A stretch of DNA of 64,000 bases. Source: Flavobacterium sp. GTDB lineage: Bacteria > Bacteroidota > Bacteroidia > Flavobacteriales > Flavobacteriaceae. This document shows, piece after piece, positions 1-64,000 of the stretch (position 1 is its first letter; every line of letters begins with the position of its first letter). The translations under genes were made by a program, and so were the position numbers. The stretch is taken from positions 13,829-77,828 of the forward strand of contig JAPLEX010000046.1 of assembly GCA_026390995.1 (NCBI GenBank), given 5' to 3'. The notes beneath the pieces are model-generated. The model did no database searches. It was given only the letters and a program-made list of their open reading frames with translations, and was not told where the DNA came from.

Positions 1-18
1 TGTTCTAAATGTAAAAAA

Positions 19-47
19 AAATACCTTATTTTAACAATAAGGCATTT
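19..47 (-). terminator. Rho-independent terminator downstream of ychF
   Basis: Inverted repeat AAATACCTTATT-ttaac-AATAAGGCATTT preceded by an A-run at 13-21 (U-tail on the minus strand). Confidence 0.6.
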
Positions 48-77
48 ATTATGAGAAAGATATTTATAAATCTTTAC

Positions 78-1172
78 TTATACATTAAAACGAAAGTGCA
101 TTACATCGCCATCTTTTACAATGTATTCTTTGCCTTCTACCCGTAATTTTCCGGCTTCTTTTACTTTGGCTTCCGATCCAAAACTCGAGAAATCTTCGTA
201 GGCAATTACTTCGGCACGGATAAATCCTTTCTCAAAATCGGTATGAATTACGCCCGCTGCTTTGGGTGCGGTATCGCCAATATTGATGGTCCACGCACGA
301 ACTTCTTTTACACCCGCGGTAAAATAGGTTTGCAGTTGCAATAATTTATAAGCTGCACGAATTAAAACGGCCGATCCAGGCTCTGACAGACCCATATCCT
401 CCAGGAATACTTGGCGTTCTTCATAACTTTCTAATTCGGTAATATCAGCTTCAGCCCCTACCGATAAAACAATAACTTGGGCGTCTTCGTCTTTTACCAA
501 TTCACGCACTTGGTCTACATAGGCATTTCCGTTTACGGCTGAAGCTTCGTCAACATTGCATACATACAACACAGGTTTTGAAGTGATCAACTGAAAATCA
601 GCCAGTAACTCTTCTTCGTCGTTGTTTTGTGGAGCAACTGTTCTCGCCGATTTGGCTTGCAACAAGGATTCGCGAATGCGGTCTAAAAAGGCTTTTTCAA
701 CCTGGGCTTCTTTGTTGCCCGTTTTGGCCGCACGATTCACCTTTTCTAGGCGTTTTTCTACAGTTTCTAAATCCTTTAATTGCAATTCGATATCGATCGT
801 TTCTTTGTCGCGAATGGGATTTACATTGCCGTCTACGTGTACAATGTTGTCGTTATCAAAGCAACGCAACACATGAATAATGGCGTTACATTCTCTAATA
901 TTTCCTAAAAATTGATTTCCCAACCCCTCGCCTTTGCTGGCTCCTTTCACCAATCCGGCAATGTCTACAATATCAACGGTAGCCATTTGCACGCGTTCGG
1001 GCTTTACCAATTCTTCTAAGCGCACGATGCGCGCATCGGGTACGTTCACTACGCCTATATTGGGTTCGATGGTGCAAAACGGGAAATTGGCACTTTGCGC
1101 TTTGGCATTCGACAAACAATTAAATAAAGTTGACTTTCCTACATTGGGTAATCCTACAATTCCTGCTTTCAT
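78..1172 (-). CDS. ychF: Redox-regulated ATPase YchF (Obg family)
   Basis: GIVGLPNVGKST P-loop, NFPFCTIEPN, DIAGLVKGAS, GVIHTDFEKGFIRAEV; 364 aa. Confidence 0.97.
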   Translation of the reverse strand: MKAGIVGLPNVGKSTLFNCLSNAKAQSANFPFCTIEPNIGVVNVPDARIVRLEELVKPERVQMATVDIVDIAGLVKGASKGEGLGNQFLGNIRECNAIIHVLRCFDNDNIVHVDGNVNPIRDKETIDIELQLKDLETVEKRLEKVNRAAKTGNKEAQVEKAFLDRIRESLLQAKSARTVAPQNNDEEELLADFQLITSKPVLYVCNVDEASAVNGNAYVDQVRELVKDEDAQVIVLSVGAEADITELESYEERQVFLEDMGLSEPGSAVLIRAAYKLLQLQTYFTAGVKEVRAWTINIGDTAPKAAGVIHTDFEKGFIRAEVIAYEDFSSFGSEAKVKEAGKLRVEGKEYIVKDGDVMHFRFNV

Positions 1173-1191
1173 CGCTATAAATTAGGGTTCT

Positions 1192-1542
1192 TTAGTTGTT
1201 GTGTAAAAACGATTGTCGGTTTAACAAGGTTTCTTCGCTTTCTACGTGGTTTTCATCGGGTATGCAACAATCAACCGGGCAAACGGCTGCGCATTGGGGC
1301 TCGTCGTGAAACCCTTTGCATTCAGTGCATTTACCAGGTACGATGTAATAGATATCGTCTGACACTGGAGTTTGAGCGGCATCGGCATCGATTTCTTCTC
1401 CCGAGGGTAAAACCAATTTTCCTTTCAGTTTAGTGCCGTCTTTATAACGCCAATCATCGGCGCCTTCGTATATTGCGTTATTGGGACATTCGGGCTCACA
1501 GGCCCCGCAATTAATGCATTCATCGGTAATTATAATCGCCAT
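1192..1542 (-). CDS. 2[4Fe-4S] dicluster ferredoxin (YfhL-like)
   Basis: [12 protein letters not shown] and [18 protein letters not shown] cluster motifs. Confidence 0.92.
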
Positions 1543-1621
1543 ACTTTTGTATTTAATGGGTAGAATAAGCAGAAAAATAATTTATCCGAACCTCTCCTAA
1601 TATTCCTACTCGTTAATAACT

Positions 1622-1639
1622 TAATTTTGCGCAAAAATA
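1622..1639. promoter_or_regulatory. Face-to-face Bacteroidota -7 promoter boxes for the acyl-CoA reductase (+) and ferredoxin (-)
   Basis: TAATTTTG-cg-CAAAAATA gives TAnnTTTG on each strand. Confidence 0.6.
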
Positions 1640-1669
1640 CATTCAAAACAATTCATATACAACAAAGAA

Positions 1670-2728
1670 ATGGCAGCAAAAGATACAATTCGCGCTTTTG
1701 TAGAAATAGGTAAATTTTTGAGTCAATTTTGCAGTGATCCCGTTCAAAAAAACGAAGCGGTTTTGCATAACGATTTGCATTTTGAGGCCTTTGAGGCGCT
1801 CATTCTATTGTCGCAATCCCACAACGGTTGGTTTACGCCAGCACAAGTCCGATTTGCCTTGGGTTCTTGGGCCGATGCGTTGACAACAGAAAATTTGGAA
1901 CAATGGCTTTCCAACTACCAAACACCGGTTGATAAGCCTAAAACGATTGGGTTGGTATTGGCAGGAAACATTCCTTTGGTGGGGTTTCATGATTTGCTTT
2001 CGGTATTGCTTGCCGGACATAAGGCCTTGATAAAAACATCGAGCAACGATCAAAAATTATTGCCTTTTTTGGTTAATTATTTGCAACAAGTTGATCCGAG
2101 TTTGGGCAATCGAATTGTATTTGCCGAGGGAAAATTAGAAAATTTTGATGCCGTAATTGCTACAGGCAGCAACAATACAGCGCGGTATTTTGAGTATTAC
2201 TTTAAGGACAAACCGGCTATTATTCGCAAAAATAGAAACTCAGTTGCCGTATTGAGCGGTCAAGAAACGACTCAAGAGTTGGTTGCTTTAGGCGAAGACA
2301 TCTTCCGCTATTTTGGGTTGGGCTGCCGCAATGTATCCAAGCTATTTGTGCCACAAGGCTATGATTTTACTACTTTTTTTGAAGCAATTTTTGCCTACCA
2401 AGATGTGATTCACTACGAAAAATACGCCAACAATTATGACTACAACAAGGCCGTTTTTTTGATGAGCAATTTCAAACTATTGGACAACGGTTTTTTAACG
2501 ATCAAAGAAGATCCTAGCTATGCCTCGCCCATCTCAAGCGTATTTTATGAATATTACGATGCTATTGACAACTTGCAAAGTCGCTTGTCAGCAGACGATG
2601 ACCAATTGCAATGTATTGTTTCGACTTCAAAAATTAAAGACAGTATTCCTTTTGGCAGCACACAAAAACCAGCGCTATGGGACTATGCAGATCGCTTAGA
2701 CACCCTTGAGTTTTTACTCACGATTTAA
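1670..2728 (+). CDS. LuxC-like acyl-CoA reductase (aldehyde dehydrogenase fold)
   Basis: LAGNIPLVGFHD, VIATGSNN, YFGLGCRNV (catalytic Cys). Confidence 0.85.
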   Translation: MAAKDTIRAFVEIGKFLSQFCSDPVQKNEAVLHNDLHFEAFEALILLSQSHNGWFTPAQVRFALGSWADALTTENLEQWLSNYQTPVDKPKTIGLVLAGNIPLVGFHDLLSVLLAGHKALIKTSSNDQKLLPFLVNYLQQVDPSLGNRIVFAEGKLENFDAVIATGSNNTARYFEYYFKDKPAIIRKNRNSVAVLSGQETTQELVALGEDIFRYFGLGCRNVSKLFVPQGYDFTTFFEAIFAYQDVIHYEKYANNYDYNKAVFLMSNFKLLDNGFLTIKEDPSYASPISSVFYEYYDAIDNLQSRLSADDDQLQCIVSTSKIKDSIPFGSTQKPALWDYADRLDTLEFLLTI

Positions 2729-2864
2729 TGATTTCATTGCATAGTTTGCCTGATAAATCGTTTTTGTTGATAACATCAAGCGAATTCTAATAAATAAACT
2801 AGAAAATTCACTCCCTATTTGCGAAATTTGCTGCTTGATTTTTTTGATCACGAAATTTACCTTT

Positions 2865-3938
2865 ATGAAAAAACATAATTTTAGTGCCGGACCGTGCATT
2901 TTACCTCAAGAAGTTTTTGAAAAATCGGCAGCGGCCATTTTAGATTTTAATCAATCGGGCTTGTCAATTTTAGAAATTTCGCACCGCAGCAAAGATTTCA
3001 TTGCCGTGATGGATGAAGCGCGTGCCTTGGCATTAGAATTACTAGGATTAACCGGAAAAGGCTACCAAGCCTTGTTTTTACAAGGCGGTGCCAGCATGGA
3101 ATTTTTGCGTATTCCCTATAACCTCTTGCCGCAAGATGGGCAAGCAGCCTACTTAGACACGGGAACTTGGGCCAACAATGCCATCAAAGAAGCCAAACTT
3201 TTTGGCGACACCGTTGTAGTAGGTTCTTCTAAAAATGACAATTACAACCACATTCCAACTGATTACACAATTCCTGCAAATGCAAGTTATTTTCACTGCA
3301 CCAGCAACAATACCATTTTTGGCACGCAGATCAAATCGTTTCCGCAAACCAATGTTCCTATGGTCTGTGACATGAGTTCGGATCTCTTTTCTAGAACCTT
3401 AGATTTCTCAAAATTTGATTTGATTTATGCCGGGGCACAGAAAAATATGGGTCCTGCAGGAACAACCTTAATTATCATCAAAGAATCCATTTTGAGCAAA
3501 TCAGGCCGTAGTCTGCCAAGCATGATGGATTATGAGAAACACCTCAAAGCCGACAGCATGTATAATACGCCTGCGGTATTGCCAGTTTACTCTTCCTTGC
3601 TCACCTTACAATGGTTGAAAAATCAAGGCGGAATCGCAGTGATTGAAGAACAAAATGAAGCCAAAGCGCAACTTTTATACAATGAAATTGACCGCAACCC
3701 TTTATTTGTAGGGACAGCCAACAAAGCCGATCGTTCAAACATGAATGCCACCTTTTTGTTGAACGATCCCGCACACCAAGAAGCCTTTGATGCCTTGTGG
3801 AAAGCTGCCGGTATTTCTGGATTACCAGGACACCGTTCGGTAGGCGGATACCGGGCCTCCATGTACAATGCTTTGCCGCTATCGAGTGTGCAAGTGCTGG
3901 TAGATGCGATGCAAGAATTAGAAAGACAAGTTCAATAA
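2865..3938 (+). CDS. serC: Phosphoserine aminotransferase
   Basis: HNFSAGP, EISHRS, YAGAQKNMGPAG (PLP lysine), GHRSVGGYRAS; start placed at ATG 2865. Confidence 0.96.
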   Translation: MKKHNFSAGPCILPQEVFEKSAAAILDFNQSGLSILEISHRSKDFIAVMDEARALALELLGLTGKGYQALFLQGGASMEFLRIPYNLLPQDGQAAYLDTGTWANNAIKEAKLFGDTVVVGSSKNDNYNHIPTDYTIPANASYFHCTSNNTIFGTQIKSFPQTNVPMVCDMSSDLFSRTLDFSKFDLIYAGAQKNMGPAGTTLIIIKESILSKSGRSLPSMMDYEKHLKADSMYNTPAVLPVYSSLLTLQWLKNQGGIAVIEEQNEAKAQLLYNEIDRNPLFVGTANKADRSNMNATFLLNDPAHQEAFDALWKAAGISGLPGHRSVGGYRASMYNALPLSSVQVLVDAMQELERQVQ

Positions 3939-3963
3939 TAGTACCCTCAAAATAAACAAACCT

Positions 3964-4917
3964 ATGAAAGTCTTAGCCAATGACGGAATTTCAACCAGTG
4001 GAATTCTTGCCTTAGAAAAAGGAGGATTTGAAGTGATCACTACCAAAGTGGCCCAAGAGCAAGTCGCCAATTACATCAACACACACCAAATTCCGGTCGT
4101 GTTGGTGCGTTCGGCAACCAAAATCAGAAAAGACATTATTGATGCCTGTCCGGGATTAAAAATAATTGGCCGCGGCGGTGTAGGCATGGACAACATTGAT
4201 GTAGACTATGCAAGATCAAAAGGCATACACGTAATCAACACACCTGCTTCCTCATCAGAAAGTGTCGCCGAATTGGTTTTTGCGCACCTGTTTTCAGGGG
4301 TACGATTTCTGCACGATTCCAACCGAAATATGCCTTTAGAAGGGGATCAAAACTTTGATGGCTTGAAAAAGGCCTACGCCAACGGCATCGAATTGCGAGG
4401 CAAAACCATAGGAATTATCGGCTTTGGTCGAATCGGACAAGCGACCGCCAAAATGGCTCTAGGATTGGGGATGCGCGTCATTGCAACCGACGGATTTGTT
4501 CCCAAAGCAACCATAAGTGTAGATTTTTACAACGGACAACAACTGGCTTTCGAAATTGAAACCATCGAAAAAGAAAACTTGTTGCAACAAGCTGATTTTA
4601 TTTCTTTACACGTTCCGGCGCAAAAAGATTATGTAATTGGCAACCCTGAATTTGAGCTCATGAAAGAATGCGTAGGAATAATCAATTGTTCGCGCGGCGG
4701 TATCATTGATGAAGTGGCCTTGATTGCGGCCTTAGACAGCGGGAAAGTATTGTTTGCAGGCTTGGATGTGTTTGAAAACGAACCCACACCCGAAATTCAA
4801 TTGTTGATGCACCCCAAAATCTCCATGACCCCACATATTGGGGCCGCGACACTTGAAGCCCAAGATCGTATTGGCACCGAATTGGCTCAACAAATCAAAG
4901 AGTTGATGGGTAACTAA
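3964..4917 (+). CDS. serA: D-3-phosphoglycerate dehydrogenase
   Basis: GRGGVGMDNID, GIIGFGRIG, SLHVP, NCSRGG, PHIGAAT; follows serC. Confidence 0.88.
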   Translation: MKVLANDGISTSGILALEKGGFEVITTKVAQEQVANYINTHQIPVVLVRSATKIRKDIIDACPGLKIIGRGGVGMDNIDVDYARSKGIHVINTPASSSESVAELVFAHLFSGVRFLHDSNRNMPLEGDQNFDGLKKAYANGIELRGKTIGIIGFGRIGQATAKMALGLGMRVIATDGFVPKATISVDFYNGQQLAFEIETIEKENLLQQADFISLHVPAQKDYVIGNPEFELMKECVGIINCSRGGIIDEVALIAALDSGKVLFAGLDVFENEPTPEIQLLMHPKISMTPHIGAATLEAQDRIGTELAQQIKELMGN

Positions 4918-4937
4918 TCCATTTCATACTACCGATT

Positions 4938-4965
4938 AAGCCAACAAAATTTGTTGGCTTTTTTT
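4938..4965 (+). terminator. Rho-independent terminator after serA
   Basis: AAGCCAACAA-aat-TTGTTGGCTT followed by a T-run. Confidence 0.8.
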
Positions 4966-5024
4966 ATGCAAATGAACCCCACTGAAAAGGCATATTCGCT
5001 ATATTTGTGTTGAATTTTCAAGCC

Positions 5025-5336
5025 ATGAAAAAACTTAAAGCCCGTTGGAATGTGCATTCCAATTTTCAACTCTTCGTTATCTTTGTTGTGTTTGCCCTCA
5101 CCGGCTCGGCATCTGCTTGGCTTTCTAGACCCTTGTGTGAAGTGTTGGGCATCTCAAAAGATTTGTTGTCCCATTGGTATACACCGGTGCGTTTACTGCT
5201 TATTTTTCCTCTATACCACGTTTTATTGGTAGCCAATGGGTTTATCTTTGGTCAATTCACCTTCTTTTGGAACTTTGAAAAGAAACTTTTGCGCAGCCTA
5301 AAACTGGGATTTTTACTGCCCAAAGAACCCCAATAA
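5025..5336 (+). CDS. Small membrane protein (DUF6787-like)
   Basis: KLKARW...IFVVFALTGS...FGQFTFFWNFEKK; TATATTTG box at 5000-5007 favours ATG 5025. Confidence 0.7.
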   Translation: MKKLKARWNVHSNFQLFVIFVVFALTGSASAWLSRPLCEVLGISKDLLSHWYTPVRLLLIFPLYHVLLVANGFIFGQFTFFWNFEKKLLRSLKLGFLLPKEPQ

Positions 5337-5387
5337 GTTCGAGGAATGTAAGTAAAAAGTTTGTTTCTTTGTGCAAATAGTAAATTC

Positions 5388-6050
5388 ATGATTCAAGCCC
5401 AAAATATCCATAAATATTACGACCAACTTCACGTATTAAAGGGAGTAGATCTTCATATTCAAAAAGGCGAAATTGTTTCTATCGTTGGGGCCTCTGGCGC
5501 AGGAAAAACGACGCTATTACACCTGTTGGGCACCTTAGACAAGCCCGATGTTTCGTCAGAAACCGAGTTGCTCATTAACGGGGAAAACGTATTACAACTT
5601 TCTGATAAAAAATTGGCAGTGTTTCGCAACCAACAACTGGGCTTTATCTTTCAATTTCATCAATTATTGCCTGAGTTTTCGGCACTCGAAAATGTTTGTA
5701 TTCCCGCCTATATTGGTGGTAAAAAACAAAAAGAAACCGAAACCGAAGCCAAGCGATTGCTCGACTATTTGGGTCTTTCGCATCGCATGAATCACAAACC
5801 CAGCGAACTATCGGGGGGCGAACAACAACGCGTAGCGGTAGCGAGAGCCTTAATTAATAAACCGGCCATTATTTTTGCCGATGAACCTTCTGGAAATTTA
5901 GATACTGCCTCGGCCGAAAACCTACACCAATTGTTTTTTCAATTGCGCGCCGATTTTGGACAAACCTTTGTAATTGTAACGCACAACGAAGACTTAGCCA
6001 ACATGGCCGATCGTAAATTGGTAATGGTGGATGGGAAAATAAGTCACTAA
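5388..6050 (+). CDS. lolD: ABC transporter ATP-binding protein, LolD-like
   Basis: [50 protein letters not shown]; start placed at ATG 5388. Confidence 0.8.
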
Positions 6051-6814
6051 TGCACACCGCTGACCTCAAATCCTTCCTCGACGAAAAGACATACTACTAC
6101 AACCAGCCCGTATTTATCGAAACGGATCCGTTGCAAATTCCGCATCAATTTTCGGTGAAAGAAGACATCGAAATTGCGGGTTTATTGAGTGCAACCATTG
6201 CCTGGGGCAATAGAAAAATGATCATCCAAAACGCCCAACGGATGATGAATCTGATGGGCAATTCTCCCTATGACTTTGTGCTTTCTCACCAAGAAAAAGA
6301 CCTTAAACCCTTAGAGTCTTTTGTGCACCGCACCTTTAATGGGGTGGATTTCATTAGCTTCATCAAAGGATTGCAGCACATTTACCGCAACTGTGGTGGT
6401 CTCGAAGCCATTTTTGCCCAACATCAGCAGGACAATTACTTGCATCACAGCATTCATCACTTTAAACAACGACTTTTTGAAGTACCCCACGCGGTTCGCA
6501 GTCACAAACACGTAGCCGATCCCTTGGCAGGTTCAGCGGCCAAAAGACTGCATTTGTTTTTGCGTTGGATGGTGCGCAACGACCAAACAGGAGTTGATTT
6601 AGGAATATGGGAAAGCATCTCGCCTGCCTCACTTTCCTGCCCGCTGGATGTACATTCGGGCAAGGTGGCCCGAAAATTAGGACTCCTCACCCGTTCCCAA
6701 AATGATTTTAAAGCCGTGCAGGAATTGGACGAAAACCTGCGCAAATTAGACCCACTCGATCCCGTAAAATATGACTTTGCCCTCTTTGGCTTGGGCGTTT
6801 TTGAGGGGTTTTAG
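6050..6814 (+). CDS. TIGR02757 family protein (HhH-GPD-like, function unknown)
   Basis: DIEIAGLLSATIAWG, SAAKRLHLFLRWMVR, PLDVHSGKVAR, DPVKYDFALFGLG. Confidence 0.85.
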   Translation: MHTADLKSFLDEKTYYYNQPVFIETDPLQIPHQFSVKEDIEIAGLLSATIAWGNRKMIIQNAQRMMNLMGNSPYDFVLSHQEKDLKPLESFVHRTFNGVDFISFIKGLQHIYRNCGGLEAIFAQHQQDNYLHHSIHHFKQRLFEVPHAVRSHKHVADPLAGSAAKRLHLFLRWMVRNDQTGVDLGIWESISPASLSCPLDVHSGKVARKLGLLTRSQNDFKAVQELDENLRKLDPLDPVKYDFALFGLGVFEGF

Positions 6815-6876
6815 CAAATCGAAATAAGTGTAGCAATAACAAGAAGAATGGGTTACCTTTGCCCAAAAATTAGTAC

Positions 6877-8226
6877 ATGCACACCTTTGAGCAGTTTCAA
6901 TTACCCAAATCGGTACAAAAAGCATTAGACGAATTGGGGTATTCGACTCCCACTCCAATTCAAGAAAAATCATTTTCGGTGATTATGTCGGGCAGGGACA
7001 TGATGGGAATTGCCCAAACGGGAACCGGTAAAACTTTTGCCTATTTGTTGCCCTTACTCAAATTATATACGTTTACACCAACACATACCCCAAAAATTGT
7101 CATTCTAGTTCCCACCCGAGAATTGGTGGTGCAGGTGGTTGAAGAAGTAGAAAAACTCACCCAATACATGTCGGTACGCACCTTGGGAATTTATGGCGGC
7201 GTGAACATCAATACTCAAAAAACTGCAGTATATCAAGGCATTGACATATTGGTGGGAACCCCGGGAAGAACCATGGATTTGGCCTTAGACAATGTGATCC
7301 GCTTTGACGAAACTAGAAAATTGGTCATTGACGAATTTGACGAAATGCTCAACCTGGGATTTCGCACACAGCTTACGGCTATTTTGGCCATGATGCGCAT
7401 CAAACGTCAAAATATTTTGTTCTCGGCCACTATGACCGACGAAGTGGATGCCATCCTAAACGACTATTTTGATTTTCCCGAAGAAGTGAGTTTGGCTGCA
7501 TCAGGCACGCCACTTGAAAATATTGAACAATTGAGTTATGCGGTACCCAATTTTCACACAAAGATCAATTTGTTTAAACAGCTATTAGCTACCAATGATA
7601 CCACAACTCGGGTACTTTTGTTTGTCAACAACAAAAAAATTGCCGACATGCTCCACGAAAATATCGAGACCGATTTCCCCGATCAGTTTGGGGTTATTCA
7701 CTCGAACAAATCACAAAATTACCGCTTGAGTACGATGGCCAACTTTCAGCGAGGTGAGTTGAGAGGCATCATTACCACTGATATTATGGCGCGTGGTTTG
7801 GATATTTCAGACATTACCCACGTGATTAATTTTGAAATGCCAGAATTGCCAGAATTGTATATGCACCGCATCGGACGAACCGGTCGTGCTGATGCCAAAG
7901 GAACAGCCATTAGCTTGTTTACGCCACGCGAGGAAGAAATGAAATTTAGCATAGAAGTACTCATGGAACGTGAGATCGAGGTTTTGCAACTTCCTGAAAC
8001 GGTAGAAATTTCGACCAAATTGATTGGACCGGAAAAAGAAAAACAGGCGTTTAAATTTTTGCTCAAAAAAGCGAAATTAGCCGGTGATGGCGCCTTTCAT
8101 GCAAAAGTAAAAAAGAACACCAAAGTCAATTTGGGTGGGCCTTCTAAAACCAAAAAGAAAACGTCGGGTTCCGTAAATCGGAATCTGTTAAAAACCCAAG
8201 CACAAAAAAGACAAAAAAAGAAATAA
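6877..8226 (+). CDS. DEAD/DEAH-box RNA helicase
   Basis: Q motif, AQTGTGKT, PTREL, DEFD, SAT, ARGLD, HRIGRTGRA; TACCTTTG box at 6854-6861. Confidence 0.93.
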   Translation: MHTFEQFQLPKSVQKALDELGYSTPTPIQEKSFSVIMSGRDMMGIAQTGTGKTFAYLLPLLKLYTFTPTHTPKIVILVPTRELVVQVVEEVEKLTQYMSVRTLGIYGGVNINTQKTAVYQGIDILVGTPGRTMDLALDNVIRFDETRKLVIDEFDEMLNLGFRTQLTAILAMMRIKRQNILFSATMTDEVDAILNDYFDFPEEVSLAASGTPLENIEQLSYAVPNFHTKINLFKQLLATNDTTTRVLLFVNNKKIADMLHENIETDFPDQFGVIHSNKSQNYRLSTMANFQRGELRGIITTDIMARGLDISDITHVINFEMPELPELYMHRIGRTGRADAKGTAISLFTPREEEMKFSIEVLMEREIEVLQLPETVEISTKLIGPEKEKQAFKFLLKKAKLAGDGAFHAKVKKNTKVNLGGPSKTKKKTSGSVNRNLLKTQAQKRQKKK

Positions 8227-8313
8227 TTGAAAAATCATTCTCTTTATTTGCGCTGGATTAGTACTTTTGAAACGCACAATAAACCTGAAAAACAGCAGGT
8301 ATACCTATAAAAA

Positions 8314-10242
8314 ATGCAATTTAAACAGCCTGAAATTCTGTACTTTTTATTTGCCTTGGTTGTTCCAATTTTAGTGCATTTATTTCAGTTGCGACGCTTT
8401 AAAACGGCCTATTTCACAAATGTTCGTTTCCTCAAAGATATTAGCACCCAAACCCGTAAAAGCTCCATTATAAAAAAATGGCTGCTCTTGGCCACTCGTC
8501 TATTACTTTTGACCTGTATAATAATAGCCTTTGCCCAACCTTTTTTTCCTGCCCTCAATGCCAAGCAAAACCAAAATGAAACCTACATTATTTTGGACAA
8601 CTCCTACAGCATGCAAGCCAAAGGCAAAAAAGGAGAGCTGCTAAAAAGAAGTGTAGAGGAATTGTTGGTTCAGCTTCCCGAAAACCAAGTATTTTCGCTT
8701 ATTACGGCCAACGATGCCTTTTGGAATGTGACTACAAAATCCATTCGAAAAGAGCTGCAACGACTTACCTACAGTGCGATTCCGTTTGAAATTGACCGGG
8801 CATTGGCTCAAATAAACACCAAAACTTCGGCCCACAAAAAAAACATTTTGCTCATTACCGATGGGCTAAACCTGCAGAGCAAAGCATTAGAAAAAACGGC
8901 GAAAAACCATCAAGTTGTAGTCGTGGTTCCCAAAGCAGAGAGCAATAAAAATGTGGCCATAGATTCGGTAGTTGTTCTAGGCCAAAGCGGTGATTTTTAT
9001 GAAATTGAGGTGCGGATAAGTCAAGTGGGCGATCAGACAATTTCGGTTCCTGTCGCAATTTACAACGATAACAAAATAGTGGCAAAAACAATAGTTAACC
9101 TAACTACTGCCTCTAAAAATATTGTTTTTACTTTGCCCAAACAACCGTTTCATGGGTGTGTGCGCATTACAGACAAGGCGTTAGACTATGACAACAGCTT
9201 GTATTTCACTTTGTCTCAACCTAAATTTATCAAGGTAATGAGCATCGGTGCATTGGCGAAAAGTAATTTTTTGAGTCGCATATACACCCCAAATGAGTTT
9301 CAGTACCAAAACCAAGAATTGGCCAAATTGGATTACCATGAACTTGAAAATCAGGATGTACTTATAATCAACGAATTGCAACAACTACCCGAGGCCTTGC
9401 AAACCAGCCTAAAAGCCTTTACAAATCAAGGAGGAACACTCATAGTTATTCCGGCTGTTGAACCCAATTCGCAAGCTGCCTTCAATGCATTTATCAACCA
9501 ATTTGGGACGTTTCAATTGAGTCCATTTCAGCAAACTCCTCAACTGATCACACAAATTGCATTTTCGCATCCCCTTTACAAAGATGCTTTTGAAAAAAGC
9601 ATTCGTAATTTTGATTATCCTAAAGTAACTAACGGATATGACCTACAATCGGCCTACCCAAAGTTGCTGAGTTTTGCCAACCAACAACCCTTTTTAGTGG
9701 CTGTTCCAACTGCGAATGCTTCGGTTTATGTGTTTAGTGCAGGCTTAAATACCACAAATTCAAATTTTCAACAATCGCCGCTCATTGTACCAACCTTTTA
9801 TTCGATGGCTGCTTTGCATCAAAAAACAGCCCAAGCCTATTACACCATTGGCGAGGCCGACCAGGTATTGGTCGAGGCAGAATTGGGATCAGAAGAGTTG
9901 TTGACCATAAAAAATAAATCAACACAATTTATTCCAATTCAACAGCTACAAGGCCGAAAAATAAAATTAAATTGTGCCGACTACCCTGCACAGGCAGGGA
10001 ATTTTGAGATCTACAATCGCACAGAAAAAATAGAAAATATCAGCTTTAATTATACGCGAAGCGAGAGTGATGCTTCAGCTACTTCCTTGTCGCTCGCCCA
10101 ATTAGAACAAGCCGACTCCATTGAATCGGTGCTTGATTCATGGAAATCAAACGCAAACGAATCGGAATTAGCCAAATGGTTTGTACTTTTGGCCTTGTTA
10201 TTTGTGCTTCTTGAAGTGTTTATTCAAAAATTTGTATCATGA
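8314..10242 (+). CDS. BatA/vWA domain membrane protein
   Basis: N-terminal PILVHLF...TNVRFL double-TM BatA domain, LDNSYSM MIDAS-like motif, C-terminal TM. Confidence 0.85.
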   Translation: MQFKQPEILYFLFALVVPILVHLFQLRRFKTAYFTNVRFLKDISTQTRKSSIIKKWLLLATRLLLLTCIIIAFAQPFFPALNAKQNQNETYIILDNSYSMQAKGKKGELLKRSVEELLVQLPENQVFSLITANDAFWNVTTKSIRKELQRLTYSAIPFEIDRALAQINTKTSAHKKNILLITDGLNLQSKALEKTAKNHQVVVVVPKAESNKNVAIDSVVVLGQSGDFYEIEVRISQVGDQTISVPVAIYNDNKIVAKTIVNLTTASKNIVFTLPKQPFHGCVRITDKALDYDNSLYFTLSQPKFIKVMSIGALAKSNFLSRIYTPNEFQYQNQELAKLDYHELENQDVLIINELQQLPEALQTSLKAFTNQGGTLIVIPAVEPNSQAAFNAFINQFGTFQLSPFQQTPQLITQIAFSHPLYKDAFEKSIRNFDYPKVTNGYDLQSAYPKLLSFANQQPFLVAVPTANASVYVFSAGLNTTNSNFQQSPLIVPTFYSMAALHQKTAQAYYTIGEADQVLVEAELGSEELLTIKNKSTQFIPIQQLQGRKIKLNCADYPAQAGNFEIYNRTEKIENISFNYTRSESDASATSLSLAQLEQADSIESVLDSWKSNANESELAKWFVLLALLFVLLEVFIQKFVS

Positions 10243-11489
10243 AAACTGTACTAAAAAACGCCCGTATTGTTGACCCAAGTAGTTCGTTTTTCCAACAAAA
10301 AGTAGATGTAGAAATCACCAACGGCACCATCACGCAAATCGCACCCTCGATTGCCGGAGATGCCAATATTAACTTGGTAGAATTAGACAATTTACACCTT
10401 TCACAAGGTTGGTTTGACAGCAGCGTTTCCCTGGGAGAACCCGGATTTGAAGATCGTGAAACCATTTTTAATGGACTTCATGTGGCGGCCAAAAGCGGAT
10501 TTACCGCCATCGCCTTACAACCCAATACTTTTCCCGTGCTCGACAACCAAGCACAAATTCAGTTGGTAAAAAACAAAGCCCAAGCCCAAGCAACCGCTTT
10601 GCATCCCATCGGTGCCTTTACCAAAGATAGTTTAGGCAAAGACATGGCCGAATTATTTGACATGAAAAACGCCGGAGCGATTGCCTTTGGCGATTATGCA
10701 AAAAATATTGACAATGCCAATATCCTAAAAATTGGGATGCAATACCTACAAGATTTTGATGGTTTATTGTTATTGTTTTGTCAAGACCCTCATTTAAAAG
10801 GCCAAGGTATTGCCAACGAAGGCATGCACGCCACACGTTTGGGATTGAAAGGAATTCCCAATTTGGCCGAAGACATCCAAGTCGCCCGTGCCTTATTTAT
10901 TGCCGAATACAGCGGTGGTAAAATTCATATTCCTACACTATCCTCAGCCAAATCTGTACAATTAATTAAAGAAGCCAAAGCCAAAGGCATACGCGTAAGT
11001 TGCAGTGTTGCGGTGCATCAATTAATCTTAAATGACAGCTGCTTGGAACAGTTTGACAGCCGCTTTAAGCTGAGTCCACCCTTACGCTCAGAAGCCGATC
11101 GATTGGCCTTGATTGAGGGTGTATTGAATGGCAGTATTGACTGCATTACCAGCGACCATAATCCCATTGACATCGAACATAAAAATGTAGAATTTGATCT
11201 GGCCAAAGACGGAACTATAGGTTTAGAAACTGCATTTGCAGCCTTACAAACGGTGTTGCCTTTACCCGTGATTCTAGAAAAACTTACCGCCGGAAAAAAT
11301 ATATTTGGGTTAGCTTCCTCTCCAATAGAAGTTGGTGCCCGAGCAGAGCTCACCATGTTTAACCCGGAAGGAGAATGGGTTTTTGGAAAGGAACACATCC
11401 TATCAAAATCAAAAAATTCAGCTTTTATTGGACATGCCATGAAAGGAACAGTATACGGAATAATCAACCAAGGCATAATGCATATCTAA
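10239..11489 (+). CDS. Dihydroorotase-family amidohydrolase
   Basis: LGEPGFEDRETI, PNTFPV, PPLRSEAD, ITSDHNP, GLETAF; N-terminal HxH appears as DSSVS. Confidence 0.8.
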   Translation: MKTVLKNARIVDPSSSFFQQKVDVEITNGTITQIAPSIAGDANINLVELDNLHLSQGWFDSSVSLGEPGFEDRETIFNGLHVAAKSGFTAIALQPNTFPVLDNQAQIQLVKNKAQAQATALHPIGAFTKDSLGKDMAELFDMKNAGAIAFGDYAKNIDNANILKIGMQYLQDFDGLLLLFCQDPHLKGQGIANEGMHATRLGLKGIPNLAEDIQVARALFIAEYSGGKIHIPTLSSAKSVQLIKEAKAKGIRVSCSVAVHQLILNDSCLEQFDSRFKLSPPLRSEADRLALIEGVLNGSIDCITSDHNPIDIEHKNVEFDLAKDGTIGLETAFAALQTVLPLPVILEKLTAGKNIFGLASSPIEVGARAELTMFNPEGEWVFGKEHILSKSKNSAFIGHAMKGTVYGIINQGIMHI

Positions 11490-11714
11490 TGAATAACTCA
11501 ATAGAAGAAGGCAAAAGCACTAGGGCTTTCGGTTACCTTTATTTCCTTGGGCTTATTGGTGAGTAATTTTGATAACTACATGATTAGTTCGGCCATGTGG
11601 ATATTCGTTTCGGTACTTTGGGGATATGGTATTTTTAGTGCGATTAAGGGCGAAACAACTCCAATTCCTTTACTGGGTAAACTGTTCCAGTCGGCCTTTA
11701 AATCGATTAGTTAA
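11489..11714 (+). pseudogene. Small membrane protein (DUF4870-like) broken by an apparent internal deletion and frameshift
   Basis: MNNSIEEGKS in one frame; ALGLSVTF...PIPLLGKLFQSAFKSIS* in another frame from 11517; TAATG overlaps with both neighbours. Confidence 0.7.
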
Positions 11715-12370
11715 TGACTGGTATTTCTACTTATTTAGTTCGGCCACCCAAGCAAGTTTTAGAGAAAAATCCGTTGCTCTTGTTGTTGCACGGTTACGGC
11801 AGTAACGAAGCTGATTTGTTTTCGTTTGCCACGGAACTTCCCGACGAATATTATGTAATCTCCTTACAAGCCCCATTCGATTTGCAGTATGGCAGTTATG
11901 CTTGGTATGCCATCAACTTTGATGCTGATGCGAGTAAATTTTCTGATTTAGACCAAGCGCGGAGTTCTCGAAATCTAGTCTTAACAACTCTAGATGAACT
12001 TCAAAGAAAATATCCTATCGATGCCCAAGCAGTTGCATTAATCGGTTTTAGTCAGGGCGCGATATTGAGTTACGCCATTGCCCTATCCTATCCGGATCGC
12101 ATTCAGCGTGTGGCGGCGTTGAGCGGCTATTTGAATACCGAAATTGCCGCTGAAGGTTTTGAAAAAAACAAGTTAGCAAACCTACAAATCTATGCCTCAC
12201 ATGGCACCGTTGACCAAGTAATTCCAGTAGAATGGGCACGTAAATCTCCGGAAATTTTAACGAATTTGGGTGTGCGAGTTCAATTTAAAGAATACCCCAT
12301 CGGTCACGGAGTTTCGCCCCAAAATTTTTATGATTTAACTAATTGGCTGCAACAAACTAAGGTTGTTTAA
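11714..12370 (+). CDS. Alpha/beta hydrolase (phospholipase/carboxylesterase)
   Basis: LLHGYGSNE, GFSQGA nucleophile elbow, HGTVDQVIP, GHGV. Confidence 0.9.
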   Translation: MTGISTYLVRPPKQVLEKNPLLLLLHGYGSNEADLFSFATELPDEYYVISLQAPFDLQYGSYAWYAINFDADASKFSDLDQARSSRNLVLTTLDELQRKYPIDAQAVALIGFSQGAILSYAIALSYPDRIQRVAALSGYLNTEIAAEGFEKNKLANLQIYASHGTVDQVIPVEWARKSPEILTNLGVRVQFKEYPIGHGVSPQNFYDLTNWLQQTKVV

Positions 12371-12716
12371 ACACAATTTTGCCCTTGTTTTGTAGGACCC
12401 ATTTTTCTGAAATAATCAACTCCCAATCTCCATTGGTATATTTCCCTGTTGACAGTTGTGTCAGGATGAGCGGTTGTTTTTCGAGCAAGGTGAATAAAAC
12501 TAATCGCATACCCACTTCAAAAATGCGCACACATTCCTCACGGAGCGCCGACCAGGTATAGCCAGCAGATGTTTTACAACCGTGGGAATCTTCATCCGAT
12601 CCAACAGCTTTTGGAGCGACCGTTTTTGTTTCAATTGTTTCAGGTGCTACGGTTTCGGCTTTTTGATTGCAAGACCAAATTAGCCATAGGCTGAGCAAAA
12701 GGGCAAACTTTTTCAT
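12357..12716 (-). CDS. Hypothetical lipoprotein, possibly internally shortened
   Basis: Lipobox LIWSC; conserved-looking GSDEDSHGCKTSAGYTWS...CVRIFE motif. Confidence 0.65.
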   Translation of the reverse strand: MKKFALLLSLWLIWSCNQKAETVAPETIETKTVAPKAVGSDEDSHGCKTSAGYTWSALREECVRIFEVGMRLVLFTLLEKQPLILTQLSTGKYTNGDWELIISEKWVLQNKGKIVFKQP

Positions 12717-12717
12717 C

Positions 12718-13923
12718 TTATTTTTGGTAGAGTACCGATTGAATTATTTCAAACGAAATGCTTTCGTCTTCGTTCACAAAATACTTGAGCAACACTTCTC
12801 CCCAATACTGTCCATCGTTGTAATCGGCAATAATCCAACGGTGGTTCAAAATTTTCACCTTATTGATAATGAATTTTTGGGCGCCTATTTGGTCTTGTCC
12901 GGTGTAGGGATTTCCTTTGGGATCTTGATTTAAATCAAATAATTTTTCGGTGACATACGGAATTAGTTTCTCGTAGGCAATGAACTTTTCGTTTTGCGTG
13001 CCCTCAAAATAGTTTTGGGCATTGTCGTTGTGTGCTAATGAAAAATAATTGGCATCGGCCAGTTCCGTTTTTAGCAAACTAAGGCTGTCTTTTGCAATTT
13101 TGGCTGATTTATCGAATTGCTTTTGTGCAGATTCCATTTGCTTGGAATAATACATATAAGTGAGCAAACTGATTAAAACCGAAAAAATACAACTGTACAA
13201 TAAGAATGACTTTTGTTGTATCGCATCGTGAAAACCAAACGCATGGCTAATGTGCGTGAGGTAGGTTTTTTGGGGTTCAAGTAACGCAATAAATTGCATG
13301 ACTTCGGCCAAATTAAAGTGCGAATGATGCGGTTCTTCACGCAAGCAATTCACTACCAATACAGCAAGCCCTTTAAGCTTGGCTAGTTCTTCTACCTCAA
13401 TGGTTTTAACATCGGTGAGGTACGCAAAATCATCTATGCGATAGCCGTATACTTGTAAGCCGGCATGATCAGCGTTTATGGGAATAGCAATTTTGTTGCC
13501 TACTGCAAAGGGAATATGGGGTTGAACGGCGTGCGGAATTACAGAAGGTGCTCCGGGGTACTTGTCTACGGTTTCAAAAATATAATCAAATCGGCGAGCC
13601 AAATTGGCCAAAACCCTGGGGTGTGCATAAATAGGCACACCACTGGTTTTAAAACTAAAGGGACGAATGTCATCAAGGCCAGCGGTGTGGTCTGAATGCT
13701 CGTGAGTGTATAAAATCCCGTTTAAGCTTGGGCATTTGGAAACCAGCATTTGTTGCCGAAAATCCGGCCCACAATCAATGACATACGAATACGAATCCCA
13801 ATGAATCCATACCGAAACACGCAGCCGTTTATCTTTTGAATCGGTGCTAAGCGATACAGGATGTGTACTCCCAATTACGGGAATTCCTTGGGAAGTACCA
13901 GTACCTAAAAAGTAGACGTTCAC
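12718..13923 (-). CDS. PhnP-like MBL-fold metallo-hydrolase apparently fused in frame to the downstream membrane-anchored hypothetical protein
   Basis: LGTGTSQG, IDCGPDFR, THEHSDH, YLTD, THISH; after HDAIQQK the sequence switches to a hydrophobic SFLLYSCIFSVLISLLTYMYY segment. Confidence 0.8.
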   Translation of the reverse strand: MNVYFLGTGTSQGIPVIGSTHPVSLSTDSKDKRLRVSVWIHWDSYSYVIDCGPDFRQQMLVSKCPSLNGILYTHEHSDHTAGLDDIRPFSFKTSGVPIYAHPRVLANLARRFDYIFETVDKYPGAPSVIPHAVQPHIPFAVGNKIAIPINADHAGLQVYGYRIDDFAYLTDVKTIEVEELAKLKGLAVLVVNCLREEPHHSHFNLAEVMQFIALLEPQKTYLTHISHAFGFHDAIQQKSFLLYSCIFSVLISLLTYMYYSKQMESAQKQFDKSAKIAKDSLSLLKTELADANYFSLAHNDNAQNYFEGTQNEKFIAYEKLIPYVTEKLFDLNQDPKGNPYTGQDQIGAQKFIINKVKILNHRWIIADYNDGQYWGEVLLKYFVNEDESISFEIIQSVLYQK

Positions 13924-14011
13924 CTGTAATATTTTTCACAAAAATAGTATTAATTCGCTTTAAGCAACTCGCTATTTTGTTAACTTTGCGGCAGATTTAC
14001 TAAAAATAAAA

Positions 14012-15463
14012 ATGGGAACTGAAATAATTTTAAAAGGCGACAAAGTAATCGAACAAATTCCTTCGATAAAAGACAAGGCGCTCCGCATCAATCTCAACGA
14101 AAACATCTACGGAACATTTGCCGAGATTGGCGCAGGCCAAGAAACTGTTCGTCATTTTTTTAGATCAGGAGGCTCATCTGGTACGATAGCCAAAGCGATG
14201 TCGGCCTATGACAAAGACTTTAGTGATGCGATTTACGGCATAGAAGGTGATGGCCGCTACGTAACCGAAAGCCGGCTTAAAAAAATGCTTACCCACGAAG
14301 TTGATTTGATTGAGAGTCGCTTGAGCCGAGAAAAACACCCCAATAAAATGTTTTTCAGTTATGCCAATACGGTAGCGACAATTGATTTTGCCAAACAATT
14401 TAAAGGCCATGGTTGGGTAGGTATTAAATACCAAATTGACCCCGAAGAAGGCTATAACGAAATTATTTTACACATTCGCTTCAAGGAAACCGATGCAAAA
14501 CTGCAACAAGAAACCTTAGGGATACTAGGTGTAAACCTTATTTATGGCGCCTATTACAAATACAACGCTCCCAAAAAAATGTTGCGGTATTTGTATGATC
14601 ACCTCGACAAAGACCAACTGGAAATTGATACGATAAACTTCTCTGGTCCTCGTTTTGCTGAGGTGGACAATCGATTAATGAGTTTGCAATTGGTGAAAAA
14701 TGGCATGACTGATGCGGTGATGTTTAATCCCGAAGGCCAAAACATTTTGCCAGCGTCTATTTTATACAAAAAAAACATATTAACCCTGCGTGGAAGTTTT
14801 CGTCCGGTGACTTTGGTCAACATGGACATGTATAAAAATGCGCACAAAATGTTCTTGGAAGAAAACAAGGTTGATAAAGACAATACCTTGGTTATTGTTG
14901 AAATCACTTTGTCAAACTTGCGTTCTGAGGGCGAAATTGACGAAAGAGATTTTATTGACCGTGCCAATTTACTTTGCTCATTAGGGCAAACGGTAATGAT
15001 CTCGAATTTCCAAGAATACTACAAAGTGGTAGAATACTTTTCGAATTACACCAAAGCACGAATGGGATTGGCTATGGGAGTAAATAACTTGGTTGATATT
15101 TTTGACGAAAAATACTACCGTCATTTAAGTGGCGGAATATTAGAAGCCTTCGGAAAATTATTTTACCGCGATTTAAAAGTGTTTTTATACCCCATGCTAG
15201 GAGACGATGGCGTAACGATAATTAATTCCGAAAACCTAAAAGTTCATCCACGCATGAAAGAGCTGTATAAGTTCTTTAAATTCAACGGAAAAGTAGTGGA
15301 TATTCAAGATTACGACAATGACAACTTAAAAATTGTGTCCCGCGAGGTATTAAAAATGATCGGAAAAGGACAAAGTGGCTGGGAAAGCATGTTGCCTTCT
15401 GGTATAGCAGAACTAATTAAAGAAGATCGCTTATTTGGCGATCCAGTTAATTTTAAATCCTAA
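14012..15463 (+). CDS. Two-domain protein: CinA/PncC-like N-terminus plus NadD-like nucleotidyltransferase C-terminus, both degenerate
   Basis: FAEIGAGQ..GGSSGTIAKAMSAYD resembles CinA_C; RGSFRPVTLVN and IVSREVLKMI..MLPSGIAELIKEDRLFG resemble NadD; TAACTTTG box at 13981-13988. Confidence 0.6.
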   Translation: MGTEIILKGDKVIEQIPSIKDKALRINLNENIYGTFAEIGAGQETVRHFFRSGGSSGTIAKAMSAYDKDFSDAIYGIEGDGRYVTESRLKKMLTHEVDLIESRLSREKHPNKMFFSYANTVATIDFAKQFKGHGWVGIKYQIDPEEGYNEIILHIRFKETDAKLQQETLGILGVNLIYGAYYKYNAPKKMLRYLYDHLDKDQLEIDTINFSGPRFAEVDNRLMSLQLVKNGMTDAVMFNPEGQNILPASILYKKNILTLRGSFRPVTLVNMDMYKNAHKMFLEENKVDKDNTLVIVEITLSNLRSEGEIDERDFIDRANLLCSLGQTVMISNFQEYYKVVEYFSNYTKARMGLAMGVNNLVDIFDEKYYRHLSGGILEAFGKLFYRDLKVFLYPMLGDDGVTIINSENLKVHPRMKELYKFFKFNGKVVDIQDYDNDNLKIVSREVLKMIGKGQSGWESMLPSGIAELIKEDRLFGDPVNFKS

Positions 15464-15480
15464 TTAGTATCAACTGTATA

Positions 15481-15511
15481 AAAAAAGCCAAGTGAACTAC
15501 TTGGCTTTTTT
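15481..15511. terminator. Bidirectional terminator between convergent genes
   Basis: AAAAAAGCCAAGT-gaact-ACTTGGCTTTTTT. Confidence 0.85.
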
Positions 15512-15515
15512 ATTG

Positions 15516-15968
15516 TTATTTTAATATCTGACTGGCATGTGTTTTGGTTTTCACCTCGGTAATTACTTCGTCAATCACTCCTTGTTCATCAATTACAAAA
15601 GTAGTGCGGTGAATGCCATCGTATTCTTTACCCATGAATTTTTTAGGTCCCCAAACGCCAAAGGCTTCAATGACGGCTTTGTTTTCGTCGGCCAATAACG
15701 GAAAAGGAAATTCGAATTTGTTTCTAAAATTAGCTTGTGCTTTGGCATTGTCAGCGCTCACGCCCAATAAGGCATAATTATTGGCTTCAAATCGCGCAAA
15801 GTTGTCACGCAAATCGCAGGCTTCAGCAGTACATCCGGGCGTATTGGCTTTGGGATAAAAAAATACTACTAATTTTTTTCCTGCATAATTGGCCAAAGTA
15901 TGGCCCTTTCCGTCTTGATCTAAAGCTGAAAATTGTGGCGCCTGGTCTCCTTTTTTTAGTGTTGTCAT
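15516..15968 (-). CDS. bcp: Thioredoxin-dependent thiol peroxidase (BCP/PrxQ)
   Basis: FFYPKANTPGCTAEAC, RTTFVID. Confidence 0.93.
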   Translation of the reverse strand: MTTLKKGDQAPQFSALDQDGKGHTLANYAGKKLVVFFYPKANTPGCTAEACDLRDNFARFEANNYALLGVSADNAKAQANFRNKFEFPFPLLADENKAVIEAFGVWGPKKFMGKEYDGIHRTTFVIDEQGVIDEVITEVKTKTHASQILK

Positions 15969-16029
15969 AGTATATGATGTGGTTAAATTGTGCGTAAATG
16001 CTTAATTTTACGGAGATAAAAATACAAAA

Positions 16030-16689
16030 ATGACCAAAGCCGAACGGATAACATTTGTTATAAATACGTTAAAAGCCCATTACCCTACTATCCCAATTCC
16101 CTTGGATCACAAAGATCCTTACACCCTATTGATTGCCGTTTTACTGAGCGCACAATGCACCGATGTACGGGTAAATCAGATTACTCCTTTGCTTTTTGCC
16201 AAAGCCGATAATCCGTATGACATGATTAAATTGAGTGTCGAAGAAATCCAAAATATCATTCGTCCTTGTGGCTTATCGCCCATGAAATCAAAAGGGATTT
16301 ATGGTCTTTCTCATATTTTAATCGACAAACACGACGGGAAAGTTCCAGCCAACTTTGAAGACCTAGAAGCTCTTCCGGCTGTGGGACATAAAACGGCTAG
16401 CGTAGTGATGTCTCAGGCTTTTGGTGTTGCGGCTTTTCCGGTAGACACGCATATTCACCGACTTTTGTATCGTTGGAATTTCAGTAACGGAAGCTCAGTG
16501 GTACGAACAGAGAAAGATGCCAAGCGCTTGTTTCCAGAAGCCTTATGGAACGAATTGCACTTACAAATAATCTGGTACGGCCGTGAATATTGCCAAGCGC
16601 GAGGTTGGGATTTGAGCAAAGATCTCATTACCCAAACCATTGGAAGAAAATCGGTGTTGCAAGCCTATCATAAAAAAACATCCCGATAA
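16030..16689 (+). CDS. nth: Endonuclease III-family DNA glycosylase
   Basis: LLSAQCTDVRVN, LPAVGHKTA HhH, VDTH; the C-terminal Fe-S cysteine cluster is largely missing (YCQARGWD). Confidence 0.88.
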   Translation: MTKAERITFVINTLKAHYPTIPIPLDHKDPYTLLIAVLLSAQCTDVRVNQITPLLFAKADNPYDMIKLSVEEIQNIIRPCGLSPMKSKGIYGLSHILIDKHDGKVPANFEDLEALPAVGHKTASVVMSQAFGVAAFPVDTHIHRLLYRWNFSNGSSVVRTEKDAKRLFPEALWNELHLQIIWYGREYCQARGWDLSKDLITQTIGRKSVLQAYHKKTSR

Positions 16690-16701
16690 AAACCGGGATG
16701 T
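16678..16701. terminator. Hairpin/terminator between nth and the convergent small ORF
   Basis: ACATCCCG-ataaaaac-CGGGATGT. Confidence 0.65.
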
Positions 16702-16707
16702 ATTACG

Positions 16708-16851
16708 TTAGTTTGCAATCAATTCGAAGCTATGTTTACCAACTTGGAAAAAGCGAAGTGCTTTGGAGTAGTTTAATAAAAAAGAAATTGTTTCTTTTTT
16801 GGGTTTCATAGGGATTGCTGCACGCATTTCTTTAGAGTAAATTTTCGCCAT
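16708..16851 (-). CDS. 47-aa small protein downstream of the ECF sigma gene (not in the ORF track)
   Basis: Read by hand: MAKIYSKEMRAAIPMKPKKETISFLLNYSKALRFFQVGKHSFELIAN*. Confidence 0.65.
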   Translation of the reverse strand: MAKIYSKEMRAAIPMKPKKETISFLLNYSKALRFFQVGKHSFELIAN

Positions 16852-16904
16852 AGACTAATTTTAAAATTATATAGTACTACAACGACAAATTTTACTTTAT
16901 AGTA

Positions 16905-17489
16905 TCAATTCGTTAAAATAATTTGATGTTTATCAATTACTTTACGCATATTGAGCAACGCATAACGCATTCTACCTAGCGCCGTATTGATACTCACGCC
17001 TGTTAATTCGGCGATTTCTTTGAAGCTCAAATCTTGGTACATGCGCATCAACACTACTTCGCGTTGGTCTGCGGGTAATTCTTGGATGATGCGTTTCAAG
17101 TCTTGTTCTACTTGCTCGGTTATCAGTTGATTTTCTATCGTTAAGGACTGATCAGACATAATCGAAAAAATAGAAAACTCTTCGGTTTCACGAAACAATG
17201 GCATTTTTTTGTTTCTGCGAAAATGATCAATTATTAAATTATGAGCAATACGCATTACCCAAGGTAAAAATTTACCTTCTTCGTTATAGGAATTAGATTT
17301 TAGAGTTTTAATCACCTTGATAAAGGTGTCTTGAAAAATATCGTCGGTTAAATCTCGATCGCCTACTTTCGAATAAATAAAACCATACAATTTTGACTGG
17401 TGACGGTTAATTAATACAGCCAAGGCGTTTTCGTCGCCTGCTATATAGTTTTTAACCAATAATGCATCTGGGGTGGGAACATTAGCCAT
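16905..17489 (-). CDS. ECF-type RNA polymerase sigma-70 factor
   Basis: DIFQDTFIKV, WVMRIAHNLIIDHFR (region 2); SFKEIAELTGVSINTALGRMRYA (region 4). Confidence 0.93.
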   Translation of the reverse strand: MANVPTPDALLVKNYIAGDENALAVLINRHQSKLYGFIYSKVGDRDLTDDIFQDTFIKVIKTLKSNSYNEEGKFLPWVMRIAHNLIIDHFRRNKKMPLFRETEEFSIFSIMSDQSLTIENQLITEQVEQDLKRIIQELPADQREVVLMRMYQDLSFKEIAELTGVSINTALGRMRYALLNMRKVIDKHQIILTN

Positions 17490-17581
17490 ACAATTACTTT
17501 TTAAGATTAATTAAATACGAATTAAATCGGTGTAAAAGTAATTTTCGGGTATAGGCAAATGGGTGTTTAGAATTATTGAGT

Positions 17582-17614
17582 CAAAAATAATGCATTACAA
17601 AGGAAATATCCAAA
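17582..17614 (-). promoter_or_regulatory. Housekeeping-type promoter of the ECF sigma gene
   Basis: Minus strand TTTG-N21-TATTTTTG matches the Bacteroidota -33/-7 consensus. Confidence 0.6.
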
Positions 17615-17740
17615 CAATCTTGTAATTATTAAATATATTTTACATTTTTAACATATTTGTATAATATTATGTTAGTATTTTAACAAATTAATTAAACATA
17701 TGTCATTAAGAAATAATTGAAGAGTGCTTTTTGAACGGAA

Positions 17741-18511
17741 TTATTGGTATATTTTGATGTAATCAATGGCAAACTGTTGAGGAAAAATAGCGTCATCAAC
17801 TTCAGGACCGCCAAATTTACCACCAATAGCCATATTAACAATCACATAAAATGGCTGAGCAAAAGGCCAATTATTTTCATTTTGACTGGTTGGCTTGTAG
17901 ACATATACTTGTTGGTTGTCTACAGAAAAAGCAATTTGATTAACATCCCACTCGATGGCATAGACATGAAATCCCTCTTCTATAGTAGGAAAAAGGGTTT
18001 TCATGGTATTGATAGTTTCCCCGTGACTTTCTTGTGTGTGTATCGATGTAAAAACCTGATGAGGCGCTTTCCCGATGAATTCTAAAATATCAATTTCCCC
18101 GCATTTGGGCCAACCCACTTGTTTGATATTTGATCCCAACATCCAAAAAGCTGGCCAAATTCCTTGCCCGATAGGCAATTTGGCGCGGGCTTCGATTCGT
18201 CCGTATTGAAATTCTTTTTTGCCTGCGGTAGTAATGCGTGTAGAAGTGTAACGATCTCCGTCTTTACGCGCGGTAATGATGAGCTTTCCGTCTTCGATTG
18301 TGTGGTTGGTTTTGGTGTATTCTTGGCGCTCCTCGTTTCCCCAACCACATAAATTTGGGCAACCGTTTCCTAATTCAAAATTCCAATCGTTTTCGTTAAG
18401 CAGTTGGGACGAAAAATTTTCTTCCCATACCAGTGTATGTTTTTGGGTTTGTGCATACGTATGAGATCCTACGCCACACATTAAGAGCAGTAAAAATATA
18501 TTTTTCCTCAT
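17741..18511 (-). CDS. GH16 endo-beta-1,3-glucanase (laminarinase-type), signal peptide
   Basis: WPAFWMLG, WPKCGEIDILE (ExDxxE), FHVYAIEW, IDYIKIYQ. Confidence 0.92.
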   Translation of the reverse strand: MRKNIFLLLLMCGVGSHTYAQTQKHTLVWEENFSSQLLNENDWNFELGNGCPNLCGWGNEERQEYTKTNHTIEDGKLIITARKDGDRYTSTRITTAGKKEFQYGRIEARAKLPIGQGIWPAFWMLGSNIKQVGWPKCGEIDILEFIGKAPHQVFTSIHTQESHGETINTMKTLFPTIEEGFHVYAIEWDVNQIAFSVDNQQVYVYKPTSQNENNWPFAQPFYVIVNMAIGGKFGGPEVDDAIFPQQFAIDYIKIYQ

Positions 18512-20808
18512 TAGTTTTGATACTGAAAGGATGCTTCTTGTGTCTCTGCCGAATTTGTTCCGATGTACACCTTAAATTCGCCCGCTTCGGCCTCCCATTT
18601 TCTGTTGGCTGTAAAAAATTGCAACATTTTTTCGTCTAGAGTAAAGGTAACTTGCTTACTTTCATTGGGCTGCAATTCTATCAATTGGAAGCCTTTTAGT
18701 TCTTTTGTGGGGCGAGTGGTGCTTCCTACTAGATCTTGAATGTACAATTGTACGACCTCTTTCCCTGCTCTTGAACTGCTATTTTTTAGGGTTAGCGTAA
18801 CCCGAATCGAACCCGCTTTGTTCATTGAATTTGAACTTAATTCTACTGGAGAATACTCAAATTTAGCATAGCTCAACCCAAACCCAAATGGGAATTGCGG
18901 ACTGTTTTTCTCGTCTATATAATGGGACCAAAACACACTGCTTGGATCGTTTGTAGACGGTCTTCCGGTGTTTTTTCGCGCATAATACAAAGGAATTTGG
19001 CCTTCACTTCTAGGGAACGTCATCGGTAATTTTCCGCTTGGGTTGTAATCGCCATACAAAACTTGGGCAATGGCATTCCCGCTTTGGGTACCCAAATGCC
19101 AGGCTTCAACGATAGCAGGAATATGTTCGGCTGCCCAAGGAATTACTAATGGACGACCATTTTGTAATACTAAAACTATATTTGGATTTACTTGAAATAC
19201 CGCTTCTAATAAGGCTTGTTGTACACCGGGCAGATCCAGTTTAGTTCTAGAACGACCTTCACCTGTTTGCAAACCGTGTTCACCCAAAACCATGATTACC
19301 ACATCAGACTGTTTGGCCAAGGCAATTGCTTCAGCAAAACCCGCAGTGTCGGTTTCATTAATTTGAGTTTCTGAACCAAATTCAATTTTACCATACGCCA
19401 CCTCTGCACCTTTGGCATAGGCAATTTGGTTGCCTGGAATAGCTTTTAATCCTTCTAAGACGGATACAGCAGTATTTTCATCGGCAGCGATTCGCCAGCT
19501 TCCTAATGGGCTGGTTTTATCATTGGCTAAGGCGCCAATTACAGCAATTCGTTTGCCTGTTTTGGGCAAAGGCAAAATGTCTTTGTCATTTTTTAATAAC
19601 ACGATCGATTTTTTGGCTACATCCAATACGCCTTCTTGAAATGCAGGTTTACCAACTGTAGCTTTCTCATAGGCTTCGTCGCAGTATTTATAAGGATTTG
19701 CAAATAAACCCATCTCAAATTTTAATCGGAGTATACGCGAAGCAGCATCGTCTATTAGTGATTCTTGCACTTTACCTTCGCGAACCAATTGCGCCAATTC
19801 GGCCACATAAATGTAAGACTCCATGTCCATGTCTGAACCCCCTTGAATGGCAGCTAAAGCCGCTTCTTTTTCGTTGGCCACATAGCCATGCAAAATCATT
19901 TCACGCACCGAGCCCCAGTCTGAAACCACCATGCCTTTGAAATTCCAGTCGCCTTTCAAAATGTCGCGTTGCAAATATTTACTAGCAGTAGCTGGAATAC
20001 CATTCAACTCATTGAAGGAATTCATAAAGGTTCTGGCACCCGCGTCAACTGCTGCTTTAAATGGAGGAAAAATTATATTTTGCAACACGGTTTCAGAAAC
20101 ATCAACCGTATTGTAATCTCTGCCTGCTTCTGCAAAACCGTAGCCTGCAAAATGTTTAGCACAAGCCAAAATAGTTTTATTAGAATTAAAATTATCCCCT
20201 TGAAACCCGTGTACACGAGCTTCGGCAATTTTACTGCCCAGATACGGATCTTCACCAGCGCCTTCCATCACTCTTCCCCATCGAGGATCACGAGCAATAT
20301 CAACCATTGGTGCAAACGTCCAATTGATACCCACAGCAGCTGCTTCTTCGGCTGCAATAGCCGCCGATTTTTGAATGGCCTGCAAATCCCAACTTGCCGC
20401 TTCGGCTAATGGAATTGGGCTTATGGTTTTGTATCCGTGAATAATGTCAAAACCAAATAATAGCGGAATGTGTAATCGTGATCCTTCAACCGCCATTTGC
20501 TGAATTTTGCGCACATTTTCGGCACCTTTGATGTTGAGCATAGAACCCACCCAGCCTTTTTTCAGATGATCGAGTTTTAATGCCGCTTGACCTTCTGATG
20601 GAGTAGGACCTGTTAAATCCCAAAAACCATTGTATTGATTTAATTGACCTATTTTCTCCTCTAAAGTCATGAGCCGAAGTAACGAATCAACTTGAGTGTC
20701 TAGACTGGACTTGACTTTTAGGTTGTTTTCGGCAACTGATTTAGGCGCACTACACCCCCAGAACACAAGCACGGCAAACGATACTATACTTACAATTTTT
20801 TTAATCAT
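18511..20808 (-). CDS. bglX: GH3 beta-glucosidase (BglX-like), lipoprotein
   Basis: RDPRWGR, CAKHF, VSDW nucleophile, GEGRSR, FGFGLSY, Fn3-like C-terminus. Confidence 0.9.
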   Translation of the reverse strand: MIKKIVSIVSFAVLVFWGCSAPKSVAENNLKVKSSLDTQVDSLLRLMTLEEKIGQLNQYNGFWDLTGPTPSEGQAALKLDHLKKGWVGSMLNIKGAENVRKIQQMAVEGSRLHIPLLFGFDIIHGYKTISPIPLAEAASWDLQAIQKSAAIAAEEAAAVGINWTFAPMVDIARDPRWGRVMEGAGEDPYLGSKIAEARVHGFQGDNFNSNKTILACAKHFAGYGFAEAGRDYNTVDVSETVLQNIIFPPFKAAVDAGARTFMNSFNELNGIPATASKYLQRDILKGDWNFKGMVVSDWGSVREMILHGYVANEKEAALAAIQGGSDMDMESYIYVAELAQLVREGKVQESLIDDAASRILRLKFEMGLFANPYKYCDEAYEKATVGKPAFQEGVLDVAKKSIVLLKNDKDILPLPKTGKRIAVIGALANDKTSPLGSWRIAADENTAVSVLEGLKAIPGNQIAYAKGAEVAYGKIEFGSETQINETDTAGFAEAIALAKQSDVVIMVLGEHGLQTGEGRSRTKLDLPGVQQALLEAVFQVNPNIVLVLQNGRPLVIPWAAEHIPAIVEAWHLGTQSGNAIAQVLYGDYNPSGKLPMTFPRSEGQIPLYYARKNTGRPSTNDPSSVFWSHYIDEKNSPQFPFGFGLSYAKFEYSPVELSSNSMNKAGSIRVTLTLKNSSSRAGKEVVQLYIQDLVGSTTRPTKELKGFQLIELQPNESKQVTFTLDEKMLQFFTANRKWEAEAGEFKVYIGTNSAETQEASFQYQN

Positions 20809-20858
20809 TTGGTTTTTGTTACAACAACAATGAGTAAAACTATTTATTTAATTATTCG

Positions 20859-22514
20859 CTATTGTTGATAAACTCTAATATAATCTATTTCCATAGCAGC
20901 TTCACTGAAATTAGGATCAATTGATCCGCCAAAGGTTCCACCCATCGCCACATTCAGGATCAAAAAGAAATCACTGTTAAATGGCACCGATCCACTATTA
21001 GCAAAAGAGTGAAACAATACATTATCAACAAAAAATCTAATTGACGAAGGCGTCCAAATTACTTTGTAATCATGAAATTGAGACGCTGCATTGTTAATTA
21101 ACGTGGTATTTGTATTGGCATTCCCGCCAAAACGGCCTGGATAATGCAACGAACCATGAATTCGGTTGGGATCGTAGCCACGGTGTTCCATGATATCAAT
21201 CTCCCCACAAGCTGGCCAAGTATTGGTTGCATAGTTTTGTCCCAACAACCAAATAGCAGGCCAAGTCCCGGCGCCAACTGGTAGTTTTGCCCTACACTCT
21301 ACTTTACCATAGGTAAATTCAAATTTATTCTCCGATTTTAGGCGAGCAGAGGTGTAATTTGAACTACCATTTCTTTTGGCTGTAATTTTCAGTGTACCGT
21401 TTGACACGATTGAATTGGCCGCATTATTTGTGTAGGTTTGAGCTTCATCATTACCCCATCCTCCAGCTCCTAGATCGTAACTCCATTTGGTAGGATCAGG
21501 TGCGCCATCAGTATTGAACTCATCTGCAAAACGTAAGTTTGTATAATCTGTATTATCTTGAACAGGTTTAATAGTCGTAAATATATGGTACCATGCTGTT
21601 GAAAGTGGCTCACCCGAAGGGGTAAACGCCTCTTGTACCGTACGAACCACCATACGTGATGGAGTTATCGACATGATTTCATAGGAACTTTGGCCTACAT
21701 AAAAACCCATAAATCCACCATCAGAAAATGTCATTACCGTACCTCTTTTTTCGGCAGGATTTGCCAATGATTCGGAAGGTGTGAGTGTCACATTTTTTAC
21801 ACCCGTAACGTCAGGGGCAGAATACGAATAACAATCATCAACATACTGATGGCTATTGGCTTGTCCTACAATGCTTAAAAACTCTCGATTTATTAACGAT
21901 TCACCATTGTTTCTTAATTCATATGTTAATGATGTACCTGTTTTAGTAAATATTAACTCATCGTCAAACAAGCAATCTCTAACTTGTTCCCAAGCTGGTG
22001 TCTGATAGAAGTTTGGATAAAAATTTGTTGAGTTGTCTGTACTGTTTAATCCAACACTTAAAAATCCAAGTTCTGAAGCCGACCAATACCATGTTTTAGA
22101 AGTTCCATCAGTAAGAAAATCTACCGCTTCATCGTCGGTAAAATTAAACATAACCGTAACTTCTACAGTTGTGTTTGTCGTAACTCCCCCACGACCCGAA
22201 GCCATAACTGTTACCGTATAGGTATTCAATCCTGGTTTTGTAAATCGTTTTTGAAAAATCCCACTGGGTTGGTTTTTTTCGGAACCATCACTAAAGACAT
22301 ATTTGTACGAAATTGCATTATCGGCACTAGCAGTAAAGGTAACTAAACCAGATCCATCACCGTTTGGATTTGCGGCATCTTGACCTTGAACAACAACAGC
22401 TACTTCCAAATTAGTTGGTGAAGTAATGTCTCCAAAACCCAAATCACTTTCTTGACAATTAGTTAAGACAAGAGAGAAAAATATGGGACAAAAGAATTTT
22501 AAAAATTGTTTCAT
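20859..22514 (-). CDS. Multimodular GH16 lipoprotein (PKD-like domain, putative binding domain, GH16)
   Basis: Start at ATG 22514 (MKQFLK...LTNC lipobox); WPAIWLLG, GEIDIME, IDYIRVYQ. Confidence 0.88.
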   Translation of the reverse strand: MKQFLKFFCPIFFSLVLTNCQESDLGFGDITSPTNLEVAVVVQGQDAANPNGDGSGLVTFTASADNAISYKYVFSDGSEKNQPSGIFQKRFTKPGLNTYTVTVMASGRGGVTTNTTVEVTVMFNFTDDEAVDFLTDGTSKTWYWSASELGFLSVGLNSTDNSTNFYPNFYQTPAWEQVRDCLFDDELIFTKTGTSLTYELRNNGESLINREFLSIVGQANSHQYVDDCYSYSAPDVTGVKNVTLTPSESLANPAEKRGTVMTFSDGGFMGFYVGQSSYEIMSITPSRMVVRTVQEAFTPSGEPLSTAWYHIFTTIKPVQDNTDYTNLRFADEFNTDGAPDPTKWSYDLGAGGWGNDEAQTYTNNAANSIVSNGTLKITAKRNGSSNYTSARLKSENKFEFTYGKVECRAKLPVGAGTWPAIWLLGQNYATNTWPACGEIDIMEHRGYDPNRIHGSLHYPGRFGGNANTNTTLINNAASQFHDYKVIWTPSSIRFFVDNVLFHSFANSGSVPFNSDFFLILNVAMGGTFGGSIDPNFSEAAMEIDYIRVYQQ

Positions 22515-22524
22515 TTTAATAATG

Positions 22525-23625
22525 TTAATTGTGAAAGTAAATATTATCGATATAAACTGTACCCAAACCAGCTGGGTTTCCCGAAAAAATGAGTTGTGCA
22601 ATATGGTTTCTTGTTGTTAAACCTATAAAATCTGAAAGTGGTATGTCTAAGGAATTCCAACCATTTTGTGAGGGAACAAATGATAGTTCATGTTCTTTAT
22701 CATCATTTGGTGTTCCTTGATATACTCCATTTGCACCAAAATCAACTAGCTTTATACGAAAAGCGGTCATGTTTGGCGTCCAATAATCCACATGAAAATG
22801 GGTCATAGTGCTTATGTTAATTTGATTTGCAATTGTTTCTATACCAACAAAATTTAAAGATGAGTATTTTTTGGTAGCATTACCCGAAATATTCACATCA
22901 GTCAATGTTGCAAGCGACCACGGAGTTCTCCATGTATCTACTGGTACATTGGTATAGGCACCAGAAAACAAGGAAATTACATTTGACTGTGCAAATATAG
23001 GTGTGGGCGCTGCACTTATTGGAGAAGCACTGGTAATCGGAACATTTTCCGTATACTCTATTGAAACTGTTCCTCCATTTTTGGCGACCACTTTCACTAC
23101 GTAGTTACCCAAGGCCGTGTAATCATGTGAAATGGTTTCACCTTCGTTAAACAAAACGGGAACTTCATTGCTCACATCACCAAAATACACTTCAAAAAAC
23201 GTTTCCAAATCAGCCGTAGCAGTAACCGTTACGGTTAGGTCGTTTTTAACAATAGAGGCAACTAAATTAATTGGTGGCAAAAAGGAGATGCTTAATTCTT
23301 GAGTAACTTCTGTTCTTTTTCCATTTAGTGAAATACCGATAATTTTTACTATAAAATTGCCTTCTGAAGCATATGTATGCGTGATAGATTGCCCCGGATT
23401 TACTATCGCAGGTTCAGTAGTAGTATCGCCAAAAAACACTTCATATTGGGAAACGCCTTGGCCTCTTGGCGTAAAAGTAACTTTACCGGAATTGTCTTGG
23501 GCTATGGTTATTAGGGCCGAAATATTTTCGGGAGCGCCAATGGCTGTTAAATCGATGTCCTTATCGGTTGGCGTACAATTGGTAAGCAAACTTAGGAAAA
23601 CTAATGCGATGAATATTTTTTTCAT
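22525..23625 (-). CDS. Surface glycan-binding lipoprotein (two PKD-like repeats plus a C-terminal putative carbohydrate-binding domain)
   Basis: Lipobox LLTNC; EVFFGD/EVYFGD repeats; directly downstream of SusD; no catalytic motif recognised. Confidence 0.75.
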   Translation of the reverse strand: MKKIFIALVFLSLLTNCTPTDKDIDLTAIGAPENISALITIAQDNSGKVTFTPRGQGVSQYEVFFGDTTTEPAIVNPGQSITHTYASEGNFIVKIIGISLNGKRTEVTQELSISFLPPINLVASIVKNDLTVTVTATADLETFFEVYFGDVSNEVPVLFNEGETISHDYTALGNYVVKVVAKNGGTVSIEYTENVPITSASPISAAPTPIFAQSNVISLFSGAYTNVPVDTWRTPWSLATLTDVNISGNATKKYSSLNFVGIETIANQINISTMTHFHVDYWTPNMTAFRIKLVDFGANGVYQGTPNDDKEHELSFVPSQNGWNSLDIPLSDFIGLTTRNHIAQLIFSGNPAGLGTVYIDNIYFHN

Positions 23626-23663
23626 TTTTCTGTATTTTATATAGTTATACTGGTAACTATGAA

Positions 23664-25151
23664 TTAATTATAACCTGGGTTTTGTTGCCAATTGCCGTTA
23701 GAAAATTGAATTTCCTCTATGGGTATCGGAAACAATTCATTTTTACCTGATGTAAAGCCTTCAATTTCAGCAGCAGCTTTTCCGGTGCGCACCAAATCAA
23801 AAAAACGATGTCCCTCACCCACTAATTCTACACGGCGTTCGGCTAAAATTAGTTCGGTTAAATTAACTCCCGAAACAGTTGGTGCATCGTGATTGTTATC
23901 ACCAAAGGCTCTGCGGCGCACTTCGTTCAAGTAATTTCTGGCTTTGGTATCATCAATTCCACCGCGATTAAAGGCTTCTGCTGCCATTAACAAGACATCG
24001 GCATAACGAATCGCACGGTAATTATTAGAGTTAGTTAAATTTTGATCGCCATAATTGGGATCCTCGCCTTTACGAGGAATATACTTGCGATTAAAATAGC
24101 CTGTATGTTTATACCCCACCCCATAAGAAATACTGTTGGCTGCAGCATAAGCAACGATGTCTAAAATAGCCACATCTTTTCGACGATCTCCAATCTCAAA
24201 GGCATCGACTACCTCTTGACGCGGAACATTAAAACTATATCCAGATTCAAATTCATTTCCAGTAATATTTCGTACGCCATTGAATCCAACCGCTACATTA
24301 CCTTCACTGCACTGGAGGCAATCAAAACTTGCTCCTTCTTCTCCTGAGTATTGCACTTCAAAAACAGACTCATTATTATTTTCACCGGCTAATTTAAAAA
24401 TTGAGTTGTAATTGGATTCTAAACTATAACTTGCTGTTGAAATTAAATCTTCAAATACATTTGAGGCATTAACGTATTTATCTTGGTATAAATAGACTTT
24501 ACCCAACAAGGCCTGTGCAGCACCTTTGGTTGCTCTCCCCTTAACAGGATTTTCAGCTTTGGTTTTTAAATTGGCCACCGCATATTGCAAATCAGCTTCG
24601 ATGCTGGCATAAACCTCTTGCACCGATGATCTTGGTACACGGGTTACATCATCAACTGAAAATCGTTTATCACCGTTTAACGGAATCCCTCCAAACCATT
24701 TTACCAATTCAAAGTGGTAATAGGCACGTAAGAAACGAGTTTCGGCTATTACTTGTGGTTTGTTGGTAAAATCCGTTTTGTCTTTAAACTCCAATATGTA
24801 GTTGCAACGTTGCACTCCTGCAAACATCCAATCCCATAAATTTTTAAGTTGTGGATTGGCTTGCGTATGAATCATGTCATCAATTTGTTGAATTCCAATT
24901 ACGTCGATGGCGCTTTCACCACCAGAAGCGGTGTTGTCAGAAGCAATTTCCCCCATCATGACATTCAAATAGGTAGAATGCAACATGTCATAGGCACCAA
25001 TCAAGGCTTGGTTGTAATCGGATTCTGAGTTGAAATAATTTTCGGAATCAAGTGAATAAGGTGCTTTTCGATCAACAAATTCATCCGAACAAGACACCGT
25101 ACTAGCAGCTACGGCTAGTAATAATAAAGTATATAAGCTATATTTTTTCAT
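23664..25151 (-). CDS. susD: RagB/SusD nutrient-uptake lipoprotein
   Basis: Lipobox TVSC; ETRFLRAYYHFELV, RYADVLLMAAEA, ERRVELVGEGHRFFDLVR. Confidence 0.93.
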   Translation of the reverse strand: MKKYSLYTLLLLAVAASTVSCSDEFVDRKAPYSLDSENYFNSESDYNQALIGAYDMLHSTYLNVMMGEIASDNTASGGESAIDVIGIQQIDDMIHTQANPQLKNLWDWMFAGVQRCNYILEFKDKTDFTNKPQVIAETRFLRAYYHFELVKWFGGIPLNGDKRFSVDDVTRVPRSSVQEVYASIEADLQYAVANLKTKAENPVKGRATKGAAQALLGKVYLYQDKYVNASNVFEDLISTASYSLESNYNSIFKLAGENNNESVFEVQYSGEEGASFDCLQCSEGNVAVGFNGVRNITGNEFESGYSFNVPRQEVVDAFEIGDRRKDVAILDIVAYAAANSISYGVGYKHTGYFNRKYIPRKGEDPNYGDQNLTNSNNYRAIRYADVLLMAAEAFNRGGIDDTKARNYLNEVRRRAFGDNNHDAPTVSGVNLTELILAERRVELVGEGHRFFDLVRTGKAAAEIEGFTSGKNELFPIPIEEIQFSNGNWQQNPGYN

Positions 25152-25162
25152 CGTGTTGTAGA

Positions 25163-28100
25163 TTAAAAGTTAAGGTTAAGTCCCAAAATAAAAATTTTAG
25201 GAGAGGGGTAAAATCCATAGTCAATTCCGCCGCCAATAGCCGCTCCATTTGAACCTGTTGGGTCAAATCCACGGTATTTGGTAAACGTAAACGGATTGTT
25301 TACACTCGAATACAAACGCAATTTGGTAATGCCTACTTTTTGTGACAAGCTGTTGGCAAAAGTATATCCCAATTGAATATTTTGGATTCTAAAGAACGAA
25401 GCGTCTTCAACAAAATAATCAGAAAATAAATTATTGGTCGTCGCTTCGGTGGTTACACGCGGGACAGAATTGCTGGTGCCTTCACCCGTCCATCTGCCCA
25501 ACACATAATTCATTTTATTTAAATCAGACATGGAACGCTCATAATTACGAACCATCTCATTCCCGATTGAGGCATAAGAATAAACAGCTAAATCAATATT
25601 TTTGTAGTTCATGCTCACATTGAAACCCATGGTATAATCAGGCAATGGACTTCCCACTTTGGTGCGGTCATTGAGGTTGATTACCCCATCACCGTTTAGA
25701 TCTTTAAATCGAATATCTCCAGGCTGCGCTGCTGCGCCCAACGCAATTTGTGTAGGGTGTGCATCGACTTCGGCTTGGTTCTGAAAGATGCCATCGGTTT
25801 GCAAACCATAGAAATACCCAATAGAATAGCCTTTTTCCATGCGAGCAATAGGTTGTTGACCTATACCAAAGGATCCGCTTTGTAAAATACCAGTGCCATC
25901 ATTTACTTTGGTTACCATGTTGGCAATCGTGGTGATATTATAATTTACATTGAATGAGAAATCATTGCCAATTTTTTGGTTCCAACCCAAGGACAATTCG
26001 TGTCCAATGTTGCGGGTAGAACCTGCATTTACTGTGGGTGGATAGCCCCCCGGACCAGCTACACCGGTTATTCCTGATACCGGCAGACCGGCTATCAATA
26101 AATCTTCACGTGATTCTACAAAATAATCATAAGTCACCTCCAATTTATTACTAAAGAATTTTAAATCAATACCCGCATCAATAGGGCGCCAATCGCAACC
26201 CCAGCTGTAATAGTATCGTCAAAAACATATACACCTTCACCATTTAAATAACCTACATAACCGTTAGAAGGAATCTTATCATTTCCTAATACCCCATAAC
26301 TGGCGCGTACTTTCATGAAGTTGATGGCTTTCAGATCATCCATAAATCCTTCTTTTGATGCCACCCAACCAGCAGTTGCTGAAGGAAAATAGGCAACTGC
26401 ATTTTCAGGTCCAAATTTTGTTGACGAATCACGTCGCATCATCCCCGAGAATAAATATTTTCCGTTGTAATCGTATTGCATACGCAAAAAATAAGAATTC
26501 AATCGGTCGTCATACGTATAAGACCCGACATCGCGTGTAGTGGATGCACCAGTAGCTAAACTAATATCGGCATATTCCCAAGAATTATAAGGAATATCAT
26601 AGCCTGTAGCAAACAAACCATTCCCCCAAACTTTGGAATTTGAAGTACCCAAAACAGCTGTAATGTTATGATTATCTAACAATGTCTTTTTATAAGTAAG
26701 GTACATATCCATTACATAACTATTGTCATTAATCGCATTCTGGTTTACCGAACTGCGCGTAACGTCAAATACCTTTCCGCCATAACTAACCTTTTTATTA
26801 AATGTTTTACCCTCTGCGTTGTAGGTGTTCGCTCCCACGCGTGTAGTTAAATTAAAATAAAATAAAAAGGCATAATCTAATGTTGCTACACCGCTGATGC
26901 GTTTTCCGTTGTAATCATTAAAAGTATTGTCAATTTGCGCCAATGGATTAATTACTTCAATACCAAAACCTGGGGTACTCGGCACTAAGGTGAAATTGCC
27001 GTTACTATCTCTTGGCGTTAAGGTTGCAGGGGTATTTACTGCATTAAACAATACCGAACCTAATCCATTTTCATTCAATGATTTACGGTTTATATATACA
27101 TAATTAATACTTGTTTGTAATTTTAACTTTTCATTTAAGTCGGCATTCAAAGACAACATGACAGTATTGCGTTTAAAACCAGATTTATCAGCGCCAACAA
27201 TACCGCTTTGTTTTAAATCAGATCCGCTTAGGGCAAAATTAATTTTCTCTGAACCTCCAGAAACACTTATGTCATTACTCAATATTAATACTTCTGAATC
27301 AAACACTTCATTTTGCCAATCAGTTCCTGTACCCAAATTCGAAACATTTGTATATGGTAATGGTTTACCCCCATTTGCATAACTTTCATTCAATAATAAA
27401 GCATATTCGGTTGCATTTAATAAGGATAGTTTTTTGGTTGTGCTTTGTAAGCCCGTATAGGAATTGTAACTGAAAACTGTTTTGGAGTTGCGTTTACCCA
27501 TTTTGGTTTTGATGATTACTACCCCGTTGGCTCCACGAACTCCGTAGATAGCTGCTTGGGCATCCTTCAGCACCGTGATAGACTCAATGTCGCTCGGATT
27601 TAAGATACTTGGATCAGAAATATTACCGTCTACAATATATAAAGGAGAGTTATCCAAGTTACTTTGTACCCCACGAATTCGGATATCCAAACCCGCACCT
27701 GGCGCACCCGATTGCGAAGTTACGGTAACCCCTGCTAGGGTTCCGGTTAAGGCCTGCTCTATTTTGATTGGCTTTAATTTATCAATCGTTTTAGAGTCAA
27801 CTAAGCCTACAGCTCCGGTAATGTCTTTCTTTTTCTGAGAGCCATACCCAATCACCACTACTTGTTCTAAGGATTGTACATCTGATTTAAGATTTACAAC
27901 TAGCGCTAAGTTGGATTTAGAAATCTTAATCCTCGTTTCTTTGTAGCCTAAATAAGAAAATTCAACAGTTGAACCTGCTGGTATTTCTTTTAAAATATAG
28001 GTTCCATTTAAATCTGTACTCGCAGATTTTCCCGAAGAGGAAACCACATTAACTCCTGGTATTACTGCACCAGATTCAGCATCTTTTACTGTTCCGCCCA

Positions 28101-28170
28101 CATCATAGTTTTGGGAGTAGCCCAAAGCCGAAGTAAGCAAAACGAAATACAATACAATTTTTGACTTCAT
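25163..28170 (-). pseudogene. susC: SusC/RagA TonB-dependent transporter split by a deletion and frameshift near 26180
   Basis: VVVIGYGSQKKKDITGAV, IESITVLKDAQAAIYGVRGANGVV; frame 1 ends GVAIGAL, frame 2 resumes DAGIDLKFFSNKLEVTYDYF and ends GLNLNF. Confidence 0.85.
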
Positions 28171-28230
28171 GTTTTTATTAGTTTGTGAGTTTTAAAAGTA
28201 GTATAGTTTGTATTGGTTTCATCTTATTTA

Positions 28231-28395
28231 ACCACAACAAAAAACATACACATATTAATTTATTTTTATCCCCACTACAATACGACTAAAACAACCTTAA
28301 TCGTTTGTTATTACTAGGATAATGCTTATTCTACTTCTTCTTTACATCAGGTAAATTTCATTTTTATTCAGTATTTTGTTGTGGTAGTGTATAGT
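28231..28395. promoter_or_regulatory. Putative operator region upstream of susC
   Basis: ACCACAACAA (28231) and its inverse TTGTTGTGGT (28376); TGTTGTGGTAGTGT (28377-28390) is identical at 33404-33417. Confidence 0.5.
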
Positions 28396-28409
28396 TAAAA
28401 ATCGGAAGT

Positions 28410-31244
28410 TTATATAGACAAAATGTATTCAACCAATCCTTGCTCGTGCGGCAACTCCATTTTTTTGCGCAAACGATATCGTTTTATCTCAATACTGCGT
28501 ACAGATATATTCAATAAGGGGGCAATTTCTTTGGAAGATAAATTTAAACGCAAATAGGCACATAGGCGCAAATCATTTGGCGTAAGGGATGCGTGAGCTA
28601 GTTTTACTTTCTTCAAAAAGTCTTTATCGGCAGTATCAAACGCCTCTTTAAATACATTCCAGGTATCCTCTTCCGAAATGTTTTTGGTAATGGTCGAAAT
28701 CACCGATTTCACACTACGACTGCCATCTTCTGAGGTTTTCTTTAAATCTTCTTTGATCACCGCCAACAGTTCATTTTTCTTAATTAAACTCATGGTAGAA
28801 ACCGCCAATTCCCTGCTCTTGTTATCTACGTCCTGCGAAAGCTGTTCGTTGCGCAACTTCATGAGTTGTTGCTCGTTTTCTAATTCTTTAATTTCGAGCA
28901 ATAGGTTGTTTTCTTCTATGAGTTTTTCACGTTGTTTTTGGTAGAATTTTTGGTAGGCTCGGTTGATAAAATGGGCAATTACAAAAGCGATTATCAAATA
29001 CAAAATCACAGCAAAATTGGTGGCATACCAAGGTTTTGCAATCGAAAATTTATACTCGGCAATATTGTCTGGGGAGGAATTGGCAATTTTTGCGCGCACC
29101 CGAAATACATAATCGCCTGCTGCCAAGTTTTTAAAATTCACGGTAGGTTTTGCACTCCATTCGCTCCAATCTTCTTGTATGCCTTCGAGTGCATATTGGT
29201 ATTCGGCATTGATGTACTTGTTGTATTCGGGAACAGTATAGCTGAAGGTGATGTTGTTTTCTTTGGCGCTAAAATCACCTTCATCCGAAATGGAACAATT
29301 GATGCTGTTTTCGTTGAGTTGATTAATGGCTACATTGGCAATTGAAACACTGTAGTTCTTGAAACTCAAATCGTTGATATTGATCGTATAATAGCCGTCG
29401 GTGGTGCCAATTAGATAAACCGAATTGTACAACTGCGAAATGTTCTCATAGCCCGACATCGAATTGGTGAGCGAAGACGGGATAGGAATGGCGTTTTGCT
29501 TGAGGTTGTAACTCAGTTTGTTGAGCGTGAAATAATGAATGTAGTTCTTAGAAAACAACCATATTTTATTGGATTGATCCACAATCATATTGCCCGATGT
29601 GAATTCGTCTTTTTCAAAAATGGCGCTCAATTGCTTGTCTTTTTCGAATTGCTTCGTTTGCTGATTGAGCTTTAGAATCCCGTCTTTATAGGCGTAATAA
29701 ATGGTGTTATTAAACTGGGTTAAACAGGAATTTTTACTTTTATTTGGCGTTTTGTACGTATAGAAGGCAGTGGCTTTGCGCAATGTTTTTTCCAATTGCA
29801 TTCGAAACACCCCTTTGTATTCGTGGCTGATGTATACTTCGAGTTTTGGCGTGAGTTCAAAATACTTGGCCGAGTAATCAAACCCAGCTATCTTATTGCG
29901 AAAAACCCATTGGTTATTAATTTTTTGCAAAACCGAAATGCCGTAATAATTACCCTGCAACAAAAGCGAATTTATGCCCTGTAAAGGTTCAAACTTCCAA
30001 GTTCCAGACTGAGAAAAAATGAGTTTGGCCGAATTGGCTGCTACTACAAAAGTACCCGAATCGTGCCCGCAAAACAAAGTGCCATCAAAATCAAACAAGG
30101 ACCACACCTGCCCTTTTGTACCAGGAATAAACTGAAACTGTTCGTTGGAGTTGTAGTTTTTGCAAAATAATCCTTGATTGGTTCCGATGTACAGTTTGCC
30201 TTGGTATAATTTTGAGGTATACACAGTGCCCAATATTCCGGTATCATCTGAAAAACTTTTTACTGGCGATTGCAAATTGATGCAGTTGATGCCATTATCT
30301 AAGCCGATCCATAAATTTTTATCCGCATCTTCAAACAAAGACAAAGCGGTGTTGTTACTAAGTCCTCTATTTTGGGTAATGTGGTACTTTATTTTACCTG
30401 AGCTATTTAGCACATAAATCCCGTTAGAAACTGTACCAATAGCAAAATTCCCATCCGATAATTGGGTACTGCTGTAAATGCTATTTGCAGCAAATTCAGC
30501 ATCCGATTCGGTTTGGTATTTGGTGAGCGTGTTGCCTGTGAGTTTGTAAAAACCATTGAATTGCGTGAGCAATAACAAACCAGTGTCAGTAGCAATGATG
30601 TTGCTTATTTTGTTGTTTTGAAGTACCGGATGATTTGAAATTAACTTGGACGAGCCATTTTCAATTTCAAATAAGCCTTCGTTCATGGACTGAAAATAAA
30701 CGGCCGCATTGGTTTTAAACGCTTTGGTAATGATTGATTTACTGCTCACAATTTTAAAGCGATCGGTCTTGGTATCGTATATATATATGCGATTCAAGGA
30801 TTGAAACAACACCCATTGGTCCACACTAAGTATGTTCCAGAATTGTTCGTCATCCAGAATTTTAGATTTTATTTTATTGCTTAAGGAAGTATACTGTAAT
30901 CGTCCATTAACTTGGCGTTTCCAATACCCAAATTCCATGTAACAGCCCGTGTAGATTTTTTTGTCGATTACTTTTACCGAACGCATGATGGTTTCGTTGG
31001 GCGTGGGATACAAGGTCCAGTTAGAGCCGTTGTATTCCAAGAGACCGTCGTTGTTGGCAAAAAACAAGAAATGATTTGAACCCTGCGCGATCATCCAATT
31101 TTGGTTTCCCGCATTGTAAGCCGTTGGGCTGTACTTTACAATGGGTGGTAATTCCTGCGCAATTGATGCGCCTGAAAGCATCAAAAAGCATACAATCAGC
31201 ACAAAATGTATGAGGTTTCTTTTATTCATTGTTATGAAATTCAT
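28410..31244 (-). CDS. PUL sensor-regulator: beta-propeller, Y_Y_Y domain, TM helix, LuxR-type HTH
   Basis: Propeller repeats (LWIGLDNG, LYIGTNQG), YQYALEG..W..W..NLAAGDYVFRVRA, LTPNDLRLCAYLRLNLSSKEIA..RYRLRKK. Confidence 0.88.
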   Translation of the reverse strand: MNFITMNKRNLIHFVLIVCFLMLSGASIAQELPPIVKYSPTAYNAGNQNWMIAQGSNHFLFFANNDGLLEYNGSNWTLYPTPNETIMRSVKVIDKKIYTGCYMEFGYWKRQVNGRLQYTSLSNKIKSKILDDEQFWNILSVDQWVLFQSLNRIYIYDTKTDRFKIVSSKSIITKAFKTNAAVYFQSMNEGLFEIENGSSKLISNHPVLQNNKISNIIATDTGLLLLTQFNGFYKLTGNTLTKYQTESDAEFAANSIYSSTQLSDGNFAIGTVSNGIYVLNSSGKIKYHITQNRGLSNNTALSLFEDADKNLWIGLDNGINCINLQSPVKSFSDDTGILGTVYTSKLYQGKLYIGTNQGLFCKNYNSNEQFQFIPGTKGQVWSLFDFDGTLFCGHDSGTFVVAANSAKLIFSQSGTWKFEPLQGINSLLLQGNYYGISVLQKINNQWVFRNKIAGFDYSAKYFELTPKLEVYISHEYKGVFRMQLEKTLRKATAFYTYKTPNKSKNSCLTQFNNTIYYAYKDGILKLNQQTKQFEKDKQLSAIFEKDEFTSGNMIVDQSNKIWLFSKNYIHYFTLNKLSYNLKQNAIPIPSSLTNSMSGYENISQLYNSVYLIGTTDGYYTININDLSFKNYSVSIANVAINQLNENSINCSISDEGDFSAKENNITFSYTVPEYNKYINAEYQYALEGIQEDWSEWSAKPTVNFKNLAAGDYVFRVRAKIANSSPDNIAEYKFSIAKPWYATNFAVILYLIIAFVIAHFINRAYQKFYQKQREKLIEENNLLLEIKELENEQQLMKLRNEQLSQDVDNKSRELAVSTMSLIKKNELLAVIKEDLKKTSEDGSRSVKSVISTITKNISEEDTWNVFKEAFDTADKDFLKKVKLAHASLTPNDLRLCAYLRLNLSSKEIAPLLNISVRSIEIKRYRLRKKMELPHEQGLVEYILSI

Positions 31245-31263
31245 CTAGCTAAGACTGGTTGAG

Positions 31264-31296
31264 AAAAAAAAGCACGCTTATACTAAACGTGCTTTT
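31264..31296 (-). terminator. Terminator after the T9SS protein gene at 31325-33208
   Basis: AAAAGCACG-N11-CGTGCTTTT with an adjacent A-run. Confidence 0.7.
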
Positions 31297-31324
31297 ATCA
31301 ACTCAACTGTATTTTGGGGTATAA

Positions 31325-33208
31325 TTATTTTTTAATTAATCTAGAAGTAGCAGTTGCACCATCGGCAGTCACTTTTACTAAATAGATTCCTGCTTGTAAA
31401 TCGGCAATGTCAAGAACAACTGAATCAGCATTTGGGTTGATTTGTTTGATTTCTTGTCCAATTACAGAATAAACAGCAATCGAATCGATTACTTTTTTCG
31501 CTGTAATAGTAACCACATCTGAACTTGGATTTGGGAACATTTTTACATCGGCCAAGTTAAATGTAGCAGAGGCCAACGGGGTGTTACTGAAATAAACATT
31601 GTCAACAAATACGGTTCCTGCTCCAGCTGGATTTCCTGAGAAAATCAATTGAGCGATGTGAGCTCTAGAAGTTAAACCTGTAAAACTAGACAAGGGAATA
31701 TCGTAACCGTTCCACTGATTCAAAACGGGTGTATAGGATAACTCGAATTCTGTGTCATCATTTGGAGTTCCTTGGTACACACCATTTGCACCAAAATCAA
31801 CCAACTTCACTCGGAAAGTAGTCATGTTTGGCGTCCAAGCATCCACGTGAAAATACTGCATGTTGGTGGCATTGATTTGGCTATTTACCGTTTCAACTCC
31901 CACGAAATTTAAGGCAGAATATTTTTTAGTGTCATTGCCTGCAATTTGCAAGTCCGTTAAGTTGGCCGATGACCATACTGTTCTCCAAGTATCTACAGCA
32001 ACATTGGTGTAGGCATTACTAAACATAGAAATCACAGAAGCAGCCGGACGAGTTGGCGTTGGCGCAGCCGTCATTGGCTCATTTGGATTTGATGTTGGAA
32101 CATTGTGAAAATATACGTTATCAATATAAATAACTCCAGCCGCATCGGGCAATCCAGAGAAAATCAATTGTGCAATATGTCCTCTTGTCGTTAATCCACC
32201 AAAATCAGCCAATGGAATTTCATAGCTATTCCATCCGTTCAAAGTAGGTACATAGGTGATTTCGTGTTCTACGTCGTCGCCTCCAGCAAAAGCTCCATCA
32301 GCACCAAAATCAACCAATTTCACACGGAAAGCAGTCATGTTTGGTGTCCAAGCATCTAAGTGAAAAGTAGTCATTGCAGTAGCATTAATCGGGCTTGAAG
32401 TAGCCTCAACTCCTACAAAGCTCAAAGCAGAATATTTTTTGGTATCGTTTCCTGCAATTTGCAAATCTGTTAAGGTAGCGTTAGACCAATCGGTTCTCCA
32501 AGTATCTACTGTTACGTTGGTGTAGGCATTGCTAAACATCGAAACTACATTGGCAGCTGGACGAGTAGGTGTTGGTGCAGCAGTAAGAGGCTCCTGAGGA
32601 GTAACTGCATTTCCTGCTACTACTACATTACCTAATGCAGCTTCTTGCGCAGGGTTGGCATTCAAACCTTTGACAGTAAAACCATATTGCACAACTAAAC
32701 CAGCTGGGATTGCTGCGTCAGTAGTAATGCTAAAGGGTTGACCGGCCACTAAAGGGGCAGATACAAATACATCGGTAGAATAACCGGTTGCAGGATTTAA
32801 TCCTTTAATAAAGGCAACCGCTGTATAAGCAGAGTTTAAAGTGTTACTCGTTACGTTACCCGTAAAAGTTAGCACTTGACCTGCAAATGCGTTGTTTTCT
32901 ACAAAGGTATTTCCTTCAAATATTTTGTTTCCAATTGCACCATTTGACCAATACGGATCAGCGGCATTGTAGGTGTTGTAGTTTGGATACAAAGTAACCG
33001 TGTTGGCACCTGCATTGACTACCGATTTCATATCGGCCAATCCCCAACCACTTCCAAACTGAAACGTTGTTCCATCAGTTAAAAAGACATTGGCGTAGCC
33101 CGTCCACAAATCAGCTCCGTTAACAGAAACTGAATTTTGTGAAATTCCATTTTGAATTCCCGCAAAGGAGCAAAACAAAATAGCAACTAATTGTAAAGTT
33201 TTTTTCAT
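31325..33208 (-). CDS. T9SS-secreted protein: unknown N-domain, two tandem putative carbohydrate-binding domains, type A CTD
   Basis: Signal peptide; two ~165-aa repeats (AAPTPTRPAA..VISMFSNAY..DNVYF); CTD VKMFPNPSSD..YSVIGQ..GIYLVKV..RLIKK. Confidence 0.85.
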   Translation of the reverse strand: MKKTLQLVAILFCSFAGIQNGISQNSVSVNGADLWTGYANVFLTDGTTFQFGSGWGLADMKSVVNAGANTVTLYPNYNTYNAADPYWSNGAIGNKIFEGNTFVENNAFAGQVLTFTGNVTSNTLNSAYTAVAFIKGLNPATGYSTDVFVSAPLVAGQPFSITTDAAIPAGLVVQYGFTVKGLNANPAQEAALGNVVVAGNAVTPQEPLTAAPTPTRPAANVVSMFSNAYTNVTVDTWRTDWSNATLTDLQIAGNDTKKYSALSFVGVEATSSPINATAMTTFHLDAWTPNMTAFRVKLVDFGADGAFAGGDDVEHEITYVPTLNGWNSYEIPLADFGGLTTRGHIAQLIFSGLPDAAGVIYIDNVYFHNVPTSNPNEPMTAAPTPTRPAASVISMFSNAYTNVAVDTWRTVWSSANLTDLQIAGNDTKKYSALNFVGVETVNSQINATNMQYFHVDAWTPNMTTFRVKLVDFGANGVYQGTPNDDTEFELSYTPVLNQWNGYDIPLSSFTGLTSRAHIAQLIFSGNPAGAGTVFVDNVYFSNTPLASATFNLADVKMFPNPSSDVVTITAKKVIDSIAVYSVIGQEIKQINPNADSVVLDIADLQAGIYLVKVTADGATATSRLIKK

Positions 33209-33230
33209 CTTATTAAATTTTTAATTTTTT

Positions 33231-33290
33231 CAAATGTACAACAGGAATGCAAACGATGTAGTAAGCAGAGCTATATAAAAACTATACAAC
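33231..33290 (-). promoter_or_regulatory. Promoter and putative activator site for the 31325-33208 gene
   Basis: -7 box TACATTTG (33238-33231); ACTATACAA begins at 33281, the same offset as upstream of 34852. Confidence 0.6.
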
Positions 33291-33513
33291 TTTCATTTGC
33301 AGAACTTCCCAGCAAAATAAGTCAAAACATATTGAATTTCATATAGATAAACAATATTTAACAGCTGTTTGATATTTAATGATTGGCTCTGAATCGAATA
33401 TAATGTTGTGGTAGTGTTGTAGTGTACTATTTCGTTTTCGTGCTGCGCAAGCTATACAAGAGTTCATGAAGCGCTTATTTATTTTGTTTATGGTTAATAG
33501 AAAACTATAAAAC

Positions 33514-33545
33514 AAAAAAGCACGTTAAACAAACGTGCTTTTTTT
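33514..33545. terminator. Terminator after the T9SS protein gene at 33566-34852
   Basis: AAAAAAGCACGTT-aaaca-AACGTGCTTTTTT. Confidence 0.8.
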
Positions 33546-33565
33546 GACTTCAATAAAATTAACAT

Positions 33566-34852
33566 TTAACCCTTAATTAGCTTAGAAGTACTGCTTTTTC
33601 CGTCTTGTGTTTGAACAACCAAAACATAAAGTCCGTTATTGAGGTTTGCAATTGAAAGTGTAGCTTGTGTACTAGAAACAAACTCTTCCTGAACTACTTG
33701 ACCAAGTGTTGAATAAATCGTGATTTTTTGCATTGGACTGCTCATGTTGATGTTTATTCGATCTGTGGCAGGATTAGGAGAAACTACAAGGGATGGCATT
33801 TCATGGGTTGCCGTACTAAATGGCAAATCCAATCGAATGTCATCAAACAAATAGTATTCGCCTGTTCCAATTACCCCAAAATTGAAAAACACAACCACTC
33901 TTTTGTAATTATTAGCGGAGTTGATTCCAGGGAAAGCAAAGGACAATTCGTGCCAATCGTTTGCCACTGTGGTTGTTGCATCTACTTCGATATTAAATGC
34001 GGCATTAGTTAAATTTTCTAATTTCAATTTTACCACACTGCCCACTTGGGGAGCAAACACTTTCATTTTAAAGGTTTGTGAAGCTGAAAAATTGATTGGC
34101 GAGCCCAATTCAATAAAAGAACCCGACCATTCCGGACCATTGTTCTTAATCAAAATTCCGGCATGGGCCGATGTATTGATGCCCAACGGATAAGGATTGT
34201 TTATTACAGAAGTGTCAGTGTTGCCAAAATTGGTGAAATTGTAATCTAAACCAGCAACTTCAAAATCCAAAGGCAATTCAGGTTTAATAATTTCTGGACC
34301 AAAGGAGATTCGATCAAAATAACACACATTATCAGAAGTTCTCGCTTGGAAATCGGGAAAAATAATAATTTGGTCATTGGTCTCTCCAATGCGGCTTGAA
34401 AAATCAAAGACTAATTCTTCCCATTGATTTACTTGGGTATTGGCCACTTTAATTTCGCCCGTAGACGCATTGGTTGCCGAGGCAAATTTAATACCCACGT
34501 CACTAATCACCGATTTATACACTAGGATGCGTACCGTGCAATTACTTGCTGTAATTACATAGGATCCTAAGGCCGACGGACCTGGAACTGGTTGCGATCC
34601 AGGGTGTTGATTTTCTACACCGGCAAAGGGAGCGCCAGTTACAAGTGTGGTCATTTTGGCTACAGTAGCCGAGGTATTTATTCCGGTAGTAGACGGATTA
34701 CTCACAAATTCTAATGGCGTATTTGTCCCATTTTCGAATACTTTCCATACCCAAGCAGCCCCTTGCTCTCCCGGTTCAAAAGTGATTGGACCATTTTGAG
34801 CCCATCCCAAAGCACATACCAAGAAAACGCTTATTTGTACAATTTTTTTCAT
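33566..34852 (-). CDS. T9SS-secreted protein with two tandem beta-sandwich (CBM-like) domains and a type A CTD
   Basis: Repeats PITFE..NP..GINTS..WEELVFDF and PLDFE..NP..GINTS..WHELSFAF; CTD VSPNPATD..YSTLGQ..GLYVLVV..KLIKG. Confidence 0.8.
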   Translation of the reverse strand: MKKIVQISVFLVCALGWAQNGPITFEPGEQGAAWVWKVFENGTNTPLEFVSNPSTTGINTSATVAKMTTLVTGAPFAGVENQHPGSQPVPGPSALGSYVITASNCTVRILVYKSVISDVGIKFASATNASTGEIKVANTQVNQWEELVFDFSSRIGETNDQIIIFPDFQARTSDNVCYFDRISFGPEIIKPELPLDFEVAGLDYNFTNFGNTDTSVINNPYPLGINTSAHAGILIKNNGPEWSGSFIELGSPINFSASQTFKMKVFAPQVGSVVKLKLENLTNAAFNIEVDATTTVANDWHELSFAFPGINSANNYKRVVVFFNFGVIGTGEYYLFDDIRLDLPFSTATHEMPSLVVSPNPATDRININMSSPMQKITIYSTLGQVVQEEFVSSTQATLSIANLNNGLYVLVVQTQDGKSSTSKLIKG

Positions 34853-34872
34853 AAGTTCTAATTTTAGTTTCC

Positions 34873-34931
34873 CAAATATAAACCATCTGTTCTGCAGAAT
34901 CAGAAATGGCTTGTATAAAAAAACTATACAA
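34873..34931 (-). promoter_or_regulatory. Promoter and putative activator site for the 33566-34852 gene
   Basis: -7 box TATATTTG (34880-34873); ACTATACAA at 34923-34931. Confidence 0.6.
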
Positions 34932-35025
34932 AAGTTTATTTACTAGAATCCTCCGTAATAATCTACCTTAATAAATAGTGCTTTTTTCTATATTTGCCTG
35001 CCTTGTTCAAAAGGACATATTTCAC

Positions 35026-37815
35026 ATGAAAGCAGCCGATCATTCACTACCAAATCCCAAGACACACATCCTAATAAAAGGAGCGCAAGTGCACAACTTG
35101 AAATGCCTGGATGTGGCCATCCCGCGCAACAAATTGGTTGTCATTACAGGTCTTTCGGGCTCTGGAAAATCATCATTAGCCTTTGATACTTTGTATGCCG
35201 AAGGACAACGACGTTATGTAGAAAGTTTGTCTTCCTATGCTCGCCAATTTTTGGGACGCTTAGATAAGCCCAAGGTTGAATACATTAAAGGCATTGCACC
35301 AGCCATTGCAATAGAACAAAAAGTAAACACCACCAACGCTCGGTCTACCGTAGGAACCTCAACCGAGATCTATGATTACCTTAAACTATTATTTGCCCGC
35401 ATCGGAAAAACCTTCTCCCCTGTTTCGGGCCAAGAAGTAAAAAAAGATACCGTGGCCGATGTTATTTCAGCCTTCAAAGGACTGGAATTAGACAGCAGAT
35501 GGTTGCTTTTGGCCCCGATTCAATTGGAAGAAGGCCGAAAAATCGAAGACAAACTCAAGGTATTGCTGCAACAAGGCTATGCCAGAATTTTATACCAAGG
35601 AGAAACCATTCGCCTCGATGAATTGCCTGAGCTGAGCTTTAAACTAGCTGATTTATATCTAATTATTGACCGTATTGTAGTCAAAGACGATGAAGGCTTT
35701 TACAATCGCTTGGCTGATGCGGTACAAACCTCCTTTTTTGAAGGGAAAGGAGTCTGTGTTTTGCAAGAGGTTTCCACGCAAAACAAGCATCAATTTAACA
35801 ATGCTTTTGAATTGGATGGACTCGAATTTATTGAGCCCAACGTGCATTTGTTTAGTTTTAATAATCCCTATGGCGCTTGTCCGGTCTGCGAAGGATACGG
35901 CAGCATCATTGGGATTGATGAAGATTTAGTAATTCCAAATACCGCCTTGTCTGTCTATGAAAATGCCATTTATCCCTGGCGGGGGGAAAGCATGGGTTGG
36001 TACCGCGACCAGTTGGTACATGCGGCCTATAAATTTGACTTTCCCATACACAAGCCTTATTTTGAATTAACCGAAAAACAGAAAGAACTCGTTTGGATTG
36101 GCAACAGCCACTTTCAGGGCTTACATGATTTTTTTAAAGAACTGGAAGATAAAAACTACAAGATTCAAAACCGGGTGATGCTTTCGCGTTACCGAGGCAA
36201 AACCAAATGTACTGCCTGTAAGGGCAAACGACTGCGTCCAGAAGCGCTGTATGTGAAAATTCAAGACAAAACCTTGGTTGATTTGGTTGAAATGCCCATT
36301 GATCAGGTGTTGGTTTTCTTTGAAAACGTTCAACTCAGCGAATACGACACCCAAGTTTCCAAACGATTATTAGTCGAAATCACCAATCGACTGCGGTTTT
36401 TATTGCATGTGGGACTGCCCTACCTCACCTTGAATCGTAACTCGGCCACCTTGTCGGGTGGAGAATCGCAACGCATTAATTTAGCCACTTCCTTGGGCAG
36501 TAGTTTAGTGGGCTCGATGTACATCTTGGACGAACCGAGCATTGGCTTGCACCCCAAAGATTCGGAGCAACTCATCCAAGTATTGCTATCGCTGCGAGAT
36601 TTGGGCAATACCGTAATTGTGGTTGAACACGACGAAGACATCATGAAAGCGGCCGATCAAATCATTGACATTGGCCCCGAAGCCGGATCTTTTGGTGGCG
36701 AATTAGTGGCCCAAGGTAGTTTTGCTGATATTCTGAAGGCTGAATCTTTAACTGCTCAATACTTGAACGGAAAATTAGCCATCGAGTTACCCAAAAAACG
36801 TCGAAATTGGACTTCCTATATCGACATCATTGGCGCGCGCGAACACAACCTAAAAAATATCGATGTACGATTTCCTCTCGAAGTACTCACCGTCATTACG
36901 GGTGTTTCGGGTAGCGGAAAAAGTACGCTAATCAAGAAAATATTATTTCCAGCCTTGCAAAAAAAGATCGAAGGCATGAGCGAAAAAGCGGGCCAATTTA
37001 CCGACCTGCAAGGGTTTTACCACAAAGTGCATCACATTGAATACGTAGACCAAAACCCTATTGGACGCAGCTCACGGTCTAATCCGGTTACTTATATTAA
37101 GGCCTATGATGACATCCGGGACTTGTTTGCCAAAGAAAAACGGTCCAAACTCAGTGGCTTTCAAGCCAAGCATTTCTCTTTTAATGTCGATGGTGGACGC
37201 TGTGACAGCTGCAAAGGCGAAGGCGTGATCAACGTAGAAATGGTATTCATGGCCGATGTGCATTTACCCTGTGAAGTCTGCAACGGCAAACGATTCAAAA
37301 AAGAAGTACTCGAAGTACAAGTTGAAGGCAAAAACATCGACGACATTCTTACGAGTACCGTTGACCAAGCGATCGCATTCTTTAGTACCCACAAACAAAC
37401 CAAAATTGTACAAAAACTGCAACCCTTGCAAGATGTAGGTTTGGGCTATGTGCAATTGGGGCAATCTTCCTCTACCTTGTCTGGTGGCGAAGCCCAACGC
37501 ATCAAATTGGCCTCGTTCTTGGTGAAAGGAAATACCAAAGAAAAAGCCCTGTTTGTGTTTGACGAACCCACTACTGGCTTGCATTTTCACGACATTAATA
37601 AACTCAAAGCGTCTTTTGATGCCTTGATAGACAAAGGACATTCGATCATTGTAATTGAACACAACCTCGATTTAATAAAATGTGCCGATTACATTATAGA
37701 TTTGGGACCTGTGGGCGGTGAAGAGGGTGGTTATTTATTGGCCTCTGGCACACCCGAAGAAGTAGCAAAAAACCCAAAATCAGTTACCGGAAAATATTTA
37801 AAGAGTAAATTATAA
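35026..37815 (+). CDS. uvrA: Excinuclease ABC subunit A
   Basis: Two ABC modules (GLSGSGKS, LSGGESQRI; GVSGSGKS, LSGGEAQRI) with zinc fingers; TATATTTG at 34989-34996 favours ATG 35026. Confidence 0.95.
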   Translation: MKAADHSLPNPKTHILIKGAQVHNLKCLDVAIPRNKLVVITGLSGSGKSSLAFDTLYAEGQRRYVESLSSYARQFLGRLDKPKVEYIKGIAPAIAIEQKVNTTNARSTVGTSTEIYDYLKLLFARIGKTFSPVSGQEVKKDTVADVISAFKGLELDSRWLLLAPIQLEEGRKIEDKLKVLLQQGYARILYQGETIRLDELPELSFKLADLYLIIDRIVVKDDEGFYNRLADAVQTSFFEGKGVCVLQEVSTQNKHQFNNAFELDGLEFIEPNVHLFSFNNPYGACPVCEGYGSIIGIDEDLVIPNTALSVYENAIYPWRGESMGWYRDQLVHAAYKFDFPIHKPYFELTEKQKELVWIGNSHFQGLHDFFKELEDKNYKIQNRVMLSRYRGKTKCTACKGKRLRPEALYVKIQDKTLVDLVEMPIDQVLVFFENVQLSEYDTQVSKRLLVEITNRLRFLLHVGLPYLTLNRNSATLSGGESQRINLATSLGSSLVGSMYILDEPSIGLHPKDSEQLIQVLLSLRDLGNTVIVVEHDEDIMKAADQIIDIGPEAGSFGGELVAQGSFADILKAESLTAQYLNGKLAIELPKKRRNWTSYIDIIGAREHNLKNIDVRFPLEVLTVITGVSGSGKSTLIKKILFPALQKKIEGMSEKAGQFTDLQGFYHKVHHIEYVDQNPIGRSSRSNPVTYIKAYDDIRDLFAKEKRSKLSGFQAKHFSFNVDGGRCDSCKGEGVINVEMVFMADVHLPCEVCNGKRFKKEVLEVQVEGKNIDDILTSTVDQAIAFFSTHKQTKIVQKLQPLQDVGLGYVQLGQSSSTLSGGEAQRIKLASFLVKGNTKEKALFVFDEPTTGLHFHDINKLKASFDALIDKGHSIIVIEHNLDLIKCADYIIDLGPVGGEEGGYLLASGTPEEVAKNPKSVTGKYLKSKL

Positions 37816-39273
37816 GCGTAATTTCTTCCAAACGGTCTCGGCTACACCATTGACATCTTCAGAAATCTTGAACTTGTAGTTGAGTAGTCCATACACCAGC
37901 GTAATCAAAATAGATTTGAGTGCAATACTCACTATTGGATGAAACGAAAAATCCCAAAAGTAGAACGCCAAAAACACGCCAACGATTATGGCAAATGATT
38001 TCAGGGTATTTATGGTGAAAGGAAATAACTTCATTTTCTTGACCACAAAAACCAATTTAATAGTATTGTAGATAAACACCGAAATCAAAGTGGCCAAGGC
38101 AGCCCCATCAATGCCGTATAAGGGAATAAAAATCATGTTGAGGCCCACCATCATAAACACCAGTAATAAGCCAAACGAAAGCACCCATTTGTAGTATTTG
38201 GTATTCAAAATAATGGCGTTGTTGTTTCCCAAGATCACATCATAAAACTTAGAAAGCCCAATGAGAAAAACTACCAAAATTCCTCCCGAATATTCCCCTG
38301 GAATCAATTGGTAGAGCATCTTGATGTTCAAAAAAATACCCAGCATGACCAAGCCGCCTATCACTTGCAGCGTGATGGCGCTTTTTTTGTACAGTACATT
38401 GAGTTCTTTCAGTTTGTTTTGGCTCATCAACTTGGCGGTAATGGGATAGATTATTTGCAACATGGCGCGGCTGGGCACCGCAATCACCGTAGCAATAAAA
38501 ATCGCCACCGAATACAAGGCATTGCTGCTGATGTTTTCATAAGCCGGAATCATCACCTTATCAAAATCCATGAGTAATACCGCTACACTACCCGATAAGA
38601 TGATGAACGACGAATAGAATACGATTTCCTTGATGTTGTGCGGCACTTTGAAGGACAGTTTAGGCATGCGCACATACATGGCAAATATTTTCATGGCGAT
38701 GAGTTGCAGCAAATAAGCGAAAAACAAACCATAGATAAACTGGTCTTTAGAAATCCAATCCCAATGCACGGCAAATAATAAGCAAAGGATCACCACGCGA
38801 ACCAATACTTCGCTAATAAAGTTCCCAAACACCGATTGCATGTGCACCTTCACCCAGGCATAAAAGATTTCAAAATAACCCATACAAATCCCTATCAAAG
38901 GAATGAGCCACAAAAAAGGTTTTACTTGCGGATTTTCTTTCAAAATGAAATAGGCAATTTGGTCGTAACCCAAAAAGGTAATGGCGGTGATTGGAATAAT
39001 AAGAAACAGGGGCAATAGGAGCATGAAGTTCATGAACTTATCTCGTTCGGCTTCGGTTTGGCAACGCGAATAAAAACGAATCAGGGTACTGTGCACGCCA
39101 AACGCCATAAGTGGCATCATGATGTTGGCCGCCGAGAGTAAAAAAGCGACCATGCCATAATGCGTTTTACCCAAAAAATTGGTATACAAAAACAAGGCAT
39201 TCACTGCGCCTATGGCAAAACCAAAATAGGTAACCAGGGTGTTTTTGATCGATTGATTGATGACGATTCCCAT
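37810..39273 (-). CDS. Oligosaccharide flippase (Wzx/MATE superfamily)
   Basis: Many TM helices; QSIKNTLVTYFGFAIGAVN, LNMIFIPLYGIDGAALAT. Confidence 0.85.
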   Translation of the reverse strand: MGIVINQSIKNTLVTYFGFAIGAVNALFLYTNFLGKTHYGMVAFLLSAANIMMPLMAFGVHSTLIRFYSRCQTEAERDKFMNFMLLLPLFLIIPITAITFLGYDQIAYFILKENPQVKPFLWLIPLIGICMGYFEIFYAWVKVHMQSVFGNFISEVLVRVVILCLLFAVHWDWISKDQFIYGLFFAYLLQLIAMKIFAMYVRMPKLSFKVPHNIKEIVFYSSFIILSGSVAVLLMDFDKVMIPAYENISSNALYSVAIFIATVIAVPSRAMLQIIYPITAKLMSQNKLKELNVLYKKSAITLQVIGGLVMLGIFLNIKMLYQLIPGEYSGGILVVFLIGLSKFYDVILGNNNAIILNTKYYKWVLSFGLLLVFMMVGLNMIFIPLYGIDGAALATLISVFIYNTIKLVFVVKKMKLFPFTINTLKSFAIIVGVFLAFYFWDFSFHPIVSIALKSILITLVYGLLNYKFKISEDVNGVAETVWKKLRL

Positions 39274-39280
39274 GCCCTAT

Positions 39281-40564
39281 TTAAAGTTTAGTCAACAACC
39301 TGGCCAGTTGTTCGGTTAGATTCTTACGCGCATATTTTTCAATTCCATGGGCGCTCACTTTTAGGGTTCCGGCCAAAAAAGCTGTGAAGCAACTCAAAAT
39401 ATAGGCTTTAACTTCCTCTTTCTCACTATAGCGAAAGAAAGCTCCTGTTTGGGTTTCACTTATTATCGAAGCAAAATCAGAACCTTCAGGGCCCATGGCT
39501 AGAATGGGTCGGCCAGAAACCAGGTATTCAAACAGTTTTCCGGGTAAAATGAGTTTGGTGGCTGGGCTATCAATTTCAAGAAGCAACAAAATTTGGGATT
39601 GTTTCTGAAAACGCACCGCATCCAGATGAGCGACATAGCCGTAATCGTGTACATAGGACAAAAGTCCTCGTTTTTTTAAGGTATCTTTTACTTCTTGGCT
39701 CGTAGTTCCTATAAAGTTGAGTTGCAAATGAGAAGCCAATTCGGGAACCTCTTGCAGCAATTCGGCCAAAGCCTCCCACAATACAATTGGATTACGGGCT
39801 GACAAGAGCGAACCAATGTGGGCTAAACTAAATTTGGCATCCAACTGTAAACTGGGTTCAGTGGCAATGTCGTAGCCGTTGGTAATGACTTCGATGGGGC
39901 GCGATGTAAGCGTTTCAAATTCGGTTTTGGTGGTGGCACTCGTTACGATAATGGCATCGGCCGCCTGTAAAACCAGTTGTTCTAAGCGTTTGTGTTTGCG
40001 TTTGGCCCAAGGCAATAATTTTAAAGCTTTATGGTAACCAATAGTAGTCCAAGGGTCTCTAAAATCGGCCACCCACTTGATGCCCATTTGCTTTTGCAAA
40101 GCCAAGCCAATGAGGTGCAAACTGTGCGGCGGACCAGTTGTGATTATTGTATCAATCTGATTGGTTTGGCAATACTCGCGCAAAAACGCTACCGATGGCT
40201 TTACCCAAAACACGCGTGCATCGGGGATAAATAAATTGCCGCGTACAAACAATGCCAGGCGCTCTTTCCACGATTGCTTATGTAGGGTTGGGATAATGCC
40301 TGCACTGATGTTTTTAATTTTTTTCTTAGAAAACAAGGAAGCCAATCCGTAGGGTTCCCAAATGGGTTGTTTAAGTATAGTTAATGAAGTGGAAACTTCA
40401 GACAACAATCCTTCATCCACAATGGGATAAGTAGGGTTTTGTGGAATATAGACAATGGGGTCTAGCTGAAAGTCGGGCAAGTACTTGATAAATTTCAACC
40501 AACGTTGCACGCCTGGACCGCCCGCCGGTGGAAAATAATAGGTCACTATCAAGACTTTTTTCAT
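39281..40564 (-). CDS. Glycosyltransferase family 4 (GT-B)
   Basis: YYFPPAGGPGVQRW, TTGPPHSLH, DFRDPW, TNGYD, PGKLFEY. Confidence 0.88.
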   Translation of the reverse strand: MKKVLIVTYYFPPAGGPGVQRWLKFIKYLPDFQLDPIVYIPQNPTYPIVDEGLLSEVSTSLTILKQPIWEPYGLASLFSKKKIKNISAGIIPTLHKQSWKERLALFVRGNLFIPDARVFWVKPSVAFLREYCQTNQIDTIITTGPPHSLHLIGLALQKQMGIKWVADFRDPWTTIGYHKALKLLPWAKRKHKRLEQLVLQAADAIIVTSATTKTEFETLTSRPIEVITNGYDIATEPSLQLDAKFSLAHIGSLLSARNPIVLWEALAELLQEVPELASHLQLNFIGTTSQEVKDTLKKRGLLSYVHDYGYVAHLDAVRFQKQSQILLLLEIDSPATKLILPGKLFEYLVSGRPILAMGPEGSDFASIISETQTGAFFRYSEKEEVKAYILSCFTAFLAGTLKVSAHGIEKYARKNLTEQLARLLTKL

Positions 40565-40567
40565 TTG

Positions 40568-43006
40568 TTATTCCTTGGGTTCAACAGAGCTAAACCACGT
40601 TTTTCGTCTTTCGTAATATAATCCCAGAGCAATTAACACCAACATTCCTGCCGAACTGTACAAGGCAATGGTGCTTCCTTTTTGCACCACCTCGGGTTCA
40701 AACTTAAATTCAACGGTATGGTTTCCAGCTGGAATTTCGAGTGCACGCAATACATAATCTACGCGAATATGAGGCGTTTTCTTCCCGTCAATATAGGCGT
40801 TCCAGCCCTCTGCGTAATACATTTCAGAAAATACGGCTAGTCCTTTTTGGGCATTTTGTGATTGGTAACGAATGGCATTTGGTTTGTAATCGATCGCCTG
40901 AATACTTGCGGTACTATCTTTTGCGAATGAACGCTCTGTTAATAAAGTGCCAAACTCCGTTTTATTGACAATGGCGGTATTTTTGGAATCCAATTGGGGA
41001 AGCGCTTTCATCTCGGCATCGGCCGAATTCACCCACTTTACGGCTGAAACAAACCAAGCATTGCCATTGATGTCTGGGTTTTGCAGCGGCAATTCGTTGC
41101 CTTTCTCGTCGGTTTGGATGATGTATTTAACGTTGAGCATGTTCAAGACCTCCATGTTATTTTTGGTAATTTGATAATCAAACAACTGTTGCATGCGCCG
41201 TGGTTTGGCCGCATGATAGCCTCCAATGGAATGATGAAAATAAGAAGCGCGAGAACTTGATAGATTGCCGTCTACCTCAAACACACGATAGTGGGTGGTG
41301 TCTTGCAAAATTTGGCCATCGGCGGGGGTTTCTTGAAAGGGCATTTCTACTTCGCGAGCAGCCAAAAAATCATCGCCATTTACATAGTTTTTGTCGATAA
41401 AAAACAAATCGGCCACCACCAAAAAACCTACGGCAAGTACTGCTGTTTGAGAAGCCAATTTGTTTTTAAGGTAAAACCACAAGACGGCAGCAGCTGCAGC
41501 TATAAACACAAAAGAACGAAGTAAATCAGACTTAAATAACGAGCGTCTATCGGCTTTTAGTGCATTCATAAACTCTGGCCCATAACTTTTGGCATAAATA
41601 TCGTCGGCGCCTCCGGTGTAGGAAAAGAAACTTTTAGAAATAAATAAAAGCGATAATACTCCCAAAGCGGCAGCTGCTGACCACAGCAATCCTTTTTGCT
41701 GTTTCTCTTTATCAACCATAAAAAAGGCTTGAAAGCCCATAATAGCAAGCGCAGGCAAAGCCAATTCGAGTAATACTTGAATAGAGGAAACCGCACGGAA
41801 TTTATTGTATAGCGGCAAATTGTCGATGCAAAAATTGGTCAAAGCGGGAAAGTTTTTGCCCCATGATAGAAATAAGGACAGCAGTATTCCGACCAAAAAC
41901 GCGTATTTGATTTTGCGTTTATCCACAAATAAAGCCAGTAAAGCCAAGAAAAAAACCACCGCACCAACATAGGCCGGCGCAGCAACAATAGGTTGAACTC
42001 CCCAATATAAAGGCAAACTGTTGGCAAAATCGGCGGCTTGAGATTCCGGAACACCTTGACCTAAAACATACTCATAAGTTTTACTGTCTCTGCCCAACTT
42101 CTCGGCATTCGAGCCCCCAAACAAACGCGGCGCAATCAAATTAAAACTCTCGGCCAAGCCATAACTGTACTCCGTGATGTATTCGTGAGAAAGTGGGTTG
42201 TCATTGGCTATTTTTTTTCCCTCGGGCGAAATAGTCAATTCGCTTTTGCCGCGTGTAGAAAATTTGGCATATTCGGCAGTGGCCATCAAATTGGTGGCGT
42301 TGGCCCCTACTGCAAATACAACAGCAATTACAAAAACGCCCAACGAAATAAATAAGGGCTTGTATTCTTGTTGGCGAAAGTATTTCACAATAAAATAAAT
42401 CGTAAAAACCAACAAAAGCAAGATAAAATAATAGGTCATCTGAAAGTGATTGGCATTGATCTCGAGCGCAGCCGCCAACATAGTGAGAATTCCGCCCACC
42501 ACATAACGTTGACGCAAGACCAATAAAAACCCAGACAACAGCAATGGCATGTAGGCAATGGCATGGGCTTTGGCGTTGTGGCCTACTCCTAAAATGACGA
42601 TCAAATAGGTCGATAAACCAAAGGCCAAAGCACCAATAAAGGCTTTGAGCGGATCTATTTTTAAAACCAATAATAACACATAAAACCCTAGGAAATACAA
42701 GAACATATAATCAGCTGGACGGGGCAAAAAGCGCAAGAGATGATCTACTTGGCTGATGTATTCGTGCGGATAATTAGCGCCGAGTTGATAGGTAGGCATC
42801 CCGCCAAAAGCGGCATTGGTCCAATAGAGTTCGGCCTTATTCGCTTTTTTGTAGTCCAATTGTTCTTTGGCCATACCGGTGTATTGTACAATATCGGATT
42901 GAAATATTTTTTTGCCTTGAAGCAGAGGATAAAAAAAGAATAGTGCAAAACAAGCAAAGCCAACTAGAGCTAACAGATGCGGATAAAACGATTTAAATTG
43001 TTTCAT
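40568..43006 (-). CDS. YfhO family membrane protein (predicted GT-C-type transferase)
   Basis: QSDIVQY, WTNAAFGGMP, multiple TMs, GYHAAK, FSEMYY..GWNAYIDG..YVLRAL..HTVEFKF; CAAAAATA promoter box at 43035-43042. Confidence 0.85.
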   Translation of the reverse strand: MKQFKSFYPHLLALVGFACFALFFFYPLLQGKKIFQSDIVQYTGMAKEQLDYKKANKAELYWTNAAFGGMPTYQLGANYPHEYISQVDHLLRFLPRPADYMFLYFLGFYVLLLVLKIDPLKAFIGALAFGLSTYLIVILGVGHNAKAHAIAYMPLLLSGFLLVLRQRYVVGGILTMLAAALEINANHFQMTYYFILLLLVFTIYFIVKYFRQQEYKPLFISLGVFVIAVVFAVGANATNLMATAEYAKFSTRGKSELTISPEGKKIANDNPLSHEYITEYSYGLAESFNLIAPRLFGGSNAEKLGRDSKTYEYVLGQGVPESQAADFANSLPLYWGVQPIVAAPAYVGAVVFFLALLALFVDKRKIKYAFLVGILLSLFLSWGKNFPALTNFCIDNLPLYNKFRAVSSIQVLLELALPALAIMGFQAFFMVDKEKQQKGLLWSAAAALGVLSLLFISKSFFSYTGGADDIYAKSYGPEFMNALKADRRSLFKSDLLRSFVFIAAAAAVLWFYLKNKLASQTAVLAVGFLVVADLFFIDKNYVNGDDFLAAREVEMPFQETPADGQILQDTTHYRVFEVDGNLSSSRASYFHHSIGGYHAAKPRRMQQLFDYQITKNNMEVLNMLNVKYIIQTDEKGNELPLQNPDINGNAWFVSAVKWVNSADAEMKALPQLDSKNTAIVNKTEFGTLLTERSFAKDSTASIQAIDYKPNAIRYQSQNAQKGLAVFSEMYYAEGWNAYIDGKKTPHIRVDYVLRALEIPAGNHTVEFKFEPEVVQKGSTIALYSSAGMLVLIALGLYYERRKTWFSSVEPKE

Positions 43007-43082
43007 AAAAAGAAATCAGCTGAAAATTAATGCTCAAAAATAGGGAAAATAAAGCTGTAAAATAGGTGTAAAAAAAAGGCCC

Positions 43083-43343
43083 TTAGTCGACCTCTTCAAA
43101 ATCAATGTACTCGCCTACTTTTTGGGTAGATTTGGGCTTGGCGGCTGCCTGCGCAGTATCGGTAGCTTTTGAATTGCCTTGGTTTTGATTGGGTTGGGGA
43201 TTGCGCATATTTTCACTGGCCTTCTCCACCACCTTTTTTAACAATACAGGCAAAAACAAACGCGCCAAAAACTTGAACGCGTAATAAAATAAAATGATGT
43301 ACATCAAGGTGCGCAACAAACCAGTAAAAGAAGCCGTATCCAT
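43083..43343 (-). CDS. DUF4834 family small membrane protein
   Basis: N-terminal TM, low-complexity linker, C-terminal GEYIDFEEV. Confidence 0.8.
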   Translation of the reverse strand: MDTASFTGLLRTLMYIILFYYAFKFLARLFLPVLLKKVVEKASENMRNPQPNQNQGNSKATDTAQAAAKPKSTQKVGEYIDFEEVD

Positions 43344-43454
43344 GAATAAAATTTTTCCAAAATTACTAAATCACTTTGGGAATCTTTCTAAAATAAATGA
43401 TAAAAAACACTACTTTTGAAAGGCTTTTTTTTGAACCTTAATTTACTCGTTGCT

Positions 43455-44456
43455 ATGGTATCTCCCAATCGTTTTTTGTGGCTCTCATTACTTATTTATT
43501 CTGCTTCTTGGGCACAATTTACCGATGTCATCAATTCCAATAGACCGGGTCAGTCCATGGCAGCGTTTTCTGTGGGAAAAACGATTATTCAAACCGAAAT
43601 GGGTGTTGATGCCACCCGTGAAACCGATTCAAAAAAAGACTATCAGGTAGCCGGTATGGGTGGTGAAATTGTGGTGCGATACGGCGCCATTTTTGAACAA
43701 TTGGAGTTTTATGGCAGCGTGAACTACCAAAAGGAAACCTACACCGACTTAATCACCAACCTAGATAAAAAAAGCAGCGACATCCAAACCGCGCAAGTGG
43801 GTGCCAAATTTATGGTCTATGACCCCATGATGAATTACGAAGAAAAAATAAATAAATACAGTTGGAAAGCCAATCATAAATTCAATTGGCGCCAATTTAT
43901 TCCTGCCATCGCCTTGTATGGTGGTTTAAATATAAACAACGATGCCGAATTTTACAGACCTTTTCCAGTAGATCAAAAAAACACAACTGGATTAAAAGGT
44001 ATGCTACTCACCCAAAACCAGTTTGGCCGATTTGCCCTGATTACCAATTTTGGAATATCAAATTACGGGGTAGCCAATTACGAATCGGTGGATTATGTGA
44101 TCAGTTTGACACGGGGAATCAACGACCGCTGGTCCATATTGCTCGAAAACCAAGGCATGAACAGCAAAGTATATCACAACACTTTATTTCGTGCTGGAGG
44201 TGCCTATTTACTTGCCGAAAATTTACAAATTGATGCCGCACTTGCCAGCAGCGTAACCAACGTACCAGCTGTTGTAATTGCAAATATTGGCCTTTCTTGG
44301 CGTTTTGATGGCAATTATAGCGAAGTGATGTTGCGCAGCAATACTAAATCTAAAAGCAAGGACGAAAAATCAAAAGATAAAAAAGATAAAAAAGACGACT
44401 CTAAGTCCAAAGTGCGTACAGACGGCTTTGATAACAGTTCGCGCAAAACCAAATAA
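43455..44456 (+). CDS. Outer-membrane beta-barrel, Bacteroidota 'transporter' family
   Basis: NRPGQS..FSVGK..IQTEMG, alternating barrel strands, QIDA..GLSWRFD; TACTTTTG at 43411-43418 places the start at 43455. Confidence 0.65.
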   Translation: MVSPNRFLWLSLLIYSASWAQFTDVINSNRPGQSMAAFSVGKTIIQTEMGVDATRETDSKKDYQVAGMGGEIVVRYGAIFEQLEFYGSVNYQKETYTDLITNLDKKSSDIQTAQVGAKFMVYDPMMNYEEKINKYSWKANHKFNWRQFIPAIALYGGLNINNDAEFYRPFPVDQKNTTGLKGMLLTQNQFGRFALITNFGISNYGVANYESVDYVISLTRGINDRWSILLENQGMNSKVYHNTLFRAGGAYLLAENLQIDAALASSVTNVPAVVIANIGLSWRFDGNYSEVMLRSNTKSKSKDEKSKDKKDKKDDSKSKVRTDGFDNSSRKTK

Positions 44457-44459
44457 CCC

Positions 44460-45581
44460 ATGATTACCCTTCGCGAAGCCATTACCAAAAAAGAGCTGAA
44501 GCAATTTATCTTGTTTTCGTTTAATTTATACAAAGACAACCCCAATTGGATTCCGCCCTTAATTCAAGATGAATTAATCACCTTTGACAAAACCCAAAAC
44601 CCGGTTTTTGAAAACGCAGAAGCCTATTTTTACTGCGCCTACAAAGACGGGAAAATGGTGGGCAAAGTGGCTGCTATTGTCAATTGGAGTGAAGTCAAAG
44701 ACCTAGGTAAAAAGAAAGTCCGCTTCGGTTGGTTTGATGTGATTGACGACATCGAAGTGACCAAAGCCTTGCTCGAAAAAGTATACGAATTGGGTCGCAA
44801 ACACAACTTAGAAGAAGTAGAAGGACCCATGGGATTTTCGAATATGGACAAAGTTGGGTTGCTGACTGAAGGTTTTGAACACATCGGAACCATGATTACC
44901 TGGTACAATTACCCCTACTATGTAACGCATTTTGAACAACTGGGTTACGTGAAAGAAAAACAATTTTTAGAGAGTGTGTTTCCGTTTGCCAATGTGAAAC
45001 TCGAAGTATTTGAGCGCACCTCCCACTTTATTTGCAAACGCTACCAACTCCGGGTCGTGAATTGCAAATCGACCAAAGAGGTTCTGAAATACGCCGACCA
45101 AATGTTTGATCTGTTTAACGAATGTTACGCCAAATTGTCTTCGTTTGTTCCGATTTCAGCTGCCCAAAAAGAATTTTTCAAGAAAAAATACATGGGCATG
45201 ATCAACCCCGAATTCATCAATTTTGTATTTGACGCCAACGATAAAATGATCGCCTTCAGCATCGTGATGCCTTCCTTGACCGAAGCCCTAAAAAAGGCAA
45301 ACGGCCGTTTATTTCCGTTTGGCTGGTACCATTTGCTTCGGGCCAAAACCAAAACCAATGCCATCTTGTTCTACCTCATTGGCATTCATCCCGATTACCA
45401 AAATAAAGGCGTTACGGCTCCGATGTTTATCGAATACTTCAATGCTTTTAAACGATTTGGAATTGAAACTTGCATTCGCACACCCGAACTTGACGAAAAC
45501 AACGCCATCCACAATTTATGGAAGACCTTTGATCCGGTGATTCATAAGAGGAGATGTACGTATATGAAGAAGTTGGAGTAG
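44460..45581 (+). CDS. GNAT-fold N-acyltransferase, bacterial ceramide synthase (bCerS)-like
   Basis: LYKDNPNWIPP, VGKVAAIVN, RFGWFDVIDD, EGPMGFSNMD, TWYNYPYY, IGIHPDYQNKG, ELDEN. Confidence 0.7.
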   Translation: MITLREAITKKELKQFILFSFNLYKDNPNWIPPLIQDELITFDKTQNPVFENAEAYFYCAYKDGKMVGKVAAIVNWSEVKDLGKKKVRFGWFDVIDDIEVTKALLEKVYELGRKHNLEEVEGPMGFSNMDKVGLLTEGFEHIGTMITWYNYPYYVTHFEQLGYVKEKQFLESVFPFANVKLEVFERTSHFICKRYQLRVVNCKSTKEVLKYADQMFDLFNECYAKLSSFVPISAAQKEFFKKKYMGMINPEFINFVFDANDKMIAFSIVMPSLTEALKKANGRLFPFGWYHLLRAKTKTNAILFYLIGIHPDYQNKGVTAPMFIEYFNAFKRFGIETCIRTPELDENNAIHNLWKTFDPVIHKRRCTYMKKLE

Positions 45582-45716
45582 GTTGTCCGTTATCGGTTGT
45601 CGGTTATCGGTTTTCTGTTGTCGGTTAAACATAAAGTAATTAAGTATAATTAGAACAAATGAGTTCTCAGTATACTTTTTCAACTTTATGACTTTTGACT
45701 TTCGACTTTATGACTC
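45582..45716. repeat. Intergenic element: inward-facing heptamer arrays around an imperfect 36-bp palindrome
   Basis: Six GTTRTCG-like heptamers from the 45581 stop; AAGTATAATTAGAAC-aaatga-GTTCTCAGTATACTT (45642-45677); TTT(A)TGAC/TTTCGAC units up to the 45717 stop. Confidence 0.85.
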
Positions 45717-46976
45717 CTAAGAAACATCCACCGTAGTCTGAGCCGCAATAGTTTTATAGGTTCCATTGACCAATTTTTCGCGGATGGCTTCAAAGGCAGC
45801 CAAGGTTTCGTCGATGTCAGCCAAGGTGTGAGAAGCAGTTGGAATCATACGCAACAAGATAATTCCTTTTGGAATTACGGGGTAAACTACAATCGAAAGG
45901 AAGATGCCGTAGTTTTCGCGCAAGTCATTCACCATAATCATCGCTTCGGGAATGGATCCCTCCAGATATACCGGCGTAATACAGGTATTGGTGTCGCCAA
46001 TGTTAAACCCGCGGCTGGTTAATCCGTGTTGCAGGGCATGCACATTTACCCATAATTTATCTTTAATCTCAGATGATTTACGCAACAATTCCAAACGCTT
46101 TAACGACCCAATCGTTTGAATCATCGGCAAGGCTTTGGCAAACATCTGCGAACGCAAATTGTATTTCAAGTAATCAATAATGTCTTTGTCAGCGGCAACA
46201 AAAGCGCCAATGTTGGCCATTGATTTGGCAAAAGTCGAGAAATACACATCGATGCCGTCTTGGCAACCTTGCTCCTCACCTGCTCCGGCTCCTGTTTTTC
46301 CTAAGGTTCCAAATCCGTGTGCATCGTCAACCAACAAACGAAAATTGTATTTTTTCTTCATTTCAACCACTTCTTTCAATTTGCCTTGTTGGCCACGCAT
46401 CCCAAATACGCCTTCGGTAATAAACAAAATACCACCACCCGTAGTTTCGGCTAATTTCGTGGCACGCTGCAAATTTTTTTCCATGCTCTCCACATCGTTG
46501 TGGCGGTAGGTAAATCGTTTGCCGCTGTGCAAGCGCACGCCATCAATGATGCACGCATGCGCATCTACATCATAGACAATTACATCGTTTCGCGTAACCA
46601 AGGCATCGATGGTAGATAAAATTCCTTGGTACCCAAAATTCAATAAATAAGCCGATTCTTTCATCACAAAAGCAGCCAATTCTTGCTCCAATTGTTCGTG
46701 GTATTCAGTATGCCCACTCATCATGCGCGCACCCATCGGATAGGCTGCTCCATATTGGATAGCCGCATCAGTATCGGCTTGACGCACTTCGGGGTGATTG
46801 GCTAAGCCCAAATAATCATTTAAACTCCAGTTCAATATATTTTTGCCTTGAAATTGCATTCTCGGACCTAATTCTCCTTCTAATTTGGGAAATACAAAAT
46901 AGCCCTCAGCTTGAGAAGCCCATTTTCCTAGCGGTCCTTTATTGTTCTGAATGCGTTCAAATAAATCTTTTACCAT
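45717..46976 (-). CDS. PLP-dependent alpha-oxoamine synthase, probably cysteate acyl-ACP transferase (SulA/CapB type, capnine synthesis)
   Basis: GYFVFPKLEG, NWSLNDYLGLANHP, PMGARMMSG, DDAHG, STFAKS; start at ATG 46976; promoter box at 47022-47029. Confidence 0.7.
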   Translation of the reverse strand: MVKDLFERIQNNKGPLGKWASQAEGYFVFPKLEGELGPRMQFQGKNILNWSLNDYLGLANHPEVRQADTDAAIQYGAAYPMGARMMSGHTEYHEQLEQELAAFVMKESAYLLNFGYQGILSTIDALVTRNDVIVYDVDAHACIIDGVRLHSGKRFTYRHNDVESMEKNLQRATKLAETTGGGILFITEGVFGMRGQQGKLKEVVEMKKKYNFRLLVDDAHGFGTLGKTGAGAGEEQGCQDGIDVYFSTFAKSMANIGAFVAADKDIIDYLKYNLRSQMFAKALPMIQTIGSLKRLELLRKSSEIKDKLWVNVHALQHGLTSRGFNIGDTNTCITPVYLEGSIPEAMIMVNDLRENYGIFLSIVVYPVIPKGIILLRMIPTASHTLADIDETLAAFEAIREKLVNGTYKTIAAQTTVDVS

Positions 46977-47144
46977 GGCGAATGTTGTGAATAATAGGGT
47001 TGTAATCCTTGAATTTAGGCGCAAAAATAGGGCTAAAAAAGCAAAGCAAAAAAACTTTGACTAAATAAATATTCACAATTAAAGCGACTCAATTGTTGGC
47101 ATCTAAATTGGGTATGTATCTTTGCAAACAAAAATTCAAAACGC

Positions 47145-47720
47145 ATGAAAATTGTATTTGCTTCCAACAATCCCAATAAAGTAAAAGAGATTCAACTGTT
47201 GCTTCCTGAATCGATAGAATTGGTGGGTTTGACCGATATTGGTTGCACCGAAGACATTCCTGAAACTGCCGATACGCTAGAAGGAAACGCCATACTAAAA
47301 GCCAATTATGTGACCGAAAAATACAGGTTGAATTGTTTTGCCGACGACACCGGTTTAGAGATAAACGCCTTGCATGGCGAACCTGGTGTATATTCGGCAC
47401 GCTATGCCGGCGAACAAAAAAATGCCGAGGAAAACATGAACAAAGTTCTAGAAAACCTACGTGAATCAATTGATCGATCTGCACAATTTAAAACAGTGAT
47501 TGCCTTGAATTTAGACGGACAGCAACTCCTGTTTACCGGCTTGGTAAAAGGACAAATTACTACAGAAAAAAAAGGAACGAACGGCTTTGGCTACGATCCC
47601 ATTTTTCAAGCGGAAGGGCACGATAAAACCTTTGCCGAACTCACCGCATTCGAAAAAGCCAGCTGCAGCCATCGGGCACGTGCAGTGCAGCAATTGATAA
47701 AGTTTTTAACAGCGCAATAA
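47145..47720 (+). CDS. rdgB: Non-canonical purine NTP pyrophosphatase
   Basis: ASNNPNKVKE, ADDTGL, PGVYSARY, FGYDPIF, SHRARA. Confidence 0.93.
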   Translation: MKIVFASNNPNKVKEIQLLLPESIELVGLTDIGCTEDIPETADTLEGNAILKANYVTEKYRLNCFADDTGLEINALHGEPGVYSARYAGEQKNAEENMNKVLENLRESIDRSAQFKTVIALNLDGQQLLFTGLVKGQITTEKKGTNGFGYDPIFQAEGHDKTFAELTAFEKASCSHRARAVQQLIKFLTAQ

Positions 47721-47872
47721 GCACTATTTTCTGATTTAAAAGTTGCCCTGCTACCGTATACAAATCCCTTCTTAATTCTGATTTATATCTAATTTACTGA
47801 TTTTCAATTAGTAACAAATTAGATTATCTCACTTATTAGCCCTACTTTTGCCCCAAATTTTAAAAACAAAGA

Positions 47873-49804
47873 ATGAACAAATTTGAACAATTAGGTCTGA
47901 ATGAGTCGCTACTGCTGGCGATCAAAGATCTAGGATTTGAGAATCCGTCAGAAGTGCAAGAAAAAGCGATTCCAGTACTATTGGAACAAGACACTGATTT
48001 AGTAGCTTTAGCACAAACAGGAACAGGGAAAACGGCAGCATTTGGCTTTCCGCTGATTCAAAAAGTTGATGCTGAAAACAGAAGTACGCAAGCCTTAATT
48101 TTATCTCCCACGCGTGAATTGTGTTTGCAAATCACCAACGAGATCAAACAATACTCCAAATACGTAAACGGATTGCACACGGTGGCAATCTATGGCGGGG
48201 CCAGTATTACCGAACAAGCGCGTGAAATTAAACGCGGCGCTCAAATCATTGTAGCTACTCCAGGTAGAATGCAAGACATGATCAATCGAGGATTGGTCAA
48301 CATTAAAAACATCAATTACTGTATTTTGGACGAGGCCGATGAAATGCTCAACATGGGCTTTTACGAAGACATCGTTTCGATTTTATCAGACACACCAGAC
48401 GACAAAAACACCTGGTTATTCTCGGCAACCATGCCGGCTGAAGTAGCTCGTATTGCCAAGAAATTTATGCACGAGCCTGCTGAAGTAACCGTAGGAACCA
48501 AAAACTCCGGATCGGCAACCGTATCTCACGAATTTTACTGTGTAAACGCACGCGATCGTTATGAAGCTTTGAAACGGTTGGCAGATGCCAATCCCGATAT
48601 TTTCTCGGTGGTATTTTGCCGCACCAAACGCGACACCCAAGCGGTGGCAGAAAAATTAATCGAAGATGGATACAGCGCTGCAGCTTTGCACGGCGATTTA
48701 TCTCAGGCACAACGCGATGGTGTAATGAAGTCGTTTCGTGGACGCCAGATTCAAATGCTAGTGGCTACCGATGTAGCGGCCCGTGGAATTGATGTAGAAA
48801 ATATTACCCACGTAGTAAACTACCAATTGCCCGACGAAATCGAAACCTACACCCACCGTTCAGGCCGAACTGGACGTGCAGGCAAATTAGGGACTTCTAT
48901 CGTAATCATCACCAAAAGTGAATTACGTAAAATTTCGTCTATTGAGCGCATCATCAAACAAAAATTCGAAGAAAAAACAATCCCAAGTGGAATTGAAATC
49001 TGCGAAATTCAGTTGTTGCACTTGGCCAATAAAATAAAAGATACCGAAGTTGATCACGAAATTGACAACTACTTGCCAGCCATTAACGACGTGTTGGATG
49101 GCTTGAGTAAAGAAGAATTGATCAAGAAAATGGTGTCGGTAGAGTTTAACCGATTTATTGCCTACTACAAAAAGAAACGCGATTTATCAGGTGAAAAAGG
49201 TGATCGTCCAGAAAGAGGATCTGAACCAAGAGAAATTCGTGCGGGAGATCCGGTGCGTTATTTTGTAAACATTGGTTCACGCGATGATTTTGATTGGATG
49301 CAATTGAAAGATTTCTTGAAAGAAACCTTAGACTTGGGTCGGGATGACGTATTTAAAGTAGACGTAAAAGAAGGTTTCTCTTTCTTTAATACTGACGGAG
49401 AACACACCGATAAAGTAATGAGCATTTTGAATGGCTTCAGCTTGAACGGACGTCGCATCAATGTAGAAATATCCAAAAACGAAGGCGGTGGCGGAAGCAG
49501 CAGCGGACGAAGAGACCACAACGGAAGAAGTTCTGGTGGTGGATTTGGCGGCGGCAGAAGCAGCGGCGGCGGCGGATTTGGACGTGAACGCAGCAGTGCA
49601 CCTCGTGGAGGCGGCAGCGGTTTTGGACCCAAAAAAGAAAGTGGATTTGGCGGACGCAGCGAAAGCCGTAGCGGCGGATTCGGATCGGATCGTCCTGCAC
49701 GACGTTCGGATGCACCCAAACCCGAAGGATTCAGCTCAAGAGCACCTCGACGCTCGGAATCATTTGGTGATAGCCCGCGCCCAAGACGCCCTAGAAAAGA
49801 CTAA
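47873..49804 (+). CDS. DEAD-box RNA helicase, DeaD/CsdA-like, with DbpA RNA-binding domain and Gly/Arg/Ser-rich tail
   Basis: AQTGTGKT, DEADEM, ARGIDV, HRSGRTGRA; VRYFVNIGSRD..VEIS domain. Confidence 0.92.
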   Translation: MNKFEQLGLNESLLLAIKDLGFENPSEVQEKAIPVLLEQDTDLVALAQTGTGKTAAFGFPLIQKVDAENRSTQALILSPTRELCLQITNEIKQYSKYVNGLHTVAIYGGASITEQAREIKRGAQIIVATPGRMQDMINRGLVNIKNINYCILDEADEMLNMGFYEDIVSILSDTPDDKNTWLFSATMPAEVARIAKKFMHEPAEVTVGTKNSGSATVSHEFYCVNARDRYEALKRLADANPDIFSVVFCRTKRDTQAVAEKLIEDGYSAAALHGDLSQAQRDGVMKSFRGRQIQMLVATDVAARGIDVENITHVVNYQLPDEIETYTHRSGRTGRAGKLGTSIVIITKSELRKISSIERIIKQKFEEKTIPSGIEICEIQLLHLANKIKDTEVDHEIDNYLPAINDVLDGLSKEELIKKMVSVEFNRFIAYYKKKRDLSGEKGDRPERGSEPREIRAGDPVRYFVNIGSRDDFDWMQLKDFLKETLDLGRDDVFKVDVKEGFSFFNTDGEHTDKVMSILNGFSLNGRRINVEISKNEGGGGSSSGRRDHNGRSSGGGFGGGRSSGGGGFGRERSSAPRGGGSGFGPKKESGFGGRSESRSGGFGSDRPARRSDAPKPEGFSSRAPRRSESFGDSPRPRRPRKD

Positions 49805-49895
49805 CTTTGGTTTGTTAATTTTCTTATAATTATAGCTTAGGCTACCCAATATCTTAGTTCGTTTTAGTACTTTTAGGCCTTCTAAAAAACAAAAC

Positions 49896-50663
49896 ATGCG
49901 GTATTGGGTAGTCTTTTTTTTATTGTGTTTTTCAGCCGCTCTAACAGCGCAAGAAATTGACACCCCCAGAAAAGTTTCGGGAATTATCCTAAACGACAAC
50001 AGCAAAAATCCAATTGAGAATGTCAACGTAATCAACCTCAACAAAGTGCTGGGTACCGTAACCAATGCCAAAGGCTATTTTGAATTGGAGGTTTCTACCA
50101 ACGACACCTTACACATTTCCTACATCGGGTTTCAATCCCTAAAAATTCGCGTCACCAATGACTGGATTAAAAGCGGAAAAACAACCATTCAACTCACAGA
50201 AAAAGCCATTGCACTCGAAGAAGTAAACATCATGCCCTATTACCTCACTGGATATTTGGAGGTGGATACCAAACTCATTCCTACGGCTGAAAATTACCGC
50301 TACAGCATTTCGGGTTTGCAACAAGGTTATGAAGCCGGCGAAAGCTCTCCCAATGCCTTTGGACGCGTATTGGGTTCTATTTTTAATCCGGCCGATATGC
50401 TCTACAATTTCTTCGGAAAAAAATCGGTAGAATTGAAGCGATTAAAAAAGATGAAAAAAGACGACACCGTGCGCAACCTTCTGGAATCTAAATTTGATCG
50501 AGAAACTTTGGCCGTTTTGTTGGGCGTCGACAAAAAAGAAATTGCCGAAATTATGCAGCGTTGCAACTATTCGGAAGCATTTATTAAAACCGCCAATGAC
50601 TTGCAAATCATGGATGCCATTAGCGAATGCTACGAAGAATACAAAATTCTCAAAAAGAAGTAA
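49896..50663 (+). CDS. Carboxypeptidase-regulatory-like domain protein
   Basis: Signal peptide; GIILND..PIENVNV..GTVTNAKGYF..ISYIGF. Confidence 0.75.
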   Translation: MRYWVVFFLLCFSAALTAQEIDTPRKVSGIILNDNSKNPIENVNVINLNKVLGTVTNAKGYFELEVSTNDTLHISYIGFQSLKIRVTNDWIKSGKTTIQLTEKAIALEEVNIMPYYLTGYLEVDTKLIPTAENYRYSISGLQQGYEAGESSPNAFGRVLGSIFNPADMLYNFFGKKSVELKRLKKMKKDDTVRNLLESKFDRETLAVLLGVDKKEIAEIMQRCNYSEAFIKTANDLQIMDAISECYEEYKILKKK

Positions 50664-51326
50664 TTAGCCCTTTCGTTCGGCAAAATACCGCGCCTCAATT
50701 CGCTTGATGTCTTTGATGGTATTGCGCGACCAATCGATCCTTTTTTGTAAAATTTCATTTTCCGTCAATTGCCAATTCAAGTCAGATTGATGCAAACGGC
50801 TCATGAGGTTTTGAATGATAATCGCCGCCGATACCGAAATATTTAAACTCTCGGTAAAACCCCGCATCGGAATTTTCAAAAAGCCATCGGCCTGATCTAG
50901 TACTTCTTGTGACAAGCCATCGCGCTCGGTTCCAAAAAATAAAGCGGCCGGCTGCGTAATATCAAAATCATCCAACAAACAATCATTTTCGTGCGGAGTA
51001 GTGGCGATGATGCGATAATTTTTGGCTTTCAAACTTTGAATACAATCTGAAATCGATTCAAACCGATTGACATCGACCCATTTTTGGGCTCCCATGGCAA
51101 TTTCTTTGTCAATGCTTTTGCCAAATTTTTCTTCCACCACATTCAATTGTTGAATCCCAAACACCTCACAACTGCGCATCACAGCACTGGTGTTGTGCAA
51201 TTGAAACACATCTTCTATCGCCACCGTAAAATGATTGGTGCGTTGGGACAACACCTTGAGAAACTTCTCTTTTCGGGCGTCGGTTAGGAATTCTTCTAAG
51301 TAGGCCAAGTAGTCGAGATCAGGCAT
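50664..51326 (-). CDS. TrmH/SpoU family RNA methyltransferase
   Basis: HNTSAVMRSC, FFGTERDGLS, IPMRGFTESLNISV. Confidence 0.9.
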   Translation of the reverse strand: MPDLDYLAYLEEFLTDARKEKFLKVLSQRTNHFTVAIEDVFQLHNTSAVMRSCEVFGIQQLNVVEEKFGKSIDKEIAMGAQKWVDVNRFESISDCIQSLKAKNYRIIATTPHENDCLLDDFDITQPAALFFGTERDGLSQEVLDQADGFLKIPMRGFTESLNISVSAAIIIQNLMSRLHQSDLNWQLTENEILQKRIDWSRNTIKDIKRIEARYFAERKG

Positions 51327-51334
51327 AGATTGTT

Positions 51335-51351
51335 TAATTTTGGCAAAAATA
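51335..51351. promoter_or_regulatory. Face-to-face -7 boxes for cobB (+) and the TrmH-family gene (-)
   Basis: TAATTTTG-g-CAAAAATA. Confidence 0.6.
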
Positions 51352-51370
51352 CAAAAAGCCCTTTCGGATT

Positions 51371-52069
51371 ATGAAAAAAAATATCGTGGTATTGAGTGGC
51401 GCCGGGATGTCGGCCGAGAGCGGAATTTCAACCTTTCGGGACAAAAATGGCTTGTGGGAAAACCACGACATTATGGAGGTGGCCTCGCCCGAAGGTTGGC
51501 GTAAAAATCCCCAGTTGGTCTTGGAATTCTACAACCAACGCAGGCGACAATTGCGACAGGTGGATCCCAACGAAGGCCATTTACTTTTAGCCAAATTAGA
51601 GTCGCAATACCACATTGACATCGTGACTCAAAACGTAGACAATTTGCACGAACGGGCCGGAAGTACTCGCGTGTTGCATTTGCATGGCGAATTAACCAAA
51701 GTACGATCAGTAGCCGATGAACATACTCTTTATGAACAGCTCGATGATTTGCAGTGGGGCGACACCGATGCCCATGGAAATCAGTTGCGCCCGCATATTG
51801 TGTGGTTTGGCGAAGAAGTTCCTGCGATAGACGAAGCGATCCTACTCCTTGAGCAGGCCGATTTGGTTTTGGTCATTGGCACTTCGCTGCAAGTGTATCC
51901 GGCAGCCGGTTTGCTTGATTATGCCGATTCCTCCGTTCCTTTGGTATATATCGATTTGAATCCGGCAAGTTTGGCAGGCATTCCCAATCCAATTACCGTA
52001 ATGGCCAAAACAGCCAGTGAAGGAATTCGGGATTTTATGGTACTACTGCCTGAATTATTGGGGAATTAA
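51371..52069 (+). CDS. cobB: NAD-dependent protein deacylase (sirtuin)
   Basis: GAGMSAESGISTFR, TQNVDNLHERAG, HLHG, RPHIVWFGE, GTSLQVYPAA. Confidence 0.93.
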   Translation: MKKNIVVLSGAGMSAESGISTFRDKNGLWENHDIMEVASPEGWRKNPQLVLEFYNQRRRQLRQVDPNEGHLLLAKLESQYHIDIVTQNVDNLHERAGSTRVLHLHGELTKVRSVADEHTLYEQLDDLQWGDTDAHGNQLRPHIVWFGEEVPAIDEAILLLEQADLVLVIGTSLQVYPAAGLLDYADSSVPLVYIDLNPASLAGIPNPITVMAKTASEGIRDFMVLLPELLGN

Positions 52070-52149
52070 TCTACTTTTTTTCGGGCGTTTGCCTTTTATA
52101 AACCTCAGCAAAGTCTTATATTTGCGCCTTATTTTCAACACACTACACC

Positions 52150-53490
52150 ATGGCTGCACTACACGAATTTAATGCCGTTTCCCCGATCGACGGAAGATAC
52201 AGAAGCAAGACCGAATCACTTTCGGCCTATTTTTCAGAAGAAGCCTTAATTCGCTACCGCGTATTAGTAGAAATTGAATATTTTATTGCTTTATGCGAAT
52301 TGCCTTTGCCGCAATTAAGTAAAGTAAATCCAAGTGTGTTTTCGGCTTTGCGCAGCTTGTATGAAAATTTTTCAACGGCCGATGCACAAGCCATCAAAGA
52401 CATTGAGCAAACCACCAACCACGATGTAAAAGCCGTGGAATACTTTATCAAACAAGCCTTTGACCGTTTGGACTTGGCTCCTTACAAAGAATTCATCCAC
52501 TTCGGATTGACTTCGCAAGACATCAACAACACGGCCATTCCGCTATCAACCAAGGTTCACAACGTTTACTTGAAATCCTTAATTGCAGTGATAGCCAAAC
52601 TCAAAGAGATGAGCGTAGCTTGGGCCGAGATTCCGATGTTGGCCCGTACGCACGGACAACCCGCCTCGCCTACTCGTTTGGGTACGGAAATTGGGGTGTT
52701 TGTAGAACGCTTGGAAGAGCAACTGCGTTTGTTGTTTTCGATTCCTTTTGCCGCCAAATTTGGGGGAGCAACCGGAAATTACAACGCGCACCACGTGTCC
52801 TACCCGCAGGTAGATTGGCGCAAGTTTGGCACTGATTTCGTGAGTGATACCTTGGGCTTGCACCACTCCTTTCCCACCACACAAATAGAACATTACGATC
52901 ATTTTGCCGGCTTTTTTGATGCGTTAAAAAGAATCAATACCATCTTGATTGATTTGGACCGCGACATCTGGACTTATGTCTCGATGGATTACTTTAAGCA
53001 AAAAATAAAAGCGGGCGAAATTGGTTCCTCGGCCATGCCACACAAAGTAAACCCGATAGATTTTGAAAATTCGGAAGGCAATTTAGGAATGGCCAATGCC
53101 TTGTTTGAGCATTTATCGGCCAAATTACCGATCTCCCGTTTGCAACGCGATTTGACTGACAGCACGGTGTTGCGCAACATAGGCGTTCCATTTGGGCACA
53201 CGATTATTGCATTAGAAGCCACCTTAAAAGGTTTGAATAAATTGGTGTTAAACGAAGACAAATTGGCCAGCGAATTGGAAAATAACTGGGCTGTAGTGGC
53301 CGAAGCCATTCAAACGATTTTGCGCCGCGAAGGCTATCCAAATCCGTATGAAGCCTTGAAAGATCTAACCCGCACTCACGGTGTGATTAATCAAGAAGCC
53401 ATTCAGGAATTCATCCAAACATTACAAGTTTCTAGTGAAATTAAAGACGAATTACTGGCGATTAGCCCGAGTAATTATGTGGGGATTTAG
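52150..53490 (+). CDS. purB: Adenylosuccinate lyase
   Basis: SPIDGRY, TNHDVKAVEY, HFGLTSQD, RTHGQPA, SSAMPHKVNPIDFENSEGN. Confidence 0.96.
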   Translation: MAALHEFNAVSPIDGRYRSKTESLSAYFSEEALIRYRVLVEIEYFIALCELPLPQLSKVNPSVFSALRSLYENFSTADAQAIKDIEQTTNHDVKAVEYFIKQAFDRLDLAPYKEFIHFGLTSQDINNTAIPLSTKVHNVYLKSLIAVIAKLKEMSVAWAEIPMLARTHGQPASPTRLGTEIGVFVERLEEQLRLLFSIPFAAKFGGATGNYNAHHVSYPQVDWRKFGTDFVSDTLGLHHSFPTTQIEHYDHFAGFFDALKRINTILIDLDRDIWTYVSMDYFKQKIKAGEIGSSAMPHKVNPIDFENSEGNLGMANALFEHLSAKLPISRLQRDLTDSTVLRNIGVPFGHTIIALEATLKGLNKLVLNEDKLASELENNWAVVAEAIQTILRREGYPNPYEALKDLTRTHGVINQEAIQEFIQTLQVSSEIKDELLAISPSNYVGI

Positions 53491-53494
53491 AAAG

Positions 53495-53670
53495 TTGTCG
53501 GTTTAGATAATTGAAAGATTGAAAAATTTAAAGATTTAAAGATTTAAAGATTTCGTCTAGAAGTCATAGTTTTGTCCTGAAGATTTGGAATTTCTTATCG
53601 ACTGTTCTCAGTATATTCAGAAAACTTCCCACTTCCATCTTCCATCTTCCAACTCCCCGCTTCCCACTTA
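53495..53670 (-). repeat. Intergenic composite element between convergent purB and guaB
   Basis: Minus strand from the guaB stop: TGGGAAG-type heptamers, GAATATACTGAGAAC-agtcga-TAAGAAATTCCAA, CTTCAGGAC, then an AATCTTTA octamer array. Confidence 0.85.
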
Positions 53671-55140
53671 CCTAGAATAATTCGGTGCTTCCTTCGTAAT
53701 CGTCACATTGTGCGGATGACTTTCGGTAATTCCACTGGCAGTGATGCGCACAAAACGACCGGTTTCTTGCAGTGTAGGAATATCTTTGGCACCGCAATAA
53801 CCCATTCCGGCTCGGAGGCCGCCAATGAATTGTTGCATGCTTTCGTTTAATTCGCCTTTGTACGGCACACGCCCTACGATGCCTTCGGGTACTAATTTTT
53901 TTACATCGTCTTCTACGTCTTGAAAATAGCGGTCTTTCGAGCCTTCTTGCATGGCTTCAACCGAACCCATTCCGCGATAGGATTTAAATTTACGTCCTTC
54001 AAAAATGATGGTTTCGCCTGGAGATTCTTTGGTACCGGCCAATAAAGAGCCCAACATCACGCAATCGGCGCCGGCAGCAATGGCTTTAGGAATGTCACCG
54101 GTGTAGCGAATTCCTCCATCGGCAATTACCGGAACACCACTGCCTTTTAGGGCGGCAGCTACTTCTAACACGGCTGAAAATTGCGGAAAACCAACCCCAG
54201 CTACAATACGCGTAGTACAAATAGAACCCGGACCAATCCCCACTTTTACGCCATCGGCACCGTGCTGAGCCAAATACAAGGCGGCTTCGGGTGTGGCAAT
54301 ATTTCCAACAATTACATCGATACTCGGGAATTGTGCTTTAACTAATTTTAATACGTTCACTACGCCTTCGGTATGCCCGTGAGCAGTGTCAATAATAACC
54401 GCATCCACTCCCGCTTGCACTAAAGCAGCGGCACGATCAATCGCATCGGCCGTTACGCCAATAGCAGCAGCAACGCGTAAACGACCAAAGGTATCTTTGT
54501 TGGCAATGGGTTTTTGGGTCAATTTGGTGATATCTCGAAACGTAATCAAACCGACTAGTTTGTAATTTTGGTCGACTACGGGTAACTTTTCGATTTTATT
54601 TTCTTGTAAAATGCCTTCGGCTTCTTGCAGGGTAGTACCAACGGCAGCCGTTACTAAATTTTTGGAAGTCATGACCTCAGTAATGGGTCGACTGTTTTCT
54701 TTTTCAAAACGCATGTCGCGATTGGTGGTAATTCCTTTCAGAATGCCATGTTCGTCAACTACAGGAATTCCGCCTATGCCGTGCTCTTTCATCAATGATT
54801 TGGCATCACCCACGGTAGCCGAGAGCGGCAAGGTTACAGGATCGATGATCATGCCGCTTTCGGCACGCTTTACTTTGCGCACTTTGGCCGCTTGTTGCTC
54901 GATGCTCATGTTTTTATGCAACACGCCAATTCCTCCCTCTTGTGCTATAGCAATCGCCATTGCACTTTCAGTCACGGTATCCATCGCCGCTGAAACGATG
55001 GGCACGTTTAAGGAAATATTTTTAGAAAATCTAGATTGGATGCGCACTTCGCGGGGAAGCACATTAGAATAATTGGGAACTAAAAGGACGTCATCATAGG
55101 TTAATCCTTCGCCGATAATTTTCGTGTGGTGTGCGTTCAT
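53668..55140 (-). CDS. guaB: IMP dehydrogenase
   Basis: [12 protein letters not shown] pair, [23 protein letters not shown]. Confidence 0.97.
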
Positions 55141-55227
55141 TGCAATTTGAAGTTGTAGTTAAATTGCGTGCAAATATAAAGTAATTTATTTAGAAAAACG
55201 GCGCGTTTTCGGACAGAAAATAGAATT

Positions 55228-56091
55228 TTAATGGTAGAATTTAAAAATCTTGGTCGCCTCGTTATAAGCGCTTTCAAAACTCAAGGGACTGGTGCCCGTT
55301 GCTTCTTTTTGGGTGGTAAAATAAGACAACAATTTTTCGGTGGGCATATTTCCGGTTAGTTCATCTTTGGCCATCGGACAACCGCCAAAACCTTGAACCG
55401 CGCCATCAAATCGGCGGCAACCGGCCCTGTAGGCGGCGTCTACTTTTTCAAACCATTTATCGGGTGTGGTATGCAAGTGAGCACCAAATTCTATGGTGGG
55501 ATATTGTGGAATTAAATTCGAAAATAAATACGAAATCACCTCGGGCGTAGAACTGCCAATGGTATCCGATAGCGACAATATGGCCACGCCCATTTGGGCC
55601 AATCGTTCGGTCCATTCAGCCACAATTTCGACGTTCCAAGGATCGCCATACGGATTGCCAAACCCCATGGACAAATAGGCTACGACTTCTTTGTTGTGTG
55701 CATGGGCAATGTCGAGGATTTCTTGCAAACTCAACAAGGATTCGGCGATGGTTTTATGGGTATTACGCATTTGGAAATTCTCAGAAATCGAAAACGGAAA
55801 TCCCAAATAATTGATTTCTGGAAACTGTGCTGCGGCTTGTGCGCCTTGGGTATTGGCAATGATGGCCAACAATTTACTTTGGGTTTGTGACAAATCGAGT
55901 TGCGCCAAAACGGCTGCCGTATCTTGCATTTGCGGAATGGCCTTGGCCGATACAAAACTCCCGAAATCGATGGTGTCAAAACCTACCCGCAACAGCGACT
56001 GCAGGTAATCCACCTTGCGCTGGGTAGGAATAAATTCCTTGATGCCTTGCATGGCGTCTCGCGGACATTCGATGATTTTGATGGGATTCAC
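55228..56091 (-). CDS. Hydroxymethylglutaryl-CoA lyase family protein
   Basis: ECPRDAMQG, GSFVSAKAIPQM, LSDTIG, HLH, GFGGCP, GNMPTE. Confidence 0.88.
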   Translation of the reverse strand: MNPIKIIECPRDAMQGIKEFIPTQRKVDYLQSLLRVGFDTIDFGSFVSAKAIPQMQDTAAVLAQLDLSQTQSKLLAIIANTQGAQAAAQFPEINYLGFPFSISENFQMRNTHKTIAESLLSLQEILDIAHAHNKEVVAYLSMGFGNPYGDPWNVEIVAEWTERLAQMGVAILSLSDTIGSSTPEVISYLFSNLIPQYPTIEFGAHLHTTPDKWFEKVDAAYRAGCRRFDGAVQGFGGCPMAKDELTGNMPTEKLLSYFTTQKEATGTSPLSFESAYNEATKIFKFYH

Positions 56092-56096
56092 AGCTA

Positions 56097-57125
56097 CTAT
56101 TTGATGGCTAAAGATAGCGCGATTTTTTGATTAATGGCTTTCACCAAGGCCGGACCTTCGTAAATAAAACCGGTATACAACTGCACCATACTGGCTCCAG
56201 CTTCAAGCTTTTCGAGGGCATCATCGGCGCTGTGAATACCGCCTACACCAATGATTGGAAATGCACGGTTGCTTTTTTCAGCTAAAAACCGAATCACTTC
56301 GGTGGAACGTTGGGTTAAGGGTTTACCGGATAATCCGCCCATTTCAATTTTGTTTTCCGATTGCAAACCTTCTCTGGATAGCGTAGTATTGGTGGCAATC
56401 ACGCCCGCAATTTGGGTGATTTTTACAATGTCGATGATGTCAAGCAATTGCTCGTCGGTGAGATCGGGGGCTATTTTGAGTAAGATGGGTTTGGTCTTGA
56501 CTTGGGCCAAATTTTTATTTTGCAAAGTTTGCAACAATTGCGTGAGTGGTTCCTTGTCTTGCAGGGCACGCAAGTTGGGTGTATTGGGCGAACTCACATT
56601 CACCACAAAATAATCGACCACCTCATACAAGGCATCAAAACAAATTTCGTAATCGGAAGTGGCGGTTTCGTTGGGGGTATCTTTGTTTTTGCCGATGTTT
56701 CCTCCAATCAATACGCCTTTGTTTTGTTTCAAGCGCAACACAGCCGAATCCACTCCCCCATTGTTAAAGCCCATGCGGTTGATGATGGCGCTGTCGGCTT
56801 TGAGTCTAAACAAACGTTTTTTAGGATTACCGGCCTGAGGCTTGGGCGTAAGCGTACCAATCTCGATGAAGCCAAATCCAAAATTGGCCAATTCCTGGTA
56901 CAACTTGGCATCTTTGTCAAAGCCAGCCGCTAATCCTACCGGATTTTTAAATTTTAACCCAAATACTTCGCGTTCCAATCGAGGGTCATTAACCGCATAC
57001 ATTTGATTACACAACCAACCAAAGCCCGGAATTTTATGCAACAAACGAATGCACGCAAAGGTAAAATAATGCACTTGTTCGGGATCAAACCAAAACAAGA
57101 TCGGACGAAGAAGGAGTTTGTACAT
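56097..57125 (-). CDS. pyrD: Quinone-dependent dihydroorotate dehydrogenase (class 2)
   Basis: [35 protein letters not shown]; promoter box at 57144-57151. Confidence 0.96.
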
Positions 57126-57192
57126 GAGGAATTATTTGCTGCACAAAAGTAAATTATAATTGTTAATTAATACTGAATAATTGTAGATTAAG

Positions 57193-57307
57193 AGCGGGAA
57201 GTGGGAAGTTGGGAGTGGGAAGAAAACCTAAAACCTAAAACCTACAACCTACAACCCACAACCTAAAACCTACCACCTAAAACCCACAACCTAAAACCCA
57301 CAACCTT
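57193..57307. repeat. Two abutting heptamer tandem arrays between divergent genes
   Basis: Four GTGGGAA-like units, then twelve (A/C)AACC(T/C)A-like units. Confidence 0.9.
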
Positions 57308-57372
57308 AACAATCTCTTCTGATGAAATATATCTTTATTACTTACTTTTGAAAAAAAAATAATCCTTTTAAT

Positions 57373-57939
57373 ATGAAAAAAATAATTTTTGCAGGAGTCA
57401 TATCCCTGATTTTGCTAGGCGGATTTGTATATTCAACTCGAGAAGTTAATAATCAAACCCCTAAAAAGCCAATTCCAAAGCTGCTTTCAGCTGCTGAAAT
57501 GAAGGCTAAACTAAAAAAATGGGAAGCGACTCCTGATGGCATTCAGTACAAAAAATGGCAAGCCTCTCCAGCAGGCAAAAAAGTGCATGCCAGTATTGCT
57601 AAAATAAGCCAATCCATTAAGGATAAAAGTAATATGGAAGCAGTTGTTACCTCTCTTTCTCTTCCGCCAGGATCAAGATTAGGTTTCGGAGTAATGGTTA
57701 GGATTAATGATGCTGATTATATTCTTACTTTAGGATTGGATAAGCAAGGCAAGAATGCATTGGATTTTAAAAATGAATATGAGCAATTGCATAGCCTAAA
57801 AGTGAACGACAAAATAAGTATAAAAAGCCATAGTGTTTCGCAAGCACCCAAGTATTCCTATCCAATAATTGCAGGAGACTATGTAGAACGAGATCATAAA
57901 CAAATATATAAACGCGTACTTCGAAAAGGCGGTTGCTAA
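57373..57939 (+). CDS. Hypothetical exported or membrane-anchored protein
   Basis: 188-aa ORF, N-terminal hydrophobic segment, TACTTTTG box at 57343-57350. Confidence 0.7.
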   Translation: MKKIIFAGVISLILLGGFVYSTREVNNQTPKKPIPKLLSAAEMKAKLKKWEATPDGIQYKKWQASPAGKKVHASIAKISQSIKDKSNMEAVVTSLSLPPGSRLGFGVMVRINDADYILTLGLDKQGKNALDFKNEYEQLHSLKVNDKISIKSHSVSQAPKYSYPIIAGDYVERDHKQIYKRVLRKGGC

Positions 57940-58058
57940 CTAAAGTATAAAATACATTGATAGAAATTAATCGATTGACTATCAAAAACTTTATACGCTT
58001 AAAAGAGAAGAAATTATTAGACTACTAATCTTACCCTTTTTATATAAAAACCAAAGAA

Positions 58059-58331
58059 ATGAAAAAATTTATGCTTGATATCCAATTAGACGGATTGGAC
58101 AATGAAACAAGAATGAAACTACTCCCCAGAGAACAAGAGCTTGTAAAAGAGATGGAACAAAACGGCACTATTGTAGACACCTTTATTAAACTTGATATGT
58201 CCGGAATTTTTATTGTGATGATGGCAACAGATTCAGAAGATGTTCATACAAAACTTTCCACTTTGCCTTATTATCCTTTTATGAAAATTAAAACAATTCC
58301 TGTTCGAGTGGTTAACAGCATCAATCAATAA
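58059..58331 (+). CDS. Muconolactone delta-isomerase-like small protein
   Basis: 90 aa; REQELV..EQNG..ATDSEDVHTKLSTLPYYPFMKIKTIPV resembles the MIase C-terminal pattern. Confidence 0.6.
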   Translation: MKKFMLDIQLDGLDNETRMKLLPREQELVKEMEQNGTIVDTFIKLDMSGIFIVMMATDSEDVHTKLSTLPYYPFMKIKTIPVRVVNSINQ

Positions 58332-58420
58332 TATGCTAAATTAACTCTAAAAAATTATCGATGTTGTGGCCGAAAACAAGCCGAACCTCCCGCCGGTGAT
58401 GTCATTTCAAAAAATAAAAA

Positions 58421-59209
58421 ATGAATAAACAATCTTCATTGTATTTCATCCTTGTTTTGCTCATGTGCTTACAAAACACATTTGCGCAAAATAATCGATT
58501 ACATACCGCCAATACGATTGGATGGTACAACTATTTTGGAACCTTCAAAGTCTCAGAAAAATTTGGCATACACACCGAGTACCAATGGCGGAGAGATAAC
58601 CTAATTACAACTTGGCAACAAAGTCTTTTACGGGTTGGTATAAATTACAATGTAAATGCGAGAGTACAATGTAGAGTTGGCTACGCTTGGATAGAAACAT
58701 TTCCTTATGGAGAATTCCCAATTAATAGTTTGGGTAGAGATTTTACAGAACATAGAATTTTCGAAATGATTCAACTTGCTCATAAAGAAGGAATTGTTGA
58801 TTTGTCTCATCGGTTCATGCTCGAACAACGCTTTGTAGGTCGGTATTCTTCTGCTACTCAACTTACTGAAGATGAATTTCCACTGCTCCAACGCATGCGG
58901 TATATGTTTCGGTTACAAATTCCCCTGAAAGGAAACGAAATAAAAGACAAAACACCCTATGTTGCTTTGTATGATGAGATTTTTATTGGCTTTGGAGAAA
59001 ATGTAAATGCCAATATTTTTGACCAAAATAGAATAGGTGTTCTGTTGGGCTATCGCTTCAACAAAAACCTGCGACTAGAAGCAGGCTATTTAAACCAAAC
59101 TCTACAATTTGGCAGACAAATAAATGGCCAAAATGTTTTTCAAACTAATTCGGGTTTGCTCCTAAATGCACACTTTAATTTTGATTTGAGAAAACAAGCA
59201 AGTAACTAA
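58421..59209 (+). CDS. DUF2490 outer-membrane beta-barrel protein
   Basis: GWYNYFG, EYQWRR, LLRVGINY, LEQRF, RMRY, DEIFI, DQNRI..LGY. Confidence 0.85.
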   Translation: MNKQSSLYFILVLLMCLQNTFAQNNRLHTANTIGWYNYFGTFKVSEKFGIHTEYQWRRDNLITTWQQSLLRVGINYNVNARVQCRVGYAWIETFPYGEFPINSLGRDFTEHRIFEMIQLAHKEGIVDLSHRFMLEQRFVGRYSSATQLTEDEFPLLQRMRYMFRLQIPLKGNEIKDKTPYVALYDEIFIGFGENVNANIFDQNRIGVLLGYRFNKNLRLEAGYLNQTLQFGRQINGQNVFQTNSGLLLNAHFNFDLRKQASN

Positions 59210-59230
59210 AACTATCGCTTCATCTGAATT

Positions 59231-59512
59231 GAAGTGGGAATGGAAGCTAGAAGTTGGAAGTTGGGAGTTGGAAGTTTTCTAAGTATACTAAGAACTGTTT
59301 ATAAGAAATTCCAATATTGAATCCCAACACTTCGGGATCAAAATTTCGGGCCCAAACGGATAACCGAAAACTGATTTAGCCACGAATGAACGAATTTTGA
59401 AATTCCAATACCTAAATTCCAAATTCCAAAACTTCGGGACCTATTTATGTCTTCTCGACAAAATCTTTAAATCATTCAATTATTCAATCTTTAAATCTTC
59501 TAGACCTAAAAC
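59231..59512 (+). repeat. Intergenic composite element(s) between convergent genes
   Basis: AAGTTGG heptamers, AAGTATACTAAGAAC-tgttta-TAAGAAATTCCAA, ATCCCAACACTTCGGGAT hairpin, second TTGAAATTCCAA arm, CTTCGGGAC, AATCWTTM octamers. Confidence 0.85.
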
Positions 59513-59878
59513 CTAAATCTGATCTGCAATTCGTTGACACAACATCCCTACAATTCGTTTGTTTAAATCGCTTTTGTGGTCGAGGTAAAACGGGAGTTCT
59601 TCTTCGGTAAGGAGTGCCAAGACCAACCCTACTAAAACATTTCTAAGGGCGATGTCTTTTTGCATGCGCAGTTTTACAAAATTTTCGAGCGCTGCACTTT
59701 TTGCAGGAATTTCTGCAGCCTGAATTTGTGCCTTAAACAAGGCGATGATTAGATTGTTTTGAAACTTGAGTATCGGTCGTAGGCATTCGTTTTGAAATTG
59801 TTCGAGCGGCAATGAACTGCGTGTTGCATCGATTATTATTTCGCTTCGAAGAGTGAGAAGTTGCGCCGATCGTGTCAT
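59513..59878 (-). CDS. Conserved hypothetical protein (FQNECLRPILKFQ family)
   Basis: 121 aa from ATG 59878; the upstream extension in the track is translated repeat. Confidence 0.7.
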   Translation of the reverse strand: MTRSAQLLTLRSEIIIDATRSSLPLEQFQNECLRPILKFQNNLIIALFKAQIQAAEIPAKSAALENFVKLRMQKDIALRNVLVGLVLALLTEEELPFYLDHKSDLNKRIVGMLCQRIADQI

Positions 59879-59909
59879 AGTTTTTGATTTTGGTAAATAT
59901 AGTGAATAA

Positions 59910-60013
59910 GTGGGAAGTGGGGAGTGGGAAGTGGGGAGTGGGAAGTTGACTGTAAACCAACAACCGAGAACCGAGAACTGAAAACTGACAACCGACAACT
60001 GACAACTGACAAC
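59910..60013. repeat. Two abutting heptamer arrays between divergent genes
   Basis: Five TGGG(A/G)AG units, then GAGAACC/GACAACT units. Confidence 0.9.
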
Positions 60014-60084
60014 AAATTCGTTTATAAATGCAAATGCTACCACCTAAAATCATAGCTTTGCGCGGTTTCTAACTACAAGAAAAC

Positions 60085-60738
60085 ATGTTAAAAAGAACAA
60101 CTATTTCGGTGTTAATGGCTGTGTACAATACCGATTTCGTCTATATAAAAAGAGCGATAGATTCTGTATTGATGCAAGATTTTCAGGATTTCGAGCTCAT
60201 CATCATTGACGATGGCAGCAAAGAAAACAACCGAGAATCGTTGATGCAGTATGTAGAACAACACGAAGACAAAATCATTTACATTCGCCACTGCAACCAA
60301 GGTCAATCGGAATCGATCAACCGGGGCGTGAAGAACAGCAGTGGAGAATATATCACGATACTTGACAGCGACGACGAATACAAACCGCATCATTTGAGTG
60401 CTTGTCTCGATGAAATCGAAAATTTGGATTTAATTTGTTCGACTACCGAAACCATTGTAAATACCGACGCCGACTATTATGTACCCGACAAAGATGATGT
60501 GACGCAACTCATCCACTTGGATGAAACCGTTTTGTTTGGCACGCTGTTTGGCCGTAAAAAAGTGTTTAAACTCCTCAAATTTAAAACAGGCTTTGCCGCT
60601 GATGCCGATTTTTTTGAAAAAGCCACTTCCCTATTTCAAGTAAAAAAAGTAAATCTCCGCACCTACATTTACCACCGAACCATGCCCAACAGCATTTGTG
60701 CTACACTGATCAAAGCCAATTTGAGTAATGCACTTTGA
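60085..60738 (+). CDS. Glycosyltransferase family 2
   Basis: SVLMAVYN, IIIDDGS, N.G, YITILDSDD; TAGCTTTG box at 60053-60060. Confidence 0.88.
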   Translation: MLKRTTISVLMAVYNTDFVYIKRAIDSVLMQDFQDFELIIIDDGSKENNRESLMQYVEQHEDKIIYIRHCNQGQSESINRGVKNSSGEYITILDSDDEYKPHHLSACLDEIENLDLICSTTETIVNTDADYYVPDKDDVTQLIHLDETVLFGTLFGRKKVFKLLKFKTGFAADADFFEKATSLFQVKKVNLRTYIYHRTMPNSICATLIKANLSNAL

Positions 60739-61463
60739 TCTTCCGCAGATTCATCCCAGCAAAAACCTAGTATTGGCCAGTCACATTACAGGAATCTTTG
60801 ATGTGAACCGAAATACCACCTTGGCACACGACAACTATGAACTTGTGCGCGAATGGTCGGAATCATTGGCAAACGCACAAGTGCAAGGCATTCTTTTTCA
60901 CAATGGATTCTCGGAAGCAAGCTGCAAAAAATATACAACTGACTTTGTTTCATTTGTACGCATTGAATACAATCCAAGCTATAACCCAAACGTGTTTCGG
61001 TATTTTGTGTACCGCGATTTTTTAGAAAAAAATATATCTCAGCTAGATACTGTTTTTTGCACCGACGTTTCAGATGTGGTGTTGGTGAAAAACCCATTTA
61101 CGGATTCCCGGAGATGAACCCAAATTGTTGCACAACGACTGGATGCAGGCGCACGGCACGCATTTGCGGGATAAAATTGCAGACTACGCACATTTTGAAG
61201 CCGCATTTGCCAAGGATACCCTGTTGAATTGCGGGATTATTGGAGCAAACGCTCCTCTTTTTTACCAATTGATTCAGCAATTATGTGCGTTTCACGAGTT
61301 GGGCAATCGCGACAATAAAACAGTGTTCACCGGCGATATGGGCGTGTTTAATTATGTGGCCCGAACGCAATACAATACCCAACTGATTCACGGCGCACCT
61401 GTAAATACGGTATTTAAAAACTATGAAACCGAACGCAGCGATTGTTGGTTTAGGCATAAATGA
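60728..61463 (+). pseudogene. Putative GT-A-fold protein split by a frameshift near 61110
   Basis: Frame 1 ends FCTDVSDVVLVKNPFTDS; frame 2 opens GDEPKLLHNDWM..LLNCGIIG..GDMGVFNY..WFRHK. Confidence 0.7.
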
Positions 61464-62110
61464 GTGAAGTGGGAAGTTGGAAGTTGGAAGTTGGAAGTTT
61501 GCAGAGTATACTAAGAACAGTTGATTTGAAATTCCAATACCGAATCCCGAAGCTTCGGGACCAAATTCCAAAAGGGTACTTCAAGAGGAAAATCATTCAA
61601 TTTTTCAATCATTCAATCTACTTAATTAAAAAACCAAAACAGATGAGAGATAAGAGATTAGAGACAGATTAAAAATTCGTACCATTATTTTCGCAACACG
61701 GATTTATAGAAATTAGAGAACTAATTAAAAAAAAATGTGCATTTCTTCAATCCGTGTTCAAATAAAAACACTTTGCGTCCCGAGACTTCGGGTTTGCGTC
61801 TTTGCGAGAGAAATTGTATTATAAGTCATTAAGAACAGGTACAGGGTCAAATTCCAATTGTTAAAATTCCAAAATCCAAACGTTGACTCGCTGAGGAAAA
61901 TCTTTCAATCATTCAATTTTTCAATCTTTCAATCTACTTAATTAAAAAACCAAAACAGATTAGAGATGATTCTAATAAATAATTACCAATTATATTTTAA
62001 CCACGAATACACAGATTTATTTTTATAAATTGAAAACGAATTCGATCATCGTTGATGATCATTCGAATAAAATAAATGGCATCAAAAATATTCGTGAATT
62101 CGTGGCAGAA
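61464..62110. repeat. About 650 bp of nested repeat elements
   Basis: Heptamers plus arm element, perfect palindrome TCCCGAAGCTTCGGGA (61545-61560), 33-bp direct repeat (61612 and 61928), inverted repeats at 61695/61749 and 62001/62098. Confidence 0.85.
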
Positions 62111-62186
62111 TAAATACATTCAATAATTCAGCATTTTTCAATATCAGTTGCTTTTATAGTATCTTAGCTCGAAACTCATGTAACAT

Positions 62187-63065
62187 ATGTTCAAACAATT
62201 ACTTAGCGAAACCACTCAAAAATGGAGTGAACGTTTTTTCTTAAAAATTGCTATCGCATCATTTTTGATTCATTTGGCGGTGATTACTTTGGTAAATCTA
62301 GATGTCATTCACATCAGTAAATCATCCAACTTTTTTGTCAATCCAATAGCGGCAATCTATACCCCTTTTTCATTTATCTTGGTGTACGAAGTATATTTAT
62401 TGCTGTATTATTTGCCGCGATCTCTCACCACTTACATCCATAAACAGTATGAAATTATTCTACTGATCATTATGCGAAGACTATTTAAAGATTTGGCCAA
62501 CATCACCATCACGCCAAATTGGTATTCCTTAAAATATGATTTACAATTCACCTATGACATTGTCACCGCATTGATTTTGTTTTTCTTGATTTATTTATTT
62601 TACGTAGAAAGCAGAAAAAGGGTTGAAATCGTGCACTATTCTCCTGAACAAGAAAAGGGAATTGATACCTATGTGAAAATTAAACGAACCATCGCTGCTA
62701 GCCTAGTGCCTGTTGTTATTGTATTGGCCCTGTATTCCTTGGTTAACTGGTTGGCGCATACCATCATTGCAGTAGAAGAATCTGATGATGTATTTAAAAA
62801 CATCAACAATGTATTTTTTGAGCAGTTTTTCACCTTGTTGGTCATCGTAGACGTGTTGTTGTTATTGGTTTCCTTTTTTCATACCGACAAATTTCATAAA
62901 GTCATTCGAAATTCGGGTTTTATTATTTCTACCATTTTAATTCGACTCTCCTTTACAGTTGAAGGTTTGATGAATAACATTTTGGTTGTTGTGGCTATTT
63001 TATTTGGATTAATTATTCTTGTCATTCACAATAAGTTCGAAAAAAAAATGCAGCTGGAAGCTTAG
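62187..63065 (+). CDS. Hypothetical polytopic membrane protein
   Basis: 292 aa, about 7-8 hydrophobic segments. Confidence 0.8.
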   Translation: MFKQLLSETTQKWSERFFLKIAIASFLIHLAVITLVNLDVIHISKSSNFFVNPIAAIYTPFSFILVYEVYLLLYYLPRSLTTYIHKQYEIILLIIMRRLFKDLANITITPNWYSLKYDLQFTYDIVTALILFFLIYLFYVESRKRVEIVHYSPEQEKGIDTYVKIKRTIAASLVPVVIVLALYSLVNWLAHTIIAVEESDDVFKNINNVFFEQFFTLLVIVDVLLLLVSFFHTDKFHKVIRNSGFIISTILIRLSFTVEGLMNNILVVVAILFGLIILVIHNKFEKKMQLEA

Positions 63066-63096
63066 AGATTTGGAAAAAGCAAACTTGATTTAAAAA

Positions 63097-63201
63097 GATG
63101 GAAGTGGGGAGTTGGAAGTTGGAAGTTGGAAATTGGGATTTAACCGACAACTGATAACTCACAACCCATAACTGACTACTGACTACTGACAACTGACAAC
63201 C
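63097..63201. repeat. Two abutting heptamer arrays between convergent genes
   Basis: GGAAGTT-type units, then GACAACT/GACTACT units. Confidence 0.9.
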
Positions 63202-63248
63202 AAAATTGTGGAACAAATGAGGTATTATCTGGGATCAGCCAACAAAAA

Positions 63249-63629
63249 TTAATGCACTTCTATATCCAAAGATTCTAATAGAGCCATCAAGTAAATGGTT
63301 TCGTTGGCGTCGTATTTTTCAATACCGCTTTTGTACCATTGTTCGATAATTTGTAATTGATGGGGATTGTATTGCGCATATTCAATGATCATACCCAACA
63401 TACCCGCCAACATAAATTCCTCTAAGATTTTATCGGTTAGGATGTGTTTGGGAATACCCATTGATATTTTTCCGTTCAATCGTTCGTATTCTTCACGCCC
63501 GTATTGGAAGCCCGAATTGAATGCTTTGTTGGATTGATCAACCATGTGATTTTCTACACTTGGATTTAGTCCAATAGTAAATCCTTGCATATATTCTTCA
63601 CGGTAAACGGGGTTATAAAAATCTTCCAT
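63249..63629 (-). CDS. Hypothetical protein
   Basis: 126-aa ORF with an A/T-rich upstream region; no family recognised. Confidence 0.65.
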   Translation of the reverse strand: MEDFYNPVYREEYMQGFTIGLNPSVENHMVDQSNKAFNSGFQYGREEYERLNGKISMGIPKHILTDKILEEFMLAGMLGMIIEYAQYNPHQLQIIEQWYKSGIEKYDANETIYLMALLESLDIEVH

Positions 63630-63863
63630 ATAAGTATTAGTTCTTAAATTCTAAACAAACATATTGGCTAAAATTTAAACAAAAAATAATATTCGTTAAA
63701 CGGACAAAAAACTCTACCAACGCCACACCCCTTGCTGTTAATCGATAAAAAAAGAGTCAAATTCGGTTTTTTTAGACATTAATGCCCCTAATTTTATCTC
63801 CTTGACTTGCTACTAAGCCAACTAAAACTCTATAAATTTGAGGTGATTATTATTTATGCGACC

Positions 63864-64000
63864 ATGAAAAATTTTATACTGTTATTCCTGTTGTTATTAG
63901 GTGTCCAAAACTGGGCGCAACAAATCGAAGTATTGGAAAAAAATGATACTGTGCAACGCCCAAAATACCAGCAATTCATATACCTCAGCCCTTCCGCTTC
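63864..64000 (+). CDS. Partial exported protein running off the window end
   Basis: MKNFILLFLLLLGVQNWAQQIEV.. signal peptide; TAAATTTG box at 63833-63840. Confidence 0.65.
   Translation, partial: MKNFILLFLLLLGVQNWAQQIEVLEKNDTVQRPKYQQFIYLSPSA

Follow-up and report, generated by a model that had tools for sequence, protein, structure and literature searches.

The window, a stretch of 64,000 nucleotides from a freshwater Flavobacterium, contains two genes arranged tail to tail. The first, on the forward strand (44460–45581), encodes a tandem-GNAT acyltransferase of 373 residues, assigned to the bCerS/YghO family by homology, fold, family motifs and position in the family tree. The second, on the reverse strand (45717–46976), encodes a cysteate-C-fatty acyltransferase (CFAT/CapB/SulA) of 419 residues, assigned by similarity to crystallised CFATs and by its pocket residues. 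The convergent orientation given in the preliminary description was confirmed from the open reading frames, and the motifs named there can be read in both proteins: RFGWFD (residues 88–93), GPMGFSN (122–128) and YNYPYY (149–154) in the acyltransferase, and GYFVFPKLEG, PMGARMMSG and STFAKS in the synthase. The CFAT reading frame as a whole spans 45717–47024 on the reverse strand; the ATG at 46976, which gives the 419-residue protein, is the correct start because the protein from residue 2 onward matches the crystallised Capnocytophaga ochracea enzyme from its residue 1 onward. The stop codons are separated by a gap of 135 bp (45582–45716, from reading of the sequence), which is full of 7-bp repeat arrays, with GGTTGTC/GGTTATC units on one side and GACTTT-type units on the other. 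A simple promoter/terminator scan found no canonical intrinsic terminator in this spacer. Upstream of the acyltransferase gene and on the same strand lies a gene for an outer-membrane beta-barrel protein (OMP; 43416–44456; Pfam PF13557, the ‘MetA-pathway of phenol degradation’ family, E 2.2e-16). Its stop codon is located 3 bp ahead of the acyltransferase ATG, and given this junction the two genes are probably co-transcribed. Contig fragments from a lake metatranscriptome match both the acyltransferase and the CFAT gene at 97–99% identity, a weak hint that both are transcribed; these fragments are short and thus have no bearing on operon structure.

Judged from its sequence, the product of 45717–46976 is a true CFAT. 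Its matches to the PDB entries 28eh and 7u7h reach 712 and 577 bits, compared with approximately 233 bits for the best SPT and 199 bits for Kbl. The protein is 74% identical to the crystallised C. ochracea CFAT, and it falls under every curated cut-off of the NCBIfam models for SPT, Kbl and BioF. The ten residues that come within 4 Å of the PLP-cysteate adduct all recur unchanged in the window enzyme (with a numbering offset of +1), namely N53, F114, G115, Y116, H140, C142, H220, T248, K251 and K281. The PLP lysine, K251, lies in STFAKS, and the SulA-specific K281 in QMFAKAL; this second active-site lysine of SulA is an alanine in SPT. The bit scores and the fully kept cysteate pocket bear out the earlier impression that the motifs fit SulA/CapB better than SPT. 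A grouping of the synthase with BioF, Kbl or SPT, the outcome named beforehand as counting against the first interpretation, was not found, and the enzyme groups with CapB/SulA.

Profile libraries say little about the acyltransferase. At E 1e-3, neither Pfam nor NCBIfam gives a match to the 373-residue protein, and only weak matches to PF00583 and PF13508 appear between E 1e-3 and 1e-2; it is therefore the fold that identifies the protein as a GNAT. The AlphaFold2 model (pLDDT 96.7) has as its best Foldseek matches the tandem GNATs 2wpw, 5kf1, 7q3a and MshD, with E values down to 4e-15. A PDB sequence search returned neurolysin as its lone match, which we rejected as due to chance. A family profile picks up the GNAT motif A/B region at residues 299–369, and the C-terminal domain carries the acyl-CoA motif YQNKGVTA (residues 313–320), in which 98% of members share G317. 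In the N-terminal motifs, G90, G122, P123, Y149, Y153 and Y154 occupy alignment columns in which 85% or more of 62 family members agree, indicating that RFGWFD, GPMGFSN and YNYPYY are family signatures rather than chance occurrences. No transmembrane or signal peptide-like segment is predicted in the protein. Its alignment with E. coli YghO runs end to end (residues 4–372 of 373; 27% identity, E 2e-39), and YghO, searched against the window's genome, has the 44460–45581 gene as its sole significant match. YghO (ECD_02850) has been given as a homologue of the Caulobacter ceramide N-acyltransferase CC_1154, within the sphingolipid cluster of E. coli BL21 (PMC9386255). The full-length homology to this protein agrees with the bCerS-like identity originally proposed, and we assign the product of 44460–45581 on sequence grounds to the bCerS/YghO family, its tie to Caulobacter bCerS being indirect and running via YghO.

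Gliding Bacteroidota have sulfonolipids as major lipids of the outer membrane. These lipids induce rosette formation in choanoflagellates, and those of gut Alistipes and Odoribacter act on TLR4 signalling. It is the N-acyl chain that sets the bioactive sulfobacins apart from free capnine. The characterised enzymes of the pathway include cysteate synthase, CFAT and ketocapnine reductase, but the literature searched names none for sulfonolipid N-acylation, in keeping with the preliminary description, where this step is not known to be firmly assigned. The window's genome encodes three alpha-oxoamine synthases, namely CFAT, Kbl (706 bits, over the cut-off) and a BioF-like protein, and, on contig C35 (2527–3552), the cysteate synthase CapA (626 bits to NF053679, cut-off 600). 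No SPT is found in this genome, and none scores as SPT in any genome of its family. Since CapA and CFAT are present and SPT is absent, (keto)capnine should be the only sphingoid-type amine that the cell makes. A CerR-type (NAD-dependent epimerase-family) reductase was not found in the window's genome either, where only approximately 50-bit matches to the CerR-like neighbours of other loci occur; published 3-ketocapnine reductases are short-chain dehydrogenases.

As a plausible pathway, CapA, coded elsewhere in the genome, would make cysteate, from which CFAT, using an iso-branched fatty acyl thioester, would form 3-ketocapnine, and a ketoreductase would convert 3-ketocapnine to capnine. With acyl-CoA or acyl-ACP as donor, the soluble tandem GNAT would acylate the C2 amino group of either capnine or 3-ketocapnine with a second fatty acid, and the product would be N-acyl-capnine, a sulfobacin-type lipid destined for the outer membrane; the assignment of substrate and acyl donor, like the relative timing of acylation and reduction, is given here as we infer it. 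Because a relative of bCerS lies tail to tail with the CFAT that starts the pathway, the GNAT is the best candidate for the last step. We consider it probable, though well short of certain, that the products of this pair catalyse the first committed step of sulfonolipid synthesis and, most probably, its final one. The role of (keto)capnine N-acyltransferase is thus a well-founded prediction, drawn from the absence of SPT, the conserved adjacency of the two genes and their co-loss.

The arrangement of the pair is widely shared. Among the 78 named Flavobacterium species that could be assessed, 73, including F. johnsoniae CI04, have CFAT convergent with the GNAT gene and at most 2 kb from it. The F. 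johnsoniae orthologue is the convergent gene two ORFs away from Fjoh_2419, located in strain CI04 at 4001–5116 of locus L079. Across the Flavobacteriaceae, with one genome taken per genus, 67 of 85 genera have the pair convergent with less than 1 kb between the genes, and in 77 of the 85 the two lie no more than 8 kb apart; in other genera a CapA-like gene is located on the far side of CFAT. Since the genes are convergent, their adjacency cannot mean that GNAT and CFAT are co-transcribed, and since the shared block also has apparently unrelated genes (YfhO-like, DUF4834, oligopeptidase B and YbaB), part of the synteny could be inherited gene order. Co-occurrence was assessed in 301 Flavobacteriaceae genomes, again one per genus: 274 have both genes, 19 have CFAT without GNAT, two have GNAT without CFAT, and six have neither (Fisher p = 4.5e-6). 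Both genomes with GNAT alone are incomplete assemblies. GNAT and CFAT tend to be lost together. Of the 293 CFAT-bearing genera, those 19 have no detectable family member, and most of the named ones are represented by assemblies at least 99% complete. In the known producer lineage Capnocytophaga, a probable congener, with a CFAT that shares 83% identity with that of C. ochracea, has the GNAT gene, and so have the three genomes with CFAT in a sister family.

On the scale of the phylum, the family is near-universal, with most members paired with SPT, and is not sulfonolipid-specific. A sulfonolipid-only family was considered and rejected: members occur in 384 of 401 Bacteroidota genomes, as against 152 genomes with CFAT. 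A tree of 62 family sequences contains three clades (A, B and C) and places the window protein in clade A with a support of 100/100. In more than 25 genomes, a clade B gene immediately follows spt on the same strand. One clade A member (genome G063) overlaps a true SPT gene (674 bits, over the curated cut-off) by 4 nt, and the next gene after it encodes a CerR-type epimerase-family reductase, a context that points to clade A enzymes acting on the products of alpha-oxoamine synthases. Within clade A, subclade A3 (25 sequences) is confined to CFAT-bearing genomes; as its support is moderate (85/89) and two of its members lie 1 kb from an SPT-like gene, we claim no dedicated sulfonolipid clade. 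Clade A is also represented in many genomes with SPT and without CFAT, as a second paralogue lacking conserved lipid context, and Alistipes-like genomes with both SPT and CFAT have only the spt-adjacent clade B gene. Outside the window's order, the phylum sample includes 54 CFAT genomes of the same class: the best family match is weak in 40 (E between 1e-14 and 1e-47), and five have no family member. All eight treed genes from the weak-match genomes belong to clade C, and a search for conserved lipid genes around clade C genes found none.

These distributions leave some room for a different substrate. The protein could be a bCerS-family enzyme that acts on another amine (an amino lipid, a polyamine or a cell-envelope intermediate) and stands beside CFAT only through a conserved block of the Flavobacteriaceae chromosome. 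The unrelated genes in that block are consistent with such a scenario, as are the clade A paralogues of genomes without CFAT, which are distant from spt, the absence of GNAT from the 19 CFAT-bearing genera, and two genomes (G031 and G119) that have a clade-A-level match but, at the thresholds used, neither CFAT nor SPT. However, six of the eight CFAT-lacking genera are also without GNAT, compared with only 6.5% of the CFAT-bearing genera, and the only family members with a clear operon context pair with an alpha-oxoamine synthase. Ornithine lipid synthesis in F. johnsoniae, moreover, is already assigned to Fjoh_0833/OlsF. We regard this scenario as rather unlikely, although it deserves to be kept in mind.

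A second alternative places the OMP gene, rather than CFAT, at the center, with GNAT and OMP forming a module that alters or handles a hydrophobic compound or a lipid of the outer membrane with no relation to sulfonolipid. The order OMP-GNAT is indeed more conserved than the adjacency of GNAT and CFAT: an OMP homologue is located upstream of GNAT in 78 of the 80 named Flavobacterium loci and a member of the OMP family (F2) in all sampled Flavobacteriaceae loci, and the order is kept at loci from which CFAT has moved off (L015–L017). Nevertheless, the OMP pairing is limited to the Flavobacteriaceae, relatives of the acyltransferase in other families adjoin spt, cerR, ACP, KAS or GT21-type glycosyltransferase genes, and the acyltransferase itself is predicted to be soluble, which together make an unrelated module improbable. 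As the sulfonolipid is itself an outer-membrane lipid, a GNAT-OMP module may complement the role in sulfonolipid synthesis instead of competing with it, and the OMP might have a functional link to sulfonolipids. One may go further and envisage the OMP as a dedicated partner that receives or inserts the N-acylated sulfonolipid, in a ‘make and deliver’ module, and the divergent clade C paralogues as the enzymes that N-acylate sulfonolipids in the remaining CFAT-bearing orders, a combined proposal to which we give little credence. Finally, an ordinary small-molecule or protein acetyltransferase is highly improbable: many NCBI homologue records are named ‘GTP cyclohydrolase’, which would hint at nucleotide metabolism, or ‘GNAT family N-acetyltransferase’, and the top Foldseek matches are acetyl-CoA-using tandem GNATs, but GTP cyclohydrolase families have no match to the protein, whose fold is that of a tandem GNAT, the structural matches are remote (TM approximately 0.6, 9–15% identity), and the full-length sequence relatives are YghO and spt-linked proteins.

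We thus favor a (keto)capnine N-acyltransferase encoded beside CFAT. Most Flavobacteriaceae have the candidate, and one of them, F. johnsoniae, is genetically tractable, so that the question of N-acylation is directly testable, and an N-acyltransferase candidate would permit reconstruction of the full pathway in a heterologous host. If the prediction is true, the bacterial ceramide synthase family has been co-opted to act on a base that bears a sulfonate.

Comparison with known systems places the two proteins differently. As an enzyme, the window CFAT has no notable difference from CapB/CFAT of C. ochracea (28eh) and SulA of Alistipes finegoldii (7u7h), whereas the genomic setting differs from those systems in that the capA gene of Flavobacterium has moved off from capB and lies on another contig, beside oligopeptidase B. 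The acyltransferase shares its two-domain architecture with the tandem GNATs 2wpw (clavulanic-acid pathway), 5kf1 (glucosamine N-acetyltransferase), MAB_4324 (7q3a) and the mycothiol synthase MshD, a remote and purely structural likeness to enzymes that use acetyl-CoA on soluble substrates. From the same phylum, GlsB and OlsF, too, attach a fatty acid to the nitrogen of an amine and so yield a membrane lipid; these, in contrast, are OlsB-type proteins with a hemolysin-like annotation that acylate glycine or ornithine, and the window protein has no match to their family. A further parallel is bCerS (CC_1154/CCNA_01212; YghO), likewise a soluble protein of approximately 370–390 residues without a transmembrane segment, alignable over its full length, with which the window protein has in common G68-R/K69, G122-P123, Y149, Y153-Y154, P271, G282, G317 and N347. 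Unlike the bCerS systems, the window gene is convergent with its partner and not downstream of it in an operon, no CerR-type reductase gene is found in the genome, and its product belongs to clade A, separate from the clade that YghO shares with the spt-adjacent Bacteroidota genes. Relatives of bCerS adjoin an alpha-oxoamine synthase gene, and the predicted chemistry, N-acylation of a long-chain 2-amino base, is the same. The partner synthase here, however, is a cysteate acyltransferase instead of SPT, and the acylated base would accordingly bear a C1 sulfonate in place of the hydroxyl.

The window encodes, in convergent orientation, a GNAT of 373 aa (44460-45581, forward strand) and a cysteate-C-fatty acyltransferase (CFAT, also CapB or SulA) of 419 aa (45717-46976, reverse strand), and we consider it fairly probable that the GNAT is the N-acyltransferase completing the sulfonolipid synthesis begun by the adjoining CFAT. 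The ORF coordinates confirm the convergent arrangement given in the preliminary description, and each of the motifs named there is found in the two ORFs. The CFAT start was placed at the ATG at 46976, and the upstream TTG at 47024 was rejected, because residue 2 onward aligns with residue 1 onward of the crystallised Capnocytophaga ochracea enzyme. The spacer of 135 bp between the convergent stops (45582-45716) is filled by arrays of 7-bp repeats, the left-hand units being GGTTGTC/GGTTATC and the right-hand ones of GACTTT type, and a simple scan of it found no canonical terminator.

The enzymes assigned in the main sulfonolipid papers, which include a 2023 review, a 2024 Nature Communications paper and a 2026 CFAT structure paper, are CYS/CapA, CFAT/CapB/SulA and KCR/CapC; the 2024 ketocapnine reductase paper describes a four-step pathway, with the third step identified. 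Neither these papers nor full-text searches of freely accessible literature name an enzyme for sulfonolipid N-acylation, in keeping with the earlier view that this step is not known to be firmly assigned. In the proposed pathway, cysteate would be made by CapA and 3-ketocapnine by CFAT, some short-chain dehydrogenase would reduce 3-ketocapnine, and the tandem GNAT would acylate the C2 amine from a fatty acyl thioester, acyl-CoA or acyl-ACP. Acylation may occur either before reduction, as in the Caulobacter model, or after it, as in the CapC model.

The synthase is, by sequence, an orthologue of CapB/SulA/CFAT. Its best match among all PDB sequences is 28eh, 'Cysteate-C-fatty acyltransferase' (712 bits), with 577 bits to Alistipes finegoldii SulA (7u7h), compared with 233 bits to the best serine palmitoyltransferase (SPT) and 199 bits to Kbl. 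Radka et al. reported that PLP is held by Lys251 in SulA and that Lys281 stands where SPT has alanine; both lysines are kept in the window synthase. Likewise, the synthase matches every one of the ten residues that the 2026 COCFAT structure paper places within 4 Å of the PLP-cysteate adduct, at an overall identity of 74%. The synthase thus lies closer to SulA/CapB than to SPT, as had been proposed, and does not group with BioF, Kbl or SPT, the NCBIfam models for SPT, Kbl, BioF and ALAS all scoring below two-thirds of their curated cut-offs.

The window's genome (2.16 Mb, 94% complete), which among named relatives lies closest to freshwater Flavobacterium MAGs, encodes three alpha-oxoamine synthases, namely CFAT, a Kbl that passes its cut-off and a BioF-like protein; no SPT was found in it. 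It also encodes CapA, a cysteate synthase scoring higher than the curated cut-off, on a different contig from CFAT and beside an oligopeptidase B gene (C35:529-3552). Since CFAT and CapA are present and no SPT was found, 3-ketocapnine or capnine should be the only sphingoid-type amine in this cell. Outside Flavobacterium, the capA-like PALP gene is found on the side of CFAT away from the GNAT, and in other genera the CapA and oligopeptidase B genes both flank CFAT, whereas here the block is split; neither of two other same-genus loci (L006, L007) has a CapA-like gene flanking CFAT.

No family match was found for the GNAT at normal Pfam and NCBIfam thresholds, and relaxed thresholds gave marginal matches to Acetyltransf_1 and Acetyltransf_7. 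An AlphaFold2 model built with 118 diverse homologues (pLDDT 96.7, pTM 0.92) predicts a GNAT of two domains that lacks any close relative of solved structure, since its Foldseek matches are remote tandem GNATs (TM about 0.6, identity 9-15%): 2wpw of the clavulanate pathway, the glucosamine N-acetyltransferase 5kf1, MAB_4324 and mycothiol synthase. Motif A can be recognised in the C-terminal domain as YQNKGVTA, whose G317 is conserved in 98% of members; the motifs most conserved across the family, G68-R/K69, G122-P123 and Y149/Y153/Y154, lie in the N-terminal domain. Many NCBI homologue records (P0006, P0009, P0014 and many others) are named 'GTP cyclohydrolase', a name that neither family nor fold supports and that appears to be a propagated misannotation.

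Within Flavobacteriaceae, the gene pair is widely kept. Among 80 named Flavobacterium species, 78 loci were long enough to judge the position of CFAT, and in 73 of these it is convergent with the GNAT within 2 kb, including F. johnsoniae CI04, which has a single small ORF in between. In a sample of 301 genomes, one per genus, 293 have CFAT and 276 have the GNAT; both occur in 274, CFAT only in 19, the GNAT only in two (assemblies 77% and 87% complete) and neither in six (Fisher p = 4.5e-6), so that the GNAT is also absent from 6/8 genera without CFAT. Where both coordinates were listed (85 genera), the orientation is always tail to tail; the gap between the two genes is below 1 kb in 67, and they lie within 8 kb in 77.

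Across 401 genomes spread over Bacteroidota, the GNAT's family (bCerS/YghO, see below) occurs in 384, CFAT in 152 and SPT in 310 (NF047600, E at most 1e-120); by the same SPT threshold, none of the sampled genomes of the window's own family has SPT. The bCerS/YghO family is absent from 8/17 genomes with neither synthase versus 9/384 with one (Fisher p = 3e-8, counted among the rows listed and ignoring shared ancestry). A 62-sequence tree, for which 60 loci were extracted, has three clades, and the window GNAT falls in clade A (support 100/100). Clade B comprises YghO and genes that immediately follow spt in the same orientation, an arrangement seen in more than 25 genomes. In one genome (G063), a clade A gene shares 4 nt with a true SPT gene, and the next gene belongs to the NAD-dependent epimerase family that includes the ceramide-pathway reductase CerR, giving a compact spt-cerS-cerR arrangement. 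In two other lineages (L025-L028, L042 and L043, from G216, G096, G168, G068, G199 and G215), the clade A gene clusters with genes for a GT2/GT21 glycosyltransferase, an SDR, a FabA-like dehydratase, a ketoacyl synthase and an ACP; in one of the two lineages (G199 and G215), SPT-like and CerR-type reductase genes lie just upstream. The cluster has the look of a stand-alone route to a glycosylated ceramide-type lipid bearing its own dedicated acyl chain. Clade A proteins with informative genomic surroundings are thus, in every case, putative lipid N-acyltransferases coupled to a synthase of long-chain bases.

Our confidence is held at its present level by several observations. No bCerS/YghO-family gene was detected in 19/293 CFAT-bearing Flavobacteriaceae genera (G091, G115, G409, G428, G442, G443, G461, G464, G470, G477, G511, G533, G587 and others), most of the named genomes being nearly complete assemblies; these either make free capnine only or use an unrelated acyltransferase. 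Clade A paralogues also occur in genomes with SPT but without CFAT, and the spt-adjacent clade B gene is the only family member of Alistipes-like genomes. CFAT genomes of other orders mostly have clade C alone or no family member. Clade C, set on a long branch, has proteins of about 390 aa with 22-30% identity; in the sample it is confined to such genomes and is usually their sole family member. Its loci (L058-L065, from G183, G087, G103, G175, G007, G107, G039 and G001) have no informative neighbors and no lipid genes nearby, and its genes could encode the sulfonolipid N-acyltransferase of these orders. G107 also has true SPT and CFAT genes on opposite strands, separated by 1.5 kb (G107:C3:207852-211758), so that a single locus may provide this organism with both ceramide-type and sulfonolipid-type bases. 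The synteny is further qualified by the surroundings of the pair, which is not co-transcribed. The GNAT is linked more tightly to the upstream PF13557 outer-membrane beta-barrel gene (43416-44456), whose stop lies 3 bp before the GNAT ATG, than to CFAT; that pairing is kept in 78/80 named Flavobacterium species and in all sampled Flavobacteriaceae loci, even those with CFAT moved away. The conserved block also contains unrelated genes; two of its families (F3, F4) are represented by a YfhO-like membrane protein of 812 aa and a DUF4834 protein of 86 aa, encoded at 40568-43343 on the opposite strand to the beta-barrel gene and just upstream of it.

The comparison with known ceramide synthesis runs through E. 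coli K-12 YghO, with which residues 4-372 of the GNAT's 373 align (27% identity, E 2e-39) and for which the GNAT is the sole significant match in the window's genome. Padilla-Gómez et al. (PMC9386255) listed yghO/ECD_02850 as a homologue of Caulobacter CC_1154, the acyl-CoA N-acyltransferase of ceramide synthesis (bCerS), and in E. coli BL21 placed the homologue within an spt-acpR-epi cluster. This full-length alignment, together with that listing, makes the GNAT a member of the bCerS/YghO family, linked indirectly to the Caulobacter enzyme, and sustains its description as bCerS-like. With no transmembrane segment predicted, the GNAT also resembles the Caulobacter bCerS itself, a peripheral protein of the cytoplasmic face.

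Follow-up and report, generated by a model that had tools for sequence, protein, structure and literature searches.

The 64,000-nucleotide window of Flavobacterium DNA considered here, meaning the whole stretch that was analysed, contains three copies of a compound intergenic element built around a first arm (the 13-mer GTATACTAAGAAC), a 6-nt spacer (N6) and a second arm (TAAGAAATTCCAA). All three lie where the original prediction placed them, and a scan for GTATACTAAGAAC-N6-TAAGAAATTCCAA recovers three matches in the window, at 53585-53616 (minus strand), 59283-59314 (plus) and 61506-61537 (plus), versus 0.00 expected (≤3 mismatches, 100 shuffles). In front of each copy lies a GGAAGTK heptamer array, which begins 2–19 nt past a stop codon (those of guaB, the 58421-59209 ORF and the 61125-61463 ORF), and behind it come a CTTC(G/A)GGA motif and then an octamer array. 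The other arm combinations noted originally are also present, namely the inverted 13-mers at 45644-45675, a lone second arm near 59396 and a degenerate copy near 61823, in which the arms are 12 nt, not 6 nt, apart. The features are as follows.

45581..45715: convergent spacer with a GGTTGTC array (45581-45626), two inverted 13-mers 6 nt apart (45644-45656, plus; 45663-45675, minus), which are the genome's only inverted 13-6-13 arrangement, and a ACTTTATG array (45683-45715)
53495..53669, minus strand: copy 1, occupying the entire purB/guaB convergent spacer; in minus-strand order, GGAAGTK array (53623-53669), 13-mer ATATACTGAGAAC (53604-53616), AGTCGA (53598-53603), TAAGAAATTCCAA (53585-53597), CTTCAGGA motif (about 53570-53584), octamer array ATTTAAAG x5.5 (53510-53553) and 1.5 AACCGAC units adjoining the purB stop
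57196..57306, plus strand: array-array junction, GGGAAGT x3.9 then directly AAAACCT/ACAACCT x12
57223..59240, plus strand: segment absent from the sister species, with direct GGAAGT arrays at both ends (57196-57222 and 59241-59276)
59228..59512, plus strand: copy 2; GGAAGTT array (59241-59276), 13-mer (59283-59295), TGTTTA, TAAGAAATTCCAA (59302-59314), CCCAACACTTCGGG hairpin (about 59321-59339), GCCACGAATGAACGAAT module, lone second arm (about 59396-59410), AAATTCC array (59400-59430), CTTCGGGAC and octamer array AAATCTTT (59461-59499)
59908..60013, plus strand: array-array junction, AAGTGGG x5.6 then AACCGAC x8.4
61464..61651, plus strand: copy 3; GAAGTTG array (61466-61499), 13-mer (61506-61518), AGTTGA, TTTGAAATTCCAA (61525-61537), CCCGAAGCTTCGGG hairpin (about 61546-61561) and octamer array AATCATTC (61591-61618)
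61760..62110, plus strand: degenerate second copy and further modules in the same 723-nt spacer as copy 3; TTTGCGTCCCGAGACTTCGGG hairpin, degenerate arm pair (about 61823-61860) and octamer array (61899-61935)
62001-62106: GCCACGAAT-type palindromic module, found also in the purB/guaB spacer of the sister species
63095..63200, plus strand: array-array junction, AAGTTGG x6 then AACTGAC x8.4

The 61-nt tail of copy 3 recurs at 61907-61967 with 97% identity, and the two arrays at 63095..63200 are complementary at 5 of 7 positions, which gives a periodic imperfect hairpin.

As had been proposed, these elements are part of a real modular repeat family that extends genome-wide. With ≤1 mismatch allowed, the 13-mer has 51 occurrences, all but one (50) in intergenic DNA, and it is 88–97% invariant per position; among 31 genomes, exact copies are present only in this genome (G000, 32 copies) and its sister species (G018, 14 copies). 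Heptamer and octamer arrays number 342, 277 of them intergenic, and are found in 161 of 1480 spacers, about a tenth of intergenic gaps. Other modules, several of them hairpins, occur 16–42 times each, and the full arm-N6-arm combination occurs only five times in the genome. Neighbouring 13-mers are direct in 23 cases versus inverted in 5, with intervening modules of 37–126 nt, and tandemly duplicated multi-module units are seen as A-B-A-B at C57:29245, C-D-C-D at C15:7933 and 3 x 91 nt at C46:33217. Adjacent arrays form inverted pairs only slightly more often than in shuffled data (11 versus 7.0 ± 2.6). Array orientation follows a polarity rule that holds on the mRNA strand: arrays are G-rich after stop codons (G>C in 61 versus 29 opposite; p=0.001) and C-rich before start codons (C>G in 53 versus 28 opposite; p=0.007). 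Within ±10 nt of stop codons lie 61 arrays, and many others adjoin start codons.

The predicted polymorphism of intergenic content is borne out by comparing assembled contigs of G000, G018, a third genome (L069) and a metatranscriptome strain, among which spacer contents have been replaced. Array-bearing spacers are replaced about ten times more often than other spacers between the sister species: 18 of 50 (36%) fail to align versus 7 of 209 (3%) array-free spacers (Fisher p=1.4e-9), an excess present in every length class. At the purB/guaB spacer, which had been singled out for such a comparison, copy 1 occupies the same site in L069 and is replaced by other modules in G018 and the metatranscriptome strain; the position right after the guaB stop carries three different heptamer families in different Flavobacterium lineages. 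Copy 2 has a positional homologue in G018 (C4:168854-168990) and copy 3 has an orthologue there with the same AGTTGA (C4:173730-173817). Arrays gain and lose whole units among strains in 7- or 8-nt steps (+7, -35 and -16 nt), and multi-module units duplicate in tandem. Insertion is not frequent, since at least 10 of the 14 exact 13-mer sites of G018 are at orthologous places. Unique parts of modules are conserved to the same degree as neighbouring genes; one orthologous module is 92% identical and its flanking genes 90% and 85%.

Some indels are flanked by same-family arrays in direct orientation. The 2-kb segment at 57223..59240, whose left direct repeat is the GGGAAGT array of the 57196 junction, carries three ordinary accessory genes (a hypothetical protein, a MIase/DUF3303-like protein and a DUF2490 outer-membrane protein), and the boundaries of an indel at C57:45538-45896 match directly at 14 of 14 positions. 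A further case is an array-X-M-array unit in L069, at a site that holds 1.5 units in G000. At the point corresponding to 59908..60013, G018 has other modules and 2.8 kb with three genes (LRR/T9SS-tail, glyoxalase and DUF1801). Gene-scale indels in general are not array-bounded: among 28 indels of at least 300 nt in the half of the genome surveyed, 8 have an array at a boundary, and without four-helix-bundle cassettes the count is 4 of 24, about chance.

These data bear on the original prediction that a site-specific recombinase acting in trans uses arm-N6-arm as its core site and inserts cassettes at gene 3' ends, which now appears highly improbable. The spacing of 6 nt is constant in all eight copies seen, there is one true inverted 13-6-13 site (45644-45675), a 2.1-kb two-gene segment between inverted 13-mers (G000 C8:13598-15708) is absent from G018, synteny breaks within the cluster of 13-mers on C15, and five ordinary tyrosine recombinases are encoded elsewhere in the genome. 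However, the supposedly variable spacer is conserved like the arms, with AGTYGA in 4 of 5 copies (AGTCGA, TGTTTA and AGTTGA in the window and AGTTGA twice in the sister species) and AGTCGA again in the third genome, and arm 1 agrees with the reverse complement of arm 2 at only 3 of 13 positions by eye, so the arms are not mutual inverted repeats. Arm-N6-arm is thus not a recombinase-type core. Direct orientation prevails among neighbouring 13-mers, the majority of 13-mer sites are at orthologous positions in the two species, and neither arrays nor 13-mers are over-represented at gene-scale indels (13-mer in 3 of 28). Targeting of 3' ends is contradicted by the spread of arrays over spacer types (16% of the convergent ones have arrays, as do 12% of the divergent and 10% of the tandem ones) and by the many that adjoin start codons. 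The window was said to lack a recombinase, and its contig indeed has no tyrosine-recombinase, Y1-transposase or reverse-transcriptase match; the genome as a whole gave no Y1 transposase, reverse transcriptase or multi-copy IS as a candidate for action in trans, DDE transposases being checked solely through the absence of multi-copy IS-sized repeats, and no recombinase is linked to, or specific for, the elements. In the assembled contigs, where rare excision or circular products would not show, nothing points to a site-specific cassette-insertion machine.

A suggested link to TIGR02436/PF05635 four-helix-bundle genes proved correct in this genome: all six intact copies in G000, and the five in the sister species, are flanked by a heptamer array on one side and the reverse complement of that array on the other. 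In all 11 cassettes, the inverted array arms extend from the stop codon of the preceding gene to the start codon of the following one; the upstream arm is G-rich in 11 of 11, none of 10 detected downstream arms has G>C, and the arm duplexes have energies of -20 to -47 kcal/mol. The PF05635 gene is the only cargo regularly enclosed by inverted arrays, and it turns over quickly, with 5 of 8 cassette sites present in only one genome. The suggestion that gene-less elements may be empty sites is supported in so far as 4 of 5 polymorphic cassette sites have a gene-less array or hairpin as the other allele; at two sites this allele is a solo array built from the cassette's own heptamer, and elsewhere it is a gene-less hairpin, a different array or nothing. 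In 23S rRNA intervening sequences of Leptospira and Coxiella, a PF05635 ("S23p") four-helix-bundle gene is likewise carried in the loop of a long stem formed by inverted repeats, and the gene-less elements here have array families in common with cassette arms; unlike those sequences, the cassettes lie between protein-coding genes rather than in rRNA, and the three window elements have no ORF and only a weak stem.

Gene-less elements could then be non-autonomous relatives of PF05635 cassettes, whose proteins would recognize array hairpins and help them to be maintained, copied or exchanged, a relation that would resemble REP/REPIN and RAYT but with no known catalytic domain. This is possible though unlikely. 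Beyond the universal inverted arms and the one-genome sites, G000 contains a cognate cassette for GTCGGTT, GGAAGTK, TTTTGAT and AAATTTCC, which are four of the most abundant array families, G018 contains one for AAGTCGWA, and cassettes make up 3 of the 28 surveyed indels despite being a family of 6–7 genes. On the other hand, the three window elements have no four-helix-bundle gene, the abundant AATAATT, AAATCTTT, AGCTGTY and ACCTAMM families have no cognate gene in the 94%-complete assembly, and the 13-mer is absent from inside cassettes. The PF05635 family (Avd/23S-IVS-protein) is not known to have nuclease or recombinase activity, which weighs against this explanation, and array binding by its proteins is putative.

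The polarity rule, the positions of arrays at stop and start codons, the three heptamer families that share the guaB site, and module sequences conserved like coding sequence are also consistent with selected cis-acting RNA structures, whose spread would reflect function rather than mobility. After stops, these could be 3' stabilizers or terminators; between cistrons, G-rich and C-rich arrays could pair and thereby place the downstream gene under the control of RNase III processing or translational coupling. Some modules directly beside the 13-mer are canonical terminators (e.g., CCCCTCTCGAGAGGGG plus a T-run and AGCAGTAGGCG..GCTGCTG plus T8), and the cassette arm duplexes are strong. A metatranscriptome contig covers the purB/guaB spacer, although such RNA evidence consists of contigs and DNA carry-over is possible. 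This account is nevertheless rather unlikely: a canonical terminator is predicted in none of the three window copies, folding gives modest z-scores (-0.6 to -3.3), the five sequences compared yield a weak consensus hairpin (-7.1 kcal/mol) with one compensatory pair, sense transcripts are no more stable than antisense (sense favoured in 3 of 8), Rfam gives no matches, and 36% replacement between sister species is high for essential regulators.

Several known repeat systems share parts of this organization. BOX elements of Streptococcus pneumoniae, which consist of boxA, a variable number of 45-nt boxB units and boxC, are intergenic, structure-prone and without a transposase or known means of spread. 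The elements here share these traits and likewise flank a tandem module, whose copy number varies, with conserved end modules, but differ in sequence, phylum, unit length (7–8 nt versus 45 nt) and the use of many alternative modules instead of one fixed A-B-C order. Small dispersed repeats (SDR) of Nostoc, reportedly described by Elhai and colleagues in 2008 as 21–27 nt long, are comparable in being conserved words of very small size (13 nt here) that lie within heptamer arrays and other repeats, in being intergenic and lineage-specific, and in having no known enzyme; their sequences are unrelated, and most 13-mer sites here are positionally conserved between sister species, so recent 13-mer mobility is not demonstrated. 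TAACTGA-type heptamer arrays are known from Beggiatoaceae, Cyanobacteria and five Bacteroidetes, with function and mechanism left without explanation (MacGregor 2015, PMC4679880). Those arrays and the short tandemly repeated repetitive (STRR) heptamers of cyanobacteria are also intergenic tandem 7-nt arrays with several families per spacer, lying directly upstream of starts in "forward" orientation or directly after stops, and close relatives there also have shorter spacers without arrays (PMC4679880); TAACTGA/AACTGAC units recur in the present genome. What differs here is the conserved 13-mer and hairpin modules that link arrays into recurring mosaics, the measured polarity rule and roughly tenfold turnover excess, and the inverted arrays that enclose PF05635 genes ("four helix" occurs 0 times in PMC4679880). 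Bacterial interspersed mosaic elements (BIMEs) and REP/REPIN with their RAYT transposase (Bertels & Rainey 2011, PMC3116915) are similarly extragenic, palindrome-rich, lineage-specific mosaics of conserved motifs in varying order and number, clustered in spacers at tens to hundreds per genome. In contrast, neither G000 nor G018 has a Y1/RAYT gene, tandem 7–8-nt arrays replace 20–40-nt REP palindromes, and neighbouring 13-mers are mostly direct rather than inverted doublets.

The best explanation, to which we assign a probability of about 0.55, is that the three copies are paralogues of a non-coding, hairpin-prone mosaic repeat that diversifies through host replication and recombination functions. 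The genome of this freshwater Flavobacterium has a vocabulary of heptamer/octamer arrays, the lineage-specific 13-mer linker GTATACTAAGAAC and a few short hairpin modules, joined in many orders within spacers, to which the repeat belongs. Arm-N6-arm would be a conserved core of ~45 nt, with the 13-mer predicted to lie in a loop closed by a weak stem between the GGAAGTT array end and the AAGAAATTCCAA word. Pure slippage or recombination fails to explain 13-mer invariance, which counts against this explanation, as does the possibility that some of the five tyrosine recombinases take part; conservation of the 13-mer and modules suggests, from sequence comparison, that something binds or uses the 13-mer. 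Bacteroidota lack Shine-Dalgarno sequences, and array polarity probably reflects what mRNAs tolerate, namely unstructured A/C-rich leaders before starts and stem-forming trailers after stops. New combinations of modules would arise from replication slippage and from ectopic recombination or template switching between arrays, carried out by the host's own replication and recombination machinery with no recombinase of their own.

The three arm-N6-arm copies in the window are genuine representatives of a mosaic repeat family that is specific to this lineage and related to known intergenic repeat systems. Their existence as modular copies, claimed in the original prediction, is borne out by a search with GTATACTAAGAAC-N6-TAAGAAATTCCAA (first arm, a 13-mer; six free positions; second arm) at ≤3 mismatches, which gives three matches in the window against 0.00 expected from shuffles:

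53585-53616, minus strand, arm-N6-arm copy 1 (pattern match at ≤3 mismatches)
59283-59314, plus strand, arm-N6-arm copy 2 (pattern match at ≤3 mismatches)
61506-61537, plus strand, arm-N6-arm copy 3 (pattern match at ≤3 mismatches)

All three open with a GGAAGTK heptamer array 2-19 nt 3' of a stop codon and run, after the core, via a CTTC(G/A)GGA motif into an octamer array. In an alignment that adds two copies of G018, the sister species, they have ~95 columns in common with a mean identity of 76%. N6 reads AGTCGA, TGTTTA, AGTTGA, AGTTGA and AGTTGA in these five copies; its conservation therefore equals that of the arms, and the 6-bp spacer is not variable in the sense first proposed. The complete combination occurs only five times genome-wide in G000, the assembly that holds the window. 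On direct reading, GTATACTAAGAAC is identical to the reverse complement of TAAGAAATTCCAA at 3/13 positions, and the sole true inverted 13-mer pair in the genome lies at 45644-45675. A tyrosine-recombinase core site (dif/pdif/attC-like) is not supported, because the arms, with 3/13 agreement, are not inverted repeats. In the predicted fold, a weak stem in which the end of the array (TTGGAAGTTTTCT) pairs with AAGAAATTCCAA carries the 13-mer in its loop; the consensus fold energy of the core is -7.1 kcal/mol, and a single pair is compensatory across the five sequences. No ORF or PF05635 match occurs inside the three elements, and no canonical terminator is predicted in them. Their sigma-70 promoter-like matches are fewer than the shuffle expectation; TTGGAA-17-TATACT, considered as a promoter, was dismissed as a chance consensus match, the sigma-70 consensus being inapplicable to Bacteroidota promoters. 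Rfam covariance models at gathering score have 0 matches across the whole 64-kb window.

The family extends far beyond these copies. G000 is a freshwater Flavobacterium assembly of 2.16 Mb in 98 contigs with 40.8% G+C. Lake and river metagenomes also point to fresh water; runs X1-X3 contain 78-96% of the region's words. In G000, 51 sites match the 13-mer GTATACTAAGAAC at ≤1 mismatch, 50 of them intergenic in a genome that is ~90% coding. Neighbouring 13-mers stand mostly in direct orientation (n=23; inverted, n=5) with modules of 37-126 nt between them, and the 13-mer thus serves as punctuation between modules. A MITE was rejected on this 23 vs 5 ratio and because no multi-copy IS-sized repeat exists in G000; a CRISPR array was rejected because the repeat measures 13 nt and its 37-126-nt "spacers" consist of arrays and hairpins that recur at many loci. 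The vocabulary includes the tandem-array families GGAAGTK, GTCGGTT, AGCTGTY, TTTTGAT, AATAATK, AAATTCC, AAGTCGWA and AAATCTTT, the unique pieces GCCACGAATGCACGAAT (36 copies in G000) and TCCCGAAGCTTCGGGA (42 copies), and the terminator hairpin CCCCTCTCGAGAGGGG (18 copies). Some spacers of 400-550 nt consist of such modules end to end, including tandem-duplicated multi-module units. At C46:33217-33490 (Cn, contig n of G000 unless G018 is named), a 91-nt unit is present three times in tandem; it joins the 13-mer, a canonical terminator (hairpin and T8 run) and a GGAAGTT array. Another module, GTCATTGCGAGGAGGAACGACGAAGCAATC, lies 3' of the 13-mer at several sites (C51:11958, C28:56142, C15:7150, C73:9178); it seems to resemble a palindromic repeat that yields spurious small ORFs ("...CFVPRNDG"-type) in many Bacteroidota and cyanobacteria.

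Among tandem-repeat (TRF) periods, 7 is the most frequent (306 rows), accompanied by its multiples 14 and 21 nt. Merging gives 342 arrays of period 7/8, of which 277 are intergenic, within 10-15% of the genome. Arrays occupy 161 of 1480 spacers, with frequencies of 16% for convergent, 12% for divergent and 10% for tandem spacers; there is therefore no 3'-end specificity, and the targeting of 3' ends that had been proposed is not borne out. Integron gene cassettes were rejected because the elements are scattered over 161 spacers of every orientation. Array density at contig ends (6.6% vs 4.4% in random windows) is uninformative. Among 30 related genomes only G018 has exact 13-mers; heptamer arrays of other sequence are found throughout the genus Flavobacterium.

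Intergenic heptamer tandem arrays in cyanobacteria have been on record for decades. The elements described here are like such STRRs or long simple-sequence repeats in having tandem 7-nt units of several families, mostly intergenic. Heptamer direct repeats also adjoin start and stop codons in Beggiatoaceae, Cyanobacteria and five Bacteroidetes, with several families per spacer and with function and mechanism unknown (PMC4679880). The best understood of the mosaic intergenic repeats is the REP/REPIN-RAYT system (PMC3116915), which is defined by a RAYT transposase that is absent here: the Y1/RAYT family (PF01797) has no match in G000 or G018, whereas control genomes matched, and REP/BIME with RAYT was rejected on that ground. 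Reverse transcriptases are likewise absent from both genomes, again with matches in control genomes. PF00589 tyrosine recombinases number five in G000 and four in G018, the closest pair being a common Xer-like 320-aa protein; the five of G000 are of ordinary kinds and none lies on the window's contig. The original observation that the window holds no transposase or recombinase thus agrees with the lack of PF00589 on the contig and of PF01797 in the genome. The indel junctions inspected show no target-site duplication.

Heptamer arrays around TIGR02436 (PF05635) four-helix-bundle genes, which the original prediction brought up, do exist in this lineage. G000 has six intact PF05635 genes and one more broken by an assembly gap, and G018 has five of cassette type. 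The G000 cassettes all lie outside the window:

C38:26725-27039, PF05635 cassette
C24:55186-55506, PF05635 cassette
C21:40724-41041, PF05635 cassette
C89:14202-14510, PF05635 cassette
C34:7976-8300, PF05635 cassette
C73:2814-3098, PF05635 cassette

In G000 every PF05635 gene takes up an entire operon spacer, between the stop codon of the gene before it and the start codon of the gene after it. A heptamer array borders it on one side and the reverse complement of that array on the other, and the heptamer differs per copy. In gene orientation the upstream arm has G > C in 11/11 cassettes of the two genomes; downstream arms were detected in 10/11 and have G > C in none. Duplexes between the arms are strong on either strand, at -20 to -47 kcal/mol. 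Eight distinct sites are occupied, three in both genomes, three in G000 only and two in G018 only. The alternative alleles at polymorphic sites are a solo array with the heptamer of one arm (twice), a gene-less hairpin with a different heptamer, another solo array, and no array; one site can thus exist either as a cassette or as a gene-less array. The suggestion that the elements in the window are empty sites of such cassettes holds in so far as gene-less arrays alternate with cassettes. The three elements themselves lack the ORF that defines cassettes elsewhere in the genome and are therefore kin to PF05635 cassettes by array family only. The PF05635 (23S-IVS-type) gene is the sole regular cargo of the arrays, and a literature search on PF05635/TIGR02436 and repeats found no described association with heptamer arrays. 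Two loci carry other genes. At C69:14103-15262 (locus L204, 300-1500), inverted AGGTTTT / AAACCTR arrays enclose an opposite-strand 345-aa lipoprotein-like gene that is absent in G018, a non-four-helix-bundle cargo between heptamer arms; at C8:13598-15708, two lipoprotein genes lie between inverted 13-mers.

Spacer content changes among strains and species. Metagenome contigs from other lakes vary by +7, -35 and -16 nt within arrays, which is unit slippage. Comparison of the orthologous purB/guaB spacer, proposed originally as a contrast of filled and empty alleles, shows that alleles do differ between strains and species, the difference being one of module replacement. Copy 1 is present there in G000 and in a third related genome (L069), and G018 has wholly different modules. 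L069 has copy 1, then an array, ~250 nt and a second array at the place where G000 has copy 1 plus 1.5 units, an indel bounded by direct arrays of one family. In sequencing run X21, a metatranscriptome contig of a strain with ~93% identity reaches into the genes at both ends and retains the guaB-side array, and 103 other bases replace 53484-53620, i.e., the 13-mer core and octamers. This version is a fourth allele of the spacer, and the spacer appears to be transcribed. Just 3' of the guaB stop, loci L072, L075 and L077 of other Flavobacterium species have an (AGTGYTC)n array followed by a canonical terminator; in G000 and L069 the homologous position belongs to GGAAGTK arrays, and G018 has AGCTNNN arrays there, thus three heptamer families at one homologous position. 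Two further indels, like the one in L069, lie between direct arrays of one family: a 2.0-kb three-gene segment between two GGAAGT arrays (57223-59240) is missing in G018, and a 357-nt indel at C57:45538-45896 has boundaries that match in direct orientation at 14/14 positions. The G000 blocks flanking a 13-mer cluster (C15:7933-8107; 10658) have G018 counterparts (C19:1744 and C19:15057-15974) that are separated by ~13 kb, with one block inverted, which places a rearrangement breakpoint within the cluster at C15:7933-8107.

Genome-wide calibration was based on 1.02 Mb of G018 against G000 and on G000 spacers ≥60 nt with both flanks alignable. Array-bearing spacers fail to align through in 18/50 cases vs 7/209 for array-free spacers (Fisher p=1.4e-9), and the gap persists in every length class; array-bearing spacers evolve ~10x faster than other spacers. 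When the 14 exact 13-mer sites of G018 are projected onto G000, a 13-mer stands at the orthologous place for at least 10 of them, and one orthologous module is 92% identical vs 90% and 85% for the flanking genes. Colinear indels ≥300 nt number 28, with arrays at the long-allele boundary in 8/28, three of which are four-helix-bundle cassettes. Once cassettes are left out, arrays stand at the boundary in 4/24 indels, about the expectation for two random spacers, so arrays were rejected as a general boundary of accessory-gene indels and only individual cases were kept. Taken together, site conservation, alignment failure and indel counts indicate that the elements are old, mostly vertical and locally hypervariable, and the boundary counts that accessory-gene flux does not in general run through them. 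The genes that adjoin elements as "cargo" are ordinary (DUF2490, MIase-like protein, glyoxalase, DUF1801, LRR/T9SS-tail protein, lipoproteins) and are oriented either way. An insertion system of arm, spacer and arm is not supported, given that the arms are not inverted repeats and indel boundaries are not array-enriched.

Within the window, repeats D2/D3 (31325-33208 and 22727-23032) are internal ~165-aa domain repeats of a 627-aa protein, a putative T9SS substrate carrying a sorting domain at its C terminus, with one further copy in a neighbouring gene; they are ordinary and without relation to the intergenic elements. An acetyltransferase-like gene is present in duplicate at C29:3750-4342 and 5633-6226 (92% DNA identity); the two copies precede different repeat modules, and a tRNA-like sequence lies nearby.

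The arrays also have a polarity. On the mRNA strand, those ≤40 nt 3' of a stop codon have G>C in 61 cases vs 29 (p=0.001), and the background 3' of stops runs opposite (C>G 953 vs 680). Arrays just 5' of start codons have C>G in 53 vs 28 (p=0.007), as do leaders generally. Placement is edge to edge, with 61 arrays ≤10 nt from a stop. Together, G/C polarity and placement point to a constraint that operates through the transcript. Taken singly, heptamer families show no evident preference for one orientation with respect to genes. An asymmetry between strands through G.U wobble (GTTGTCA pairing AGCTGAC only in sense RNA) was rejected, the sense duplex being the stabler in 3/8 cassette arm pairs. 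The idea that arrays always come in inverted pairs was also rejected: 11/115 adjacent pairs are inverted (≥12/14) vs 7.0 +/- 2.6 when shuffled, and inverted pairing outside cassettes is weak at best.

The mechanism is most likely array slippage and ectopic recombination under a transcript-level polarity constraint. Array units would be gained and lost by slippage, ectopic recombination among arrays would yield rearranged spacer content, and the constraint on the transcript would set array polarity. A wider reading, that heptamer arrays, 13-mer linkers and PF05635 genes form one self-maintaining system without a canonical recombinase, is unlikely. If it were true, the small pentameric PF05635 protein would recognise array hairpins, which would be copied or exchanged between spacers and would carry the protein gene and sometimes others, such as the lipoprotein genes of C69:14103-15262 and C8:13598-15708. 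The same arrays would also determine how RNA folds between cistrons, with a strict rule of polarity. Such a system would amount to a mobile or regulatory element of a new bacterial class and would account for the heptamer repeats that have long lacked an explanation in cyanobacteria, sulfur bacteria and Bacteroidota. One caution applies: attractive as it is, the "cassette system" reading fails the genome-wide indel-boundary count. Flavobacterium includes genetically tractable members. G000 is a clean case, as a small, IS-free and RT-free freshwater genome with about one-tenth of its spacers array-bearing, and testable predictions follow for array slippage and recombination, RNA processing and recognition of arrays by the protein.
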